DNA of 64,000 nucleotides from Klebsormidium nitens. Lineage: Eukaryota > Plantae > Klebsormidiophyceae. Below the pieces are notes generated by a model. It was given only the letters and a program-made list of their open reading frames with translations, ran no database searches and had not been told where the DNA came from. This document shows, in pieces, positions 1 through 64,000 of this stretch. Each line of letters begins with the position of its first letter. Position 1 is the first letter of the stretch. The stretch is taken from positions 49,346 through 113,345 of the forward strand of contig DF237231.1 of NCBI GenBank assembly GCA_000708835.1. Direction: 5' to 3'. The translations under genes and the position numbers were made by a program.

Positions 1-1433
1 GCACATGTGTCAGTGTTAGTGATCTGCAGCGCAACCTTGGTGGCAGAGACGCTGGCCTCTCGCTCCAAGACACCCGATCACCGACCATGTTCCAGGGCAC
101 AGGTGAACAGCCCCTGATGATGCATATCTTGGTTACCAGCAGCGGACGGGTTTGGTTAAAACCGCAGACCTTGACCCGTGTCCCAGGGCATAGTCGAGAA
201 TCCGTAACCAGAGACCTGATTTCACTTTGCGAAGAACCGATTCTGTTTAGAATCGTCAGCCAACGGCATGGACAAAATGCAGCTTAAATTTGCGCATTAG
301 AATCAAAGCAACTCTTCTACATAGAACGCCCATGAAGCGGTCGGTAAACGTTGCCCGGGAGACAGCTCTGCATCGTTGCCTGATCCGCCGTCGAGTGTTG
401 CTTCCCGAATCGACGGTCAAAGAAGTGGTGGTGAGTGACGAAGACGAACGAAGACTCACGTGCAGAAACCAAGCCTGCCAACTTTGAAAGCTGTGACCCC
501 TCTGGCGCCAGCGAAGTGAGGCCGTACGATTTTTGACTTTGCCCCTCATCGACGCTCTCGATCGAGGTGGATTCAAATCAGAGAGCAACCATGAACCGCT
601 CGATGAATTCTGTTGATGATCGACTGTCAAATTAAGGGTGGCGGAAATCGGAACGCCCAGGATGCCATAAGCCGATGACCTTTTTGAGAGGCGTGGGACA
701 TTGGCCTGGCGGCCAATTGGCAATGCCCTCCGCGACTAGCTAAAGTACCGGTGTATAAGGTGGCTGAATATTAAGCGGCAATATCGAATAAAAGGGGATA
801 TATTCTATCCTTGTTACCTTGACGCCTAACGTTTTCCAGAATGATGGCGTCTCAAGCTGGACCGCTCGATTGCTCCACAAGGAGCGCACCGCACATGGGG
901 ACTGCTCGCGTACATTCATATACATTATATGAATCAGTCTAACTTCAATGCTAGCGCGCATATTGCGGGCGGTATGACGGTATCGCCCGTCAGTGAGATC
1001 TGACGGCCGGCGAAGTCGACCTCACAAAATACTCTCAACAAATTTCGTAGACTGTTAGTTCTAAGTTCTGACTTCGTCGACGAATCTCGGAGCTTTAAAA
1101 GGGGAGTAGACCGCAGATACAATCTCCTTAAATACGAGCATTGTGGGAAGTTGGCCACCAGGTTGGTCCCAACTGTCCATGGCCCTTCGGCCTTGGCTGC
1201 GGCATTTGGATCTCAAGCTGGAGGACTAGAGTAGAGAGCCATGCAGGTGGTGGTGGCGCCTTAGCCACCAGGCTTTGGAGCCGCTGGTGGGCATAACGCG
1301 ATAGCCACATGCGAGCCGTGCTGTGGTTGAAGATCTCCTACATAGGAATGAGTAACTCCAGGCCCAATGCCATCAGCATTGACAAGTGGCTGATCATAAG
1401 CCTTTACTGTTAGTGAAAGAAGACCAGAACCAA

Positions 1434-4400
1434 ATGGAGGGTTATGAGGTCCTGGTCCTCGCTGCCGAGGGGGACGGCGTTGGCCCATCTCTCCTCCTGT
1501 CTCCGATTCCCCCTCTGAAGGGCCCACAGTACCTGTTCAACTGTCCGGAGGGCTTTGCGCGGCTGGCTATCGAGTACAAAGTGCGCCCCTCGGGCCAGCT
1601 TGCGGCGGTCTTCCTGACGTCGCTCCTGCCGCAGGCTGCGGTACGTCTGTTGTCTGGACAGGACGACCATTTTCCTCTGACAATCTTGAGCTGCACCTTT
1701 CTTTTGGGGACGGTTTGCTGTTGCTCGCGCCCCTCTGCTTGCTTGATCTGACCGCGCATGGTGTCCCGTTGGGCACATCAAGATCATCCAATGGGCTTGC
1801 TAGACACAATTTCTTCAAACCAACTTGCTTGCTAAAGTAGTCAATCTGGAGTTTGATGAAGAGACAACCTTCAGGTTTTTGGAGCATGCTCCTTTCAGAC
1901 ACTTTCTGGTTAGCAAGCCCTTCCTCGCACCACACCACCCAGCTATCGAGGCCGGTTTGCAGGTCAATGCCATTCCGGTCTATATCTTGCATGCCCCTTT
2001 TTTGAGTTCACCCAAAAGCACTTTTCAGTGTGCTGCTGCTGCATTAGCGGCTCCCAGCTTGTCTTCTGTACACCAGAACTGTGTTGCCTTTCTGGTAATC
2101 TTGCACCCCAAGGAAGCTCAACTCCAGCAGGGCGCCCGTGTCAAGATATATATCAAACTCCCGCTGAAAGAGGGCGTCTAACCATGTGGTACCCCGGCGG
2201 CCACTTCTTGTACGAATTTGTCGCCAAGAATTTCTGTCACATGGTACCAAATTTAGCAACCTGAACTGCGGTCTATCTGGTCGCCCCAGCGTTATGGGTC
2301 ACACGACGCTCCCTTCAAGCTTTCCTCATCGTACTGCAGGCTGGCCTCCCAGGCCTCTTCCTCCGCCTCGCCGTCGACGGCCACGAAAAGCTCGAGACAT
2401 GCGGCCCCCCGGGGACTGCCGCGTACGTCCACGCGCAGCGCCACATCGTTCACTGGGTCCATCCAAGGGTGACCGTCAACCAGGCCTCTTCTGGGGGGGT
2501 GCCGAAACCCATCTTCCAAGACGGGCGCCTTTCAGTTCTGCCCATCTTTGAGGGGACGGGGGAAGTGAGCTGTCCGTGCTGTTTGGAAGGAGAGGCGTCG
2601 GGCGGGGTCGGAGAGGGGGCCGAGGCGGCACAGAAGGTAGCGGGGGAAAAGAAAGAACCTGCAAGGATGGATCTGAGCAGCTCAAGTAGTGAGAGTGACA
2701 GTGAGGAGGAGGACGGGAGGAGCGGTGAGAAAGAAGGGAACTTTGACGGCGGCGGCGTCTCACAAGTCCAGCCTCAGGGGGTATGCGAAGACCAGGCTTT
2801 GGTGGGGACACCGTTGGAAGCAGTTGGGGAGGAAACGGATGATGGCGAGTGCGCAGCTCTATTATGGACAAGGCCCTCGAGCAGCCTCGGGGGGATCCCT
2901 CTGGGGGCAGTCCTGGGCGAGCCTGTGGAGGCATCTGAGGGGGGTGCGAACGGGCAAAGGGACGTGGATCAAACATTGGGTGCCGAAGGTGGGCCGGACG
3001 CGGAAGGTGGGGAGCAAAAAGATGAGGTTTTGGAGAACAAGGGGAAGGTGTTGGAGTTGGCCGAAGGCAGCAAGCGGTGTGAGTCAGAAGCGAAACCCGA
3101 GGCTCCCGCCGGGAAGAGTCCCCTGACCGTTGACTTGAGCACGTCGTTCAGCGTAGCGAGCGAGAACGGAAGTGAGGGTGAGAGCGAAAGTGAGGCAGAA
3201 GCGAAGAGCCTGCTGAGTGCCAGAAAGAAGATCATGCTCGGACTTCCACCTAAACCGACGAGGGGAACGGGTCGGAAACCGGAGAAGAGTGCTCTGTTTG
3301 CGGAGCTGGACTCGATTTTCATGGGGGGCGCGAAAAATGGAAAGACGGTGCGCCAGCAAGCCCTGTCGACTTTGACAGCTGGGCCCCCTGAGAAAGTTGA
3401 GACCGTGCTTGGGGGTGCCGATGGAAGAAGGAAGCAGGAACTTGGAGAGGGGGCAAAACGGATACGGAGAAAGAGGCGCAAAGGAGAAGACGGCAGGAAG
3501 GGCGAGAGGATGGAAGGAAAGTTGGAAAGGGGGTCTGAAGAGAATGAGAAAGAGGGAAAGCCAGTTGGGGTGCCGCCATTCAAGCGGCGGAAGAAGGTAG
3601 TTGAGATCACAAGTAGCGGGGGGGAGGCGTTCTCAGTGGAGGAGTCGTTTGAGGTGGAGGTGACGCCGTTAAAGACTAATGCGGGGCTGACATCACATGC
3701 AGGGTGCGCTGGCGATGTCTGCGTGCAAAGTAAAGGAGGAGAAGGGGCTCGAGAAAGTGAGTGCGCTGAGCACAGAGCGGTTGTTCGGCGGGGCACGAAT
3801 CGAGAATCAGGTGAACGAACAACTAAAACGGAACGTGACGTTTTTGGATCGCGCGATGGCATGGGATCGAAGAATGAAAAGTCGCCTGGGAGAAAGGGGG
3901 ACGAAGGAGGCGAAGCAAGTGAGGAGTCTTCGGAAAGCGAGGAAGATGGAGAGTGTCTGAAACAGCTGCTCTCTCCACCTGGTTCGAAGAGGCGCGGCGC
4001 AGGGAAGGGGCGCGGTATTGGGGAGGCGAAGGAGGCCCTGTTCGCCCATCTGGACGACATTTTCAATTCGGAGGGCAGTGCTTCGAAGGCCCGGAACAGG
4101 GCCCTGGAGACGTTGGGGCGGCCGGCATTTGTGGGCGCTCTGGGCAAGGGAAACGGCGGAGCGGGATCTTTCGGTGCCCAAAGACAGAAAGTGACGGAGA
4201 AGCGAGGAAGCAAGGGCGGTGAAACTGGACTGGGGGGGTCGAAGAAGAGTGGGCGTGACGGCGAAGAGACGAATGGGGCGGGCTTGGCTGCGGGAGTCGG
4301 CTTGGAGAGTGTTCAAGGCGAGGGTGCGGGTGGTTCATTGGAAAAGCAGAGCGCTCCTGAAAATGGAATCGGAAAGATGCAGGCGACGGCGATACCAGAA

Positions 4401-7400
4401 CCGGAGGTAGAGACTCCGTCGTCAGGTCACGGTGCGGCGAGCCCGTCTGGTGGGCTCAGGCTCAGAGGAGGGGGCCCGAGAAACTTTCAGCGCGGGGGGC
4501 CGCAGCAAGGATGGGGGTCAATCAATGGCGGAAGAGAAGGGGGACTTCAAGGCGGGGGTGTTCCAGGCGGGGGTTTTGCTGGTGGGGGCTTCACAGGAGC
4601 ACCGCCTTTTATGGGTGGCCGTAATGGGGGTGGTTTTGGACAGCACCCGGGACTGTTTGGAGGGGGAGGGAGTGCGAGGGGGGGGTCCGAGGTCCCCCTC
4701 TGGAAGAAGCGCTTCCGGCAGCAGCCGGAAAGCAACAGCGAGGACAGCGACACGTGGCAGGAGGAGGCGCGCGAGTCCGGGATGCACTGGCTGCTGCAGT
4801 CGGCGAGCGTGCGGCGCACGCGGAAGCTGCGCAAGGGGCTGCCAGCTGGCGGCCCAGGAGTGATACCTGGCGGGGGTGTCGCGGCAGCTGGCGGCGCGCC
4901 CCCCCGGCCGAAGCCGCGGGTCCAGATCGACTCGCACACCCCGTCGACGAACCCCGTTTACGTGCGCACAAAGGCGGGCGTTCTGCCAATGGAGGAGGGT
5001 TTGGGGGTCCTGAAGCAGACGGTGCCAGCTGGCGGGGGATCCCTCTTGGGCTACCTCTGTTTCTTTGGCCCGCCTGTGAACGGGTCGGTTCTGATGGTCG
5101 ACTGTCGGGACGAGAACGCGTGCGCTCAGCTGAAGACGATCCGGCTCCCCGCGTGCGTGCGCGCCCAGAGGGGTGCGCATCGGCTGATGGCGGTGTTCCA
5201 CTTCACGCCTGCTGACGTGGCAGCTCGTGAGCCCTATAAGGAATGGGTGCGCAGCTTTGGGGGCCACGTGAGGCACGTGATGCTTTCGGACGGCGGTTTG
5301 GACCTGGGGTACCGGGCGACGTACGGGACACTGGCGCGGCTCAACCTGGTCGACAAGGGGATCTTTCCGCTGACGGGAAACGCCACCGGAAAGAGTTCGG
5401 CGAGCCTGGAACGTCCGTCCAATGAAGGTGACGTCCCAGAGGGTCCGCAGTCCGACATCAGAAACGAGCATCAGGGGGTGCCAGAAACATACGATGAGGG
5501 AAAGAGTGCAAAGAAAAGCGGGGCCGGGAACGATGCGAAGGGCCGGGGCTTTGAACCGGGCGGTGTGGGGCTGCTGGCGAGAGTGAATCTGCGGGGTCTG
5601 CGGCCCGGTTCGGACGCTCCGGCTGAAGTGGATGAGTCTCGGTGCTTGCCGGGGGTAAATGTGGAGGGGATTCAGGCGCAGGTGCTGAGGGACCAGCCGG
5701 CGCTGGCGTTTTGGAAGGAGGGCGGACGCATTGAAGATTTCGAGGCAGAAAAGGGGGGTGGCGCTGAGAAAGTTGGTGAGGCTGAGGGGCGAGGAGGAAA
5801 CGGGGGGACTGGGGCTAAGGCTGGAGGGGCGGGTGGGGCAGAAAGGGAGACTGGGAAAGGGGGAGCGGAAGCGGTCAGGATAGGAAGCGGGAATGTGGAG
5901 GGAGAAAGGGATGGGAAAGATGATGGAAAAGCAGATGAGCAAGGTGACGGGAAGGATGCCAAAATTGCCAGGACTCAAGAGGTGCGCGGAGCGCCAGAGG
6001 GTGCGGCAAACGAAAAGACAAATGTCGACGCGCGTAACTCTAAAGACGGGGTCACAGGAGACGAAAAGGCCGCCAAGCATGGGGAGGGGGTCGCCAACCA
6101 GGGGGGACACGTGGCAGCCTTTCGGCCGTCGGGCATCGGGCGCAACGCGACGCAGGCGGAGCTGATGTACGAGCGCCAGCTGGCAGAGCAGGCGGCGGTG
6201 CTCGCGCAGCAGTGGCACTACCTCACGCCCACCATCAACAAGGCGCACTGCGGGTTAGCCAAACCGCAGCCTAACCCTACTCCGGAGACCGTTACTGGTC
6301 CGGGTTCGGAACCTAGCCCCGAAGCTAACGGAAAGACGGTTCCGAAAACGGATCCAAATGCCGAAAACCAGACTGCCCAGAAGCAGGACGGAGGCGCTTC
6401 CGAAGGCCTCCGTTTCAGGGGGGCAGTTCCGCAGGTTCTTTTCCTGGGGACGGGGTCCGCGGAGCCCAGCAAGTACCGGGGGGGGAGCGCGATCCTGCTA
6501 ACCCTGACCCCCGGAAACGCGCTGCTTATGGACTGCGGGGAGGGCGCGGCCGGGCAGCTGTTCCGGACGGGGGGGCTCGTTCCGTCCGAAGGTCCGGAAA
6601 CGGAACGCCCGCTTGCGCGAGCGCAGCAAGTGGCGCGCTCGGTTCGTGTACTCTGGGTGTCGCATAAGCACGCAGACCACTGCTTGGGGGTGGTCGGGGT
6701 GCTGAACATGAGGGGCGGGGGGGATCCCCGGCTGCTGATCGTGGGGCCGGTGGCTGTGCAGAAGTGGCTGGAGGAGGTAAGCTTGTGACGGGTGGTGGCT
6801 GTGCAGGTGGAATGCTTGGTATACTCTTTTTGAATCGTATTTCGTGCGTCGTTCTTTATTGCATTTGCCGGTGTGCGTTGTAAGCGTTTTTATTGGAGGC
6901 GCTTTGCAGACAGACTTTTCCTTTCCGGAAGTCAGAAGTTAGACCTTCGAAAGGGATTACTGAAGAGAGCCCCTTGAAATCTGAATTTTTGAAACGTTGC
7001 GATTACCTAACCCAACGGTCTAGCATGCCACACCACTGGACAGTCTCTTGGTCGTTCTTCGAAACCTGCCGTTGGGTGTGAGAAAAGATGTTGTTTGCTT
7101 ACCGCCTTCATTCTCTCCGCGCAGGTTGGAGCGGCTATGCAGGAAAACGGCCACACCCTCCCTCCTTACATCTTCCGACACTGCCGCGAGCTCGGCTCAA
7201 TCATTGATAACGTTAACCAGCCCCGTGTCCCCAGCAACCCCCCAATCCAGCCTCTTAACCCTGGGTTAAGCCCCGCACCACCCTTTTCCGCCCCACAGCA
7301 TCGGCAGCGGCCGAGCTTTGGCCAGCCCCCTAGAGCTTCCCGGTTTGTGCCGCAGTACCACCCCGAAACTTTCTTAGCGGGTCCGCAGCAGCGACTCGTT

Positions 7401-8869
7401 CAAGGCGCGCACCAGCAGTATAGCCAGCAACTAGAGGAGCCTCGTTTCCAGCAGCAGATGTATACGCAGCCCCCTCGTTTCAGCGGCCACTTTGGAGGGA
7501 TCCCCCAACATGCGTACGTGCAGCAAGCACCGAGCATGGTTCAATCCTTTCAGCCTCGGCCGTTCGATCACCAAACCCAGTTCTTTGCGCAAAACACTCC
7601 TCAGCACTTACCCTTCCAAAGCGGCCCATTCGCCTTCAACCAACATCTGGTCAACTACCTTCCACAGCCGTTCGGAAGCCACCACCCCTCGTCAAATCTC
7701 GTAAACCTTCCCAGACTCGTAAACCCTACAAACCCTCTAAACCCCGCTAACCCCGTAAACCCTCCGAACCCTCCAAACACTATGAACCTTGTAAACCCTG
7801 TAAACCCCTCCCCCGCCAGTCAAGCGATCGCGCCCCTCAACCTCGTTCGAGCCCAGGCGGTCCCTGTGCACCACTGCGCCGATTCCTGGGGCCTCGTAAT
7901 CCACCACGCCGACGGCTGGTCGCTGGTTTATTCGGGCGACACGCGCCCGACGAGGCCTCTCATCGAGGCGGGGCGGGGCTGCACGCTGCTCATCCACGAG
8001 GCGACATTCGAGGGGAAGTTGCTGGACCACGCGAGGCGGAAACGGCACAGGTAACGCTCGGCTTTTCGAAAAAGGCAATCATTATTTCGCGCTTGTGGTT
8101 TCGTTATATAACTTTGCCTGAGTTCGTATCGCTGTTCTTTGCCTGATTTCCTTTTTTGGGTGTTGTTTCGTTCTTTGAAGCTTACCCGCTTGGGTCGAGC
8201 GGTGAACGGTTGGCCGACTCTGGATCGTAAATGGCGCATTTGCTCGTTCCCGGGATTAAGGATAGAATAAATCCAAAAGGCCAGTTAGTCCAACAATTGG
8301 CATTTTGTTGTTCGACCTACTTCTCACTGAGGAGGAATTTACGGTTTTCGTTCTTCGGTTGAGCGCTCTTCTCGCTTAGGATCAACTTGCAGCGACATCC
8401 GAATGCGAAATCTCTGAACATGTAAAGATAGTTGGGCATAACGTATTTTTTTTGTGGAGAAGGGGCACTTCTTCATCTAGTTCTACCAGCCTCTCTCACC
8501 CTGGAAAAGCACTTCACGCTTCTACAGCGCATCTGCTCATTCCTCTTTTCCCAATCTTTTTGACAAATTTGTTCTTCTGTTGGCTTTTGTATTTGATTGA
8601 ATGTTTCCGTTCTTTTCAGCACCACGGAGGAGGCCCTCGACGTGGCCGCCCAAATGGGCGCCCGCCGCACGATCCTGACGCACTTCAGCCAGCGGTACCC
8701 AAAGGCCGTCGAGTTCGAATCGAACCTGCCCGCTGCCGACAGCACCTGCATCGCGTTCGACGGGATGGCCGTTCCCTTTTCGGAGCTGGCCCGCCTCCCG
8801 TCGCTGCTGCAGCCCATTAGATTGGCGCTCGCGGATGTGGAGAAGGCGGAAGAAAGGGACGGGGCTTGA
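1434..8869 (+). CDS. ELAC2: tRNase Z long form (ELAC2/TRZ-like metallo-beta-lactamase) with very large low-complexity insertions, ~1,939 aa, 4 exons
   Basis: Exons 1434-1640, 2340-6776, 7125-8050, 8620-8869 join in frame via GT-AG. N-terminal YLFNCPEGFARL...AGLPGLFLRL (tRNase Z-L N-terminal pseudo-motif). C-terminal half has FLGTGSAEPSKYRG, LMDCGEG, SHKHADH (HxHxDH), VHHCADSWG, YSGDTRP, IHEATF, KRHSTT and LTHFSQRYPK. Confidence 0.88.
7701..7809 (+). repeat. Imperfect 9-nt tandem repeat (unit like GTAAACCCT) encoding xNP repeats within tRNase Z exon 3
   Basis: gtaaaccct acaaaccct ctaaacccc gctaacccc gtaaaccct ccgaaccct... translates as VNPTNPLNPANPVNPPNPPNTMNLVNPVNP. Confidence 0.8.
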
Positions 8870-10268
8870 GGTTCGTTGTGAGGTCCTGGTGCGGAACCCG
8901 TCGTCAGCAGAGGGGTTCCAAGTTCGGAGACAAAGCTTCTTTGATAGGTTAGGCGAGCGAGATTAGGGATTTGGCAGAAAAGAGGACCGAACCTCGTAGG
9001 GTAGGCAGTCGTCGAAAATTGGCAAAATTGATTGGTCACGTACCGGATAGACTGTGTATCAGAGTTCGTAGTGTCGTGGGTGGGCGCAGGACAGCTTACT
9101 GACGCCTTTTCGCGACGGGCTTGTGTATGCGAGTGCCCCGGTCACAGTCAGTGTACGCTAACGTGCTTCTGAGTGCCCCATGCAGATTGGATAGGTTTCG
9201 GATCAGTGAGCTGTTTGTATACGTTAGAGAATAGAAAGGTCGAGCAATCGGCGCACTTGCGAGTAGCAGGCATCGAATGCTATAGAGCGGCAAGCGCACT
9301 GAATAGTACTTTGCCGCAAAAAGCGAACCTCGACAGAGAGCCTGCTCCATGGAGCTTGGATCAGTCTTGCAATCGAGGACGATATGCTGATGAGCATGCT
9401 TACCGCGTACTAAGTACCCTTCATGCATGCATGTGCTATGCTTAACAGGACAGCAACTAAGCGTCATGTACAACTGAATAGATCAAAACGGAAGTTCGTC
9501 GTTGGAGCCTAACCCGTATACTGACCTTGCAACAGTCACGTACTGCCTGAGATAATTTCAGCAGTAAAGAAGAGCTCTCGGGTCACTGCCGGCCATGAAA
9601 ACTAGCTGTCAATGGATCGAACGTTTACAGCTCTGCCTCCCCAATCTTACGATTGATCGGTAGATTGGCCCTAGCTCACCGTACTTTTCGACGCGTTACA
9701 TATTATAGTCTAAGATACCAAGGAATCTGGAAAGTCGCCAGAATCTAAGAGCGCACATGGCCCCTTAAGGCAATATGCACGTAATTTGCCGTCGGCACGC
9801 ATCAAGTTGCACTAATTCAACCCGGAAGTATGATTAAGAGGGTCACTCGAGTATGAGCTTTTGATGGGCATCTTCTCTGCATGTGACCTGCCAAGGCGGT
9901 ACGTTTCAGCATGGTCATGCACCCAGGATTTGGTATGGGTCAAAGGCATAGAAATCAGTCTGTACACGACTAGGATTGTAATTAATACGAATACAGTTGA
10001 AGTGGATTAGATGACCCTGAGACCAACTTGCACATTGTTCAAGAGAAGCGATTATTTGAAATTTGTACATGGATTTACAACAACACTGACTGCTTTTAGT
10101 ACGTCAATCAAAACGGAAAAGAAACCCGAGTTCAGACTCTCCGCAAAGTTCAAAGTCTCCACAAGAATATAATGGGGCGATATGTGTACATGTGAGCCGG
10201 CCTCGACCTTTAGCTCTCCACATGCGATCTGCAACATATACTGGCGATGTCCTTCCAGTGAAGCAGGT

Positions 10269-12626
10269 CTAAGACTTTGGTCTACCTTTGTCTTGACTGA
10301 GCATGCTCGAAACACTCTCTTTTACTGTGGTTCCGATCTTCTGAAGATTGTTGAACGTGTGCTCCGCTAATCGTCCTGCAGACCGCTGAAACCTGCAAAA
10401 CGAACACAAATGGAGGTTATGAGCCAGCAATCTTCTGGGACACTCGTAAGCGCGCAGACACTGGAAGACCCACTATATCACCCACTATAACATTCGCCTT
10501 CATGAAACGTCTCCAATTCAACAAGGTGTCCGTCGTTGAGTATCATCGTATCGAACTCATTCATTAGAGGTGGCAAAGCGCAAGCGTTTTTCACCTGAGT
10601 CTGAAGTCCTCTGCAGGAAAGGGGGTGGTCGGTCGAGGAGTCGGGAAAGGGGACTCTTTTCGAGGGTCGCCTGCATAAGATTCGGAGAAGAGTGAGTGCA
10701 GCCAACCCACTATGCCCGATTCGGGTCCTGGCCTCTGCGAGGCACTGAGAGCCTCCTGTGACCCAATTCACTTAGTTCCACTAACAAAACTATAAACCTG
10801 GTGCACCCTGGTTCGGACGATTTTGATTCCGGACGGGGCAGATCCGGAATCCAACTCCGGACTTCTTTAACCCAATACGTCACTTTTCGAAGTCGCATTC
10901 AAAGTACCACCACGACACGAGCCGCGCGCTGACACATGCTACACACAGGCACATGCAGCCGCAGACTGGTTCAAATAGTCCGAAACTGACTCTCGGATTG
11001 GCCCGTCCGAAACCGAGGCGCACTTGTCCGAAAATGCGAGTTCCTGATGAGTAGAAAGGCGGACCGCGAAAGATCACAAATTGAGTTGCAACCGCCCAGT
11101 TTTCACATAACAACTCCAACACGGTTCAAGCATGGGCAGCGCGAACGCCAAAGACAGGTTCCGCAAAGGGCTGTGCCAAACAGGGAATAATTTTTCACAA
11201 ACGACAACTCTGCAGCGTCTATCATCAGACCTTGAAAGATAGTCGGCAGCGACTCGACTCAGTACTGTCCCCCAGCCATACAACTCCTGCGCTTAGCCAG
11301 TAGGAAACATTAAAATAGGCCCCCACAAGAATCCGACGCACATCAAGAACAATCAGAGTATTTCCTGACTCGAAGATCAGGGGCCTACCTTGCGTCGAGG
11401 CGGACGGCGTGCTTGGAGACGTTGCCTCCTGCGCATCCTTGGTCGCGATGAACTGCACGTTGAGATCCAAAACAGCCCTATAAGTACCGGGTAGTCTGAG
11501 AGCTACTCCCCGAGGGCCAATTATTATCTTGATAAGAGAATGCTTCCATGGAGACACACTCCCACCCTCTTTGCAGCGATCCAGAAACCTGGGGCAATCA
11601 GTAGGTAAGATGCACCAGCATCTCAAAAGTTGCACGTCAGGCAGGCACACCCTCCACAATATCTTCTAACGATAAAAGTGGCTTCAAAAGCAAAAGAATG
11701 TGCTGAACTGACTCCCAGCACACGACCAGCACACTCTCGTCAGTATGTGTCAATCTTCCGAAACTAGAGAGCGCTACCTTACCTCCAATCCCATGCACAA
11801 AACCGCCGGCATTTGCGCCCCGGCATCCGGTCCACTGGCGGAGGTGCCGTCCTCCCACACCGAATACCCGACGCACGCATACTTGAACTCTTGTCGCGCC
11901 TGCCGCTCCTTGCCCGCTTCTGGCCCCCTCAATTCTGCACGGAGGGAATTCCTTTTAAGTGCCTTGTCGACCACATGAGTGTCTTGTCAAGCATCTAAGA
12001 AGCCACCTCGTCGAACAATCACTCTGTTTACATAAGAGAAGAGGAAAACCTTGCTAGATCTCACCTCGCCACATGATCCATCTGCACGATGAATCACCCA
12101 AGCTGCCGGAAGCGAAGAAGTGAAGAGGGCGGATGCCCTAGAGGTCAACCGTCCAGCACATGACACCAAACCAGAACTTTACAGAATCTCAACAACACTT
12201 CTCTGTGCTCAAATGACACCAAGAGGCATCAAGACAGCGGTCCTGCGCAAACCTATAGAGTCCGTCTGCCCATTGTGAAGGCCGCCCGTCCAAAAAACCG
12301 CACCGTGCCTCACCTTGCGCCTCTTCCTTGCGAGAAAGTCCGAGGCAGAACGGCTTGCCGCCTCTGGCCGCGCGCATATTCGAATAGTACAGACACCCCT
12401 TGCAACTCTTGGCCGGGAGCGGGTGCATCCTTTTGCTTCCTGCTTGAGAACCAGTCTCGGAACCACTGGTTGTGGGAGCGTCACTCGAGGGATGGGGTGT
12501 AGAGGCGGGATCAATCGATGTTGCATGCCAGCTCGTACCCCCTCCCACCAATACTGGCTCGGTAGCGCCTGGCCGACCGGCACAGGAAGCATCGGTTCCA
12601 TTTGTTGCGGGCGCAACCTCCACCAT
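10269..12626 (-). CDS. Plant-conserved uncharacterised protein with KSCKGCLYYS / FKYACVGYS / CxGLE motifs, ~242 aa, 5 exons
   Basis: Exons 12626-12314, 11934-11783, 11452-11389, 10670-10595, 10392-10269 have compatible phases. The spliced product reads ...AKSCKGCLYYSNM...KPFCLGLSR...EFKYACVGYSVW...LCMGLEFI...EDFRLRFQRSAGRLAEHTFNNLQKIGTTVKESVSSML, matching my recollection of a land-plant family of unknown function. Confidence 0.75.
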
Positions 12627-13269
12627 TGAACCCTAAATTGGCCTCCGAAGTGACAAGATGATCTAGCTGTTTGTGCTGTTGGACTATATGAGGGTTTTTA
12701 GCTTGCAGTGCCGCATCAAAGCTTTTGACAGGGCAGAGCGTCCAGCAACCTGCGTCCAATTCCTGCTTGCGTCTTGAAGTTCAGCTGAAAAATGGAACTT
12801 GAGCTTAGAACTGAAGATCTGCTGTTCAGACCTGTTCTGCATGCTTCACACTGGAGAGCGCGAGGCGCCGGCGGCCGCGCTCTTGTGGGCCGCGGCCGCG
12901 AGCGAGGAGGCGGCACGGGGGCAAGGCCGGCAAAGAAGACGGCACCTTCGCCGTGATATTTGACTCATTCTGTGCGTTCAAGGGCGTTAACGGCACGCTA
13001 ACGGTTCTCAGAAGTCGACAGATCTTCCAGAGTTGCCCCGCTGGTCTGGCAGTGGAGGATGATCCAGTCGACGTCGTCATGCTGGCATTCAATGGCTACC
13101 GCCCCTGTGTGCAGCAGCCAGAGAGACTCCTTAGAAGCATTTTAGATCGACGCTCTTCCTCTGCAGAGACATCTCTTGGGTGGCACAAACCTCGTCACCA
13201 GCCTTACGATGCCCTACCGCCAGCTCTAGTTCGCCCATCGCCGGGGTGGCGCGGCGGTGGCTCGTCAGA

Positions 13270-16200
13270 ATGGCGCACGCCTTCTCCGGCGCCAAGGCCG
13301 CGGCCTCCCTCCCCCCCCTGCCCGCTGATTCCTCCGCTCTCTCTGCCGCTTTCAACCCCCAGAATGTGACCCGACAGGCGTGGGGGGGTGCAGCGAAAAA
13401 TGCTGCGTCGGGGGGGTCCTATGCCCAGGCAGCGAGGCAGAGCCCCATGCGGGGGGCTCTGTTGGCACAGGGTGAGAGCCAGCTGGAAAAGAAAGGAAGT
13501 ACGGGGGTGGTGGGGTCGCAGACAACTAGATTGGGCGGGCAAAGGCCACCGTCAATGACGTACGCGCCCGCAATGCAGAGCAGACTCGGGGCTCGGACGG
13601 GGGCGGACATCAGGTTTGGGAGCTTTGTGTCGGCCTGCGGCGCTGAAAGGGCGTTTCTAGGTAACGGTCTCGCGGCGGCATGCATGAGCGGTCAGTCCGG
13701 GGCGGCCCAGAATAAGGGGCTTGCGAAAGGGGCACCCGGGGCGTCGCGGAAACATTCCGCAAGCGGGCGCTCGATGGTGACTTGCAAGGCTGTGCACCGG
13801 GGGTTTGGGAAACCGGCGAACGGTGTGGGGGGTGCAATCACCCCCCGCCGGCAGCGGGGGGCCGCTCACGGCAGCCCCCTGAAAGTGGCGGCCTTGCAAA
13901 GTAGAAACCCAAGCAGTAAGCCGTTGAACTTGGAAGACGTCTCAGCGTTTCCGAAGCTCACGCCGCCCCCTGTTCTGAGACGAGCGGTCGCCGTTCGGGC
14001 TGTGAAGGGCAAAAAGGGGGGCGCCGGCAAGGGGGAGGAAGAAAGCGGGCCGCTGAAAAGGGGGGTCATGGTGGAGTTTGAGCGCGAAGGGGGGGGCGGA
14101 AATAAGGTGTATCATGTGGGGGTGCTGCAGCGGCCGGACGGGAAGAAGAATTGGATGGTGACGGATCAGTTGGGAAACAACCACAGCATACGCCCGCAGC
14201 AGATTACGTTCTTGGTGCCCCCAAAGAAGAACCAGGTGAGCGGGAGGGTTTTCGCGGCACCTCGCAATGAGATTCTGATGAACAAAAGCTGTATTGTATC
14301 GGAGACAGTCTAAATTGGTCCAGGAACGCAGGTTCCTGCATTGGAAGGGGCAATCTGTTGCACCAGGAGACGACAGCGCATGTTTCTATTGCATTGTCAC
14401 CATGCGCGTAGCCAAGTCTTTCTCGAAAAAGACCGAAAGAGGGTCATTGGCGCCTGCTTAGCGAGTCAGGGCTGTAAAGCAGACGGTTGATTGTTTAGCT
14501 TGAGCCGTATCGAAGGTATCGCTTCGCTCTTCACATGGTTCCGAAAGGTGTCAGCAGACCACCATCTCTTGCACACTTGGCAACTTCGAAGAAGCTTCCC
14601 GCATGAACCTGGACGAACTCCATTTTGAGAAATTTTCCGAATCGTTTCACTTCCCCAGGATCCTTACTCGGCAGCCGACATCCAGCCGCTCATTGAGCAA
14701 GCAGACCAAACGGCGGCCGACAGCGACTTGTTGGAACTCGCTTGGGAGTCCCTGATTGCGGAGCCGGGGACATCACTTGACGCGCACGGCATGGCGGAAC
14801 TGCTCTTCACGGGGACTTCTTCTGTCGAGTGCCTCTCGGCCCACCGGCTGTTGTCCGCGGACCGGTGAGGACCTCGTATTCGGACGCAGGGAGAATTGAA
14901 ATGGGAAGGACGCGTGCAATTTGGCTCTTACGCCGGTCTTCTGGTTGATGTTGAAGAAGAAGTGTTTGGGTTACAGGTATTCTGATGAGCCAAGTGCTTG
15001 GTTGTTCTGCCAGCTGCCGTATTAATGAGCTGCTTATTGCGAGCGGCGGTCAGCAGCTCACTTTAGGATGTCCGGGTGTTCACCAGAGGGAATTTTGACC
15101 AGAAATCGTCTGCAGTAGCCAACTTGAAGATGGCGGACAGTTTTTCTGTAACGAGATTGTTGTCGGAAGCAAGGAGCTTGGACGTTTCGTCAGCTGGCCG
15201 TTTGGACCAATTTCTACGCTTTCACGAATTGGTGATGGTCGGAGACCTGCATGTCGACGGAGTACACTAGTTTGTAGAAGAACGAGGTGCCTCGTTTGCT
15301 TTTTGGACGGGTCAACACCTCCGGAAAAGCTCAAATACCTTTCGACGAACCTCAGCCGTTGTCAAATCTTCCGCCCACTGAGCTCAACAAACGACTCCGC
15401 TAGCCTTTTTGAATACTGCTTGGGGGCGACGCAGCACAGTAAGATTTACAAAGCTCTTGACGGCACAGACTTCATCCCAACTGTCGAAAGAGGCGACAGC
15501 CATCAGCAGAGCGTTTCTAACCTCGTAGGCCGCCTTCCAAATCGGCTGCCGGCCTGATGAGTATCGCAGATGTTCCAACAACCAACTGACGCTTTCACAA
15601 TCATCCCCCTCAACGAAGGACGAGCGAACCATATATCAGCATCTCTTAGATTCTCTACCCCCTCTAAGCCAGCACAGAGCATGTCGGGCTTTCGCATACT
15701 CCCTTTCACCTGTATGCCAAGGTACAGATGGGAACCCCCCCTTTTGATGTGCAGGACGTTCTTCAAGCCCACGAAGCGCAAGTCCGCCGATGACCTCTGG
15801 GTGCTCCACTACGAGCCCCGTGCCGCGACCGTTGTCGAGGACATCAAACGGCAGATGCGCCAGGAGGAGGAGCGGAAGGCTCTTGTTTCTGATTTCGCAC
15901 GCTTCGCGGTCGCGGCGGCGGGGGCGCCGCGCGGGGAGAAACCCGCCCCCCTGGAGTGGGAGCAGAACGAGAGCTTCGCGATGCGCACGGCGGCGCTGAG
16001 GCGGTTCGCGATGGACGATCTGGAGGACGATTCGGACCGGAGGATCGCGTCCGAGGTTCTGGACGCGATGGGCTGTCCGAAGAACCCGGCGGTGGTGTTC
16101 GAGCTGCTGGTGAAGATGGGCGTGCTCCAGGCGCACTCGAGCCTCGAGCTGATGACGGGCGCGATCCGGAGCGCGTTCCCGGACGAAGTCCAGGCGGTGA

Positions 16201-19200
16201 GAATGCGCTCAGCCTTTTTTATGAAAAGATTCCGAGCCTTGAGCTGATGACGGGCGCGATCTGAAGTCCGTTTTCGGTCAGAGTCTGGCGATGAGAATGG
16301 GCTCCGCCATTCCAGAGAGCGTTTCGAGTCTTGAGCTATGGAAGGACGCGATCCGGAGCGCGTTTGCGGACAAGGCGCTCTGCTTTTTCTCAAAAGCTTG
16401 AGGAGAGTGTTGTTTTGTTAGAGGGGCGGCGCATTCTAGTCTCAAGGGGAAGGTCCTCGTGGGGAGGGTTCAGTACGAGGGGACTCCACGTTCGCAGTAG
16501 CAGACGGAGCTTGCTTTGGTGGGAGTCTGATCAGGCATTCAAAGCGGGTGCAATAGTGAGTTCTGAAAGGTGGTAGGCTTTTTCATACAACTCGTGTGGA
16601 GGCATTTGAGGCGTGTGCAATAGCGATTTTCTGAAAGGTGGTAGCCTCGTCACGCAACTCGTGTGTACATAGAGGTGCGGCCGTTCTTAAAAAAGGTGGA
16701 TCCCCGGTCGAGACGAAGAAAGGCGCCCCTTGAAGTTTAGTTGCATAAACTCACAGTCACTCGTCCGCTCGGAAGGTGCTTGCAGCGGCCAACGGGTTTC
16801 ACGGCTCTCTTTTTCACCTTTAGCGTTTACTTCAACGCCTTTCAGAAAAGTCGAATGGGCGAACAACCGCTGCGTTTTTTGCACCCTATCGCCCAGCCTT
16901 TTCGAGATTGCGAAACCGTGATGCCCTTTGAAAAACACCGGAAGGACTCTGCGTTCCATAGATCACCCGCTCAGACCGTTTCCTCACCCATATTTACGTT
17001 GTCCAAACAGGAAGCCGATCGGCGTGCCGAAACCCCGCCACCGGACCCACTTTCGGACGTCCGCGTCGACTTGCGGCATCTCAAAGTGTACATGATCGAT
17101 TCGGACGACACATTAGAAGTCGACGACGGGGTGTCCGTCGAACGGTTACCGGACGGCCGGAAACGGTTATGGGTCCACGTGGCAGACCCCACCCGGTGGA
17201 CATCCCCGGGGGACGTGTTAGATTACGAAGCTAGACTGAGGGCGACATCGGCGTATCTACCGACCGGCGCGGTGCCGATGTTTCCAATGGCGCTCGCGGG
17301 GGGAGGGATGAGTTTGTTACAGGGGCAGGAGTGCACGGCGATGAGCGTGGGGGTGGTGTTGCGGGATGACGGCAGGTGAGGCGGGACAGTAGAGTTGTTC
17401 TTGCACTCTTACAACTGGGAAGTCGGGAACATCATTCCAAAAGGTAGTCAAGGACCCGAATGTCGACTCGGTATCAACGTCCGCTTTGGTGATGTGACAG
17501 CGCTGGCTAGATTCCGAAGTGATCAACGGGCTTGTAAGCAAAATAACGAGCTCTCGAAACTAGCCGTTAACAAAGCACAATACGGTTTGCGTTAAACTCC
17601 GCAGCATAGCGAGACGACGCTGGTGACGTCGCGCGTGGGGCCGATGTACCGGCTACAGCATTAAAAAATGTCAGAAGAAACGCATATTTGAGAATGGTTG
17701 ATTTGTCATTCTTGCAGGGTCGATTGATTGAACTTTCCCTCTTTATATTCGCAGCATCGGCGAGACGACGCTGGTGGCGTCGCGTGTGGCCCCGACGTAC
17801 CGGCTGAGCTACGAGGAGGTGGACGAGCTGCTGAACCTGGGCCTGGATGAGGAGCCCGAGCTGCGGACGCTCCTCGAGGAGGCGCACCGCCGCCACGAGT
17901 ACCGCTACGAACAGGTGCGCGGACGTTCGAACTGGGTTGGCTTTGGTCTCAAGTGCAGAGTGGTTTTCGCCAGCAATTCTGGGCTGTTGGGTTTGGGTTG
18001 ACTGGTGAGGTCACAAAATAGGTTACTGCTTTGAATAGGTGAGCAGGCGCCTGAAAGATAGAGGTTTCCTTTGAGGGGTTGTGGTGGAGTTTGTCGTGGT
18101 AGGTCTCCTTTCAGGAAGTTAGATCAGTCTGAGTCCCTGCGTATCAAAATTTGCTGCAACGGGTACAGCTACGAGGAATGCGGAAGTTCGAGCATGGGCT
18201 TGCAACCTGCGTGCAGGGATTATTGTAACTCTTGAAAGGTGCAGTCTCCGGGCAAAGTTTTATTCTCTCCTGGTTTCGTACTTCCAGCGGAGCCCGTCAG
18301 AGCAGGAGGCCCAAAAGAGCCGCTATCAGCAGTTGCTCTTTATCGCGGGTTTTTCCATAACTTGGCGAGGCCAGCTACATCATTTTGCCGTTTTTCTGTG
18401 TTGTTCTTATGCCTCCGTCATCGTCCTCTGTTTCTGCCGTTCACCGCCCCCAAGTAAGCTATCCATCCCGCCTTTTGATTGCCATCTCAAACCTCCGCTT
18501 AAGCGGGCGTACGTATCTTCCGTGCAGCACGCGATCGAGATCAAGATGCCGGACTACGACATCCGGGCGTTCGACCTCGATGCGGAACCCCCTCGCGTGA
18601 CGATCAAGTTGATCAACGAGCGCGCGCCGTCGCGGCGGCTGGTCGAAGAAATGATGATCATGGCGGGCGAGGCGGTGGCGCTCTGGGGGGGGGAGCACGG
18701 GGTGGCACTGCCGTACAGGGGGCAGGTGAGTTCTGAGGAGCACTCTCTTCGTGTGTCAAATCTGGTTCTTTTACTAAATTAGCCACTTTCTTGGACAGTT
18801 TGCAAGTGGTTTGGACCGAAACCGGCCGCTGCTTTACCAGGCGCATGCGAGACATTGGACCAAGGAATGGTTGATTGTCAAGGTTTGCCCTCGAGACATA
18901 TGTATGAGGTGTAACCCAACCGTTGGACCTGAGCCTCAAAAGCCTGCGGGAGAAGCCGGACCTGCCCTTCGACCACGGGCTGGTCCAGAATGTTGCGTCA
19001 GTGCAATGCTGGAACTCTCTGTCTCCAATTGTCTTGAAGATTCTTGATTCCATCTCAGGCACCCCCAGGTGTAGAGAACGTTATGTTTTCTAACTTTCAA
19101 TCCTAAACCCGCACTAAACGTCAAACCCTAAACACGCAGGAGGAGCCGGACCAGCTTTTCGACCACTTGCTGGACCATTTCTCCGTTGTCCCGCAACTTT

Positions 19201-21725
19201 GAATCTCCTGTTCCTTTTTCTTCTTGGAGCTCCAAAGTCCAAGGTTATAAACCTTCAACTCAAGCTCCTGATTCTTTTCTCAACCTTTTTATTTTAAACC
19301 CGCAGGAGGAGCCGGACCTGCCGTCCGACCACGTGCTGGACCAGGTTCCCGTCGGGTACTGCCAGTCGGTGATCATCCGGCGGTGCATGACGCGCAGCCA
19401 GATTAACTGCCGGGGGCCCATCCAGCACTCTAGCCTGGGCCTCCACGCGTACGTGCAGTTCAGTTCGCCCATCCGGCGGTACGCTGATCTGCTAGCGCAT
19501 TACCAGGTGAGTAATCCCGGGTTGTGCTTACGGTTCGATTCTGGGGCCCTGGACACTGCTTTTCGAATTTCAGTAAGCTTTGATTGGCTGCTTGTAGTTT
19601 GGGACGTTGGTTAAGGTGGTTTGAGTGGTCCGTCAGTGTGCTTGGCTGGTTGGTGGCTTTGTCGGTTGGTTGGTCGGTTGACATGGCGGCATTGGTGGAC
19701 GTAACGGCTGAGAGTTTTGGTTGGTACCGTTGATCGACTTGTCTGGTTGCTCAATCTCATGGTTCCGTTGCCGGCGCTTCACGAAGAAGGTCGAAATCTG
19801 TCCTTATCACCGGTATTTATCCGGCAAAGCTGTCTGCGGAGCCCTTTGAGCTTCTTGAAAGTGGGCAAGTTCGATTTGCATTCCCTCTCGCCAGGTCAAG
19901 TTCGTGCCGTGCCCCCTTGTGTTCAGTGCCGATGAGCTGCCAGATATTGCGAGAAGGGTATGAAACGAGTTCCGTCTTTGTTGTCGATTCGAGACATCCT
20001 CCTAAACGATCTCCGACTATTTATGATGGAGGCTTTGAAACGAGAGTTACCCCTTCGTTGTAGCGCAAGTTAGCAATTGTCAAAACCAATCGATCGGGAA
20101 AAGAAGCAATTTACCTGAAGACAAGGGACTTATCCAGGTTGACGACGCACGCGTAACCCCCTGTACCAGATCGAGCGGGCTGCACAGCGGGCCGCCCTCC
20201 TTTCAGCGACGACCAGCTGTCGGGCATACTGCTATTTGCGTCGAATCTGGCACCCGAGCTTGGATTGAAACGCGCGGTTCTTGCACGAGTTGCAGTGTCG
20301 ATTCTTGCTGTTCCCCCCCGGAATGACTCTGGATATCAAACATAACATAATGATTACCAGGGACTGCGGTCGGCCAAACTACATGTATTTTTTTCAGGGG
20401 GCATGTCTATCAAGGATCGAAAACCGACTTCACGACTCGAGATCGAGGACCGCCCGTTTCGATCCGGTTTGACGCAAACAGCAGTAATATCTTCAAGGAA
20501 GCAAATCATTCTCTAAAATCAATCGGCTGGAAGTTTTAGGTACCCAAAAGCTAACTGTGCATCAATCACCTCTGTCCAGATCAAGGCCGTATTACGGGGA
20601 GGGCCGCCCCCGTTCAGCGCGGACGAGCTGTCGGGCATGATGAGCGGCGTGGAGGCGCAGATGCGCGAGGTGAAGCGGCTGACGCGGCTGAGCGAGCGGT
20701 ACTGGACGCTCGAGTTCTTCCGGCAGCAGCCCAAGGCCGCCACGTGGCGCGCGCTCCTGCTCAAGTGGCTCAAGGAGGACGACCTGGTCGCGCTCATCCT
20801 CATCTACGACGTGAGAACCCGGGGACTCCGCTTTTGTTTCCTACGCCGTTTCTTTTAATGTCGCCTTTTGCGAAAGCAAGCATAACCACATCAAACATGG
20901 CCGATTGCGAAGACGCCCTGTGGGGGAGCGGGTGTAGAAAGGAAGACGTTTTATGTTCGAAACTTTCTGAGAAAATAGGCGTTGGACATTGAGGCAGCCA
21001 GAGACTGTTCGTGCTGAGACAAGTGAAAACGATCGGGGTCTGCTTTTTGGCCAATGACGGAACGTGCTTCAGCCAAACTCCACAACCTGCTTCTGGCGCC
21101 CGCCCTTCCCTCCCACAGCTACTCGTTCCGTTGGACGGAAAGTGGGCTCAAATCTGTTACCGTCAAGTTGCGGCCCGGCGCATATCTGATGCCGTTTAGT
21201 CACGGCCCGGCGCCTCTCAGCCTCTCTCTTAAGATTCGCTTGCACTAGTCTCCGTTGCTGACGTCACCCTCTCTGTCCCCCCAGCTAGGCCTGGAGCTCC
21301 CGGTGCGGCTGCAACGGTCGGTGCGCGTGGGGTCGGACATCCAGGTGCGCGTCCTCCGGGTGAACGTCCGTCAGGACGTCCTAGAGTTAGTAGAAACGTA
21401 CCAGCCGCAGAACGGAAGTTCGGACCCGTCCTCGTCGGGCTTGCCGCTCGGGGATGCGGAGCTCGCGGCCGCGGAGACGTCGCTCTCGGACGCGCTTTCG
21501 GACGCGAGCTTCGACGAAGAGGTTAGAAACATAGTGGGTGGCGATGAGGCCGGTACGTCGGAAAACGGAGAAAGTCACGGAAGCCTCGAGGGGGATGAAA
21601 GTGCGGAACTTGCATATGGTGCGAGGAACGGACATCCTCGGAACGGGGTGTCTGAGTTGGAAAATGGTTTAGGTGCAGAGGAGCGGAAGTCAGACCGCAT
21701 TCTTGTGAGAGAAGCCGGCAGCTGA
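13270..21725 (+). CDS. RNR1: Organellar exoribonuclease II / RNase R family (RNB domain), ~1,069 aa, 9 exons
   Basis: Exons 13270-14235, 14659-14864, 15755-16196, 17011-17375, 17755-17914, 18528-18725, 19306-19506, 20580-20810, 21285-21725 are all in phase. RNB motifs: YMIDSDDTLEVDDGVS, WVHVADPT, TSAYLP, SRRLVEEMMIMAGEA, HSSLGLHAYVQFSSPIRRYADLLAHYQ. The Ala/Ser/Arg-rich N-terminus resembles a transit peptide. The start is uncertain because the frame is open from 13180. Confidence 0.9.
16232..16389 (+). repeat. Two decayed intronic copies of the 3' end of RNR1 exon 3
   Basis: Exon: GAGCCTCGAGCTGATGACGGGCGCGATCCGGAGCGCGTTCCCGGAC. Copies: GAGCCTTGAGCTGATGACGGGCGCGATC (~16234) and GAGTCTTGAGCTATGGAAGGACGCGATCCGGAGCGCGTTTGCGGAC (~16326). 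Confidence 0.85.
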
Positions 21726-22915
21726 GCATCTTCATGGACGCTCGCTTAAGCTCTTTATAAGCTCGCGAATATAGCGGTTGCACAAGGCAACCTCATCTGG
21801 GCGCTCACATCATCGTGTGACGCCATCTTCAAAAGACGTACGAGTGTTGTAGGCCATCATTTGAGTGCTATGTCCTGCTGGTCTGTATGTCTAGCTGGTT
21901 CTGGTGGTCCTCGGATTATTGTGCCGGCAGAATGAAAATCGGTGTGATGTCACATGTACATTTTCTTTTCGGACCTGTACGAGGTGCTGGTCCGTCGGGC
22001 TCTGTGTCTGCTTGAAAGGGCTGCCATTCTCATATGCAGTGCATTTTCCTGAGACATTTGCGATACATGTCGAATAACATAAGTGAATACTAAGGCGACG
22101 GTCGAACAGTGCAGAGCCAATTGCCTGCGAATAGCTCCGCCTGTCGCTGCTAGCTAAGTAGTCTCACATGCATATACTAGGATATCATAAGTAGATCAAG
22201 AGACTCATATGGGCCTGCAAGGCATCGTAGCATATCCGGCCCGTGTGCAAGAAAGTAAATATCGTGTAAGATCAGCAATTGAGAGCCGATCACGTACGTT
22301 TTTATCAAGTTGTGTGCAGAATGAATCAAATTGCATGCATGGGCTGACTGACGCGAACTGAACGACATCCCTCCATGGTTGAGTCCACATGCAGCGAGCT
22401 ATAAATGATCGACGATGCCTCGATTGCCCATGCATGCGTATGCGGCTTATTCTCGTCGACTTCAGATTGAATGTAAGCTTTGAATCCATCCAGAATCTAC
22501 CTGCTCGTCATCTCTTCTTTTCAAGTTCAGGTTATTAAACACAAACTGAACGAAGCATTCATTGGTCTCCAGATTAGACACGAGTAGATGAAAACCAACA
22601 AAACCTTGAGGGTTGAGAATCACGCTTGTTGCCACCCATGAAGATAAGGACTGCAGCCCTCTCGAACAAAAATTTTCGTCATGCTGTGGACTAAGATTGA
22701 AGAAGCGGCTCAATATTCCATTTGCGCTCTTACAAGAAAGTCAATTTCGACAAAGAATGCCCCATTCCCTTTCACAAGTCCAACTTCAATATTCCTTTTA
22801 CGTCGTTTCTGCAGACACCATATATCTAGCTTGCTGATAGTTGTTTCATCCTTTGATCTAGCAGGTTGTTTGTACATAGTCCTCCAGATATCGTTTCTCG
22901 CAAGAACTATATCTT

Positions 22916-24173
22916 TTACGGCTCAACAACAAGGCACGGCTTCTTCACTGACTCGTCTCCTACAGCCTGTGCCTTTCTCTTGCCACCGATGGTCTCGAGC
23001 TTCTTTGTTGCTTGCCTCGTCTGGACTGGTTCTAGGACCGCAGCTTTCGGAGCTGGAGCTACTGCGATCACTGGCTCGGTCTGATCACCACGATCAGCGA
23101 CCTGCTTCTCCTGGGGCTTGGCTTCGGCTTTGCTGTCCTCTCCTGGCTGCTGTGTCAGAGTCGCTTCACCGTCCTCTTGTGTATGCACCTGCATTGAATA
23201 AAGACAGATTGCACATGCAGCCACGACAAACATGGTTCAAGGATGCTGTCTTTTCGCACAGATTCTGCCGGATATATCAGAATTTGAAAGATGCTGTCGG
23301 CTGGGAAGCGCTTCGCGAGGCAGTCTTCTGATCATCACAAACAGATGCAAAGGTAGACGAGCATCTTTTCAAATGTCCAGAAGCTGGTCTGAGATAGCTA
23401 CTCTGATTTGGAAAGGGCGTTCGATACCAAGGTACCACAGCTTATGCACAACTGCTTACATGAAGTGGAAACAGGATCAGTAGAGTAAACTCATTGAAAC
23501 AGAGAAATTAAGAAGATCAACTGATGAAAACATCTAGAGAGCCTGAAACACTCACCGCATGCTGCAAGTCTGCTGGCTGCTGTGTCAAATCTACATCCGC
23601 GTGCTCCGATGCCATCTGCAACACATTGATGCCGTGTAAAATTGATTTCCAGAGAATATTTGGTTGGCAACGTCGACTTATTGTCCTCCAGCTGAAAATT
23701 CTGTGAAGTCGAAAATAACTTTGTAATGATTCTAAATGATAACCATTCTCGTCATTTTCATCGTTCCTGGGAAACCTATAAGTCATCGAACAAGAATGAA
23801 AGTATGAGAAGTCCATTCTGCTTGAGTTGAGCAGTCGTGTCATTAATCCCAACAGCCAAGCTGCACTTGTGAATACAACAAGTGTAGCAGATTAGGAGAG
23901 CAAAAAGTAAGAACTTGAAATGAGTTCATGTATGTTCACGTTTCAATGTACTCTTGCGTCTGAATTCACCAGGAAGCTCACCAGATGGTTCACATCAGCA
24001 TCTTCTGAATGGGAGTCCAGCTTCAGATCTGCAGTCTTGTCTTCCTTCTTCTCTTCGGTCGTGTTTTGAACGCTGGTTGAAAGATCGTTTACTCTCTCCT
24101 TGTTGAGATCCTCAGGCTCAGATCCAGACTGCTGGTTGGATGAAGCAACGATGTCAGCTTTCTCGGTGGCCAT
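22916..24173 (-). CDS. Small acidic, hydrophilic, probably disordered protein of unknown function (~175 aa, 3 exons)
   Basis: Exons 24173-23982 (MATEKADIV...), 23615-23556 and 23188-22916, with canonical GTGAGC/GTGAGT donors and CAG acceptors, all phase 0. Rich in E/D/K/Q/S/T. No recognised domain. Confidence 0.45.
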
Positions 24174-24823
24174 CTTCAATACAGGAGGTGCTTCGAAGGT
24201 GAGAGAAAGGTAGTCGGCTGAAAGGAACTGGAGAGCTAATACTGAAAGATGTGAAAAATGTGGTGAAATGAGGATTGTGGAAGTAATTCAAGGATAAAAT
24301 AGGTTTCAAGAAGTCAAACTGAGCCTGTGTCTGCCTCGGACCAGAATTCGACTGAGAAACGAAGACTGAATCTGAGCTCGAAAGCAACTGCATATCTTAG
24401 AAGCCTCGTAAAGATTCGAACGGGCTGGCGCAAATATTTCCCGCCATTGCTGCCAGGTAAGATGTTTGCAGCACTCCTCTTCGGTTCAAATATCTAATAG
24501 GCCTCGGTCGTTGGCCCAGCGGATATCTGAATCTCAAGATGAGCACTCCAGAATGCAAGAGGAATTTGGAAGGTTGCGCTCTGCGTTTCAGAAAACGACA
24601 AGACGCCGTACGCAAAACGACAACGCATCCCGCAATTTCAGGGACCTTCGAAAGAGAATGCATGTCGCAAGCAGGTCGCAAGCATCACTTCAAGGAACAC
24701 GTGAGCCCTGTGTGAGTGTGGCAACTGTGACTCGTAGTACGACTGTACTCCGACTTCTTCGTCACTGCAGTTGTGAACATGTATTTTCAACCCGTCTTCG
24801 CATGGCAGCGTGACAAGGGCGCT

Positions 24824-24937
24824 GAACACGTGGCACTTGATGTCAGGGCAAAACTTCTGTAGAGCAGCTCGCGGACGTGCGCACGCGCACAACCTCACTG
24901 ATTTGAAATCCTCTCTGATCGAACACGTGGCACTTGA
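24824..24937. promoter_or_regulatory. Two exact 17-bp direct repeats GAACACGTGGCACTTGA, each with an ABRE/G-box core (CACGTGGC)
   Basis: Copies at 24824-24840 and 24921-24937, about 650-760 bp upstream of the ATG at 24173 (minus strand). Confidence 0.5.
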
Positions 24938-24960
24938 AGTCATGGCCGGTAAAAGTGGTA

Positions 24961-25151
24961 CTGGTAACTCAGGAGTGACTTAACAGGTGAGTGACTTAAA
25001 ATTCACGAATCCCGACCAAACAAACTAAAAGCCTAACCCAAAGAATCACCCGCTCCGCACCCGAACCCACCCTAACCACCATGCCAACCCCACCCGTCCC
25101 CCGGGCGCCTATCTTAAGTCACTCGCCTGTTAAGCCACTCTTTGGTTTCCA
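24961..25151. mobile_element. MITE-like element (~190 bp) with ~40-bp imperfect terminal inverted repeats
   Basis: Left end CTGGTAACTCAGGAGTGACTTAACAGGTGAGTGACTTAA; reverse complement of right end CTGGAAACCAAAGAGTGGCTTAACAGGCGAGTGACTTAA. No coding capacity and no clear TSD. Confidence 0.6.
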
Positions 25152-26118
25152 GAGTGTAAAAATTATGTGGAGCAGCTACCGTCATCGATTTCGGAATCCT
25201 TTCTGGCCGGATGCAGCTGCGGCTGCGAAAGGCTCTCCTTGCATCATGATGTTGACTAGGATTTTTGAAATGATGAGCCTTGAATTTTTCCAGACTCTTT
25301 ACCTACAAAGCTTTCAAAGCGGCGAGCATGAGCAAAGGCGCTTCACGCTCTCAATTTGAAACGAAGGTGCAAGTTCGAGAAGGTGTCGAAATCCAATGTA
25401 TGAGTCGGGTCTCTAGAATCTCGTAACACGGCATCTGCGTTCCAATCGACCGTGCTTCGACCTCCCTGCCGGCGAGCAGAGCCGCTGATCGTCTCCGAAG
25501 CCAACTGAATCAAGTTCATTTGCACTAGCTTTGCAACGTATTTTCGTAGCGGTCTCCTCCGTTATTGGTATCAAAAGGTCGATGCAGAGCAGCAAGTATC
25601 TTATGGGATGCCACAATAGCCTTCATCCGTTTGACTCGTCATCCGAAAGGAGGAAGCCACGGCAAGCCAACATTATTCTGACTTACGATGTCCTTGTTGG
25701 CATGAATTTATCAATCTCTTGGTGCAGGCGTAAACTAGACGAAGGTGTGGTAGAACAATTCAGCAGCAGTGCACCTATGTACTTGAGTAATATGGTAACA
25801 TACTGCGCGTTTTCAACAGCTTTTTCAAAGAGGTCTGAAATCTTGATCGCTTGCAAAGCCAGGACTGGAAGTCAAAACAACAATCTATCTGGCACGCGGA
25901 GTATGTCGCTTGCAGGATAGCTGCAGCATGAGAAATCACGCTCTTAAGTCATGCGGCCTAACAAGATTTGTGTCGAGCTAATCATCTGAAAAGCTGAACC
26001 TAGAAGTTGGACCAAAACCGGGCCATGGCCTATGGACGTTTCACCAGTGCTAATCCAAGGCCACACGTGTTGAGAATACCGACAACTGGTTTTCGACGAA
26101 TCCTCAGCAGATGTCAAA

Positions 26119-27317
26119 TCAAGGTTCACATAAGCGAGCCTCCACCTCTATCACCAGGCTGTCGTGCGTCCGAGCGAGCGGCTCGGTGACCAGCTGTTGG
26201 AAGCTAAACCCCCATCGCTCCCAGTATTGCCCCCATCCTGTCTCCGTGTTCGCAGGGTACACCACACTGCCTGTGTCCCTTTCGAGCTCCTCGGAGCGCA
26301 GTAGCAGGCGCCATTTCAGGGTTAGGAGCTTGACCCGCTTGATTTCGGTCCCCCCGGGCGGTACCACCGACCACAAGTAGGTGCCCCTCTCGTGCAGCTG
26401 CACCGCCCACCAGCGCCCGGGAGGCGCAGCGAAAACGAGGCGGGTGGACTTGTCCCCGGTGGTCAGTTGGCTCAACACGGACACAAACATACAACGGGCT
26501 TTGAAACCTTTCGCGTCAGGATCGTTTGTGACAACCACCCCCGGAGTCAGCGCCTCAAGGCCTCTCACCAGTCTGTTCAGATTCCAGTAGCGCGCCTGTT
26601 CCAGCAGCAGCGGATCCCGTTCCGCCGGAACCGCTCCGGTCGTCAAATGCTCCAGAACGGCTGCCCACCGCTTCGGATGGCACGTGATGAGAGCGCGCCC
26701 CTTCTCATCGCGCGCGTAGTCCCAGTCTCCGCAGAACATCTTGTAGAGAACCGACTCTGGGTCCGAAGCCAGGACGCTGCGGGGGACTGAACCTACTTGG
26801 CCGTTCAACGCGAGGACGTATTCCAGCCGGTCGGCCTCATCCTTTCGCCGCGCCCACACCTCGCGCGCGATTATCAGGTCTTCCTCAAGCTTCGCAAGGC
26901 GAACCACCGTTCCCTCCTCCTCTCGCCTCCTCTCCTCCTTTGCAACGCAAAGTCTGCCCCTGAACACCGCGACCTGCCCTTGCAAGCCCTCCATTTCGAC
27001 ACTCTTTTGCGCGTTCTCTTGTCTCTCCCTCAGCAGCTCCTCTGCTTTACCCGCCTTCTCTCGTTTCTCTTCCGCAAGCTTCCGGCCGACGTCTTCCAGT
27101 TTCGCGCGAAGGCTCTGCATGTCCGCTCGGTTCACGGCCGGCGCGACTGCGAGGTGCGCGCGCGCGCGCGCGAGCTCTGCCTTCACCCGCCCCACCTCGT
27201 CCCGCAGACCGACAACCGAAACCCGGAGTAACTCTGCTTCTGCGCGAGCATCGCGCGCTTTGTCTGTCGAGGCCGTCTCTACCTCCGTTTCATTCCAAGC
27301 CCCACAGGTGCACCGTG
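26119..27317 (-). CDS. Coiled-coil + KCTD-type BTB/POZ + C-terminal beta-rich (possibly MATH-like) protein; long terminal exon, 5' part unresolved
   Basis: The frame is open from a CTAATCAG acceptor at ~27318 to the stop at 26119. It has a heptad-rich E/K/R/A/L N-terminus, then VLALNGQVGSVPRSVLASDPESVLYKMF...RALITCHPKRWAAVLEHLTTG...LLLEQARYWNL, typical of BTB_2-like domains. A possible upstream exon lies at 27542-27360. Confidence 0.7.
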
Positions 27318-28718
27318 CTGATTAGTCGTTATTCAGTCCCGTTCGAGTCCAGGCGTCACCATATGCATTCGAAACGTTCGCAACGCAACCGGATGCCTCG
27401 TCCGTCCTTATCTGCGGCTTGCTCTTTGCTTCCGCGGTTTCGGAGTTTAAGCGGAAGGATGTCCACCTTGGCGGACGGGCTATTGGACGCGTGATTCGTC
27501 GTCCAAACCAAGTCCAAACCAAGTACTGGGTGAGGAGACCATCTGCAGATTAAAGGAGGAGAAAAAGAAAGGGTTGTTGATTTATCGAGACGTTTTTTCA
27601 ATCTGTTCGTTTCAACAAGAGGGCAGCCCTTGACCGTCATGACTGGTCCAGATTGATATGAATGGATGGTTTTGTGCGAGCTCTGAAATTGCCTTACCGT
27701 AAGAGTCTCATTATAATGAGATCCATGGGTCAAATTCGCTTCATTGAAGCTATCAAAAGGCGGAGTATCTCCAAAGAAAGATCTCGACCTTCCAAGCCCT
27801 GAGATCACAGAAAAGTCCGTGGCCGCTTGCAGAATCCCAACTGCTTAATCTGTTCTTTTGACTTCTGGCCCGTTCAGCTGTCTTCATGCACGGGCCAGGT
27901 GGTGAAACGTATCTCAATATTCTGGGTGGATCAAGCGAAGCGCAAGACAGATGCAATGCAAAGAGCATATAGGCAGTCCGTGTGAGAAAAGAATAGTGCA
28001 AAACTCCTTTACAACACATTTATGAGGGTACGGAAAAAGCTGGTGGAGGAATACAGGTCTTTCAACAGATTACATCAATGGAGTCAGGTGCTTGGTGTCT
28101 GCTTACACTGCCGCAAACGTGTTGAGCTTAAAATCTATTTTAAAAGGTGCTGCGCTGAAGATAGGTAGTAGTATAATAGGAGGACTCATACTGATGGGAT
28201 TACAACGTTTGAGGTCTTCCCTCATGTGATTGTCTACGATGCCTGCTCTCTTGATCAAGAATCTCAAGGCACCAACCATCTCAAGATCCAGGATGGGCAA
28301 GCGATGCTTTTCTGCTTCAATCCGAAGTTCAAGATATGATCTTTGTGAGTAAGGCTTTGTGCCACTGAGTAAGCTTCAAGTCCAGTCGCTCTATTGGTGA
28401 AGATTGGCACGGAAGTATTACCCGGCTGCATGCATTCCACATGTCCAATCAACATGCAACAGGGTTCTCTAAGACACGGTACACGCACATGTGTATCTCA
28501 CCCTCTGCCACGCTGCTCAAATACAGTTAATACCCCAGAAGTCAGCCGTCAACATTCTTGTCGTCCAGGCTCGCTCTCTTCTTATCCTCTTCTCCTCGCT
28601 CCACCGCTGGCTCTCTTTAGCAGCGCTGCATCTGCATCCCCAATAGTCCCTCGTATCACTATCAGTGTAAGCAATGTACGTTCAAAGCGCGATCAGGATG
28701 AACTCGGAAGCTGTGATA

Positions 28719-29400
28719 CGCAGGAACTTTACTCCAGCTAACTCTGCTCCAGCTAACTCCTGGCCGATTTTGTGAGCCAGCGTGGCGATATTTCAACAGT
28801 ACCCCGGGCAGGGGTTGCACCGAGTAGCACGTACCGAGCATCGAGAAGTCTGCGTACCGAGTGCTCCTGTCGCCGATGAGTCAGAGGGGTTAAAGCTTGG
28901 TTAGGGAGTCGAAGCAGCGGTCTTAGGTCTAGAATAAATCATGTGAAGGACTGGATGTAGAAACTATTACCATGTGTACCTATATCTCAATCTTGCTCGC
29001 GCTCGAGCCTCGGGGTCTTCCATGATTTGGAGTCTCGCCGGTCCTAAGAATTTGGCCCCAAGAACCCAACTGGGCAGTGGGGTATGCCCAGGTAGGATAC
29101 CCAGGTAGGACTGCTCGGCAGTAGGTACGGTACCCCGATACCGTGGCTCTACGGTACCTACTCTGTGCGCAACGCAAGTCGAGAATGTTGGACACTGAAG
29201 TTTGAACCGGAAGAGTGGCACGGTTGGTCCGGCCAGGCTCATGTCTGGCCCCCGGGTACCTACCCCTAAGGTTTGACTGCCGACCGCATCTCCAATCGCA
29301 AGAAAGCATACTGCCACGCTGGCTTACTTCTGTCCACGTCGGACCAATGGAATCGGCCGGAGTTAGCTGGATCGGACGTAGCTGGAGTAAAGTTCCTGAG
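28719..29400. mobile_element. Non-autonomous DNA transposon / MITE (682 bp) with ~50-bp TIRs and TA target-site duplication (Tc1/mariner-like)
   Basis: Left end: TA|CGCAGGAACTTTACTCCAGCTAACTCTGCTCCAGCTAACTCCTGGCCGAT. Reverse complement of right end: TA|CTCAGGAACTTTACTCCAGCTACGTCCGATCCAGCTAACTCCGGCCGAT. Internal GTACC-containing repeats; no transposase ORF. Confidence 0.78.
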
Positions 29401-29774
29401 TATATAAGCTGTGCAGCAGCGCGCATCCTGCGCCGCGGCGCTGCTGCTGAATTTTTTGGGGGGGTTTCAGAGGGTTTTCCTGAAACTCTCACGTGGCACA
29501 AGCGGCCGCGAGCCACTGATCTGCGCGGCCGCGAGGGATCTTTGGCGGCCGTCGGCGTCGGCGCGCGTTAGCCTTGAGCTAGGGCCGGCTGGAGCTGCAA
29601 GCCTGCATCGCATGGTGCATTGGTGGGCAGTAGGTAAATCAGAGCTGTTCACTTGATTGGCGCTGCCGCCATGGCTCTTCCTGTCTCCTAAGCCCTTCTG
29701 ACGGGGTGGCAAGGCGCGATCATGATCTGAAATCCGTACTTTAGCCTGTACTTTTCAGCAGCATTGTCCTCGGC

Positions 29775-32700
29775 ATGGGGTTAAGCAGCCAGCTTCCGCG
29801 GGCGCTGGCCGCAGCTGCCCAAAAGTTGATCCTCAAAGACCCCGCGTCTCCGCAGGCCGTTGAAAAGGGCTGGGGTTTGCTTCATCGTGCCAACCCCTTG
29901 GACAGAAACCTCACGTACCATGCTAAGTCTCAGTTTCCGAGAACCTCTGGCAAACCTGATGCAGTCTCAAGGGGCCCAAAGCTCGGTGGGCAAGCCAGCA
30001 GAGGATTTGCAACTAGCGCCGGCAGAACACCAGTGGCCGCAGATGTAGCGCCACCCCCGCCGCAGGGAGGCTCGCCTCTCAAGTCGCTGTCGTGGCTTCT
30101 ATCAATTCCAGTGGGCTTTGCAGCCTACTATGCATACACGCAGTCGAAGCGGCCTCCGGTAGTGACCTCAGGTGAGCTTAGTTTTGCCTCTCGAAGTGTC
30201 TGGTGAAATGCAGGGTCTTAGCTGGAGTTGTCCTTTTTGGTTTATCGCCTCCGAGTCTGAAGATTGTATCGACCACCTTCGGTCTTCTACAAAGAGAATT
30301 CCATGTCACATTGGTAGCAAACTGGGTGCATTCTAAGGGAAGAAAGCCAGGCCACGTCTTGGTTCTCTGCCAGAAATATACGTGAACAGCCTATACTTCC
30401 CCCACGGGCTTGCTTGATCAGCCTTGTGGCCATCATGGATCACAGGCCCTTTCTTTGCTCCCAAAGCTTTGAAACTGTTTTACAACCGTTGAAACGCTGC
30501 TGATCTTCTCACAACTCAAACCTTCTCCTGCTTCCTTACTCCCCCAATATTGACCTTGATCTGAAGAAGGAGGATTGTGTGCTCAGAAACGGCCTAGACC
30601 AGTCTAGCAAGCCTATTGAAACCGGTCCTCATCTTTTAAGCAACCTGGGCACACACTCAACAATCCCTCATCTGCACATCCAGACCCTGACGCCTACTAT
30701 TCTGAACTTCCAAAACTCCCGTCTTTCTAGTTGGCGACGATGCGGATCCACACGTGATCCAGAACTGGAGCGGCACGCACGAGGTGCGCCCCAAGGTGTT
30801 TTTCCAGCCCGAAACGGAGGAGGAGCTCGAGAAGATCGTGGCAGAGGCGCAGGAGACGGGCACCAAGATCCGTCCGATGGGCTCGGGGCTCTCCCCAAAC
30901 GGGCTGGCGTTCCAGGAGGATGGCATGCTCAGCCTAGCGCTGCTGGACAAGGTGGGGGGATTGAACAGATTTGGGGATTTCAAAAGGTTCGGGGATTTAG
31001 CACGAAGTGGTTGTAGGGCTCTCGCCTAAGGGGCTGGCGTTCCAGGAGGATGGTATGCTCAGCCTAGCACTGCTGGACAAGGTGTGCGGATGTTTTGCAA
31101 CTCTGCTGTTTGAGAGTATCTGGGATTCAGCTTGAAGGGATCATGGGGCTATCGCCCAACAGGGCTGGCGTTCCAGGAACTTGGCATTGGTCAGCCTAGC
31201 GCTGCTGGACAAGGTGGGGCGAAATTTGCAGGACCTGGGTTGCGGGATTTCAGCTGTGAAGGGGTGTGAGGTTTGAGACGCGTGTCTGAGGAGATTGAAT
31301 GCTTGAGAGCTACTTCTGTGCTTCTTAACGAGGTACTTAAAATTCTTCGAGAGTCGTTGTATTAAGAGGAAACGACTCAAAAGAATCTTAACCGCTCAGC
31401 ACCTGTAACATGAAATTCTGTTCGACTGGTAAAGAGATGTCGTTTTGAAAGGACAGTAAATGCAAAATGGTTGCAGAAATATTCAAAGAAGCAACAACCG
31501 ATGGCCTCTGACCACTATTGCTCCTAGATATCACTCGAAATCACGACCGTATAATTCTGATACTAGCGCGGCTCTTCTCAGGTTGTGGCAGTCGATAAGG
31601 AGAAGAAGCAGGTGACGGTGCAGGCAGGAATCCGTGTGCAGCAACTAGCGGAGGCGCTCGCGGAGCACGGGCTCACTCTCGAGAACTTTGCGAGCATCCA
31701 GGAGCAGCAGGTGGGGGTTGTTGGCGGCTCTTCCAAATATTTCCTTTATAGGCTGGGTGGATTCTCGTCAAGGTCAAATGAGACTCTCGAACATGGGCGA
31801 AGAGGCCGTCGGATGTGCCGCCGCAAGTTTGAATCGAAGCTTCTCAGAAAGTAAGGTCTTCTCAGTGAACAAGTTGAAAATGAACGAGCTGAACTCCTGA
31901 AAGATTTGCATATGATCACTTCACCATGTCTTGCTACGCGAGCCATGCTTCTGGACCCGAGAAGGCATAGTGCAAAGGTGACAGTGTTAGCTTCCCATGA
32001 GCCACCACGGAACGTGACGACAGGTGATTCCTTCAGAGACAAGTGGGCAGCGTTCATTTTTCTGCGACCAGTGAGCCGAAGAATCATTGCATCCGTTGCA
32101 GAGGGGCATCTCCTATTGCCATCTGTAAACCGGGGGTGCCTGAAGCCTCCCTCCATTTCAAAAACCCACCTGGTTTTACCCCGTGCGCAGGTTGGAGGCT
32201 TCACCCAAGTCAGCGCCCACGGCACCGGCGCCCGCATCCCCACCGTCGACCAGTCAGTGGTCGCCCTCAAAGTCGTCACCCCGGCAAAAGGCACCCTCAC
32301 ACTCTCCGAGTCCCAAAACCCCGAGCTCTTCCGGCTGGTCCGCGTCGGCCTCGGCGGGCTCGGCATCGTCACCGAGCTGACACTGCAGTGCGTGCCGAGC
32401 CACAAGCTGGTCGAGAAGACGTGGACGGTGTCAAGGGGGGAAGCCAAGCGGAATCTTGGGAAGTGGCTGCGGGAGTACCGGCATATCCGGTACATGTGGA
32501 TTCCGTACACGGACACTGTGGTGGTGGTTGCCAGCAATCCGGAGGGGAGCGAGCGGGGCTGGTTCTCGTGGCTCTGGGGCGCGGGTGAGAATTTCTTGTT
32601 GCTTCTGAAGATGTTCCAGAGTATAAGGTCTGCATGGGGCATTCAAGAGTGTCTCTAAGCCGCCACCTACTTAGGCTCCCTCAAGAATCACGATAAAACT

Positions 32701-34095
32701 GACTTAGTCTTACCACAGTCTTACCTTCAAGGCGAGGCTTCGAACAGACGCTGCTGTTGAGGCCGCCCAGCGTTTGCGCTCAGTCCGCTGGTCTTGTGAC
32801 GGATGTTATGTCAGAATAAGGCCACGGGTTGTCTCCATAAGTTCGTGAAGGTGTCAGGCCGAGGTAGAGTCTCTCCAAGAAGGGAATCTTTTCGAAGCCT
32901 GCTCGTGAAAGCGCTTCGTTCCCTTTGAATATTGTTTCGAGGCACTTTTTTACGACGCAAACGAATTTTTCCTAGCCTGCTGCGCTTTTCAAGCCTGCAG
33001 CCGTCGGGCCAAACGCTGACCTGATAACCAAGCATCTCAGAAGTGGAGAACCACCTAAGACGTCCTGGAATCAGTACCTCTAATCTGCAAAACTCTTTTT
33101 ATCGTGTTCGATTGCAGCCAATTCCGCACTGCTTGTCTTCATCCGTAGCGTCCCCTTGGACATCTTTCTTTCTCCACCTAGAAGAAGCGACGGCTCTCTA
33201 CCTTCCCAAGTTTCTCGTCCCCCGTCTTCTGAATGCTTCCGTTTGGTTTGCAACCCTGTCCTCTCCTTCCCTCCGTGCAGCCAAGCCCGCGAAGCAGTAC
33301 AGCGAAGACGAGCAGCTCGCGCCCGCGCGCACTCTCATGCGCGAGGTCGAGGCCACCAAGCACCCCCCCCAGGCGCCGAAGCTCCCCCCCGACGCACTCG
33401 ACTCACTCACCTTCTTCGAGCTGCGCGACAAATTGCTGGCGGCGGACCCCCTGGACTGGGAGCACGTGAAGAAGGTAAACGAGGCCGAGGCGGAGTTTTG
33501 GAAGATGCGCGAGGGGTCGCGCGTCGCGTGGAGCCACGAGATACTGCAGTTCGACTGCGGGGGGCAGCAGTGGGTGCTGGAAGCGGCGTTCCCCGCGGGG
33601 ACTGTGAATAAGCCCTCCGACGCGAGCATAGCGTTTATGGAGGAGGTGTTGGAACTAGTGGAGGGGGAAAAGATCGCGGCGCCGGCCCCAATCGAGCAGC
33701 GGTGGACCAAGAAGAGCGACTCGCCGATGAGCCCGGGTTACGCTCCCCCGGGCGCGCCGAAAGACTCGATCCACTCTTGGGTTGGGATCATTATGTATCT
33801 CCCGACCATGGAACTGGTGGAGCGCATGCGCATCCGAAGCGCGTTCGAGGAGTATAAGAAGAAGTGCGAGGTCGCGGTGTGGGAGAAGTACGGCGCGGTC
33901 GAGCATTGGGCGAAAGTGGAGATTCCGGAGGAGAAAGAGGATCAGAAGCGGTTGCGGGAGCGCTTTAGGCGAAAGTACCCGTTGGAAAGATATAAGGAGG
34001 CGCGGCGGGAGTTAGACCCTAAGGATCTGCTGGGGAACCGGTTGTTGAAGTTCATCTCTCAGGAAGACAAGGTGAGCAGACTCCAAAATTCTTGA
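29775..34095 (+). CDS. GLDH: Mitochondrial L-galactono-1,4-lactone dehydrogenase, ~651 aa, 5 exons
   Basis: Exons 29775-30171, 30731-30951, 31582-31710, 32191-32584, 33281-34095. Motifs NWSGTHEV, RPMGSGLSPNG, ENFASIQEQQVGGFTQVSAHGTGARIP, GLGGLGIV, FDCGGQQWV, PIEQRW, SWVGIIMYLP, EHWAKVE. Confidence 0.93.
30886..31216 (+). repeat. Tandem triplication (~130-bp period) of the GLDH exon 2 end plus donor site
   Basis: GGGCTGGCGTTCCAGGA...CAGCCTAGC(G/A)CTGCTGGACAAG|GTG occurs three times, with donor GT at 30952, 31082 and 31214. Confidence 0.92.
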
Positions 34096-35477
34096 AAATT
34101 GAGGGGTGTCAGGAGTTCGCGATCTTAAATCTGTACAGAATCTTTGTGTCACAGTCTCAGGGTGGGGGGTAACTAATTCTGTAGGCTTGGAGGGTCTTAT
34201 TGTTATGCCCTCGTTGACAGCCTTGACTGCAGTTTCTGCCAACCTCCAATGAGTTCCCCTTCCGGACGTCTGAGCCGTCCGCTTTTCAGGGCTGTCGGTA
34301 GGGCTGTTTGCACGTTGTCGAAACAGATAAAATGTTCGACACCAGGAACTGATGCCTTACCTGCTTTCGAACTAGACCTGAGAGGAAAGCTCAGCTGTAC
34401 AGTCCGGTTGGCTTCTTCCGCGATCAATGTGCTTAAAGAAGTCTCGTTCTGACCAGCACTTGACCCAGTGCTCATAGATAACCCTAGTGACAAGGACAAG
34501 TTGAGACGCACGGAAGTTCATGCGATTTGCCTTTGGCGATCCCGCTTTGCTTTTCTCACTTGAAAACCACGGACGGAACAACACTCTTGAAATATGCAGG
34601 TTGATGAATCATGACGACTGTGGCGGAACAGCAAGGGGCGCGTTCAAAGTTGTACACACGTTGGGAGGGCTGACTCACGTCAAGGAGGCTGACGGACTCG
34701 TTGTACCGTAATTTGCGACTTTGAAAATCCTGGGCAGAGCAAGAAAAAGCCGTAGTGTCTATGCACAACTGCGCGGCTTGAAGAGGGCTCGAGAACATTC
34801 TTGTTATCCGGCCCCAGCCCACGCAGTCTGACCGAGGCACAGGAGCCAGCCGAATCGTCGAGTATGATACATAACCTGAGTCAATTGGCAACTGTAAGTT
34901 AGATCATGCGGCCAATCATCTAAGAACATGATATTCTTGCCGCTCCTTCACATCTGTTGAAGATACATGCGTGCGAGCTTGCTGGAAGCCGATACTGCAT
35001 GCCGGAATCTGCAAATGTTGGTGCATGCAGATGCGTCATGATCAGACGTCGACCAAATGTGAAAATTGCAATGTGCAAATACAACGTACTAGCTGTTTGT
35101 ATGCCAGAGCATACGTTCGACTATATATACACCTTTGAAAGGGTTTGGCGATACATCGTGGAATCAATGTACATATCCAATTGTGACTTTTCACATACCA
35201 CTGACGTTACGGATGCTGTATATCAATTAAGCGTCCTAGCTAGTGGCGCGATCGGTCATGCATGGGGAGATGCAACTGTATATTGCAGATCGAGCCAAGC
35301 GCATGTGCACCGTACTTGGTAATTCAACCAACGCGCGGCCAATGGTCTGTGTTGGAATCCAAGCAAATGGGGAAAACCGCCACGCCGCAGTGGTGCAGAT
35401 AGCATTCAGTGCATATTATCATATGTACAACTCAAACAGGACAGAGGCCAGAACATGGCGCCGAGTATGTTTGCCAA

Positions 35478-37223
35478 TTACTTTCCTGTGCTTGTTCGTT
35501 CTCGTTGTCGTATCAGTGTTGCAAGGTTGAGGTCCCAAAGCTCCACTCGGATTGGCATCTCTACTTCATAGAAAGGATTTTTGAGAACATAATCGGAGTA
35601 AAGCTCATAGATGCTTTTCAAGAGGAGATCGACCCCGGCCGCCCCCGTTTCTCCCGTGACGAAGAATTTCGTACCTGTGAAGACACCAGAAATAGAATTC
35701 CTCTCCGTTTCCTGTTGACTAACGACTTCCAGACACACGAGCAACATACACTCCACCCGGCATGCAGATTCAAACCAACGAGGGCCAGTGTAACACCCAC
35801 ATTAGCAGGTCATGGAATGAGAAAGTGTTACTAGGAAGCAGCACTAGCGGGTTGATAAGTTGAGCCCTTGTCAAGAATCGTGGAATCCAGACAATGCTAA
35901 ACGTAGCGTTTACATTTCAGACTCCGGTGCAACCTTGCCACTCCACAAAGTATGTATTTAACTGTACCAGGTTCGATGGCACTGCGGCTCTGAAGGCCAC
36001 GCCAATGTTCCTTCTTCCGCATCCGATAGCTATACTTTCCTGTGTCTTCGTGCCTCCGGGTTGAGACATAGAGCCATCCAAGCTTCTACACTCTTTGACG
36101 TGCTTTTAGAGCTTGAACACAGAACTTCTGGGAAGGATGTGCGTACCTGTTGCGGTCTGGAAGCAGTGCAAGTCAAATGTGTCGGCCTCCAGCAGCTCAA
36201 TCCCAGTGCACCCCGTCACCGGCGAGAGCTGGCTGGAGATAGCGTGGAGAGAGTGCCAAACGCTGGCCAGCCGCAGACTGTCATTTGTGTCGAGCTTGGC
36301 AATGGAGCCAAAGTCCTGCAGAAGAGCAGGCCCGACCATGTTAGGCCCCCCTTCTTTCCTGCCACGGCAGAAACTTTGTTCACAACAAGCCCCAGTGCAC
36401 CTTTTGGTGCTTGTATTAGTCAACCACCGGTCTCCAAACGACTCAGACGGCTGAAAGTAGGACTTGACTAACAGTTCTGCAGAGAGGTGTGAGCGGAAGG
36501 AACTTCGAACAAGCACAAGCCAAATATGAGTTACACCTGCGTTTGACGGCAACATAAATGTTTTGAAGAGCTTCTCCATCAGAGTCAGCAAACCTGCCCT
36601 TGACATGTCTGCTTCAGCAAAAACGAGCCCCTGGAGTATACACTCAAAAGGGAGTCTGAACTATCCGAGCTTGACGATTCTCCACCAACACTCTGGAAGG
36701 CATTTTCTACACTGGCAGACTCTTAAAAGCCCTTTGAGCAGCTATGCATTACAGGGAGACTTTTGTCGGCAACCAGTAGTATCATCTGATTTCCATTAAC
36801 TTCTGACTCATAGTATCATCTGTTCCAGATAGTATCCTGACAACAAGCCCTGACACTCTTCGAAGCGGGCACTACTTCGTGGTTTCCTTGACACCGCTCA
36901 GTTCCTGATTGTACCACCTCTGCGCATGAGCGCTCTTGCTTGGCGAAATTGAGACTCGCAATTATTGACGATCTTCACACAATGTCATCTCAAAGCTGCT
37001 CCTCTGTTCCCATGTCAGCAAGTTCTGCAAGGGTCAGATCAAGTCTCTACCTTAAAAAGCCATGTTTCAAGCGGCATATCGAAACTGCTGCTGGAGGAAA
37101 TCTGACGTGCATTGGTGGTCAGAAGAAACTTTGCAGCTTTCAAGAAGAGCAAGAGGATCCCACCTTGTAATATATCAGGCCGCCTGACTTGTTGATCACA
37201 AAGATATTGTAAATCGTGGACAT
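35478..37223 (-). CDS. TRS23: TRAPP complex subunit 4 (Trs23/synbindin), 141 aa, 3 exons
   Basis: Exons 37223-37164 ([20 protein letters not shown]), 36315-36147 ([24 protein letters not shown]...FDLHCFQT) and 35674-35478 (TKFFV...[27 protein letters not shown]). Confidence 0.93.
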
Positions 37224-37610
37224 TTTTCAGGTGCATTCCTGGGCCTGCCTGCACCTACAGATAATCAGGGCACAGCTCACAGGCTTGGATACTTAAGTTT
37301 CTTCGATAAGTGGTAGCTGCAATTCTAATGAGTTTTAAAATGTTTCCCTCTCCCGCCTGGCGCCAAAGTCCAATCCTTGCCTTTCTACAGGTTTGTAGTA
37401 CAGGGACTCAAATGCACAGCTTTAGGACGGGCTTCAGTGATGTACCAAGGATACCTTGTAAATCACCAGGCTGCATCAGCCGCCCACCACTCCCTTGCTT
37501 TCATGCTTTCTCCTTGTGCATTCTGAAGAGTATAGCTAGCTCCCCGGCCAAGCCCTGTTGCGCTCAACTTGATAGTATATATATTTACTAGTGGTCCCCT
37601 CAGCCATGTG

Positions 37611-37684
37611 TCCTGGTTAGCTCAGTTGGCTAGAGCGCAAGGCTGTTAACCTTGAGGTCGCTGGTTCGACCCCAGCACCAGGAG
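37611..37684 (+). tRNA. trnN: tRNA-Asn (anticodon GTT), intronless
   Basis: Full cloverleaf: acceptor stem TCCTGGT/ACCAGGA, D arm GCTC/GAGC, anticodon stem CAAGG/CCTTG with loop CTGTTAA, T arm GCTGG-TTCGACC-CCAGC. A TATA-like TATATATAT lies ~30 nt upstream and TTTT ~10 nt downstream. Confidence 0.95.
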
Positions 37685-38515
37685 ACTTCTGCGAAACTTT
37701 TGCCGCCGCGATCGACCTCTTTTGAAGGAACTTTTGCCCGAGTGTTCCGTCACTGGGAAAGGCCGCCCGACGGGGACGAATGGAACCCGCCCTAATTGCG
37801 CTAGCTTTCGAAGTTTATTAGGGACACAATTCGCCATGCCATGCACTGTAAGAGATGAAACCAACACATCGATCCATGCCAACAAAGCTAGGGCCGCCAG
37901 TAATGCATGAGGGCCACGGCGCGCGAGCGATCTTGGACATCCTCTCGGACATTTTGCCGTTGCAATTTTTAGTTGAAGCAATATCATAAGATCAGGAATC
38001 AACGTTGTGCAAGGGCTTTGTAACCACTGAGGTGGGTCGGTCTATGGCATGCATGTGGAGGAGACCACGAATCATGGTCCTGTGGTTTCGGCGACATACG
38101 ATAAGCATTTTCACTTTCTCATCGAGTCGACAAGCGAAAGCAATTGAAAAAGTCGCGCGTGTCACAGGAAGTCTTGCGTAAATATTTGCTTTTCCATATG
38201 ACATATGAGAGCATTCTCCAGACCTCATTGTAACGCCTCGGACAAATTCCAAGCTAGTTGGTCTTGTGGACGTCTTTTGATGGCTCCAAGCTGAAACCAT
38301 CCTTGGTTTTCTTTGTTTTTCTTGGGGGCTCGCACACGAACGATCGGAATCTTGGGGGTTGGCACCAGAATAAATACAAGAGGGAAATATCGATGGCGCA
38401 TGAAGGTCTTAACTTTGTTTTTCACACTGTACTTCGCCTAACTTGCAGACACCTCCACTTGACTTTTGACACCAGACTGAATCTTCCGTGTATCAGTTTT
38501 TCACGGTCTTATCGT

Positions 38516-40575
38516 TCACGAGCGGCTGACAAGAGACGGCGCAACACCTCGAGAAGCGAGTAACGACTGCTTCGCTTTGCCATCCCCGGGCGTGACAGCC
38601 CCCCCGGGGCTTGGAACGCTTTCTCTCCGATCCGTTCGACCCGGTTGCGAACCGGACCCTTTTCGACTTTGAAGCTCCTTTACCGAGGCCCGCATGTTGA
38701 ACCCCCTCGTGGCTTCCAGCGTATCCGATGCAGCCTTCGTATACATCTTCGCGTTGAGCCGGTTGGCTCGTTTGGCAAGGGCTGAGCTCTGCTCCAGAAC
38801 CTGTCGAAGAACACTGCTTAGATTTAGTGTTTTGCACGTGATTCGAACGGAGGATGTTAGAAAGAGGATGGGCTATGCTGAACGAGAAGAAGGATCAGGG
38901 TCCTTTTATCATCTTCGACTGTGTACAACGTGTCTCCATCTACTGTAACAAGTTCAACGCCAAAACCAATACGTTGGACCAGCTTCGGCACGTCGGTGCA
39001 CCTTTGGCTGGCCGTCGGCGCCACGAACGGAGAAGATATGTCCACGTTGTGGACAACAGAATTGCAGGTACGTCGAATGCATCGATAAAAATGACTCTCG
39101 GGCTTTTTTCACTCAAAAATGTTCACAGACATTGCAGCCTTGTCCTTCGAACGGCCCCCAGAGAATACTCAGTTCTCTATGCGGGCGCGGTGGGCAACTT
39201 GGGAACGAAAGGACGGCTTGAAACGCCTTTGACAAATGAGACACTTCCGTCAGCTCCAAGGTCTCGTCTCGTTGTTTGTCAAGCATGACAAGAGCCAAAC
39301 AATCACTCGATGTCGGGCTTTACATCCTCGTGAGAAAGTCATGAGGAAGCGGACTCCCGCCTTGCTTCACAGCCTTTCACGGGCGCGCTTTTTGCAGCCG
39401 ACCAGCCACCACTCAATCTTATAAGTCCACCACCTTGCTTGCTTTACAAACGCAGAAACGCCTCCGTCCAGCACTTTACGAACCGCACTCCAAGAGCGCC
39501 TTGCGGGCGCTCAGCCGAGTCCCATTCGTCTCTGATTGCCCCGCTTACCTGGTTGAACTCCTCGGTCTGCTTTTTGATGTCCGCCAATAGCGCGTCCTTT
39601 TCCGCACGCTTTACCGTCAGCCCCCTCTCGAGCGCCTCCAGCTTTGGTTCCACGTGGGCCAGCTCTTTGTCCAGGCGCGCAATCTCTTCCGTGTCTGCCG
39701 CGATCTGCTCTTTGGCAAGCCTGTTCTTTTCCTGTAACAAAACACGAATCATCAGGGCCGAGAAGAATGCTGCAAGCACCGTGGTTTTTGCGACCGCTTG
39801 AGGCGCCGTAATCTTAAGAGCTCGGCGCTCTATGCCATCATGTGGCCACTCAAAAGCCCCCTACGGAGCCCTCACAATAGTAACTGGGAAAAGACTGAAA
39901 TGGTAGATTATTACTCATGTACCAAAGCCCTTGTTTGGGTTGAATCTTGCCATGCCAAAAGGAGGTCGAAATTCTGGTCAAGAAGAAGATGCTTGACTTT
40001 GTTCCGAACTCAAAGAGCAGTCAAGACTTCATCAATTTCGAGATACTACATTCTGAAGGAAAAGCAGCCGACATGTATGAGCACGATTTGAGCGGATGAA
40101 ATGAAGGTACCTTGGGCCTCAAACACTGAGGCCGCCTTCCAATCGCTCAAGCGCAACGGCTCAATGCGGTAAACCACTTTCTTTAAAGTCTAGGCCAATC
40201 GTTTCCTTGCTTCTTACTTGGGGTTTACGCACAGTGAGTAGAAACTGCATATCTTGATTAAGATCGCTGACTGCGCAATTAACAATCAAGACGCTCCTGC
40301 TTCATTATGAGGCTGCCTATGCTTGCTCAGTTCCTCACCTGTAAATGTGCCATCAGCTGGTCTAGATTCTTGATCCCCCTCGACACTGCATTCGGGTCTC
40401 GGTTCATGATGGAGTCTGCCCCGGGCTTCTTGGTCGCCTTTTTGCTCCCTGTGCTGCTAGCTGCGCTGGCTCTGCTGTCAGAGCGACCAGAAAAGCCGGC
40501 CGCCTGCGACGAAAGGGCCCGGGAGCTGCGGGGCCTGCTGACAGCCTTAGGGGTGCCCCCACTGGAGCTGGCCAT
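38516..40575 (-). CDS. Coiled-coil protein of unknown function (~234 aa, 3 exons)
   Basis: Exons 40575-40339, 39731-39549, 38800-38516, all phase 0 with canonical sites. The product includes RGIKNLDQLMAHLQEKNRLAKEQIAADTEEIARLDKEL...EATRGFNM. It loosely recalls green-algal flagella-associated coiled-coil proteins (unverified). Confidence 0.65.
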
Positions 40576-41382
40576 ATTGCTATGACAGCTTTGAAAGTTG
40601 CGTAAGTATGAAAGCTTTTAGAGATGCGTAAGTATGTTGGTGATGTATTACTTCGTGCCTCCTTGAGTCGCACCACGAATGCTTAGTACAGACCTGGAGG
40701 GATGCTGCGAGAGGGAGTGAAAGAGCTCAGGTAGGAGTGAAATCTCTAATTTGTCGCAGAAGATTTGGAGTACACTGTAATGAGAGGGTGACAAGAGCTG
40801 CTCGTTGAGGTTGCTTTGTCTACTAGTATAAGATCGGCACCGAGGAGCTGCCTGTTAGAGCGCTCTTGATCAAACTGAGAGTCTATGCATGGAGCACAAG
40901 GACGTGGGGCTTGCCTCAAAGATTGAAAGCTTTTGTATCTCTTTCCCAATCCGGAAATTCAAGGCTGAGCAGAATGAAGAGCTCGAATGAGCTGTCCCGT
41001 GAGAGTCAATGTTTGCAAGAACGTACGAGTGAGAAATTAGTTTTGCTGCAGCTCAGGCCAAGCGCCAGCTTCAACGTACATGGCACCTTGCCACATCTTG
41101 CACAGGGGATAGCGAGAGATCTGACAAAATATGTGTGAGGGGGGCAGGCTCTGATGTCCAGTTATGCGTGACAGGCGCAGACGTCAGCCGCACTAGTTTC
41201 TTGCGTTATTAGATTTGAGTTGTGGAGCAGGCTGAGCTTCAGCCTGGCTTCAGCTGAATATTGGACCATTTTGCGCGCGCATCTTAATCAGAGCCTTTTG
41301 AAGCCGTCGATATCCCAACGAGACGCCCTTTTGCCGTGGATCTTCGAGCTGGCTAGGCGGCCCTTCTCGCAGCCTGCTCAGA

Positions 41383-44300
41383 ATGGCCACTCGGGAAAAG
41401 TTCCTTGTGAACGTCGTGGTGAATGTGAAGGGCGCCAAGAAGGTCATGGCGTCCAAGAAGAAGCAGAAGATCAGCGGCGTGGCCTCCACGAAGGCTACAA
41501 AAGCATCGCAGGGTCCTCGCGCGAAGAAACCAAAGCTGTCCAACCTGGAACCTGAGTTTGCGCTAGATCCGGCTGAAGCTGAGCATTCAGGACGGCAGGT
41601 TGGACAGCCGGGCCAGTCGTATGAGCTGGAGAACGGCTCGCATCCTTACGGGGTGCGGCCGATGGGGAACATGTACTTTGAGAAGGCGGAGGTGAATGTG
41701 AGGGATGCTGGGCTGGGAGAACTGTGCAATTTGAGTGACGAGCAGGTGTTGGATATTCTGGGGAGGCTGGACTCTAAGGACCTTAGTAGAGTGGCACAGG
41801 TGAGCGATGTGATGGTGGTAGTGGTGGTAATGGCTACGGTAGTTGTCTGAGAGGTGGCATTCACAGCGACATTTGTCTGATGGTCTTTCACACCGACATG
41901 TTTGCAGCATTACGTCTGCAAATCAGCAGGGTGAAAATCGAATATTTGAAGATGAGAGAACGGGGACCATTGGCGTCGATATGCAGCCCATCTGGCTGAA
42001 AAGGTCAGCTTCGCTGGTGGACAGCTTTCCTAATAATTGTGGGGGCGCCTCCAAGGTTTTCATAACCTCCTGTCAAAACTGAATGAACGCTGAGAACCCT
42101 GATCTGTGTCAAATTTCGCCCCCTTTCATTGATCCCAGCTCTTGTTTCCCAGGTTAGCAAGTCGCTGTACGTTTTTGCCCATCACGACGAGCTCTGGCGG
42201 GCGCTCACCCTACAAGAGTTCAGCGGGGGTTTTAGCTACGCCCCAGAAGGCTGGAAGCAAACGTTTGTAACACACCTACTTAACGCCACCGCAAACCCTA
42301 ACCCTAATACAAGCAGCAGGCCCCAGTTGCATTCTCTGCAACAAGACCCTCCAGCGAACGGGGCTAGGCAATCAGGGAAAGAGGAAAGAAGTCTGCAGGC
42401 AAGCGCTTTAGGGACAGCAATTGCTGTACATAAACCGCTGCAAGTATCAGGGTTCTATTCAGATTACCTCTTCCAGTCCTGGCTGTGTGCTAGCATCTCT
42501 GTCAAGCAAGAGTGGTTAGAGCGAAGCACGGTGCCCCGTAGAAGCAACCTCTCACTCCAGCAGTTCATCGACGATTTTGAGCGACCCAATCGACCTGTGA
42601 TCATCACTGATGTTGTAAAGGAGTGGCCGGCGTTTCAGAAGTGGGACCGGGAGTATCTGCTGAAAGCGGTGGGGGATGAGAAGTTTGCATGCGGGCCGGT
42701 AGAGTTTACGCTGGACGAGTATCATGCATACGGGGACTGGGCGAGGGAGGAGCGGCCTCTGTACTTGTTTGACAGGTACGTGCTCTGTTCTCAGTAGGCC
42801 TTTGTTCTGCGTTGGATGTCAGATTTCCTTCCACGTCATGATCAATTTGCCCCGTATCTTTCTTCCAGAACCTGGGAAACCGAACTCAAGGAACGTCCGT
42901 TTCATTTCGTTGACGATGCTCTGTTGTTGGGGGTGGTCTTTGAGAACTCCTTCTGTTCTGCAGTCTCTGCAGAGTACGTTGTGGGTTTGCGCATCCAAGT
43001 TGTGTCAAGCACAGAGCGTCAAGCGCCTCAACATTGTGGACCTTTACATGATCGTGCTAATGCGCCCCGCTGCTTTGCACAGTCAGCATCAGGCACCCAA
43101 TCTTACGCTGCAACAATTCCCTTTGAGCCAGTTCTGATAGATTCTGGTCGCATTAATGGCAAAACAAGACAGGTTTCCAGGTTGCGCCTTTCCTTTTCTC
43201 CTAAAGAAGCGCGGGCTCTAAATCCTTTCTCAAATTCCTTGTGATCGTGCAGCAAGTTCGGTGAAAAGGTCCCCCAATTGGTGGCGGACTACGAGGTTCC
43301 CGAGTATTTCCGGGAGGATCTGTTTGGTTTGCTGGGCGACAAGCGGCCCGACTTCCGGTGGCTCATCATTGGGCCAGCACGATCCGGCAGCTCCTGGGTG
43401 AGCCTCTCGTAGGATGCTCAAGATCGGCTCTCCAACCATGTTCTGACCTTGGGAGGTGTAAGCCACAAATTAGGTAGAGCCGATTCATCCCGTCTGACAC
43501 GCCGGGATTTGGAAATCCAATTGAACAATTGGAAAAGGCTGCCAGAGGAGTTGGACATTCCTGGTTTTGGAGACGATTTGGCGCACAGCCTGAAGTTAGC
43601 TTGCTCCATCCCGCATCTGCCCCTTACAAGTCCACTCTCTTCCGGTTGACACTATTTGCTTTGTCTTTCCCTGGATGGACTCTATCACTCTTTGCTTCTC
43701 GATGAAAATGATCGATCAACGGAGGAGACTACGAAACGCCAAGCTAGAGCGTTTAGTATTCTTCATTCAGCCGCCACACGTTGCGTTCGTCTCACTTCAC
43801 GCGGTCCTCCTGCAGCACATCGATCCAAACTCCACCTCCGCTTGGAACGCCGTCATCAGGGGGTCAAAGAAGTGGATTCTGTACCCCCCCAACATGACGC
43901 CGCCCGGCGTGCGCCCCAGCGCGGACGGCGCTGACGTGGTCGCGCCGGTGTCCATTGCCGAGTGGTTCATGAACTTTTATGACGAGACGAGGTGAGTGTA
44001 AGCCGTGGGTTCGGGTGTTCTGACGGCGTCGGTATACTTCCCCAAAAAGTTTTGCTCGTTCATGCCTGGAGAGCGGCGACCTGCCTTTTTGAAGTCGAGT
44101 CAGGAGTACGGATGATGGATCTGGGCCATCAGAGTCGTGGACTCGATCGGTGACACCTGCACTAGTTGTCGGAAGTCGCCTGGACTCAACCCGCAATTTG
44201 CCCCAAGGCCTTGCTTGTCCTTGGATAGGGATGACCCACAAAACCTTTCTCGTCCAGAACAACGAAAGAAGAATTGTACAGAGAGTGTCAACATGGCTCT

Positions 44301-45732
44301 CACTTTCTCCTTCGCAGACAGGGCGACGCCATGCGACCCCTCGAGTGCATATGCCGAGCGGGCGAGGTGCTCTTCGTCCCACGTGGCTGGTGGCACACCG
44401 TAATCAATCTGGAGGAGTCGGTGGCTGTAACGCAGGTGAGACAGCAGCATACTCTCTTCCGTCGAGAAAAACTGCGTAGCAAACGGAATAGTTGGCGTTT
44501 ATGAGGTCTGCATGCGGCCAGCGACGGTAAAGAGCTCTTTCTGTGGGTCGGAATGATCGAGGCAATCTGTGAGAGCAGAAATTGCGGCAATAGGCGCATA
44601 TGATGCGTCATTTCTCTTGGGAGCTCCTTCACTATCTTTGGCAGTCATGAGTTACGACTTTCTGACTCAGGTTTTGAGTCTGTCGGACTCGTCTCGTTCT
44701 AGTACTCCAGAACCCTGGTGCTCTTTACACTGTCCTTCCGACAATCCCAGTGTCTAACGAAAGCTGGCGGCCTCGCTCGCATACATGCCGACACGTGGTC
44801 GCCTTACTCGCCTTGCTGACGCCACCTCCCCCTTGCAGAACTACGTCAGCAGGCGCAACATCCTGGAGACCCTGTCGTTCCTCGCGCGGCCGAATGCCAA
44901 GGATCTGGTGTCTGGGACGCGAGACAGGGAGAGCCTGCACGGGGCCTTCAAAGCAGCGTTTGAGAACAAGTTTCCGGGTAAGAGTGCGCCTGCTTACCGT
45001 TGAAAGCTTCCACCTTGGACTTCCTACAAGGTCTCTTAGGGCTCTCCTATTATTGATTCGTGGGGGTCGGATGGCTTGGAGAAGCAAGGGATCATTTCAA
45101 GTTTGCCTGCATGTTTGCGAGACAGGGTTCAGTGCGAACGGTTCTGTGGTTGGATCAATTACGGGAAGAAAGAGTGAAGGGCAGTTTTTGCAGACCTTCA
45201 CTTTCAAGCCGTTTTGTGGGCCGCCAGCATTCGAATTGATTTTCTTTCGGGCCTGTGCCTGTTCAGTTCTCGTTCAGCCTTGGAAGGTAGAGGATTCGAT
45301 ATGAGATTTCAGGAACGGTGAAATGGGGAGCTGGTTCTATCATTGGATATGCACGTTCGGTCCTTACAGGCCCCTGCAGCTGCTTTTTCACCTGCGTTAA
45401 CATCAGTCACGGGCCCACTTGACAGAATTCAGTGTCTTCTGGGTTTTGAGAAGTTCTGAACTTTTCATGTTCTCTCTGTAAGGGTCATCTGAAGGACGTC
45501 TTACACGATGTCCTGTGCAGGGGAGTTGGAACGTCTCGAAGCGGAGGCTGCCGCCGAGAAGGCGAGGAAAGAACGAAAGAAGTCGTTTTGGGAGTCCGTC
45601 ACAGACGCAGGCGCGCCGGCGTTCAGTCTTGGGACGGCGCTCGCAGGGGCGACCAGTGAAGAGAAGCCTGCCGCTGCAACCGCCGATCCTTGTCCAGGCG
45701 GCTTCAAGTTTAACTTCGGTCCGTTGAGTTGA
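41383..45732 (+). CDS. JMJ22: F-box + JmjC domain protein (JMJD6 group, Arabidopsis JMJ22-like), ~609 aa, 7 exons
   Basis: Exons 41383-41799, 42153-42775, 43253-43397, 43816-43991, 44318-44435, 44839-44977, 45521-45732. F-box LCNLSDEQVLDILGRLDSKDLSRVAQVSKSLY. JmjC motifs [36 protein letters not shown] and GEVLFVPRGWWHTVINL (HxD...H iron ligands intact). Confidence 0.88.
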
Positions 45733-46528
45733 CAACAGCAGTGAACGCATGAGTTGCCCTCGATACATGGGTCTGACTTTGCACGCACAGTTCTAAGTTC
45801 CGTCAATGGCCGTATGAGTCGACTCTTCTGCAAAGGCAGCCGAAAGCGAACAGGAAACGTCTGTAATCCCATGCGCAAGCAACAACCGTATGGTCGATCT
45901 GTCAGCATCGAGTGGATGTACGTTGAGAGAGCGCGTTATGCAACTTGGCGGCTCTTGGTGCAAGCCTACTGACGAGAGCACATTATCATTCGGTCGTAGA
46001 ATATATGCGTGCTTCATGCATTCCGTTGGAATATTTTGATGCAATGATCAATCATGCTGAATATACCTAGCTCAAGGTCTACACGTACATATACATGTTG
46101 CTGGTTTGCATGAGCTCGAACTCAGCTCCGTGCGGTCAGCTAGCCAGATCGAGAGTTTCCGTATGCATCAATCACGCGGCATCCGATCGACCGGACAATT
46201 GCGCAACGTGCATATCTAAGCAGTGCCGTGAGTCTGGCCACATGTAGATTGAGTGCATGCTACGGACTGTTGTTCATTGCAAGCTTGCTAGATCTAGATC
46301 ATGTTGTCCATGGTATACGTGATCGACTCAGAATAACTCAGTGACACGCGCATGACTGAGTGACTTCCATCGCAAGCTAATTGGGCGCTAGCTGTGGGCG
46401 CAGACATCAAGCATGACCATGCAGACTACGCGTATGCACGGTTTTACTTGCACATTTGGATCAAACCTGTGCTAACATAGAGACGGTATAAGCTGACTAT
46501 TCGCGTGCATAAAGCTTGAAGATGCAGG

Positions 46529-49500
46529 TCACACAACGCGCTGTGTATGGCTCTCGACTCCGTCTGATTGCGGCGTTTGGACGCCGTCCCCCGTCCGATT
46601 GTAGATGTCCCGCCGCGGGAAAACCGCCGCCAGCAGTGCCTGCATCCGTCAGCAAAAGGATCGTCAGCATATGACGAGAGGGAAAACCTGGCCCTTTCTT
46701 TTCAATTCTGGGTTTGTCAACTCTTACGTGATTCCAAAGGAGTCCCCTAATGCGTGCGGGGCATAATGCATGGAGTTGCATCTTCATCCTCGCCCAGCTT
46801 GCTTCGAAGCTACCTCTGAAGACATAAACTTCTAATTTGCAGACGTGGATACCAGTGTCGGCGTCGTAACGTCAGCACTCGTCCAAGAACAGAGCAAATG
46901 CTTTGAAAAGCTCCAATCAGCTTCGCTAATGGTCGCTCTTTTCGTTCTGCATCGGCATTCATTGCGGGGTCCATCGACGGACCTCAGAAACAAAAGCTTT
47001 TCAACAAACAGAGGAGAGAAAGAGCGAAAAAGAAGATCGAAGGATGATAACTGAGAATCAAGGGTCAGCGAGTATCTCGCCTCTTGCTCGCTCTCCGGAA
47101 TAAGGTTGAGATACGGCCGCAAAGCGCGACGCCGGTTGACGAAGTAGTTGGTCGTCTTCTGCATGCTGCCCGGGTTGAAACGGTACCAGTAAACCGGGTC
47201 CGATAGCACGTCGACCTGACGCCAAAGACGAAATTGGTTTTGATTGCCCGGTTGAAAGACCAGTTCGTATTGCGGAACACAGTTGATTTGCACGCACGAG
47301 GGGCTGAGAACAAGGAGACGTTAAAGCAGGATCGCACCGGATGACGAAGCTCAGGAGGCGACGGATTATTAAGGTGATCAGCGACTGCATTCAGCTATCC
47401 ACCTCTCCGCTTCTGCAGATACCCCCAAAACGCACTTTCGAGTCTCACGTACGTCAGCAGAAGGATCACACCGGACGAGGTTTGACAAGTTGCAAACCGG
47501 TTCCAGCCATTCCATCTTGAGAGCACCAGTTGAAGCCTCACCCGAAACCCCCGCAGGGTGGCGTTTGCATACATCTCCCAGTCCTCGTACCCAATCCCGT
47601 AGTCTTCCGTGTACCCCCCAATTTCGAAAAAGGAAGACTTGCGCACGAAGCAATTGGCGTCGCCGAAGCAGTTCTTGAACGCGCCCACGTCGCTGCTGCC
47701 CCCCAGGAACAAATACGACGGCCGATCCTCTGCAAAGATGGGGAACTTTGGTTTTGGTTTTCCTAATACATTCGCTTTCAAAAGTAATTGCTTGAATATC
47801 TCCTATTCTGTGTACCTCTTGCTTAAAGATGTACCAACTTGCTTGGATCCAGATCCTGATATTTCTGATGCTGCTTGACGACTCTCTCCGTTCGTTGGAG
47901 GTCTTTCCCCTGAGCTACTAATAGGCTAGAGTCGTTGGACTGTCCGCCGGCGGAACTCTACTTCGATGGTCAGATTGGATTGCCGTACTCTTGATTCAAC
48001 TATGCAACCCTCTCTCGATGACTCCCGAATAATCTCTGCGGGTAAAGCGGCTTATTGAGACCGCTCAGAGCTTTTGCAAAGCAGAGCCCCAAGCTCTCCG
48101 CTCAGCTTTCCGCACACTGCAAGGCGGAGATTCCGCTCACTTTCGGACGGCGGCCGTGCGTCCGCGGACCAGAAGAAGTCGACGAAGCTGGTCATGACGT
48201 CAGCGCCGCCCCACTCCATGGCCCGCACGTACGTGCTGACCTCATGCGGCTTCGCCCAGTTGTCGTCGTCCATGAACAGAATGTACTTCCCTGCGGGACG
48301 CCACGTGTTTGACCTCAGTGCGACGTTACTCGCAATGAGAGCCATCTTTGCGAATCCTAGGGTCACGACTTGATTATGCAACCCCCCAGAACCTGGGGCT
48401 GTGCTAAATCGGCTACAGAATGCTCCTAAAAGGGCAAGTTCACATGGTCGAGGGGCAGACACATAAGTTAACCGTTGTTCTCAAGCCTGTGCCTGGATCC
48501 TGGCCAGATTGCAAGGAACTCGTAGATTTGACCAGTGGTCTGGAGTCAATCGGAATGGCAAGAACTCGAATTGCGGAGACAAGGGAGGCAAAGACTCGCT
48601 TTATTCTCCTTTAGAAGTCGTTCAAACACTCAATAAGATATCAGAGAAGATGGTCAGCTGGGAAGAGCAAACCTAGCATGAATCTCTAGAGGCCTACCTT
48701 TCGCAAGTCGCGCGCCCGCGTTCCGCGCCGCGCCTAGGTACGCGTTCGCCTGCCTATAGACCCTCCAACCCCGCGACTGGAATACGGGTTCTATCTCGTC
48801 CAGAAACCGGATGGCGTCTTCTTGCGTGCTCCCGTCGTCGACTAAAACGACCTCGAAACTCTCCGCCGGGTAATCCTGCGCCTCTAGTGACTCGATCGCC
48901 TGAAAAAGGCAGGGGCGTTATTACATCCGCGAAGGAAGTGAGGAATGGTCTTTTTAAAGCGATTGATTCGAGCTCTTGTTTCGACCTTACCCGCGTGGGC
49001 ATCTTTCAAGGACAGTGGCGTTCGAGACCTTTTTGAAGCCTATGGAGGATTCTCAAAAAGCAAAGCAAAGTTGATGAATCATCCTTTTGAATGTGCATTT
49101 TCATTCTGAGGACCATACCCGTTCGTCGTATCAAAATTTTGAGAACAGACGACTCGCTTCATCCAGAAGGCACGGCACAGGCCACTTTCCAGGAAGTAAT
49201 TCTCAGCCTCCAGCAACCAAATCTTGAACGATCTCGGCAGATCCCCCCGGGCCAATCTCACCTGTTTGCAAAGGGCAGGCCGGTTGAAGTGCGTCATCAC
49301 CACCGAGACTAACGGCCGGTCCTTTCCGGCCAGGTTTGCCTCTAACCGCGCCCATCGCTCGTCGTCCCTGGCGCGCGTCGCGGCCGCGGTACGCGCGTGC
49401 CACGTCATCCAGGCGTTCTCGTTCGCGGCCGCGTCGACGGCCGGGCGCGCGGGCCGGACGCCGTCCAAAAGGGCGCGTGACAGGCGGTCGACCAGGCTCT

Positions 49501-52500
49501 TTAACCGAGGGGAAAGAGACGTGGGTAAGTGTGCGTCGACTGACTGATCCCTCGCTCGCAAGGGTAGGAATTTGAGAAGAATGCGACGAGTGATGATTCG
49601 ATTTCCTCAGCTTCGATCTTTGCTTGGAGCGCGAAACTTCAGTCCATAAAGCGGAAGACTGGCCGGATTCAAGCAATTTTCTTCCGATGCAACTGTTCAG
49701 CTTGCACAGCATATATCCAGAAGCCACGACGCGCTCTCCTCTTTTGCAGGCACCCTCGGCTCTTTCTGGAAGATGGATAAGATTTCTCAAACCTATTTAG
49801 GACGTACCTGCACTGTCGGCTCGAACAGCGCGTGCGGCCGGTCACTGGGGTGTATTAAGTCGCTGATGCCGCCCACGTCAGCAGCAACGAAGGGGATCCC
49901 CAGCTCCGCGCACTGCGAGAACGAAGGAGCTGATTCGACACCTTCGCTTCTAAATCAGTCACTTGGGAGATGCTCGTAGATTAGGACCTTTCTCTGTGCG
50001 TCGAGAAGACGTGATTTGCTTTTGTGCCCAGCGAAGAGGCTTTGATTGCGAGAGTCCGAGAAGGCGTACTTTTTCAAGGTCCCTTTCAGTTGCTGACGAA
50101 CAGACGAAAAGAGTGACCGCCTTGCGCTCTTCGCCTTTTCTCTGAAACTACATCCGTTCACTTATTGACTGACAGTTTTAGCAGAGGTTTTCGGCTCTCA
50201 CCTCATAAACAGTGTACGGTGAGTTCTCCACTTTGGACGGCATCACCGCCAGCCTTCCCGGCCCCCGCAAATATTCTTTCGCCTCCAGGGGGTCCATTCG
50301 CGTCACAATCTTCCAGGGAAGAGCCCCCCACCGCCGCGCCCGCCGCTGGACGTACTCTACCCCCCACTCGGCCTCAATGATCGCGCTACGGCCCAGAAAC
50401 GTGACCCGCTCTAGTTTCGAGAGGACTTCCGCTCGCTGCGCCCCGCTCAGTTGCATCCGAATGCTCCGGGCTTCATCTGCCTTGACTATGCGCTGATGGG
50501 CTGTTGCTTGCGTCTCGTTGTTAACCCTAGCAACTGCACTCTCTGTTAAAGGCGTCCCCACGACTTGCCCTTTACTTCGGTCTCCGCTTTCCCCTTCATC
50601 GGCTTCTTTGGGCGATTCCAAAACCTCCAGAGACCCATCACCGATCTCGGTAAAACCCCCCAGAATCTCGTCGATCGCGTCGCAGAAAGTGACGGCGCCC
50701 TTGCGCGTTTCGAGCCGGCCAAAGAAGACCAGCTCGAAGACAGTCAACGAACTTCTCGGCTTCCCCCGGGTGTGGTCGGGGCTCCAGTCAGTCTTCGGCA
50801 GCAGATTGGGTTGCACGAATGTCCGTTCCAGGTCTAGTTGCCAACCCTCGCTTTCCATCCACTGCGCAGGCAAGCACCCGGTCATCACTTGGGGGCCGAA
50901 GCGTATGGCGATACACTTGCGAGACTATTTCGACTTTTGGCAAGGGATTGATGGCGTGCGGTCCTACATATCGCTAGTATCCGCTTTGCCAATGACACTT
51001 AATCTCGACAATGTTCGCGGAGACTGAGCCGGCCTAGAAAGGGGCAGAAGCGCAACCTCAATAATGGGTGTGACCGAAACACGACCGCCTTTATCGACGG
51101 TGAAAAGTACAGGTCGTTGCCGTCATCTCCCCAGTCATTTCTCATAGGATACAGTGACTCCTCGCGACTGGAAGCGCCCAAAAGAGTACCGGAAACGAAC
51201 GGACAGCTTCGACGGAAGCGTCAGACGGAAGGCGACTACGAAACGCAGCGGAATGGAGCGGAACGCGGAGCGAGCGAAGTTTGCCCCCACCTGCAGTATG
51301 TACTGACTGGGCGCGACCACGTAGTCCGCGAGCGCCACCGCGCGCTGCTCCATAAAATTGCCCTCCAAGCTGCGGACAGCGGTAATGGGTTCGCCGTTAC
51401 CGGCCTTCTTCGCCCAGAAGCTCGGCCCGTGCACACCCACAACTAGAGCGGTGCCCTTGAGCGCAAGGCCCTGTTTCTTGGCGAGGACGGAGTAGTAGCC
51501 GGCGCCCTGGGAGAGTTGAATGGGGGCAGTCTTGGGAACAGGGCCTCTCTATTTTTTTGTCGCTAGGATCCATTTTGTATGATCTACTTCGTTATAACCA
51601 GCGGAAAGTTATGGAATTTGAAGACTCTGATATCGAAGTACGAAGCAGAAAGACGGTGTGCGATGTTGGCGCCTTTGCTTTCACACAAAGGTGACGTCAC
51701 GTGTGACGTCGGTCACACGTGTACGGCCGCACCTGATAGTCCGGGAAGTGCACGACGTCGAAGCTCCGCTCCCGCAGGAACCGCAGCACTTCGTGCGATT
51801 CGATCAGCGCTTTCGGCACGTGATGCGTCCCGGGGGGGGGGCGCTGTAGCCCTAGCAAGGCGATCCCGGCTTTCGCATAGTGCAAAACCCACTCCTGGAA
51901 AGTGCCGCGCATCGAGACCTTCCCCATGGTGAAGAGAATGGTCACCTGCGAACGAGAGGAGGGTGATGAAAATTGCTGATGGAATTACGGTTCGCTTTGC
52001 TGACGGGTTGGTCATTTGTCTGCTTTGGTGAGATGTGAGGTTCTCAGGACCCAGAGTCAAGTGATAAAGGAAAGGAGACGCTTTGTAATGCAGCGAAGTT
52101 GGGAGATTTGCATAGCACTCTGCGTCGTATTGTGGAGACGAGAAACGGCGTAGGAAAGCCCATCTAATTTCCCCGATGCCACTGAATACTTCCATTTGCC
52201 GCGTCAATCAGAGTTGTGCTGAGACATAACTAGTCGAGATCCTCCGACAAGTATGAAGGTATCCAGGCTTCCGGCAATTTCACATCAAAATCTAGAAGAT
52301 GGCAACTTTTTTCTCCGAGCAGGACGATTGCCGGCATTCAAATCTGCAAAACAAGCCCACCTGATGACCCCGCTCGGCGAGGCTGTAAGCCATCGTCGTA
52401 AACGCTGTTCCAATGCCGCCGTTTGTGATCGGCCCAGCCACCTCGTTCGTCACAAAGCATACTTGCAACTTTCGATCGAGTTCTTTGACAATCCCCTTCT

Positions 52501-53578
52501 CTTCTATGCTCGAAAACCCTCTGTATTTGGCAGCCCCCTGTTTGGCCTGGCTGCAATCAACACCGCCGTAGCCTGCTTTGCAAACGCACCGCCTGCTTAT
52601 GCACCGACCCTGATTGGAACAGTCGTTTGAGCAAGCGGTTGATCCTAGACTCCTATGATTTTCTTCTGACGCATTGTGAGCGTTAGCATCCTCCTCTCTT
52701 ATCAAGTTCTGATCCGAGTGTAAAGATCTGCTGGTGACATCAGTATCCGTTGACGAACTCGCAGTTGCCTCAACAGTTGACACTTTGCTGACGCTTCCGT
52801 TCCCTTTGCTTTGAGTGGCATCCGAGTCTTCCCCAGTGCCGTTTTGCAGCTGGCCACTTATGGAGCCCCAGCGCCATAAGCGGGCGTTCATTTTGTCCAT
52901 TGTCCGTACCGCAGCCCCTATAAGCACCTTGTAGCGAGCGATATCCGCCGCCCGCTTATCGTCCTCCGCAAACTTGTCCGTAACTTCTGAGCCTGGCGAC
53001 ACATCCGTGATTACCCCGGTCATACTTTTCTCGACTTCCTTTGACTTCTCTTCCAGCGTGCTTGCGTCGAGCTCAGAGGTTGACTTGTTTTCCGGTGCTG
53101 CTGTCTCCCTAGCTGTCCCTAACAACTCGCTATGTGAATGAGGGTTAGTGTTAACCTGCGGCCGTTTGAGTCTGTCAAACCCCAGGAGGGCTGCCGCTGC
53201 AACCCGCCCGTAACCTGGGTGGGCGTCCCCAAGCAACCCACTTTCTAACCCACTATCTAACCCACTTTTTAGACCACTATCAAACCCACTGCCTTGACCA
53301 CTCTTAAACTCGACCTGAGCTGTACTTTTTGACTCATCGTGGACCCTGACTGAAAGAGGGTCCGCCAGAGCAAGACGTGGGTTCCCTGCTTCAACCCCAA
53401 ACGTACCACTTGCACCATCAGACAAAAGGCTCTCAGTATTCACTGAGCTGATGACTTGCGGTCTCGCTCTCGTGCCTTTGCTGTCGGTGCACTCAACCAG
53501 TGGTGCCAGCATTAGAAGCAGGCAAGCAGCCCACGAGCCGAGCACCGCTGGCGAGGACCTTGCTCTGCTTTGTGCCAT
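46529..53578 (-). CDS. Secretory-pathway bifunctional glycosyltransferase: signal/TM - S/T-rich stem - EGF-like - GT4 (GT-B) - GT2 (GT-A), ~1,144 aa, 11 exons
   Basis: Exons 53578-52361, 51945-51733, 51506-51291, 50861-50202, 49912-49808, 49498-49262, 48899-48698, 48290-48141, 47729-47542, 47215-47081, 46639-46529; the last intron is a putative GC-AG. EGF CSNDCSNQGRCISRRCVCKAGYGGVDC. GT4 NGGIGTAF, VHFPDYQG, ENSPYTVYE (Ex7E), DVGGI. GT2 VSVVMTHFNRP, VDDGS, YLGAARN, FMDDDN, YEDWE. Confidence 0.85.
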
Positions 53579-54947
53579 GACGTTGCGCCGCGCGTTACGC
53601 GGTGGGAAGCTTTAACGAGCTACTGCGGCATTGGTGCTTGGCACTGCTGAGCTATGGTACAAGTTTGTCATCTGAGGTAAGGCGAGCAATCTTTGGCTCA
53701 TTCAACATTGTCCATACTGCCCAGGCAGCCGAGGGGCAGCCTCTTTCATGTGTGCAGTATAGCATAGTTTCCAGTTTGGAGCTTGTCAACCAGAGTGCCT
53801 TGCCATTTGCAGGTTGGTCTTTGCGCAGGGTTGCTGCTTATGCCACAAGTGCTATCGTCTAAGTTGTCCGAGCTTCCTTCTGGTGATCAGGTTGTTAAAT
53901 GCGTCGTTCGTACGACCTATAGGCTTGCTGAAGCACTACTGACGTCCAAAAGTACGATACACCAATGATATTAGTAGCACCGTAGCTGCATTAGGTGCTC
54001 TGAAATCAAAGGGCAATGACTCCATTCCCTTACACTTCACCTTCCTTCTTGGTACCAACCGCTGCACGATACGGGCTCGCTAGCATAAACGTTTATCGGA
54101 CGGTTTGTAAGCGCCAATCGCTCCTCGAGGCGAACCCTGCAAAGCTGCTCCGCCGGCCGCGTCGCTGCCGGGCCGCGCGGCACTGACCTTGAAAGCCCAC
54201 TTGAAACTTGAAAGAACTTGAATTAAGGGTGTCGGAAATTGGAACGCCCAGGACGCAATAAGCCGATTAACTTTGTGAGAGGCGTGGGACATTGGCCCAG
54301 CGACCAAAGTCCTGCGCTACTAAAACTAATTATTGTTATTACAGATTCCCTGTATATTGAATGATAGCACTACCACATATCCATAGGTATGTATGTGAGT
54401 CCAAGCTACCGTGCCCGGTGCCCTTCACGCCTGGCGTCTTTCAGAATGCTGGCGATCATGGTAGACCGTTGGATCGCTTCCTCGCGGCGCCCAGCGCACG
54501 ATGTTACTGCTCGCGTACAATACCTTGCGCTATACTAACCAGTCGTGGTTTGATGCTAGCGCGCATTCGCCGGACGTCAGACGGTACCTCCTCGTCAGTG
54601 AGATCTAACGTCGTATGACTATCGACCATCCAAATTAAAGTTTATACTCTCTTGAACTCTCAAACCGTGAAAGTTCGAAGTAAGAACTTCATCGACGACT
54701 CCTCGAGCTTTAAAAACGCGGGCGGGTGCAGTAACAATTTCCTTAAAGAACGTCTCTCTTCCCATTTAGTCTTTACTGTTAGTTGCGCCTGCTACATATT
54801 GCTTGTCGGTTCTGAAGTGCTGACCTAAGGCTACAGTACCAGGTACCAGCTCTGTGTATTCTAGTCTGTTTATTGTCCGGCTGCTGAATTGCGTTTGCCT
54901 GATCATATAAGACAAGAGAAAGGGCTTGAGCTTCTGCCGGGTTTAAA

Positions 54948-57900
54948 ATGGAAGGCATCCAGCAGCTGCAGCAGCTTGGGCCCTCGCCGGCTAAGCCCAG
55001 CAAGGCGAAGAAGCAGCCAAACCAGGCACCACAGCCCAAGACGCTGTACCCTCCGCCGGAGCTGCTGGAAGATCTATGCAGGTAAGGCAGTCATGTCCTT
55101 CTCAGTCAGGACACATTGTAAGCTTTGAGTGCATCTTATGGAGTGTGACAGCTCTCCAATCAGGAAGAGCGCTGGCCAAGCACATGATTGCCAGTTAATC
55201 TTGGGTTTAAGGTGCTCAGCCATGGTGGTAAGTGGCACATTGATACGTCCGAGAACGTGAGAGCTGCCGAATGGAAGCTGCATTACAGCACTTGTATCGC
55301 AAGGTATTCAGAATGTTAAGAACCAGGCGTCCTAGTATCTGCACCATTCCGTTTGAGTCCATCATCGGCTCTGCGTTATACTAAGAGATCGTGCCGACTA
55401 TGCGTGCGCTTTTCAGCATCGACTATGTTTGTGCGGGTTTGAGGCTTGTGCTTCGGATTTGTGCCTGCGTTTCTTTTTTCATTCATCTAAGATCGATCAA
55501 TCTGCTGGTGCCGCCTTACAGGTTTTCCCCAACCATCTGTGGGACTTTCTTGATGTTGCCACCAACCCACTTTGTAACATCGAAGTTCCGCGTTCCTAAT
55601 CAATTTGGTGACCACCAGATCTCTCTGTCTTGATGCCAGTTAGCGCACTATATGTCCGCTCCCATCATTGGTATTCTTTTGCGCTCAATCCTCCCACGGG
55701 TTACAACACCACCTCTGAGCGCACCGCTTCTCTACTGAAGAACGCAGAGGTTTATTCCATCGCTGCAGTCGCGTCATTCTTCACGCCCTCAAAAAAGGGC
55801 ACAAAGTTTTTGAGCCCATGGCCCTTTTGTTCTAGCGCCTGAATCCAATCTTCTCAATGTAACACTCCTTGCCAAGCTCTTCCCCCCTAATTGCCCCTTC
55901 TTCCCTTCGTTATGTATCCAAGTAACACAAAACCCCGCTCGTCTTCTTTCTCGCAACTGCATTGTGCTCAATCACCCCTTGAGAAGAGCTCAAGCCTTCT
56001 GAGTTTATCCGCTGTCTCCTTTGACAACTGAAAACAATCCGTACCTGCACCTTCTCAGTCCCCCACTGATCCTTGCTCTTTCAGAGGCGTGACGAGTTGC
56101 AGACTTACCCCCCCTCTCCTCCTTGCAGTCGCTTCGTCCTCAACGCCCCCGGAGAAGAGCTCAAATCCTTCACGCACAACCGCTCTTGCTTTGGTTATTG
56201 ACGAGAGTATATACCTGCACCTCTCTGCTCTTCCCTAATTCTATTCGTGGCTCACTTCCACCTGCATTTGAGTTGACTGTTGCCCCCCCTCTCTGCAGCC
56301 GCTTCGTCCTTAACGCCCCTGAAGAAGAGCTCAAGTCATTCGAGCGCATCGGCTTCCTCATCGAGCTCGCGCACTGGTTCTACGAGGACCACGTGCGCGA
56401 GCAACAGCCCGCTTTACGCAGCTTTTCGCTCAGCGACTTCATCGCCGCAATGTTCAAGCACTGCGCGGCGCTCCGGCCGTACGGCGAGTTTGCGGACGAG
56501 ATCTACCGCAGCTTTACGGACTACAAAGTGAAGGTGCCCACGACGGGGGCGATTCTGCTGAACCCAGCAATGGACAAGGTGGGGCAGCGGCCACTGTGAA
56601 GGGGGCCAGTTGATCAAGGGTTGTCTCTTTCTCAGCTTCTGTCCTTTTCGATTTCGGAGGTGTGATAAAGAGAGTTGGATCAAAGTTCAATACGAGGCTT
56701 GGTGACATGGGTGTTAGGAACAGCGGTTGCCCTTCAAAATCAATGGTAAAGTGTGCTTTTTGGGATTGAGGAGCGTCTCTCTAGGCAGGCTTCTCTAGAA
56801 ATGAATTTCGCAGTATCCTTGTCACATCGTATTCAAAACGATGACGCGTGGAAAGCTACTTCATGTTCTGACTCTTTGAGGTCCTTCTCAAATCCGCTGT
56901 CCTTTTCTATAGCCTTCTTCTGAAAGGCCTGAAAATCAAGCGGCCTTTCAGGAAAGAAGATGCACATCAGGTTGTCTGAGCGCAACTTTTCAGGTGTCAG
57001 TAATGGTTAGCGTCCACTCATTCTTGCTTGAAGCACGACAAATGCTTCTAACCAAGCGAGGTCAAGAAATCAGAAGGCTGGTACAAAGAGCCTGCCCGTT
57101 TTGAGTCAGCTAGAACCTTCTTTCAGTGCTACAGAGCTTCTACGGGCAACACGATCAGTAAGGGCGCTCCAGCCAAACCAAAGCAATGTCCAATCAGCCT
57201 GGTGGCCGCATTTTCGCAGTGCGTGATGGTGAGGGGCTGGAAGCAGCACTCGGCGTGGGGCTTTCCAAAGGGGAAGAAGAACTTCCAGGAGGAAGATCTG
57301 GCATGCGCAATCCGGGAGGTGAGGCGACGCTCCTGTAGCAATCGAGCCGAGCGATTTTGAATTCTCTTGTGTTTGCGACAAGGTTCAGCTTTTGCTAAAT
57401 ACCGGCCTTGAGATGCATCCAGGCTTCTTACTCCTTCCCTCTGAGAAAAGGTATGTGCCACAGAGTTGCCCTGAAGGAAAGAGGTTAAGATCGTCAGGAG
57501 CAAAGGTAAGGCGAAGGACGGCGACGAGCCGAGGAGTTGACGACTCTTTCGCTCCGCTTTTGGAGCACAAGAAAGTTGCAAAAATCACTTGAATCGAGTT
57601 CCATCATTTCCGATGTGACCCGTGCAAACATTCGGTAAGTTCCTGATTACAAACCATTCCCGCAGGTGGAGGAAGAGATTGGGTACAACATTGGCGGCCA
57701 CGTAAACCCGGAAGACTTTCTCGAGGTCGAGATTGCCGAGCAGCGCTGTCGGTTGTACATAGTCACGGGCGTCGAGGAGAGCACGCCCTTTCTAACGCGG
57801 ACCAAGAAGGAGATCGGGGTGAGCCGCTGCGGACGTCCAATCTGCTTGAGGGGTCTGTGCAGAAACGTGTCATGTGAAGGGAGTTCTCGATGCCGAGCTT

Positions 57901-59367
57901 TGCACACTAGATCAGGAATTCATCGGATTGACCGACGTCAGAAGTAGGGGGTTCCTGTCGTGAAGACAACTGACTTCACCGCTACTGAGAAAGCGCTACG
58001 ATGTGTTTTACTCGCAATTGCTGGAACGGCAGCAAGGGATACAGAGCGCCAATGGTCCCTTTCCCCTGAAGTGGAATGGAAGCCTCTCCTAACCATGTTG
58101 AATTGAACGTATGGAACACGGACTTCAAGAGAAGGGCAGAAAGGTCTGCATAAGATCGAAACGAGCCGCGTGCGTACGTCCGCAGGAGATTGCGTGGCAC
58201 TGGATTGCGGACCTGCCGGACGTGGAGAACGAGGATCCGGACAACCCGGGGAACCCGAACAAGGGCGCCAACGGCCTCAAGTACTTCCTCGTATGGCCGT
58301 ACATGAGGTAAGAAAAAGCTGCGAATGGAAGTCACCAATCATTTGTTTTGATCGATCTTGAGAGAATGGAGGGCTGAGCTTTGAAGATACGGGTTTGCTC
58401 GAGACGTCGGAGGCGGGCTTTGCGCGATCCAAGCATGAGGTATTCAGAAAGGAGGCAAAGAAGCAGGGCTGAAGTTGGCAGAGTCACTAAAGCCACCTCT
58501 AGGAAATTTGCATTTTCCGTCTCGAAAGTAATGTCCATCTTAGCATGCTCATTGATAGCATAACCATCGGGATAACCTCCCCCTCTCCATGTGCCGCTTT
58601 GCGATTCGCAACTGCAAGCTTCATTGAGAGGGACACTGCTTAGGGATTATGTGCACGCTTTGAATCTAGACAATCTGGGAAACAGAGACAAGAAAGCTGA
58701 GAAGGACGGCATAAAATACAAAGGAGCTGAAGGAGCGTCACCTAGAATATCAAGGGAGAACCCACTAGCCTCTTATTGCTGACGCAGGGGCCTCAAGAAC
58801 TGGATCGCAGCACGGAAAGCGCCAGGGGGAGGGCGGTCTAAGCGAAAAAAGGGTTTGACAGGTGAGCAAGGCCACAGTATCTTAACTGCTTCTTACTTCT
58901 TGAGATTAAAGAATGTTTACTCTTTGGAGACATGGTGTCTCTGATACCCGAAAGCAACGGGGAATTGTTGAGGAACAGCGCGGTCGCTTCAGCACCTGAC
59001 TCGAGAAGCGCTCAAAGCACCAATAAGCAAACTTGTTAATGCACGTCTATCTGGCCAACCCTGAAGTACACGCAGTAAGCCCTTTCATATGCATGAAAAC
59101 TTAGAAAAGATTTGCTTTCTTGCAGGTCCCAGCAACCCGACGTCGTCCGGCCGATCTGCAGTCGCTCCTCCGCCGTCAGATCCGGCCCCTGCAACTCGCG
59201 AGCTACCTCAGATGCCAGCTGTAGAATTTCAAGCGTCTGATGTGCCAAGTGGCACTCAACCAACGGCCCTGTATAGCAGCCCTGATTTCAGTAACTTCCG
59301 GTTCGACGTTGCCCGGATATTGCCCCTTCTGACCTTCCCGGAGAAGGTCCAACACGCCTCCTTATAG
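54948..59367 (+). CDS. DCP2: mRNA decapping enzyme DCP2 (Nudix), ~367 aa, 7 exons
   Basis: Exons 54948-55081, 56299-56578, 57220-57318, 57666-57818, 58186-58307, 58788-58861, 59126-59367. Box A ELLEDLCSRFVLN...AHWFYED; Nudix box GKKNFQEEDLACAIREVEEEIG; TKKEIGEIAWH; C-terminal FSNFRFDVARIL. Confidence 0.92.
55966..56350 (+). repeat. Diverged upstream copies of the DCP2 exon 2 acceptor and 5' end
   Basis: Real site (AG 56297-8): ctctgcag|CCGCTTCGTCCTTAACGCCCCTGAAGAAGAGCTCAAG. Copy (AG 56127-8): ccttgcag|TCGCTTCGTCCTCAACGCCCCGGAGAAGAGCTCAAA. Remnant at ~55966-56003. Confidence 0.85.
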
Positions 59368-60132
59368 GCTAAGTTTGCACAGTATTGCGCAAGCGGCAGC
59401 TATCGTGCTCTTTTGGCTCAAGTTTTGCGTCCTTTGACCTGAGTCTCTCATCTCCGATCTATGGGGCAAGACGCGAAGTTCGTCCTCCGAGGGATGTTAG
59501 AACTCATTTTGCAGATGATTTCCGAGATTGCAGAGGCTTTTATACAAATCCGTCCATCATGTGTCCAGGACGCCTAGTACGTTGAATGAGGATTCAATAT
59601 GGCGGCACGCTGGCGGGTGAAAGTTGTTTGTACTGCCGAGCTGGAATTATATGCATTTATTGCACGCACAGTACAAACTCGCGCAATCTGGAGTTTACAG
59701 GTCATGCAATTCGACCGCGTACGCCCATGCTCATAAGTATAACGTAATTGCATTGTGGCGCGCCGCGCGTATATGCACTAGTATATATACTGTATGTATG
59801 CATGTCCCGCCAGTGACGGGGCATGCATACACTTGGATTGAGAAGTTGGTTGCATGGTCATGCATCATGCAATTTTGCCAACCAGCAGCACATCAGCAGA
59901 AAATAATGAGGTTGACGCACATGGTACAAACACAACGACGCTTGGTTATGGCTCGATCAACCATTGGAAGCATGATCCAAGTCTACGCAATGTATTTTCA
60001 AACTGTGTCATGCTTAATTCTGTTGCTTACAGGCATACTGTAGCTGCCCTCTGGTGAAGGTTCCCCACATCTCCCTTATCTACCCCGTCGCGGAGAAACC
60101 GGGCCAGACCGATACAGACTCCATGCTAAACC

Positions 60133-63100
60133 TTACGAAAATTTGGCGTTCGAAAAGTCCATTTCCGGGTGCGCGGCCATGAACTTTTGCAAGATGTCTT
60201 GCTTCTGCTGCTCGTCGGCCGTGGGCAGCCCCATTGCTTTTTGCCGTTGGTCGTACTGCAGCACAAAAACGCACGTCATTGGTGAGCGTAGTTCCTTTCA
60301 AACAGGAGAAGCTCGGTTGAAGAAAGTGTACCAAGGTTCTTTTTGATATAACACTTGCGTCGCTGCTCAAAGAGCAAGAACGACCCGCTCGAACTCCATC
60401 TGTCCAGCTTGGGATGTCAACTTGCAAACACCGTCCGGTATTTTACATTCTAAATATCTGCCATGGTTCAACTGCTTGCAAATCTCCTTGATTGGACACT
60501 TTCAGAACGAAAGCAAGTGGCAGCCAATCCGTTCGAATTCGTAGCCCACAGGCCCCCGAAACGAAACGAAAAGTCTGCTGGGGCTTGAAGGAATTAACGC
60601 CATCGAATGAATGCGGTTTCTGCAGAGGCTGTGTGCTCGGCAGCTCTTTCTCGCTGACGAGCTTTTCTGACACGATGATCTTTGGAAGCATTGCAAGCCA
60701 GAGGCCCGCCGTCAGATTCCCTGCCACCGCACCACCATCTATTCGACGTTTGAACGAAGAGCGCTCACAAACGACGAAGATAAGTGAGAACCAGACCCAG
60801 AGGCCGTCTGTGAAGCCCCACTGCCGCCTCACCATCATCTTCTCGACCGTTTGAATGGAGAGAGCTCACAAAACCACAAGTCAGAACCAGAGGCCGGCCG
60901 TGAAGCATCCCTGGCGCCTTACCATCATCTTCTCGACCGTCTGGCGCGTCTCCCCGTCCAGGTCGCTGAGCTTGCTGTTCTCCGGCTCCACCTTTTGCGT
61001 GTTGATCTCGGGGTCGCCCTTGACCACCGCGCGCCACCACTCCATCTGCTCCACTTTCGTCAGGCTCACGCACAGCGTGTTGCCGTCCTCGATGCTCCAC
61101 ATGCTGTCGTCCGTCTTCACCGGCTTGTACAGCTCGCCCTGAAGAATATGCAAAGATTTTGTAAACCTTCGTAAACTCAAGTAGTGTATCTGACTTCAAA
61201 ACAATGTGAGAATGTTCATTCACTCGATGCTCCACGTGCTGTCGTCCGTCTTCACCGGCTTGTATAGCTCGCCCTGAGGAATGGCCACATGACTTGTTAA
61301 GTCACTGCGCTCTATAGTGGTGAGCTTGCTTTTGATGCTGTCCGGGTATGTCTCGTTGACGAGTGCTGGTATACCTAGGACTGACGTCCTCTGCATATGA
61401 AACTGCATTTGGCACATATGCAGTAATGGTCTTTCTTTGTATGTTGAGCTACTTCTCGAAGCGTTTTCCAGATTCTCAGAAAGGCTCGAGGATACGAAAG
61501 AGTCGTGTTGTGCAGCGCGTTAAAAGGGCGGGAATACGAGGGAGGGAGTTCTTTGCAAAGGAAGCAACCCATAGATCCTCATCGTCAGTGTCAGTGTCGC
61601 GCGATGCAGCACAAAAAGAAATGCCTGTACAGACTTGGAAGGAACAGGCGTTTCCATGAAACGGATTCCTTTACGGGCAACAGGTCAATACGCCACTCCG
61701 TCTCCCAAAGGGGCAAGGTGACGACTAGCAATTCTCTAGCATACGACTGCACTTTTGGACCTCCAGCATGTCTGGTTGGAATCTGCTGAACCAAACCGGT
61801 CACACCTGGTCCTCAAAAAGGGACGGAGAACCACAAGATAATAATATAACACCGCAACTGTCTCATCGCGTGCGTAGAAACAAAGGAATCTGAGGGAACA
61901 AGGAGGTGAACCGAAAAGAAGAAACTCTACGCACCTTGATGATCGGGGGCTGTCCCTTCAAGCCCATGGTTATCGACGTCTTCTTGATTTCGGCGTCGAC
62001 CATGCGGGCCTTCGTCCCCTGGGGCACCGGTATCGTGATGTATAGCTCGCTCAGCGTCTGGGTCCACGAGTACTTCTCTAAGTCGGCGCCGTTGCCACGG
62101 TTGGGGACTGCAAATCGAAAGAGATGAAGAAGAGAATCAGCTATTAATTTCAAAGTGAATCGTCCATCCCCATGTATTGAACGCAACTCACAGATAAACC
62201 CGCTGCTGCAGAACAGCACGCCGAAAGCAGGATGCTGACTCTTGACTGACTGCGGAAGGCAAGAAAGGAACTTGTAGGTAACGCTTTCTCCTGACTTAGC
62301 AGGGCCACAGCCATTTCATAAGTACAAGGCCATTGAAGGGACCGTTCGGCGCTCATATCCTTTCCGAACCGCCTGCTTCTTCGAATCTTGCAGGAAAACT
62401 AGCAGCAAAGTCTCACTGGTGGCTAGGCAGCTTGCCCAGCACAATCAATATCTTCATAGTTGTTGAGCCTCGTCATTGAATAGTGGCCAAAGGATACTCA
62501 CCCAGTCCCTTCTCCTCGTCCTCCTTGTCTGGGACCATTTCTTCCTTTACAGGTTCTTTCCCGCTCGCGCCTTCTGCTTCCTCCAATTTCGACTCAGGAC
62601 TTTTGGAGGATGGTTCTGTGATGGGAGTTGGTGTTGCTGGTTTTGAAGCCCCTGGCGCAGGGGTGGGCTTCTCTGAGGGTGTTGCTCTAGGAGCAGGGGC
62701 TAATGGGGTCTTCTTCGGCGCCTCAGCCTATGGAAGAAGTCAAGACATGGTTCGCTCACCATCCAATAACTATGGATCCTCATGATCTTCAGCACTCTTC
62801 AATCCACTGAAAGTTTGATAAAAAGACAGCTGCTGCACAGAAACCATCCATTAGAAGGTCTGACAAGGAACAGTTGCTGTGGAGAAAATGACCTGTAAGA
62901 ACTTGCAAGCAGCTTTTTAAAACAGCTACACCAAACCAAATGAGAACGTCAGACCGCCAGCGTGGCGTTGACCCATGCTCATCTCCTCTCCTGCGGCTCA
63001 CCTTGGCTTCAAGCTTCCTCCTCTTGACCTTCTGCACCATCTCGCTCACCCTCTGCTCCGCACCAGAGGCATCGAAGAAGTTTGACTTCTTCTGGAGGAA

Positions 63101-63659
63101 GTCAAACACCGTCTCCAAGAGCTGCATGAGCCACCACCACCGGCTGATTATGCATCAGGCAGAACAGACAGGGGATATGCACACTTTTACAGAACACCAA
63201 ATGATGCATTCTTCAAACTCAACAAAAGGTGATGCACCCACACAGAATGTATCTCTTGAGCAACTTCGAACACCACCACCGCCACAAATATAAGGAGGAA
63301 ATGTCACTGTCACATGCTTATTGTACATTGAAATTGGCGCCGACAGTCTACAAAGTGTTCAACAAGGAACCACACTGCTTAGACATGACGGTGTTCCCAG
63401 TGTCAAGCGAATCGGATAAGTGTGATAAATGAGACAGCACACTCGTGCAAAACTGCTCCAGTTTGAGCTTGAGCAACAGGAAAAGACTCCTCACCTGGGA
63501 CGCATTTGAGCTGTGCTCTTCATACAGGCGCTGCAAAGTGCTCTCGAACTTGGAGGAGCTGGATTCCGAGGATCCCACAGTTGCGTCGAGGTGGCGAGGG
63601 GATGAGCGCAGCGGTGTTGAAGGACGGGGCTCCTCCTCAACTTCTGCTATCACCGCCAT
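60133..63659 (-). CDS. BOB1: NudC-family CS-domain co-chaperone (BOBBER-like), ~340 aa, 6 exons
   Basis: Exons 63659-63495, 63121-63002, 62727-62502, 62107-61935, 61138-60923, 60255-60133. Motifs [84 protein letters not shown]. Confidence 0.93.
60720..61280 (-). repeat. Copies of both splice junctions of NudC exon 5 in the flanking introns
   Basis: Acceptor copy 61273-61220 ([17 protein letters not shown]-stop, near-identical to the exon start). Donor copies ACGGTCGAGAAGATGATG|GT at 60832 and a decayed one at 60732 (real donor 60922). Confidence 0.9.
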
Positions 63660-64000
63660 GTTGCAGGATTGAGCACCCCTGAATTGCCGCGGATAACAAC
63701 TGATAAAGAGAAATTTTTGCAATGTTCACTTGTAAAAGCGCTTTTGCTGGCCTCCCATCTGCTTTGTAACTTGTAACTTTAAGTTTGTGGACGAGTTTGC
63801 ATCTACCGGTATGCGGTTTTTGCTGATTTTCCTTCCGTGTCGCTTGTGACGATGGTTTCTCTTGCTTCGACGGTAAAAAGCTACCCCGCGAGTGTCGCCC
63901 CCCATTGGCTTTCGTTGTCGAATGCGTGGTTAATTACCGGTATCCTAAAACCACCTAGCTTCGATGGATGATTAGATCTAATTTAAGTTCAGGCTCCAGT

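What the first reader, a model, noticed from the sequence alone, without database searches (positions are those of the whole stretch)
46529..53578. EGF-containing bifunctional GT4-GT2 glycosyltransferase: candidate self-contained glycan polymerase
Seen: one spliced ORF with an N-terminal hydrophobic signal/anchor, S/T/D/E-rich stem and one EGF-like repeat. These are followed by a GT4 domain with Ex7E intact and a GT2 domain with DDGS, DxD (MDDDN) and EDWE intact. Established: GT4 enzymes are retaining and GT2 inverting, and tandem two-GT proteins are typical of bacterial capsule, O-antigen and S-layer glycan synthesis where they build repeating units. Inference: a bacterial-type module, possibly horizontally acquired, since intronised and retargeted to the secretory lumen. 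It could make an alternating alpha/beta wall or mucilage polysaccharide by a route I do not know from land plants.
Basis: partly seen in the sequence, partly recalled or inferred. Interest (0 to 1): 0.7.

Follow-up and report, generated by a model that had tools for sequence, protein, structure and literature searches.

The report
Bacterial-type double glycosyltransferase in an alga
This is a real, spliced gene of the alga Klebsormidium. Its secreted-pathway protein joins an EGF module to two different sugar-transferring enzymes of bacterial ancestry. The design is shared with other early-branching green algae, was not found in land plants, and its sugar product is unknown.

Summary
On the minus strand, 53578-46529, lies one 11-exon gene that matches the public model KFL_002820190 of Klebsormidium nitens.

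- **Protein:** an N-terminal signal or anchor, a roughly 285-residue Ser/Thr/acidic stem, one six-cysteine EGF, a GT4 domain (GRLETRKG, Ex7E) and a GT2 domain (DDGS, DDD, EDWE).
- **Expression:** spliced contigs confirm three junctions. None covers the GT4-GT2 join.
- **One chain:** this rests on orthologues, namely Tetraselmis transcripts, an intronless Pycnococcus gene and hundreds of bacterial proteins.
- **Bacteria:** the GT4-GT2 unit is common there (410 loci), in flagellar islands and in ABC-transporter or other glycan gene clusters.
- **Algae:** EGF-bearing versions form one strongly supported clade (prasinophytes, Tetraselmis, Mesostigma, Klebsormidium). No land-plant relative was found.
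- **Location:** many chlorophyte orthologues end in K/H/RDEL, which suggests the ER lumen. Klebsormidium has no such ending.

So the retargeted bacterial-type module is supported. A wall or mucilage polymerase is untested and somewhat disfavoured. The public model appears to lack 22 N-terminal codons and a conserved 45-codon exon. I rate it a new variant of a known kind, of moderate interest.

The parts
46529..53578 (-). Whole coding span of the gene (11 exons, 3435 nt CDS, 1144 codons by my model); equals KFL_002820190 of Klebsormidium nitens
   Evidence: The public protein P0182 is identical to exons 1 (from Met23) to 9 and to exon 11.
52361..53578 (-). Exon 1 (406 codons): signal or anchor, disordered stem with 4 N-glycosylation sequons, the EGF, and the first about 37 residues of GT4 (KLQVCFVTNEVAGPITNGGIGT)
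   Evidence: Junction 52361|51945 is seen in a spliced contig.
53486..53578 (-). N-terminal signal peptide or type II signal anchor (MAQSRARSSPAVLGSWAACLLLMLAPLVEC). The public model starts inside it, at Met23 (53512).
   Evidence: it is the only hydrophobic 19-residue window in the protein (residues 9-31, Kyte-Doolittle 1.97). Algal orthologues have N-terminal signals too.
52553..52633 (-). Single EGF-like domain with six cysteines (CSNDCSNQGRCISRRCVCKAGYGGVDC)
   Evidence: PF23106 E = 8.4e-05, 23.0 bits against a cut-off of 24.3. The cysteine pattern is kept in the seven algal orthologues of alignment A1 and is absent from bacterial relatives.
51733..51945 (-). Exon 2 (GT4 N-lobe)
51291..51506 (-). 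Exon 3 (GT4 N-lobe; invariant HGP, W, E, D)
   Evidence: One contig (51324-51591) runs unspliced across its acceptor.
50202..50861 (-). Exon 4 (GT4 C-lobe): FGRLETRKG phosphate-binding motif, a Klebsormidium-specific acidic insert of about 85 residues (about 50660-50412), and Ex7E (ENSPYTVYE, 50228-50202)
   Evidence: Junction 51291|50861 is seen in a spliced contig.
49808..49912 (-). Exon 5 (end of GT4: CAELGIPFVAADVGGISDLI)
   Evidence: It is collinear with residues 431-465 of the Tetraselmis transcript protein.
49262..49498 (-). Exon 6: interdomain helix and first strand of GT2 (PLVSVVMTHFNRP)
   Evidence: The model of the orthologue has a long helix, 488-519, joining the two domains.
48698..48899 (-). 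Exon 7 (GT2: DDGS at 48839-48828, GAARN)
48141..48290 (-). Exon 8 (GT2: LFMDDDN, DDD at 48270-48262)
   Evidence: Junction 48141|47729 is seen in a spliced contig.
47542..47729 (-). Exon 9 (GT2: GDAN, GGYTEDYGIGYEDWE; EDWE at 47586-47575)
47081..47215 (-). Exon 10 (45 codons, VDVLSDPVYWYRFNPGSMQKTTNYFVNRRRALRPYLNLIPESEQE). It is conserved GT2 C-terminal core that the public model skips, and it is followed by a predicted GC-AG intron.
   Evidence: tblastn with the Chloropicon C-terminus gives E = 3e-14 and 73% identity. It is 69% identical to Tetraselmis residues 719-760. It corresponds to the core strand 720-731 of the model. No RNA contig covers it.
46529..46639 (-). Exon 11 (ALLAAVFPRRDIYNRTGDGVQTPQSDGVESHTQRVV, stop TGA 46531-46529). 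It has no KDEL-type ending.

Best explanation
**What it is.** This is a nuclear, intron-bearing, weakly expressed Klebsormidium gene (KFL_002820190). It encodes a secretory-pathway enzyme with the following parts:
- an N-terminal signal peptide or type II anchor;
- a long disordered, probably glycosylated stem;
- one EGF module;
- a rigid two-enzyme unit, in which a GT4 domain (GT-B fold, a family that retains anomeric configuration) is joined by a long helix to a GT2 domain (GT-A fold, DxD-dependent, an inverting family).

**Origin.** The two-enzyme unit descends from a widespread bacterial family of cytoplasmic GT4-GT2 glycan-building enzymes. An ancestor of green algae, or an earlier eukaryote, acquired it once. 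That lineage added a signal peptide and the EGF, and in many cases a C-terminal K/H/RDEL ER-retrieval signal. Klebsormidium later added introns and the stem.

**How it most likely works.** Inside the ER or early secretory lumen both active sites are live. They add two different sugars in succession, one alpha-linked by GT4 and one beta-linked by GT2. The acceptor is more probably a glycoprotein or glycan precursor than a bulk wall polysaccharide. The EGF would serve as a disulfide-stabilised docking or substrate-recognition module.

**Shown and inferred.** Gene structure, domains, motifs, relatives and the single clade are shown. Topology, activity of both sites, linkage types and acceptor class are inferred.
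For: **Gene and identity**
- establish the gene model and its match to the public protein.
- Spliced contigs confirm three junctions.
- The neighbours are ordinary eukaryotic genes: F-box/cupin, Dcp2 and a CS-domain gene.

**Domains and motifs**
- Pfam domains score above their cut-offs.
- 38 columns are invariant across 52 algal, amoebozoan and bacterial proteins. They include the GT4 R/K/E residues and the GT2 DD-S, D-D and D of EDWE, and all are kept in Klebsormidium.

**One chain**
- Exon-by-exon collinearity holds in most of the 150 nearest cluster representatives.
- It also holds in the Tetraselmis transcript proteins.
- Pycnococcus has one intronless ORF, and a marine eukaryote contig carries a single ORF.

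**Fold**
- The AlphaFold model of the Tetraselmis orthologue has pLDDT 89.1 and pTM 0.88.
- Its halves match BshA, MshA and glycogen synthase (GT-B), and RmlT, TarS and AvpGT (GT-A).

**Bacterial ancestry**
- 410 loci were confirmed across many phyla.
- Identity is 45-50% over the best local alignment.
- Bacterial members have no hydrophobic N-terminus and no EGF.

**Single algal clade**
- Support is 100 in both FastTree and IQ-TREE.

**Lumenal residence**
- There is an N-terminal signal and a six-cysteine EGF.
- K/H/RDEL endings occur in nine orthologues.
Against: - No RNA contig covers the GT4-GT2 junction or exons 10-11 in Klebsormidium.
- The Klebsormidium protein has no KDEL ending and no second membrane segment. 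Its retention in ER or Golgi is therefore assumed, not shown.
- No member of the family, bacterial or algal, reaches any curated equivalog cut-off.
- No close solved structure exists, so donor and acceptor are unknown.
- The structure was modelled on the Tetraselmis orthologue, not on the Klebsormidium protein.
- The tree is unrooted and its backbone is weak. The direction of transfer is the parsimonious reading, not a proven one.
Confidence: 0.6

Rival explanations
1. The two domains alternate on one growing chain, so the protein alone polymerises a repeating alpha/beta disaccharide that becomes a wall or mucilage polysaccharide. It would be a green-algal counterpart of LARGE1, EXT or bacterial O-antigen polymerising enzymes.
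For: - A retaining-type and an inverting-type domain sit in a fixed arrangement (pTM 0.88).
- Some bacterial relatives carry the automatic label 'O-antigen biosynthesis protein'.
- Some bacterial relatives sit beside ABC transporters, as chain-polymerising enzymes of the ABC-dependent pathway do.
- The GT2 half resembles the chondroitin polymerase K4CP by sequence (E = 3.4e-07).
Against: - K/H/RDEL endings in nine orthologues point to the ER lumen, whereas matrix polysaccharides are made in the Golgi or at the plasma membrane (established knowledge).
- No processivity feature could be tested.
- Many bacterial relatives lie in flagellar gene islands, where such enzymes would be expected to decorate a protein (inferred from gene context).
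- The carriers are very different: thecate, scaly, naked and walled algae share no known wall polymer (my own knowledge).
Confidence: 0.2
2. Only one of the two domains is catalytic. The other has become a structural, lectin-like or acceptor-binding module.
For: Multi-domain glycosyltransferases with one degenerate domain are common (my own knowledge). An earlier report of this scan describes such a case in this genome (s1-305488).
Against: The signature residues of both domains are invariant across 52 sequences from bacteria to algae and are kept in Klebsormidium. For GT4 these are R326, K331 and E430 of the Tetraselmis numbering. For GT2 they are D561, D562, S564, D615, D617 and D706.
Confidence: 0.1
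3. The single gene is an artefact. Either two adjacent genes (EGF-GT4 and GT2) were merged by prediction, or the locus is bacterial contamination or a very recent transfer.
For: No RNA contig spans exons 5-7.
Against: - Introns 5 and 6 (309 and 362 nt) look like the others, and the frame stays open across the spliced exons.
- Orthologues carry both domains in one transcript or one intronless ORF.
- Spliceosomal introns, three of them confirmed by spliced contigs, and flanking eukaryotic genes exclude contamination.
- A single algal clade that includes Mesostigma and the prasinophytes excludes a recent transfer.
Confidence: 0.03

Closest known systems
Bacterial GT4-GT2 fusion glycosyltransferases, uncharacterised and often auto-annotated 'O-antigen biosynthesis protein' or 'glycosyltransferase involved in cell wall biosynthesis'. 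Examples are Vicinamibacterales P0199, Benzoatithermus flavus P0219/P0237 and Methylacidimicrobium tartarophylax WP_142660146.1.
   Same: - Same domain order, the same interdomain helix and the same invariant residues.
- 45-50% identity over the best local alignment, which covers about half of the query region.
- The conserved C-terminal 'YR..SM...LRPYL' segment is also shared.
   Different: - The bacterial proteins have no signal peptide, no EGF and no KDEL, and they are cytoplasmic.
- They lie in flagellar islands, ABC-transporter clusters or methyltransferase-rich glycan clusters.
- Some carry TPR or methyltransferase modules instead of an EGF.
- None is experimentally characterised as far as my searches reach.
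Green-algal orthologues: Tetraselmis A0A061RCB2, Cymbomonas CYMTET_30320, Chloropicon primus 'glycosyltransferase', Pycnococcus provasolii 'glycosyl transferase' and Mesostigma Mv02685.
   Same: Signal peptide, one EGF, then GT4 and GT2. Identity is 49-65% in the catalytic part, and they form one clade.
   Different: - Klebsormidium has a stem of about 285 residues before the EGF and an acidic insert of about 85 residues in GT4.
- It has ten introns, whereas Pycnococcus has none.
- It lacks the conserved 'PTGLAAEG.SRF' tail and the K/H/RDEL ending.
LARGE1/LARGE2 (GT8 + GT49) and EXT1/EXT2 (GT47 + GT64): animal lumenal bifunctional glycan polymerases.
   Same: The working principle may be the same: one retaining-type and one inverting-type domain in a single lumenal chain, building alternating alpha/beta linkages (established knowledge).
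   Different: The CAZy families are unrelated, and no such entry appears in the hit lists I read (all 26 sequence matches; the 50 best of at least 500 structural matches). Those enzymes are Golgi type II membrane proteins. Polymerase activity is not shown here.
Soluble ER-lumen glycosyltransferases with KDEL-type retrieval signals (POGLUT1, EOGT, POFUT1, UGGT).
   Same: They combine a signal peptide with a KDEL-like ending, as most chlorophyte orthologues do. They act on folding or folded secretory proteins (established knowledge).
   Different: They belong to different families (GT90, GT61, GT65, GT24) and have a single catalytic domain. The Klebsormidium protein itself has no KDEL.
Structural neighbours of the model: BshA (6n1x), MshA (3c48), Pyrococcus glycogen synthase (3fro) and the methylmannose-polysaccharide mannosyltransferase (7qsg) for the GT4 half; RmlT (8bz6), TarS (5tzi), AvpGT (9jma) and WrtF (9omn) for the GT2 half.
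   Same: The folds are the same (Foldseek E about 1e-13 to 1e-11).
   Different: Identity is only 13-20%. The donors of these neighbours are diverse (UDP-GlcNAc, ADP/UDP-Glc, GDP-Man, dTDP-Rha, GDP-Fuc), so the fold match says nothing about the sugar used. No solved protein has both domains.

Membership tests
CAZy GT4 (retaining GT-B glycosyltransferases) | Sequence membership: N-lobe and C-lobe Pfam models above the gathering score | tested here: met
   On P0182: PF13579 56.6 bits (cut-off 29.7), PF13439 51.9 (28.5), PF13692 34.3 (27) and PF00534 30.1 (26.4).
CAZy GT4 (retaining GT-B glycosyltransferases) | Ex7E motif and the basic phosphate-binding R/K in the C-lobe | tested here: met
   ENSPYTVYE lies at 50228-50202 and FGRLETRKG in exon 4. 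R326, K331 and E430 (Tetraselmis numbering) are invariant in 52 sequences.
CAZy GT4 (retaining GT-B glycosyltransferases) | GT-B two-Rossmann fold | tested here: met
   This was tested on the Tetraselmis orthologue, not the window protein. The model has pLDDT 89.1, and the best Foldseek matches are BshA, glycogen synthase and MshA.
CAZy GT4 (retaining GT-B glycosyltransferases) | Retention of anomeric configuration in the product | not testable with these tools
   This needs an enzyme assay with NMR or linkage analysis.
CAZy GT2 (inverting GT-A glycosyltransferases) | Sequence membership (PF00535) above the gathering score | tested here: met
   86.6 bits against a cut-off of 23.3, E = 2.3e-24 on P0182.
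CAZy GT2 (inverting GT-A glycosyltransferases) | Nucleotide-binding DDGS, metal-binding DxD and the acidic ED catalytic-base motif | tested here: met
   DDGS is at 48839-48828, DDD at 48270-48262 and EDWE at 47586-47575. The corresponding columns are invariant or nearly so.
CAZy GT2 (inverting GT-A glycosyltransferases) | Complete GT-A core including the C-terminal strand | tested here: inconclusive
   The core is present in the genome as exon 10 (47215-47081), but the public model skips it and no RNA contig covers it.
EGF-like domain (tenascin/teneurin type) | Six cysteines in the C-x3-C-x5-C-x4-C-x-C-x8-C spacing, and a Pfam EGF model above the gathering score | tested here: inconclusive
   The cysteine pattern is present and conserved in the seven algal orthologues of alignment A1. 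PF23106 scores 23.0 and 21.4 bits, just under the 24.3 cut-off, in Klebsormidium, and 27.7 bits (above it) in Tetraselmis.
Bacterial chain-polymerising glycosyltransferases of ABC-transporter-dependent O-antigen or glycan pathways | Repeated alternating transfer on one lipid-linked chain, with the gene next to Wzm/Wzt-type transporter genes | not testable with these tools
   Some bacterial relatives sit beside ABC-transporter genes, but others lie in flagellar islands. No activity is known for any member, and the algal gene has no such neighbours.
ER-resident soluble proteins retrieved by the KDEL receptor | A cleavable signal peptide plus a C-terminal K/H/RDEL | tested here: not met
   The Klebsormidium protein ends in ...HTQRVV, and no hidden exon with such an ending was found in 40001-47300. 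Nine chlorophyte orthologues do meet the feature.

The most novel reading that the evidence does not exclude
Early green algae (and perhaps some amoebae) kept a bacterial two-enzyme glycan synthase. They moved it into the ER lumen and gave it an EGF docking module. There it builds, by itself, a repeating alpha/beta glycan on secretory proteins. This would be a green-lineage analogue of LARGE-made matriglycan, and a type of protein glycosylation not known from land plants. Its bacterial forerunners would decorate flagellin or build O-antigens.
Probability: 0.2. Interest if true: 0.75.

Novelty: new variant of a known kind. Interest (0 to 1): 0.45.

Why it matters
**Algal glycobiology.** Glycan synthesis in early-branching green algae and streptophyte algae is poorly mapped. 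Many of their wall, scale and glycoprotein sugars have no assigned enzymes. Here is a conserved and apparently doubly active enzyme with a clear bacterial pedigree and secretory targeting, and no relative was found in land plants. It is a concrete candidate for a glycan pathway lost on the way to land plants.

**Gene transfer.** It is a tidy case of a bacterial cytoplasmic enzyme refitted for the eukaryotic lumen with a signal peptide, an EGF and a KDEL ending.

**Bacteria.** Bacterial members lie in flagellar islands in at least three separate groups of loci, next to Maf-type or TPR proteins. This flags an unstudied enzyme family for flagellin or surface glycosylation.

**Annotation.** The public Klebsormidium model seems to lack its signal-peptide start and a core GT2 exon. 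Anyone who clones it needs to know this.

Tried and rejected
1. **Coccidian parasite genome.** This was my first guess, from GC content and intron style. I rejected it because earlier notes named Klebsormidium and the exons are identical to KFL_002820190.
2. **Splice of exon 9 to the acceptor at 47304.** This gives a frame clash. Homology resolved it: the true exon 10 starts at 47215.
3. **A hidden last exon with the algal 'GLAAEG..SRF...KDEL' tail.** None was found in 40001-47300.
4. **Giant-virus carriage of the marine 820-residue orthologue.** There was no match in IMG/VR, and the 78-kb contig carries cellular eukaryotic genes.
5. **Named function from curated models.** No NCBIfam equivalog comes near its cut-off; the best is EpsD at 75.8 bits against 370.
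6. **A close solved structure.** There is none. Only fold-level matches were found.
7. **Shared intron positions as a test of antiquity.** The Cymbomonas gene is not on record and Pycnococcus is intronless.
8. **Literature on this gene or family.** Nothing was found in the held library.
9. **A Pfam census of about 200 neighbouring ORFs in bacterial loci through one large reference list.** I prepared it but did not send it, to avoid a very long typed call. I used a local tblastn seed search instead.
10. **The joined 11-exon protein.** The public model P0182 and the orthologue P0004 served as references.


Full report
**What is there.**
- The finding lies on the minus strand. Reading the reverse complement I derived exons with canonical splice sites.
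- The exons are 53578-52361, 51945-51733, 51506-51291, 50861-50202, 49912-49808, 49498-49262, 48899-48698, 48290-48141, 47729-47542, 47215-47081 and 46639-46529.
- Together they make 3435 nt, or 1144 codons. Introns are 226-441 nt. Nine are GT-AG, and the last is a predicted GC-AG.

**Organism.**
- My first impression of a coccidian genome was wrong.
- Earlier notes of this scan name the genome as Klebsormidium. I confirmed this: the public protein KFL_002820190 of Klebsormidium nitens (P0182, 1077 residues, UniRef name 'EGF-like domain-containing protein') is identical to my exons 1-9 and 11.
- The flanking genes are ordinary eukaryotic ones: F-box/cupin, the decapping enzyme Dcp2, and a CS-domain gene that I read as NudC-like from its sequence.

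**Expression and splicing.**
- No run on record as RNA holds the stretch. Two small runs of the same species hold about 5% of its words.
- Their contigs, laid on 46701-52700, reproduce three of my junctions to the base: 52361|51945, 51291|50861 and 48141|47729.
- One contig (51324-51591) runs unspliced across the exon 3 acceptor.
- Spliced contigs can only come from RNA, so the gene is transcribed, at low level.
- Nothing covers exons 5-7 (the GT4-GT2 join) or exons 10-11.

**Domains and motifs.**
- Exon by exon the Pfam signals are weak. On the public protein they are clear:
  - GT4 N-lobe: PF13579 at 56.6 bits and PF13439 at 51.9 bits.
  - GT4 C-lobe: PF13692 at 34.3 bits and PF00534 at 30.1 bits.
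  - GT2: PF00535 at 86.6 bits, E = 2.3e-24.
- The EGF has six cysteines in the tenascin/teneurin spacing. It scores just under the PF23106 cut-off in Klebsormidium (21.4-23.0 against 24.3) and above it in Tetraselmis (27.7).
- The quoted motifs are all present: Ex7E (ENSPYTVYE), DDGS, MDDDN and EDWE.
- In a 52-sequence alignment of algal, amoebozoan and bacterial relatives, 38 columns are invariant. They include the GT4 R, K and E and the GT2 DD-S, D-D and the D of EDWE. Both sites therefore look live.
- The only hydrophobic segment is residues 9-31. The stem of about 285 residues is rich in S, A, G, T, D and E and has four N-glycosylation sequons.

**One chain or two?**
- A search of 1.84 billion cluster representatives with exon 4 alone found 995 relatives.
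- Local BLAST of each exon against the best 150 shows that most carry matches to exons 1-10 in the same order in one protein.
- These include transcript-derived Tetraselmis proteins, a single intronless ORF in Pycnococcus and a single ORF on a 78-kb marine eukaryote contig.
- The fusion is therefore old and general, although it is not directly shown by Klebsormidium RNA.

**Relatives.**
- EGF-GT4-GT2 proteins occur in Tetraselmis, Cymbomonas, Chloropicon, Pycnococcus, Mesostigma and many marine metagenome contigs. The Bathycoccus relative belongs to the same clade, but no EGF family is listed for it and its model starts with GST-like domains.
- Directly after these come bacterial GT4-GT2 proteins with no EGF and no hydrophobic N-terminus. 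They are 45-50% identical to the Klebsormidium protein over the best local alignment, which covers about half of the query region.
- A scan of one genome per prokaryotic species confirmed 410 loci. The best 80 span Acidobacteriota, Planctomycetota, Verrucomicrobiota, Pseudomonadota, Cyanobacteriota, Actinomycetota and others.
- No land plant or other streptophyte appears among the best 120 hits of either large search.

**Trees.**
- In a 218-row FastTree and a 62-row IQ-TREE with a mixture model, the algal sequences form one clade with support 100 and a long stem.
- The order inside the clade is unresolved.
- The nearest outsiders are a protosteloid amoeba transcript (Clastostelium, on a long branch), a Methylacidimicrobium protein and a metagenomic bacterial protein. 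A dictyostelid (Synstelium) relative sits nearby.
- The amoebozoan relatives whose ends I could read (Clastostelium, and a metagenomic protein that groups with Synstelium) have a signal or membrane anchors but no EGF.
- The trees are unrooted. A bacterial source is the parsimonious reading.

**Localisation clue.**
- Nine chlorophyte orthologues end in KDEL, HDEL or RDEL. The Bathycoccus group ends in -VEL or -IEL. Tetraselmis and Klebsormidium have no such ending.
- No hidden exon supplies one in Klebsormidium.
- A signal peptide, a disulfide-rich EGF and a KDEL ending together argue for a soluble ER-lumen enzyme in most lineages.
- In Klebsormidium the N-terminal segment may act as an anchor.

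**Structure.**
- The Tetraselmis orthologue models with pLDDT 89.1 and pTM 0.88. It shows an EGF, a GT-B domain, a long helix (488-519) and a GT-A domain.
- Foldseek finds only fold-level neighbours at 13-20% identity, with many different donor sugars, and no two-domain template.
- A sequence search of the PDB agrees.
- No curated NCBIfam model comes near its cut-off.

**Bacterial context.**
- In Vicinamibacterales the gene lies between MotA/MotB, an MptE-like gene and a large methyltransferase. I read the MptE-like gene as Maf-type from my own knowledge.
- In a gammaproteobacterium it follows FlgH, FlgI, a Rod-binding/glucosaminidase gene (FlgJ-like), FlgK and an FlgL-like Flagellin_N gene, then a TPR gene and a GDP-mannose-dehydratase-like gene.
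- A seed search finds such flagellar neighbours in about 17 of the 80 loci. About 14 loci have an ABC-transporter gene nearby.
- Other clusters hold radical SAM enzymes, methyltransferases, a TPR-GT41 gene or GT9 genes, or tandem paralogues with ABC transporters.
- The ancestral job is glycan building on surface structures. In several lineages the target is probably flagellin, which is a protein.

**Verdict.**
It is wrong if read as a Klebsormidium-specific acquisition.
- It is unproven, and somewhat disfavoured, as a wall or mucilage polymerase.
- I found no paper on the gene or family in the held library.

**Limits.**
P0182 and P0004 stood in for it.
- Donors, acceptor, linkage and processivity cannot be read from sequence.

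Noticed in passing
window 53512-53578 and 47081-47215: The public model KFL_002820190 starts at an internal Met (53512) and so loses the first 22 codons of the signal or anchor. It also skips a conserved 45-codon GT2 exon (47215-47081), whose downstream intron begins with GC instead of GT. The corrected protein would have 1144 residues rather than 1077.
   Followed up: yes
window 51324-51591: One contig of run X1 runs unspliced from exon 3 into intron 2. This could be a retained intron, pre-mRNA or a DNA trace in the library.
   Followed up: no
P0167, P0176, P0179, P0156, P0173, P0175, P0177, P0154, P0180 (C-termini): Chlorophyte orthologues end in KDEL, HDEL or RDEL after a conserved 'PTGLAA(E/Q)G.SRF' tail, which implies soluble ER-lumen residents. 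Tetraselmis and Klebsormidium lack the ending, and the Bathycoccus group ends in -VEL or -IEL.
   Followed up: partly
L083 (Vicinamibacterales), L084 (Gammaproteobacteria), L002-L012, L024, L028, L038, L040: Bacterial GT4-GT2 genes sit inside flagellar gene islands (MotAB with an MptE/Maf-like gene and a methyltransferase; FlgH to FlgL with a TPR gene and a sugar dehydratase). This suggests an unstudied flagellin-glycan enzyme family. Other members lie next to ABC transporters.
   Followed up: partly
P0097/P0263 (Clastostelium recurvatum), P0110 (Synstelium polycarpum), P0275: Amoebozoan relatives of the GT4-GT2 unit carry a signal anchor, or a signal peptide plus a C-terminal membrane segment, but no EGF. 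This is either a second eukaryotic uptake or an older eukaryotic presence. The Clastostelium sequence comes from a transcriptome, so contamination is not excluded.
   Followed up: partly
P0185 (Bathycoccus prasinos, 1080 aa): The Bathycoccus model has GST-like domains before the GT4-GT2 part, and no signal peptide is visible at its N-terminus. It may be a merged gene model. The near-identical marine clusters (P0188, 331 members) are 705 residues long.
   Followed up: no
window 50412-50660: A Klebsormidium-specific acidic, low-complexity insert of about 85 residues lies in a surface loop of the GT4 C-lobe. Other algae have 10-30 residues there, and Mesostigma has a different large insert upstream.
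   Followed up: no
window 41383-44000 (+), 56123-56599 (+), 60881-62219 (-): The neighbouring genes are an F-box plus cupin/JmjC-like gene, the mRNA-decapping enzyme Dcp2 (box A, E = 8.6e-27) and a CS-domain (NudC-like) gene.
   Followed up: partly
L082 (Benzoatithermus flavus) 5856-10316; L085 3435-12457: Some bacteria carry two GT4-GT2 paralogues in tandem or close together in one glycan cluster.
   Followed up: no
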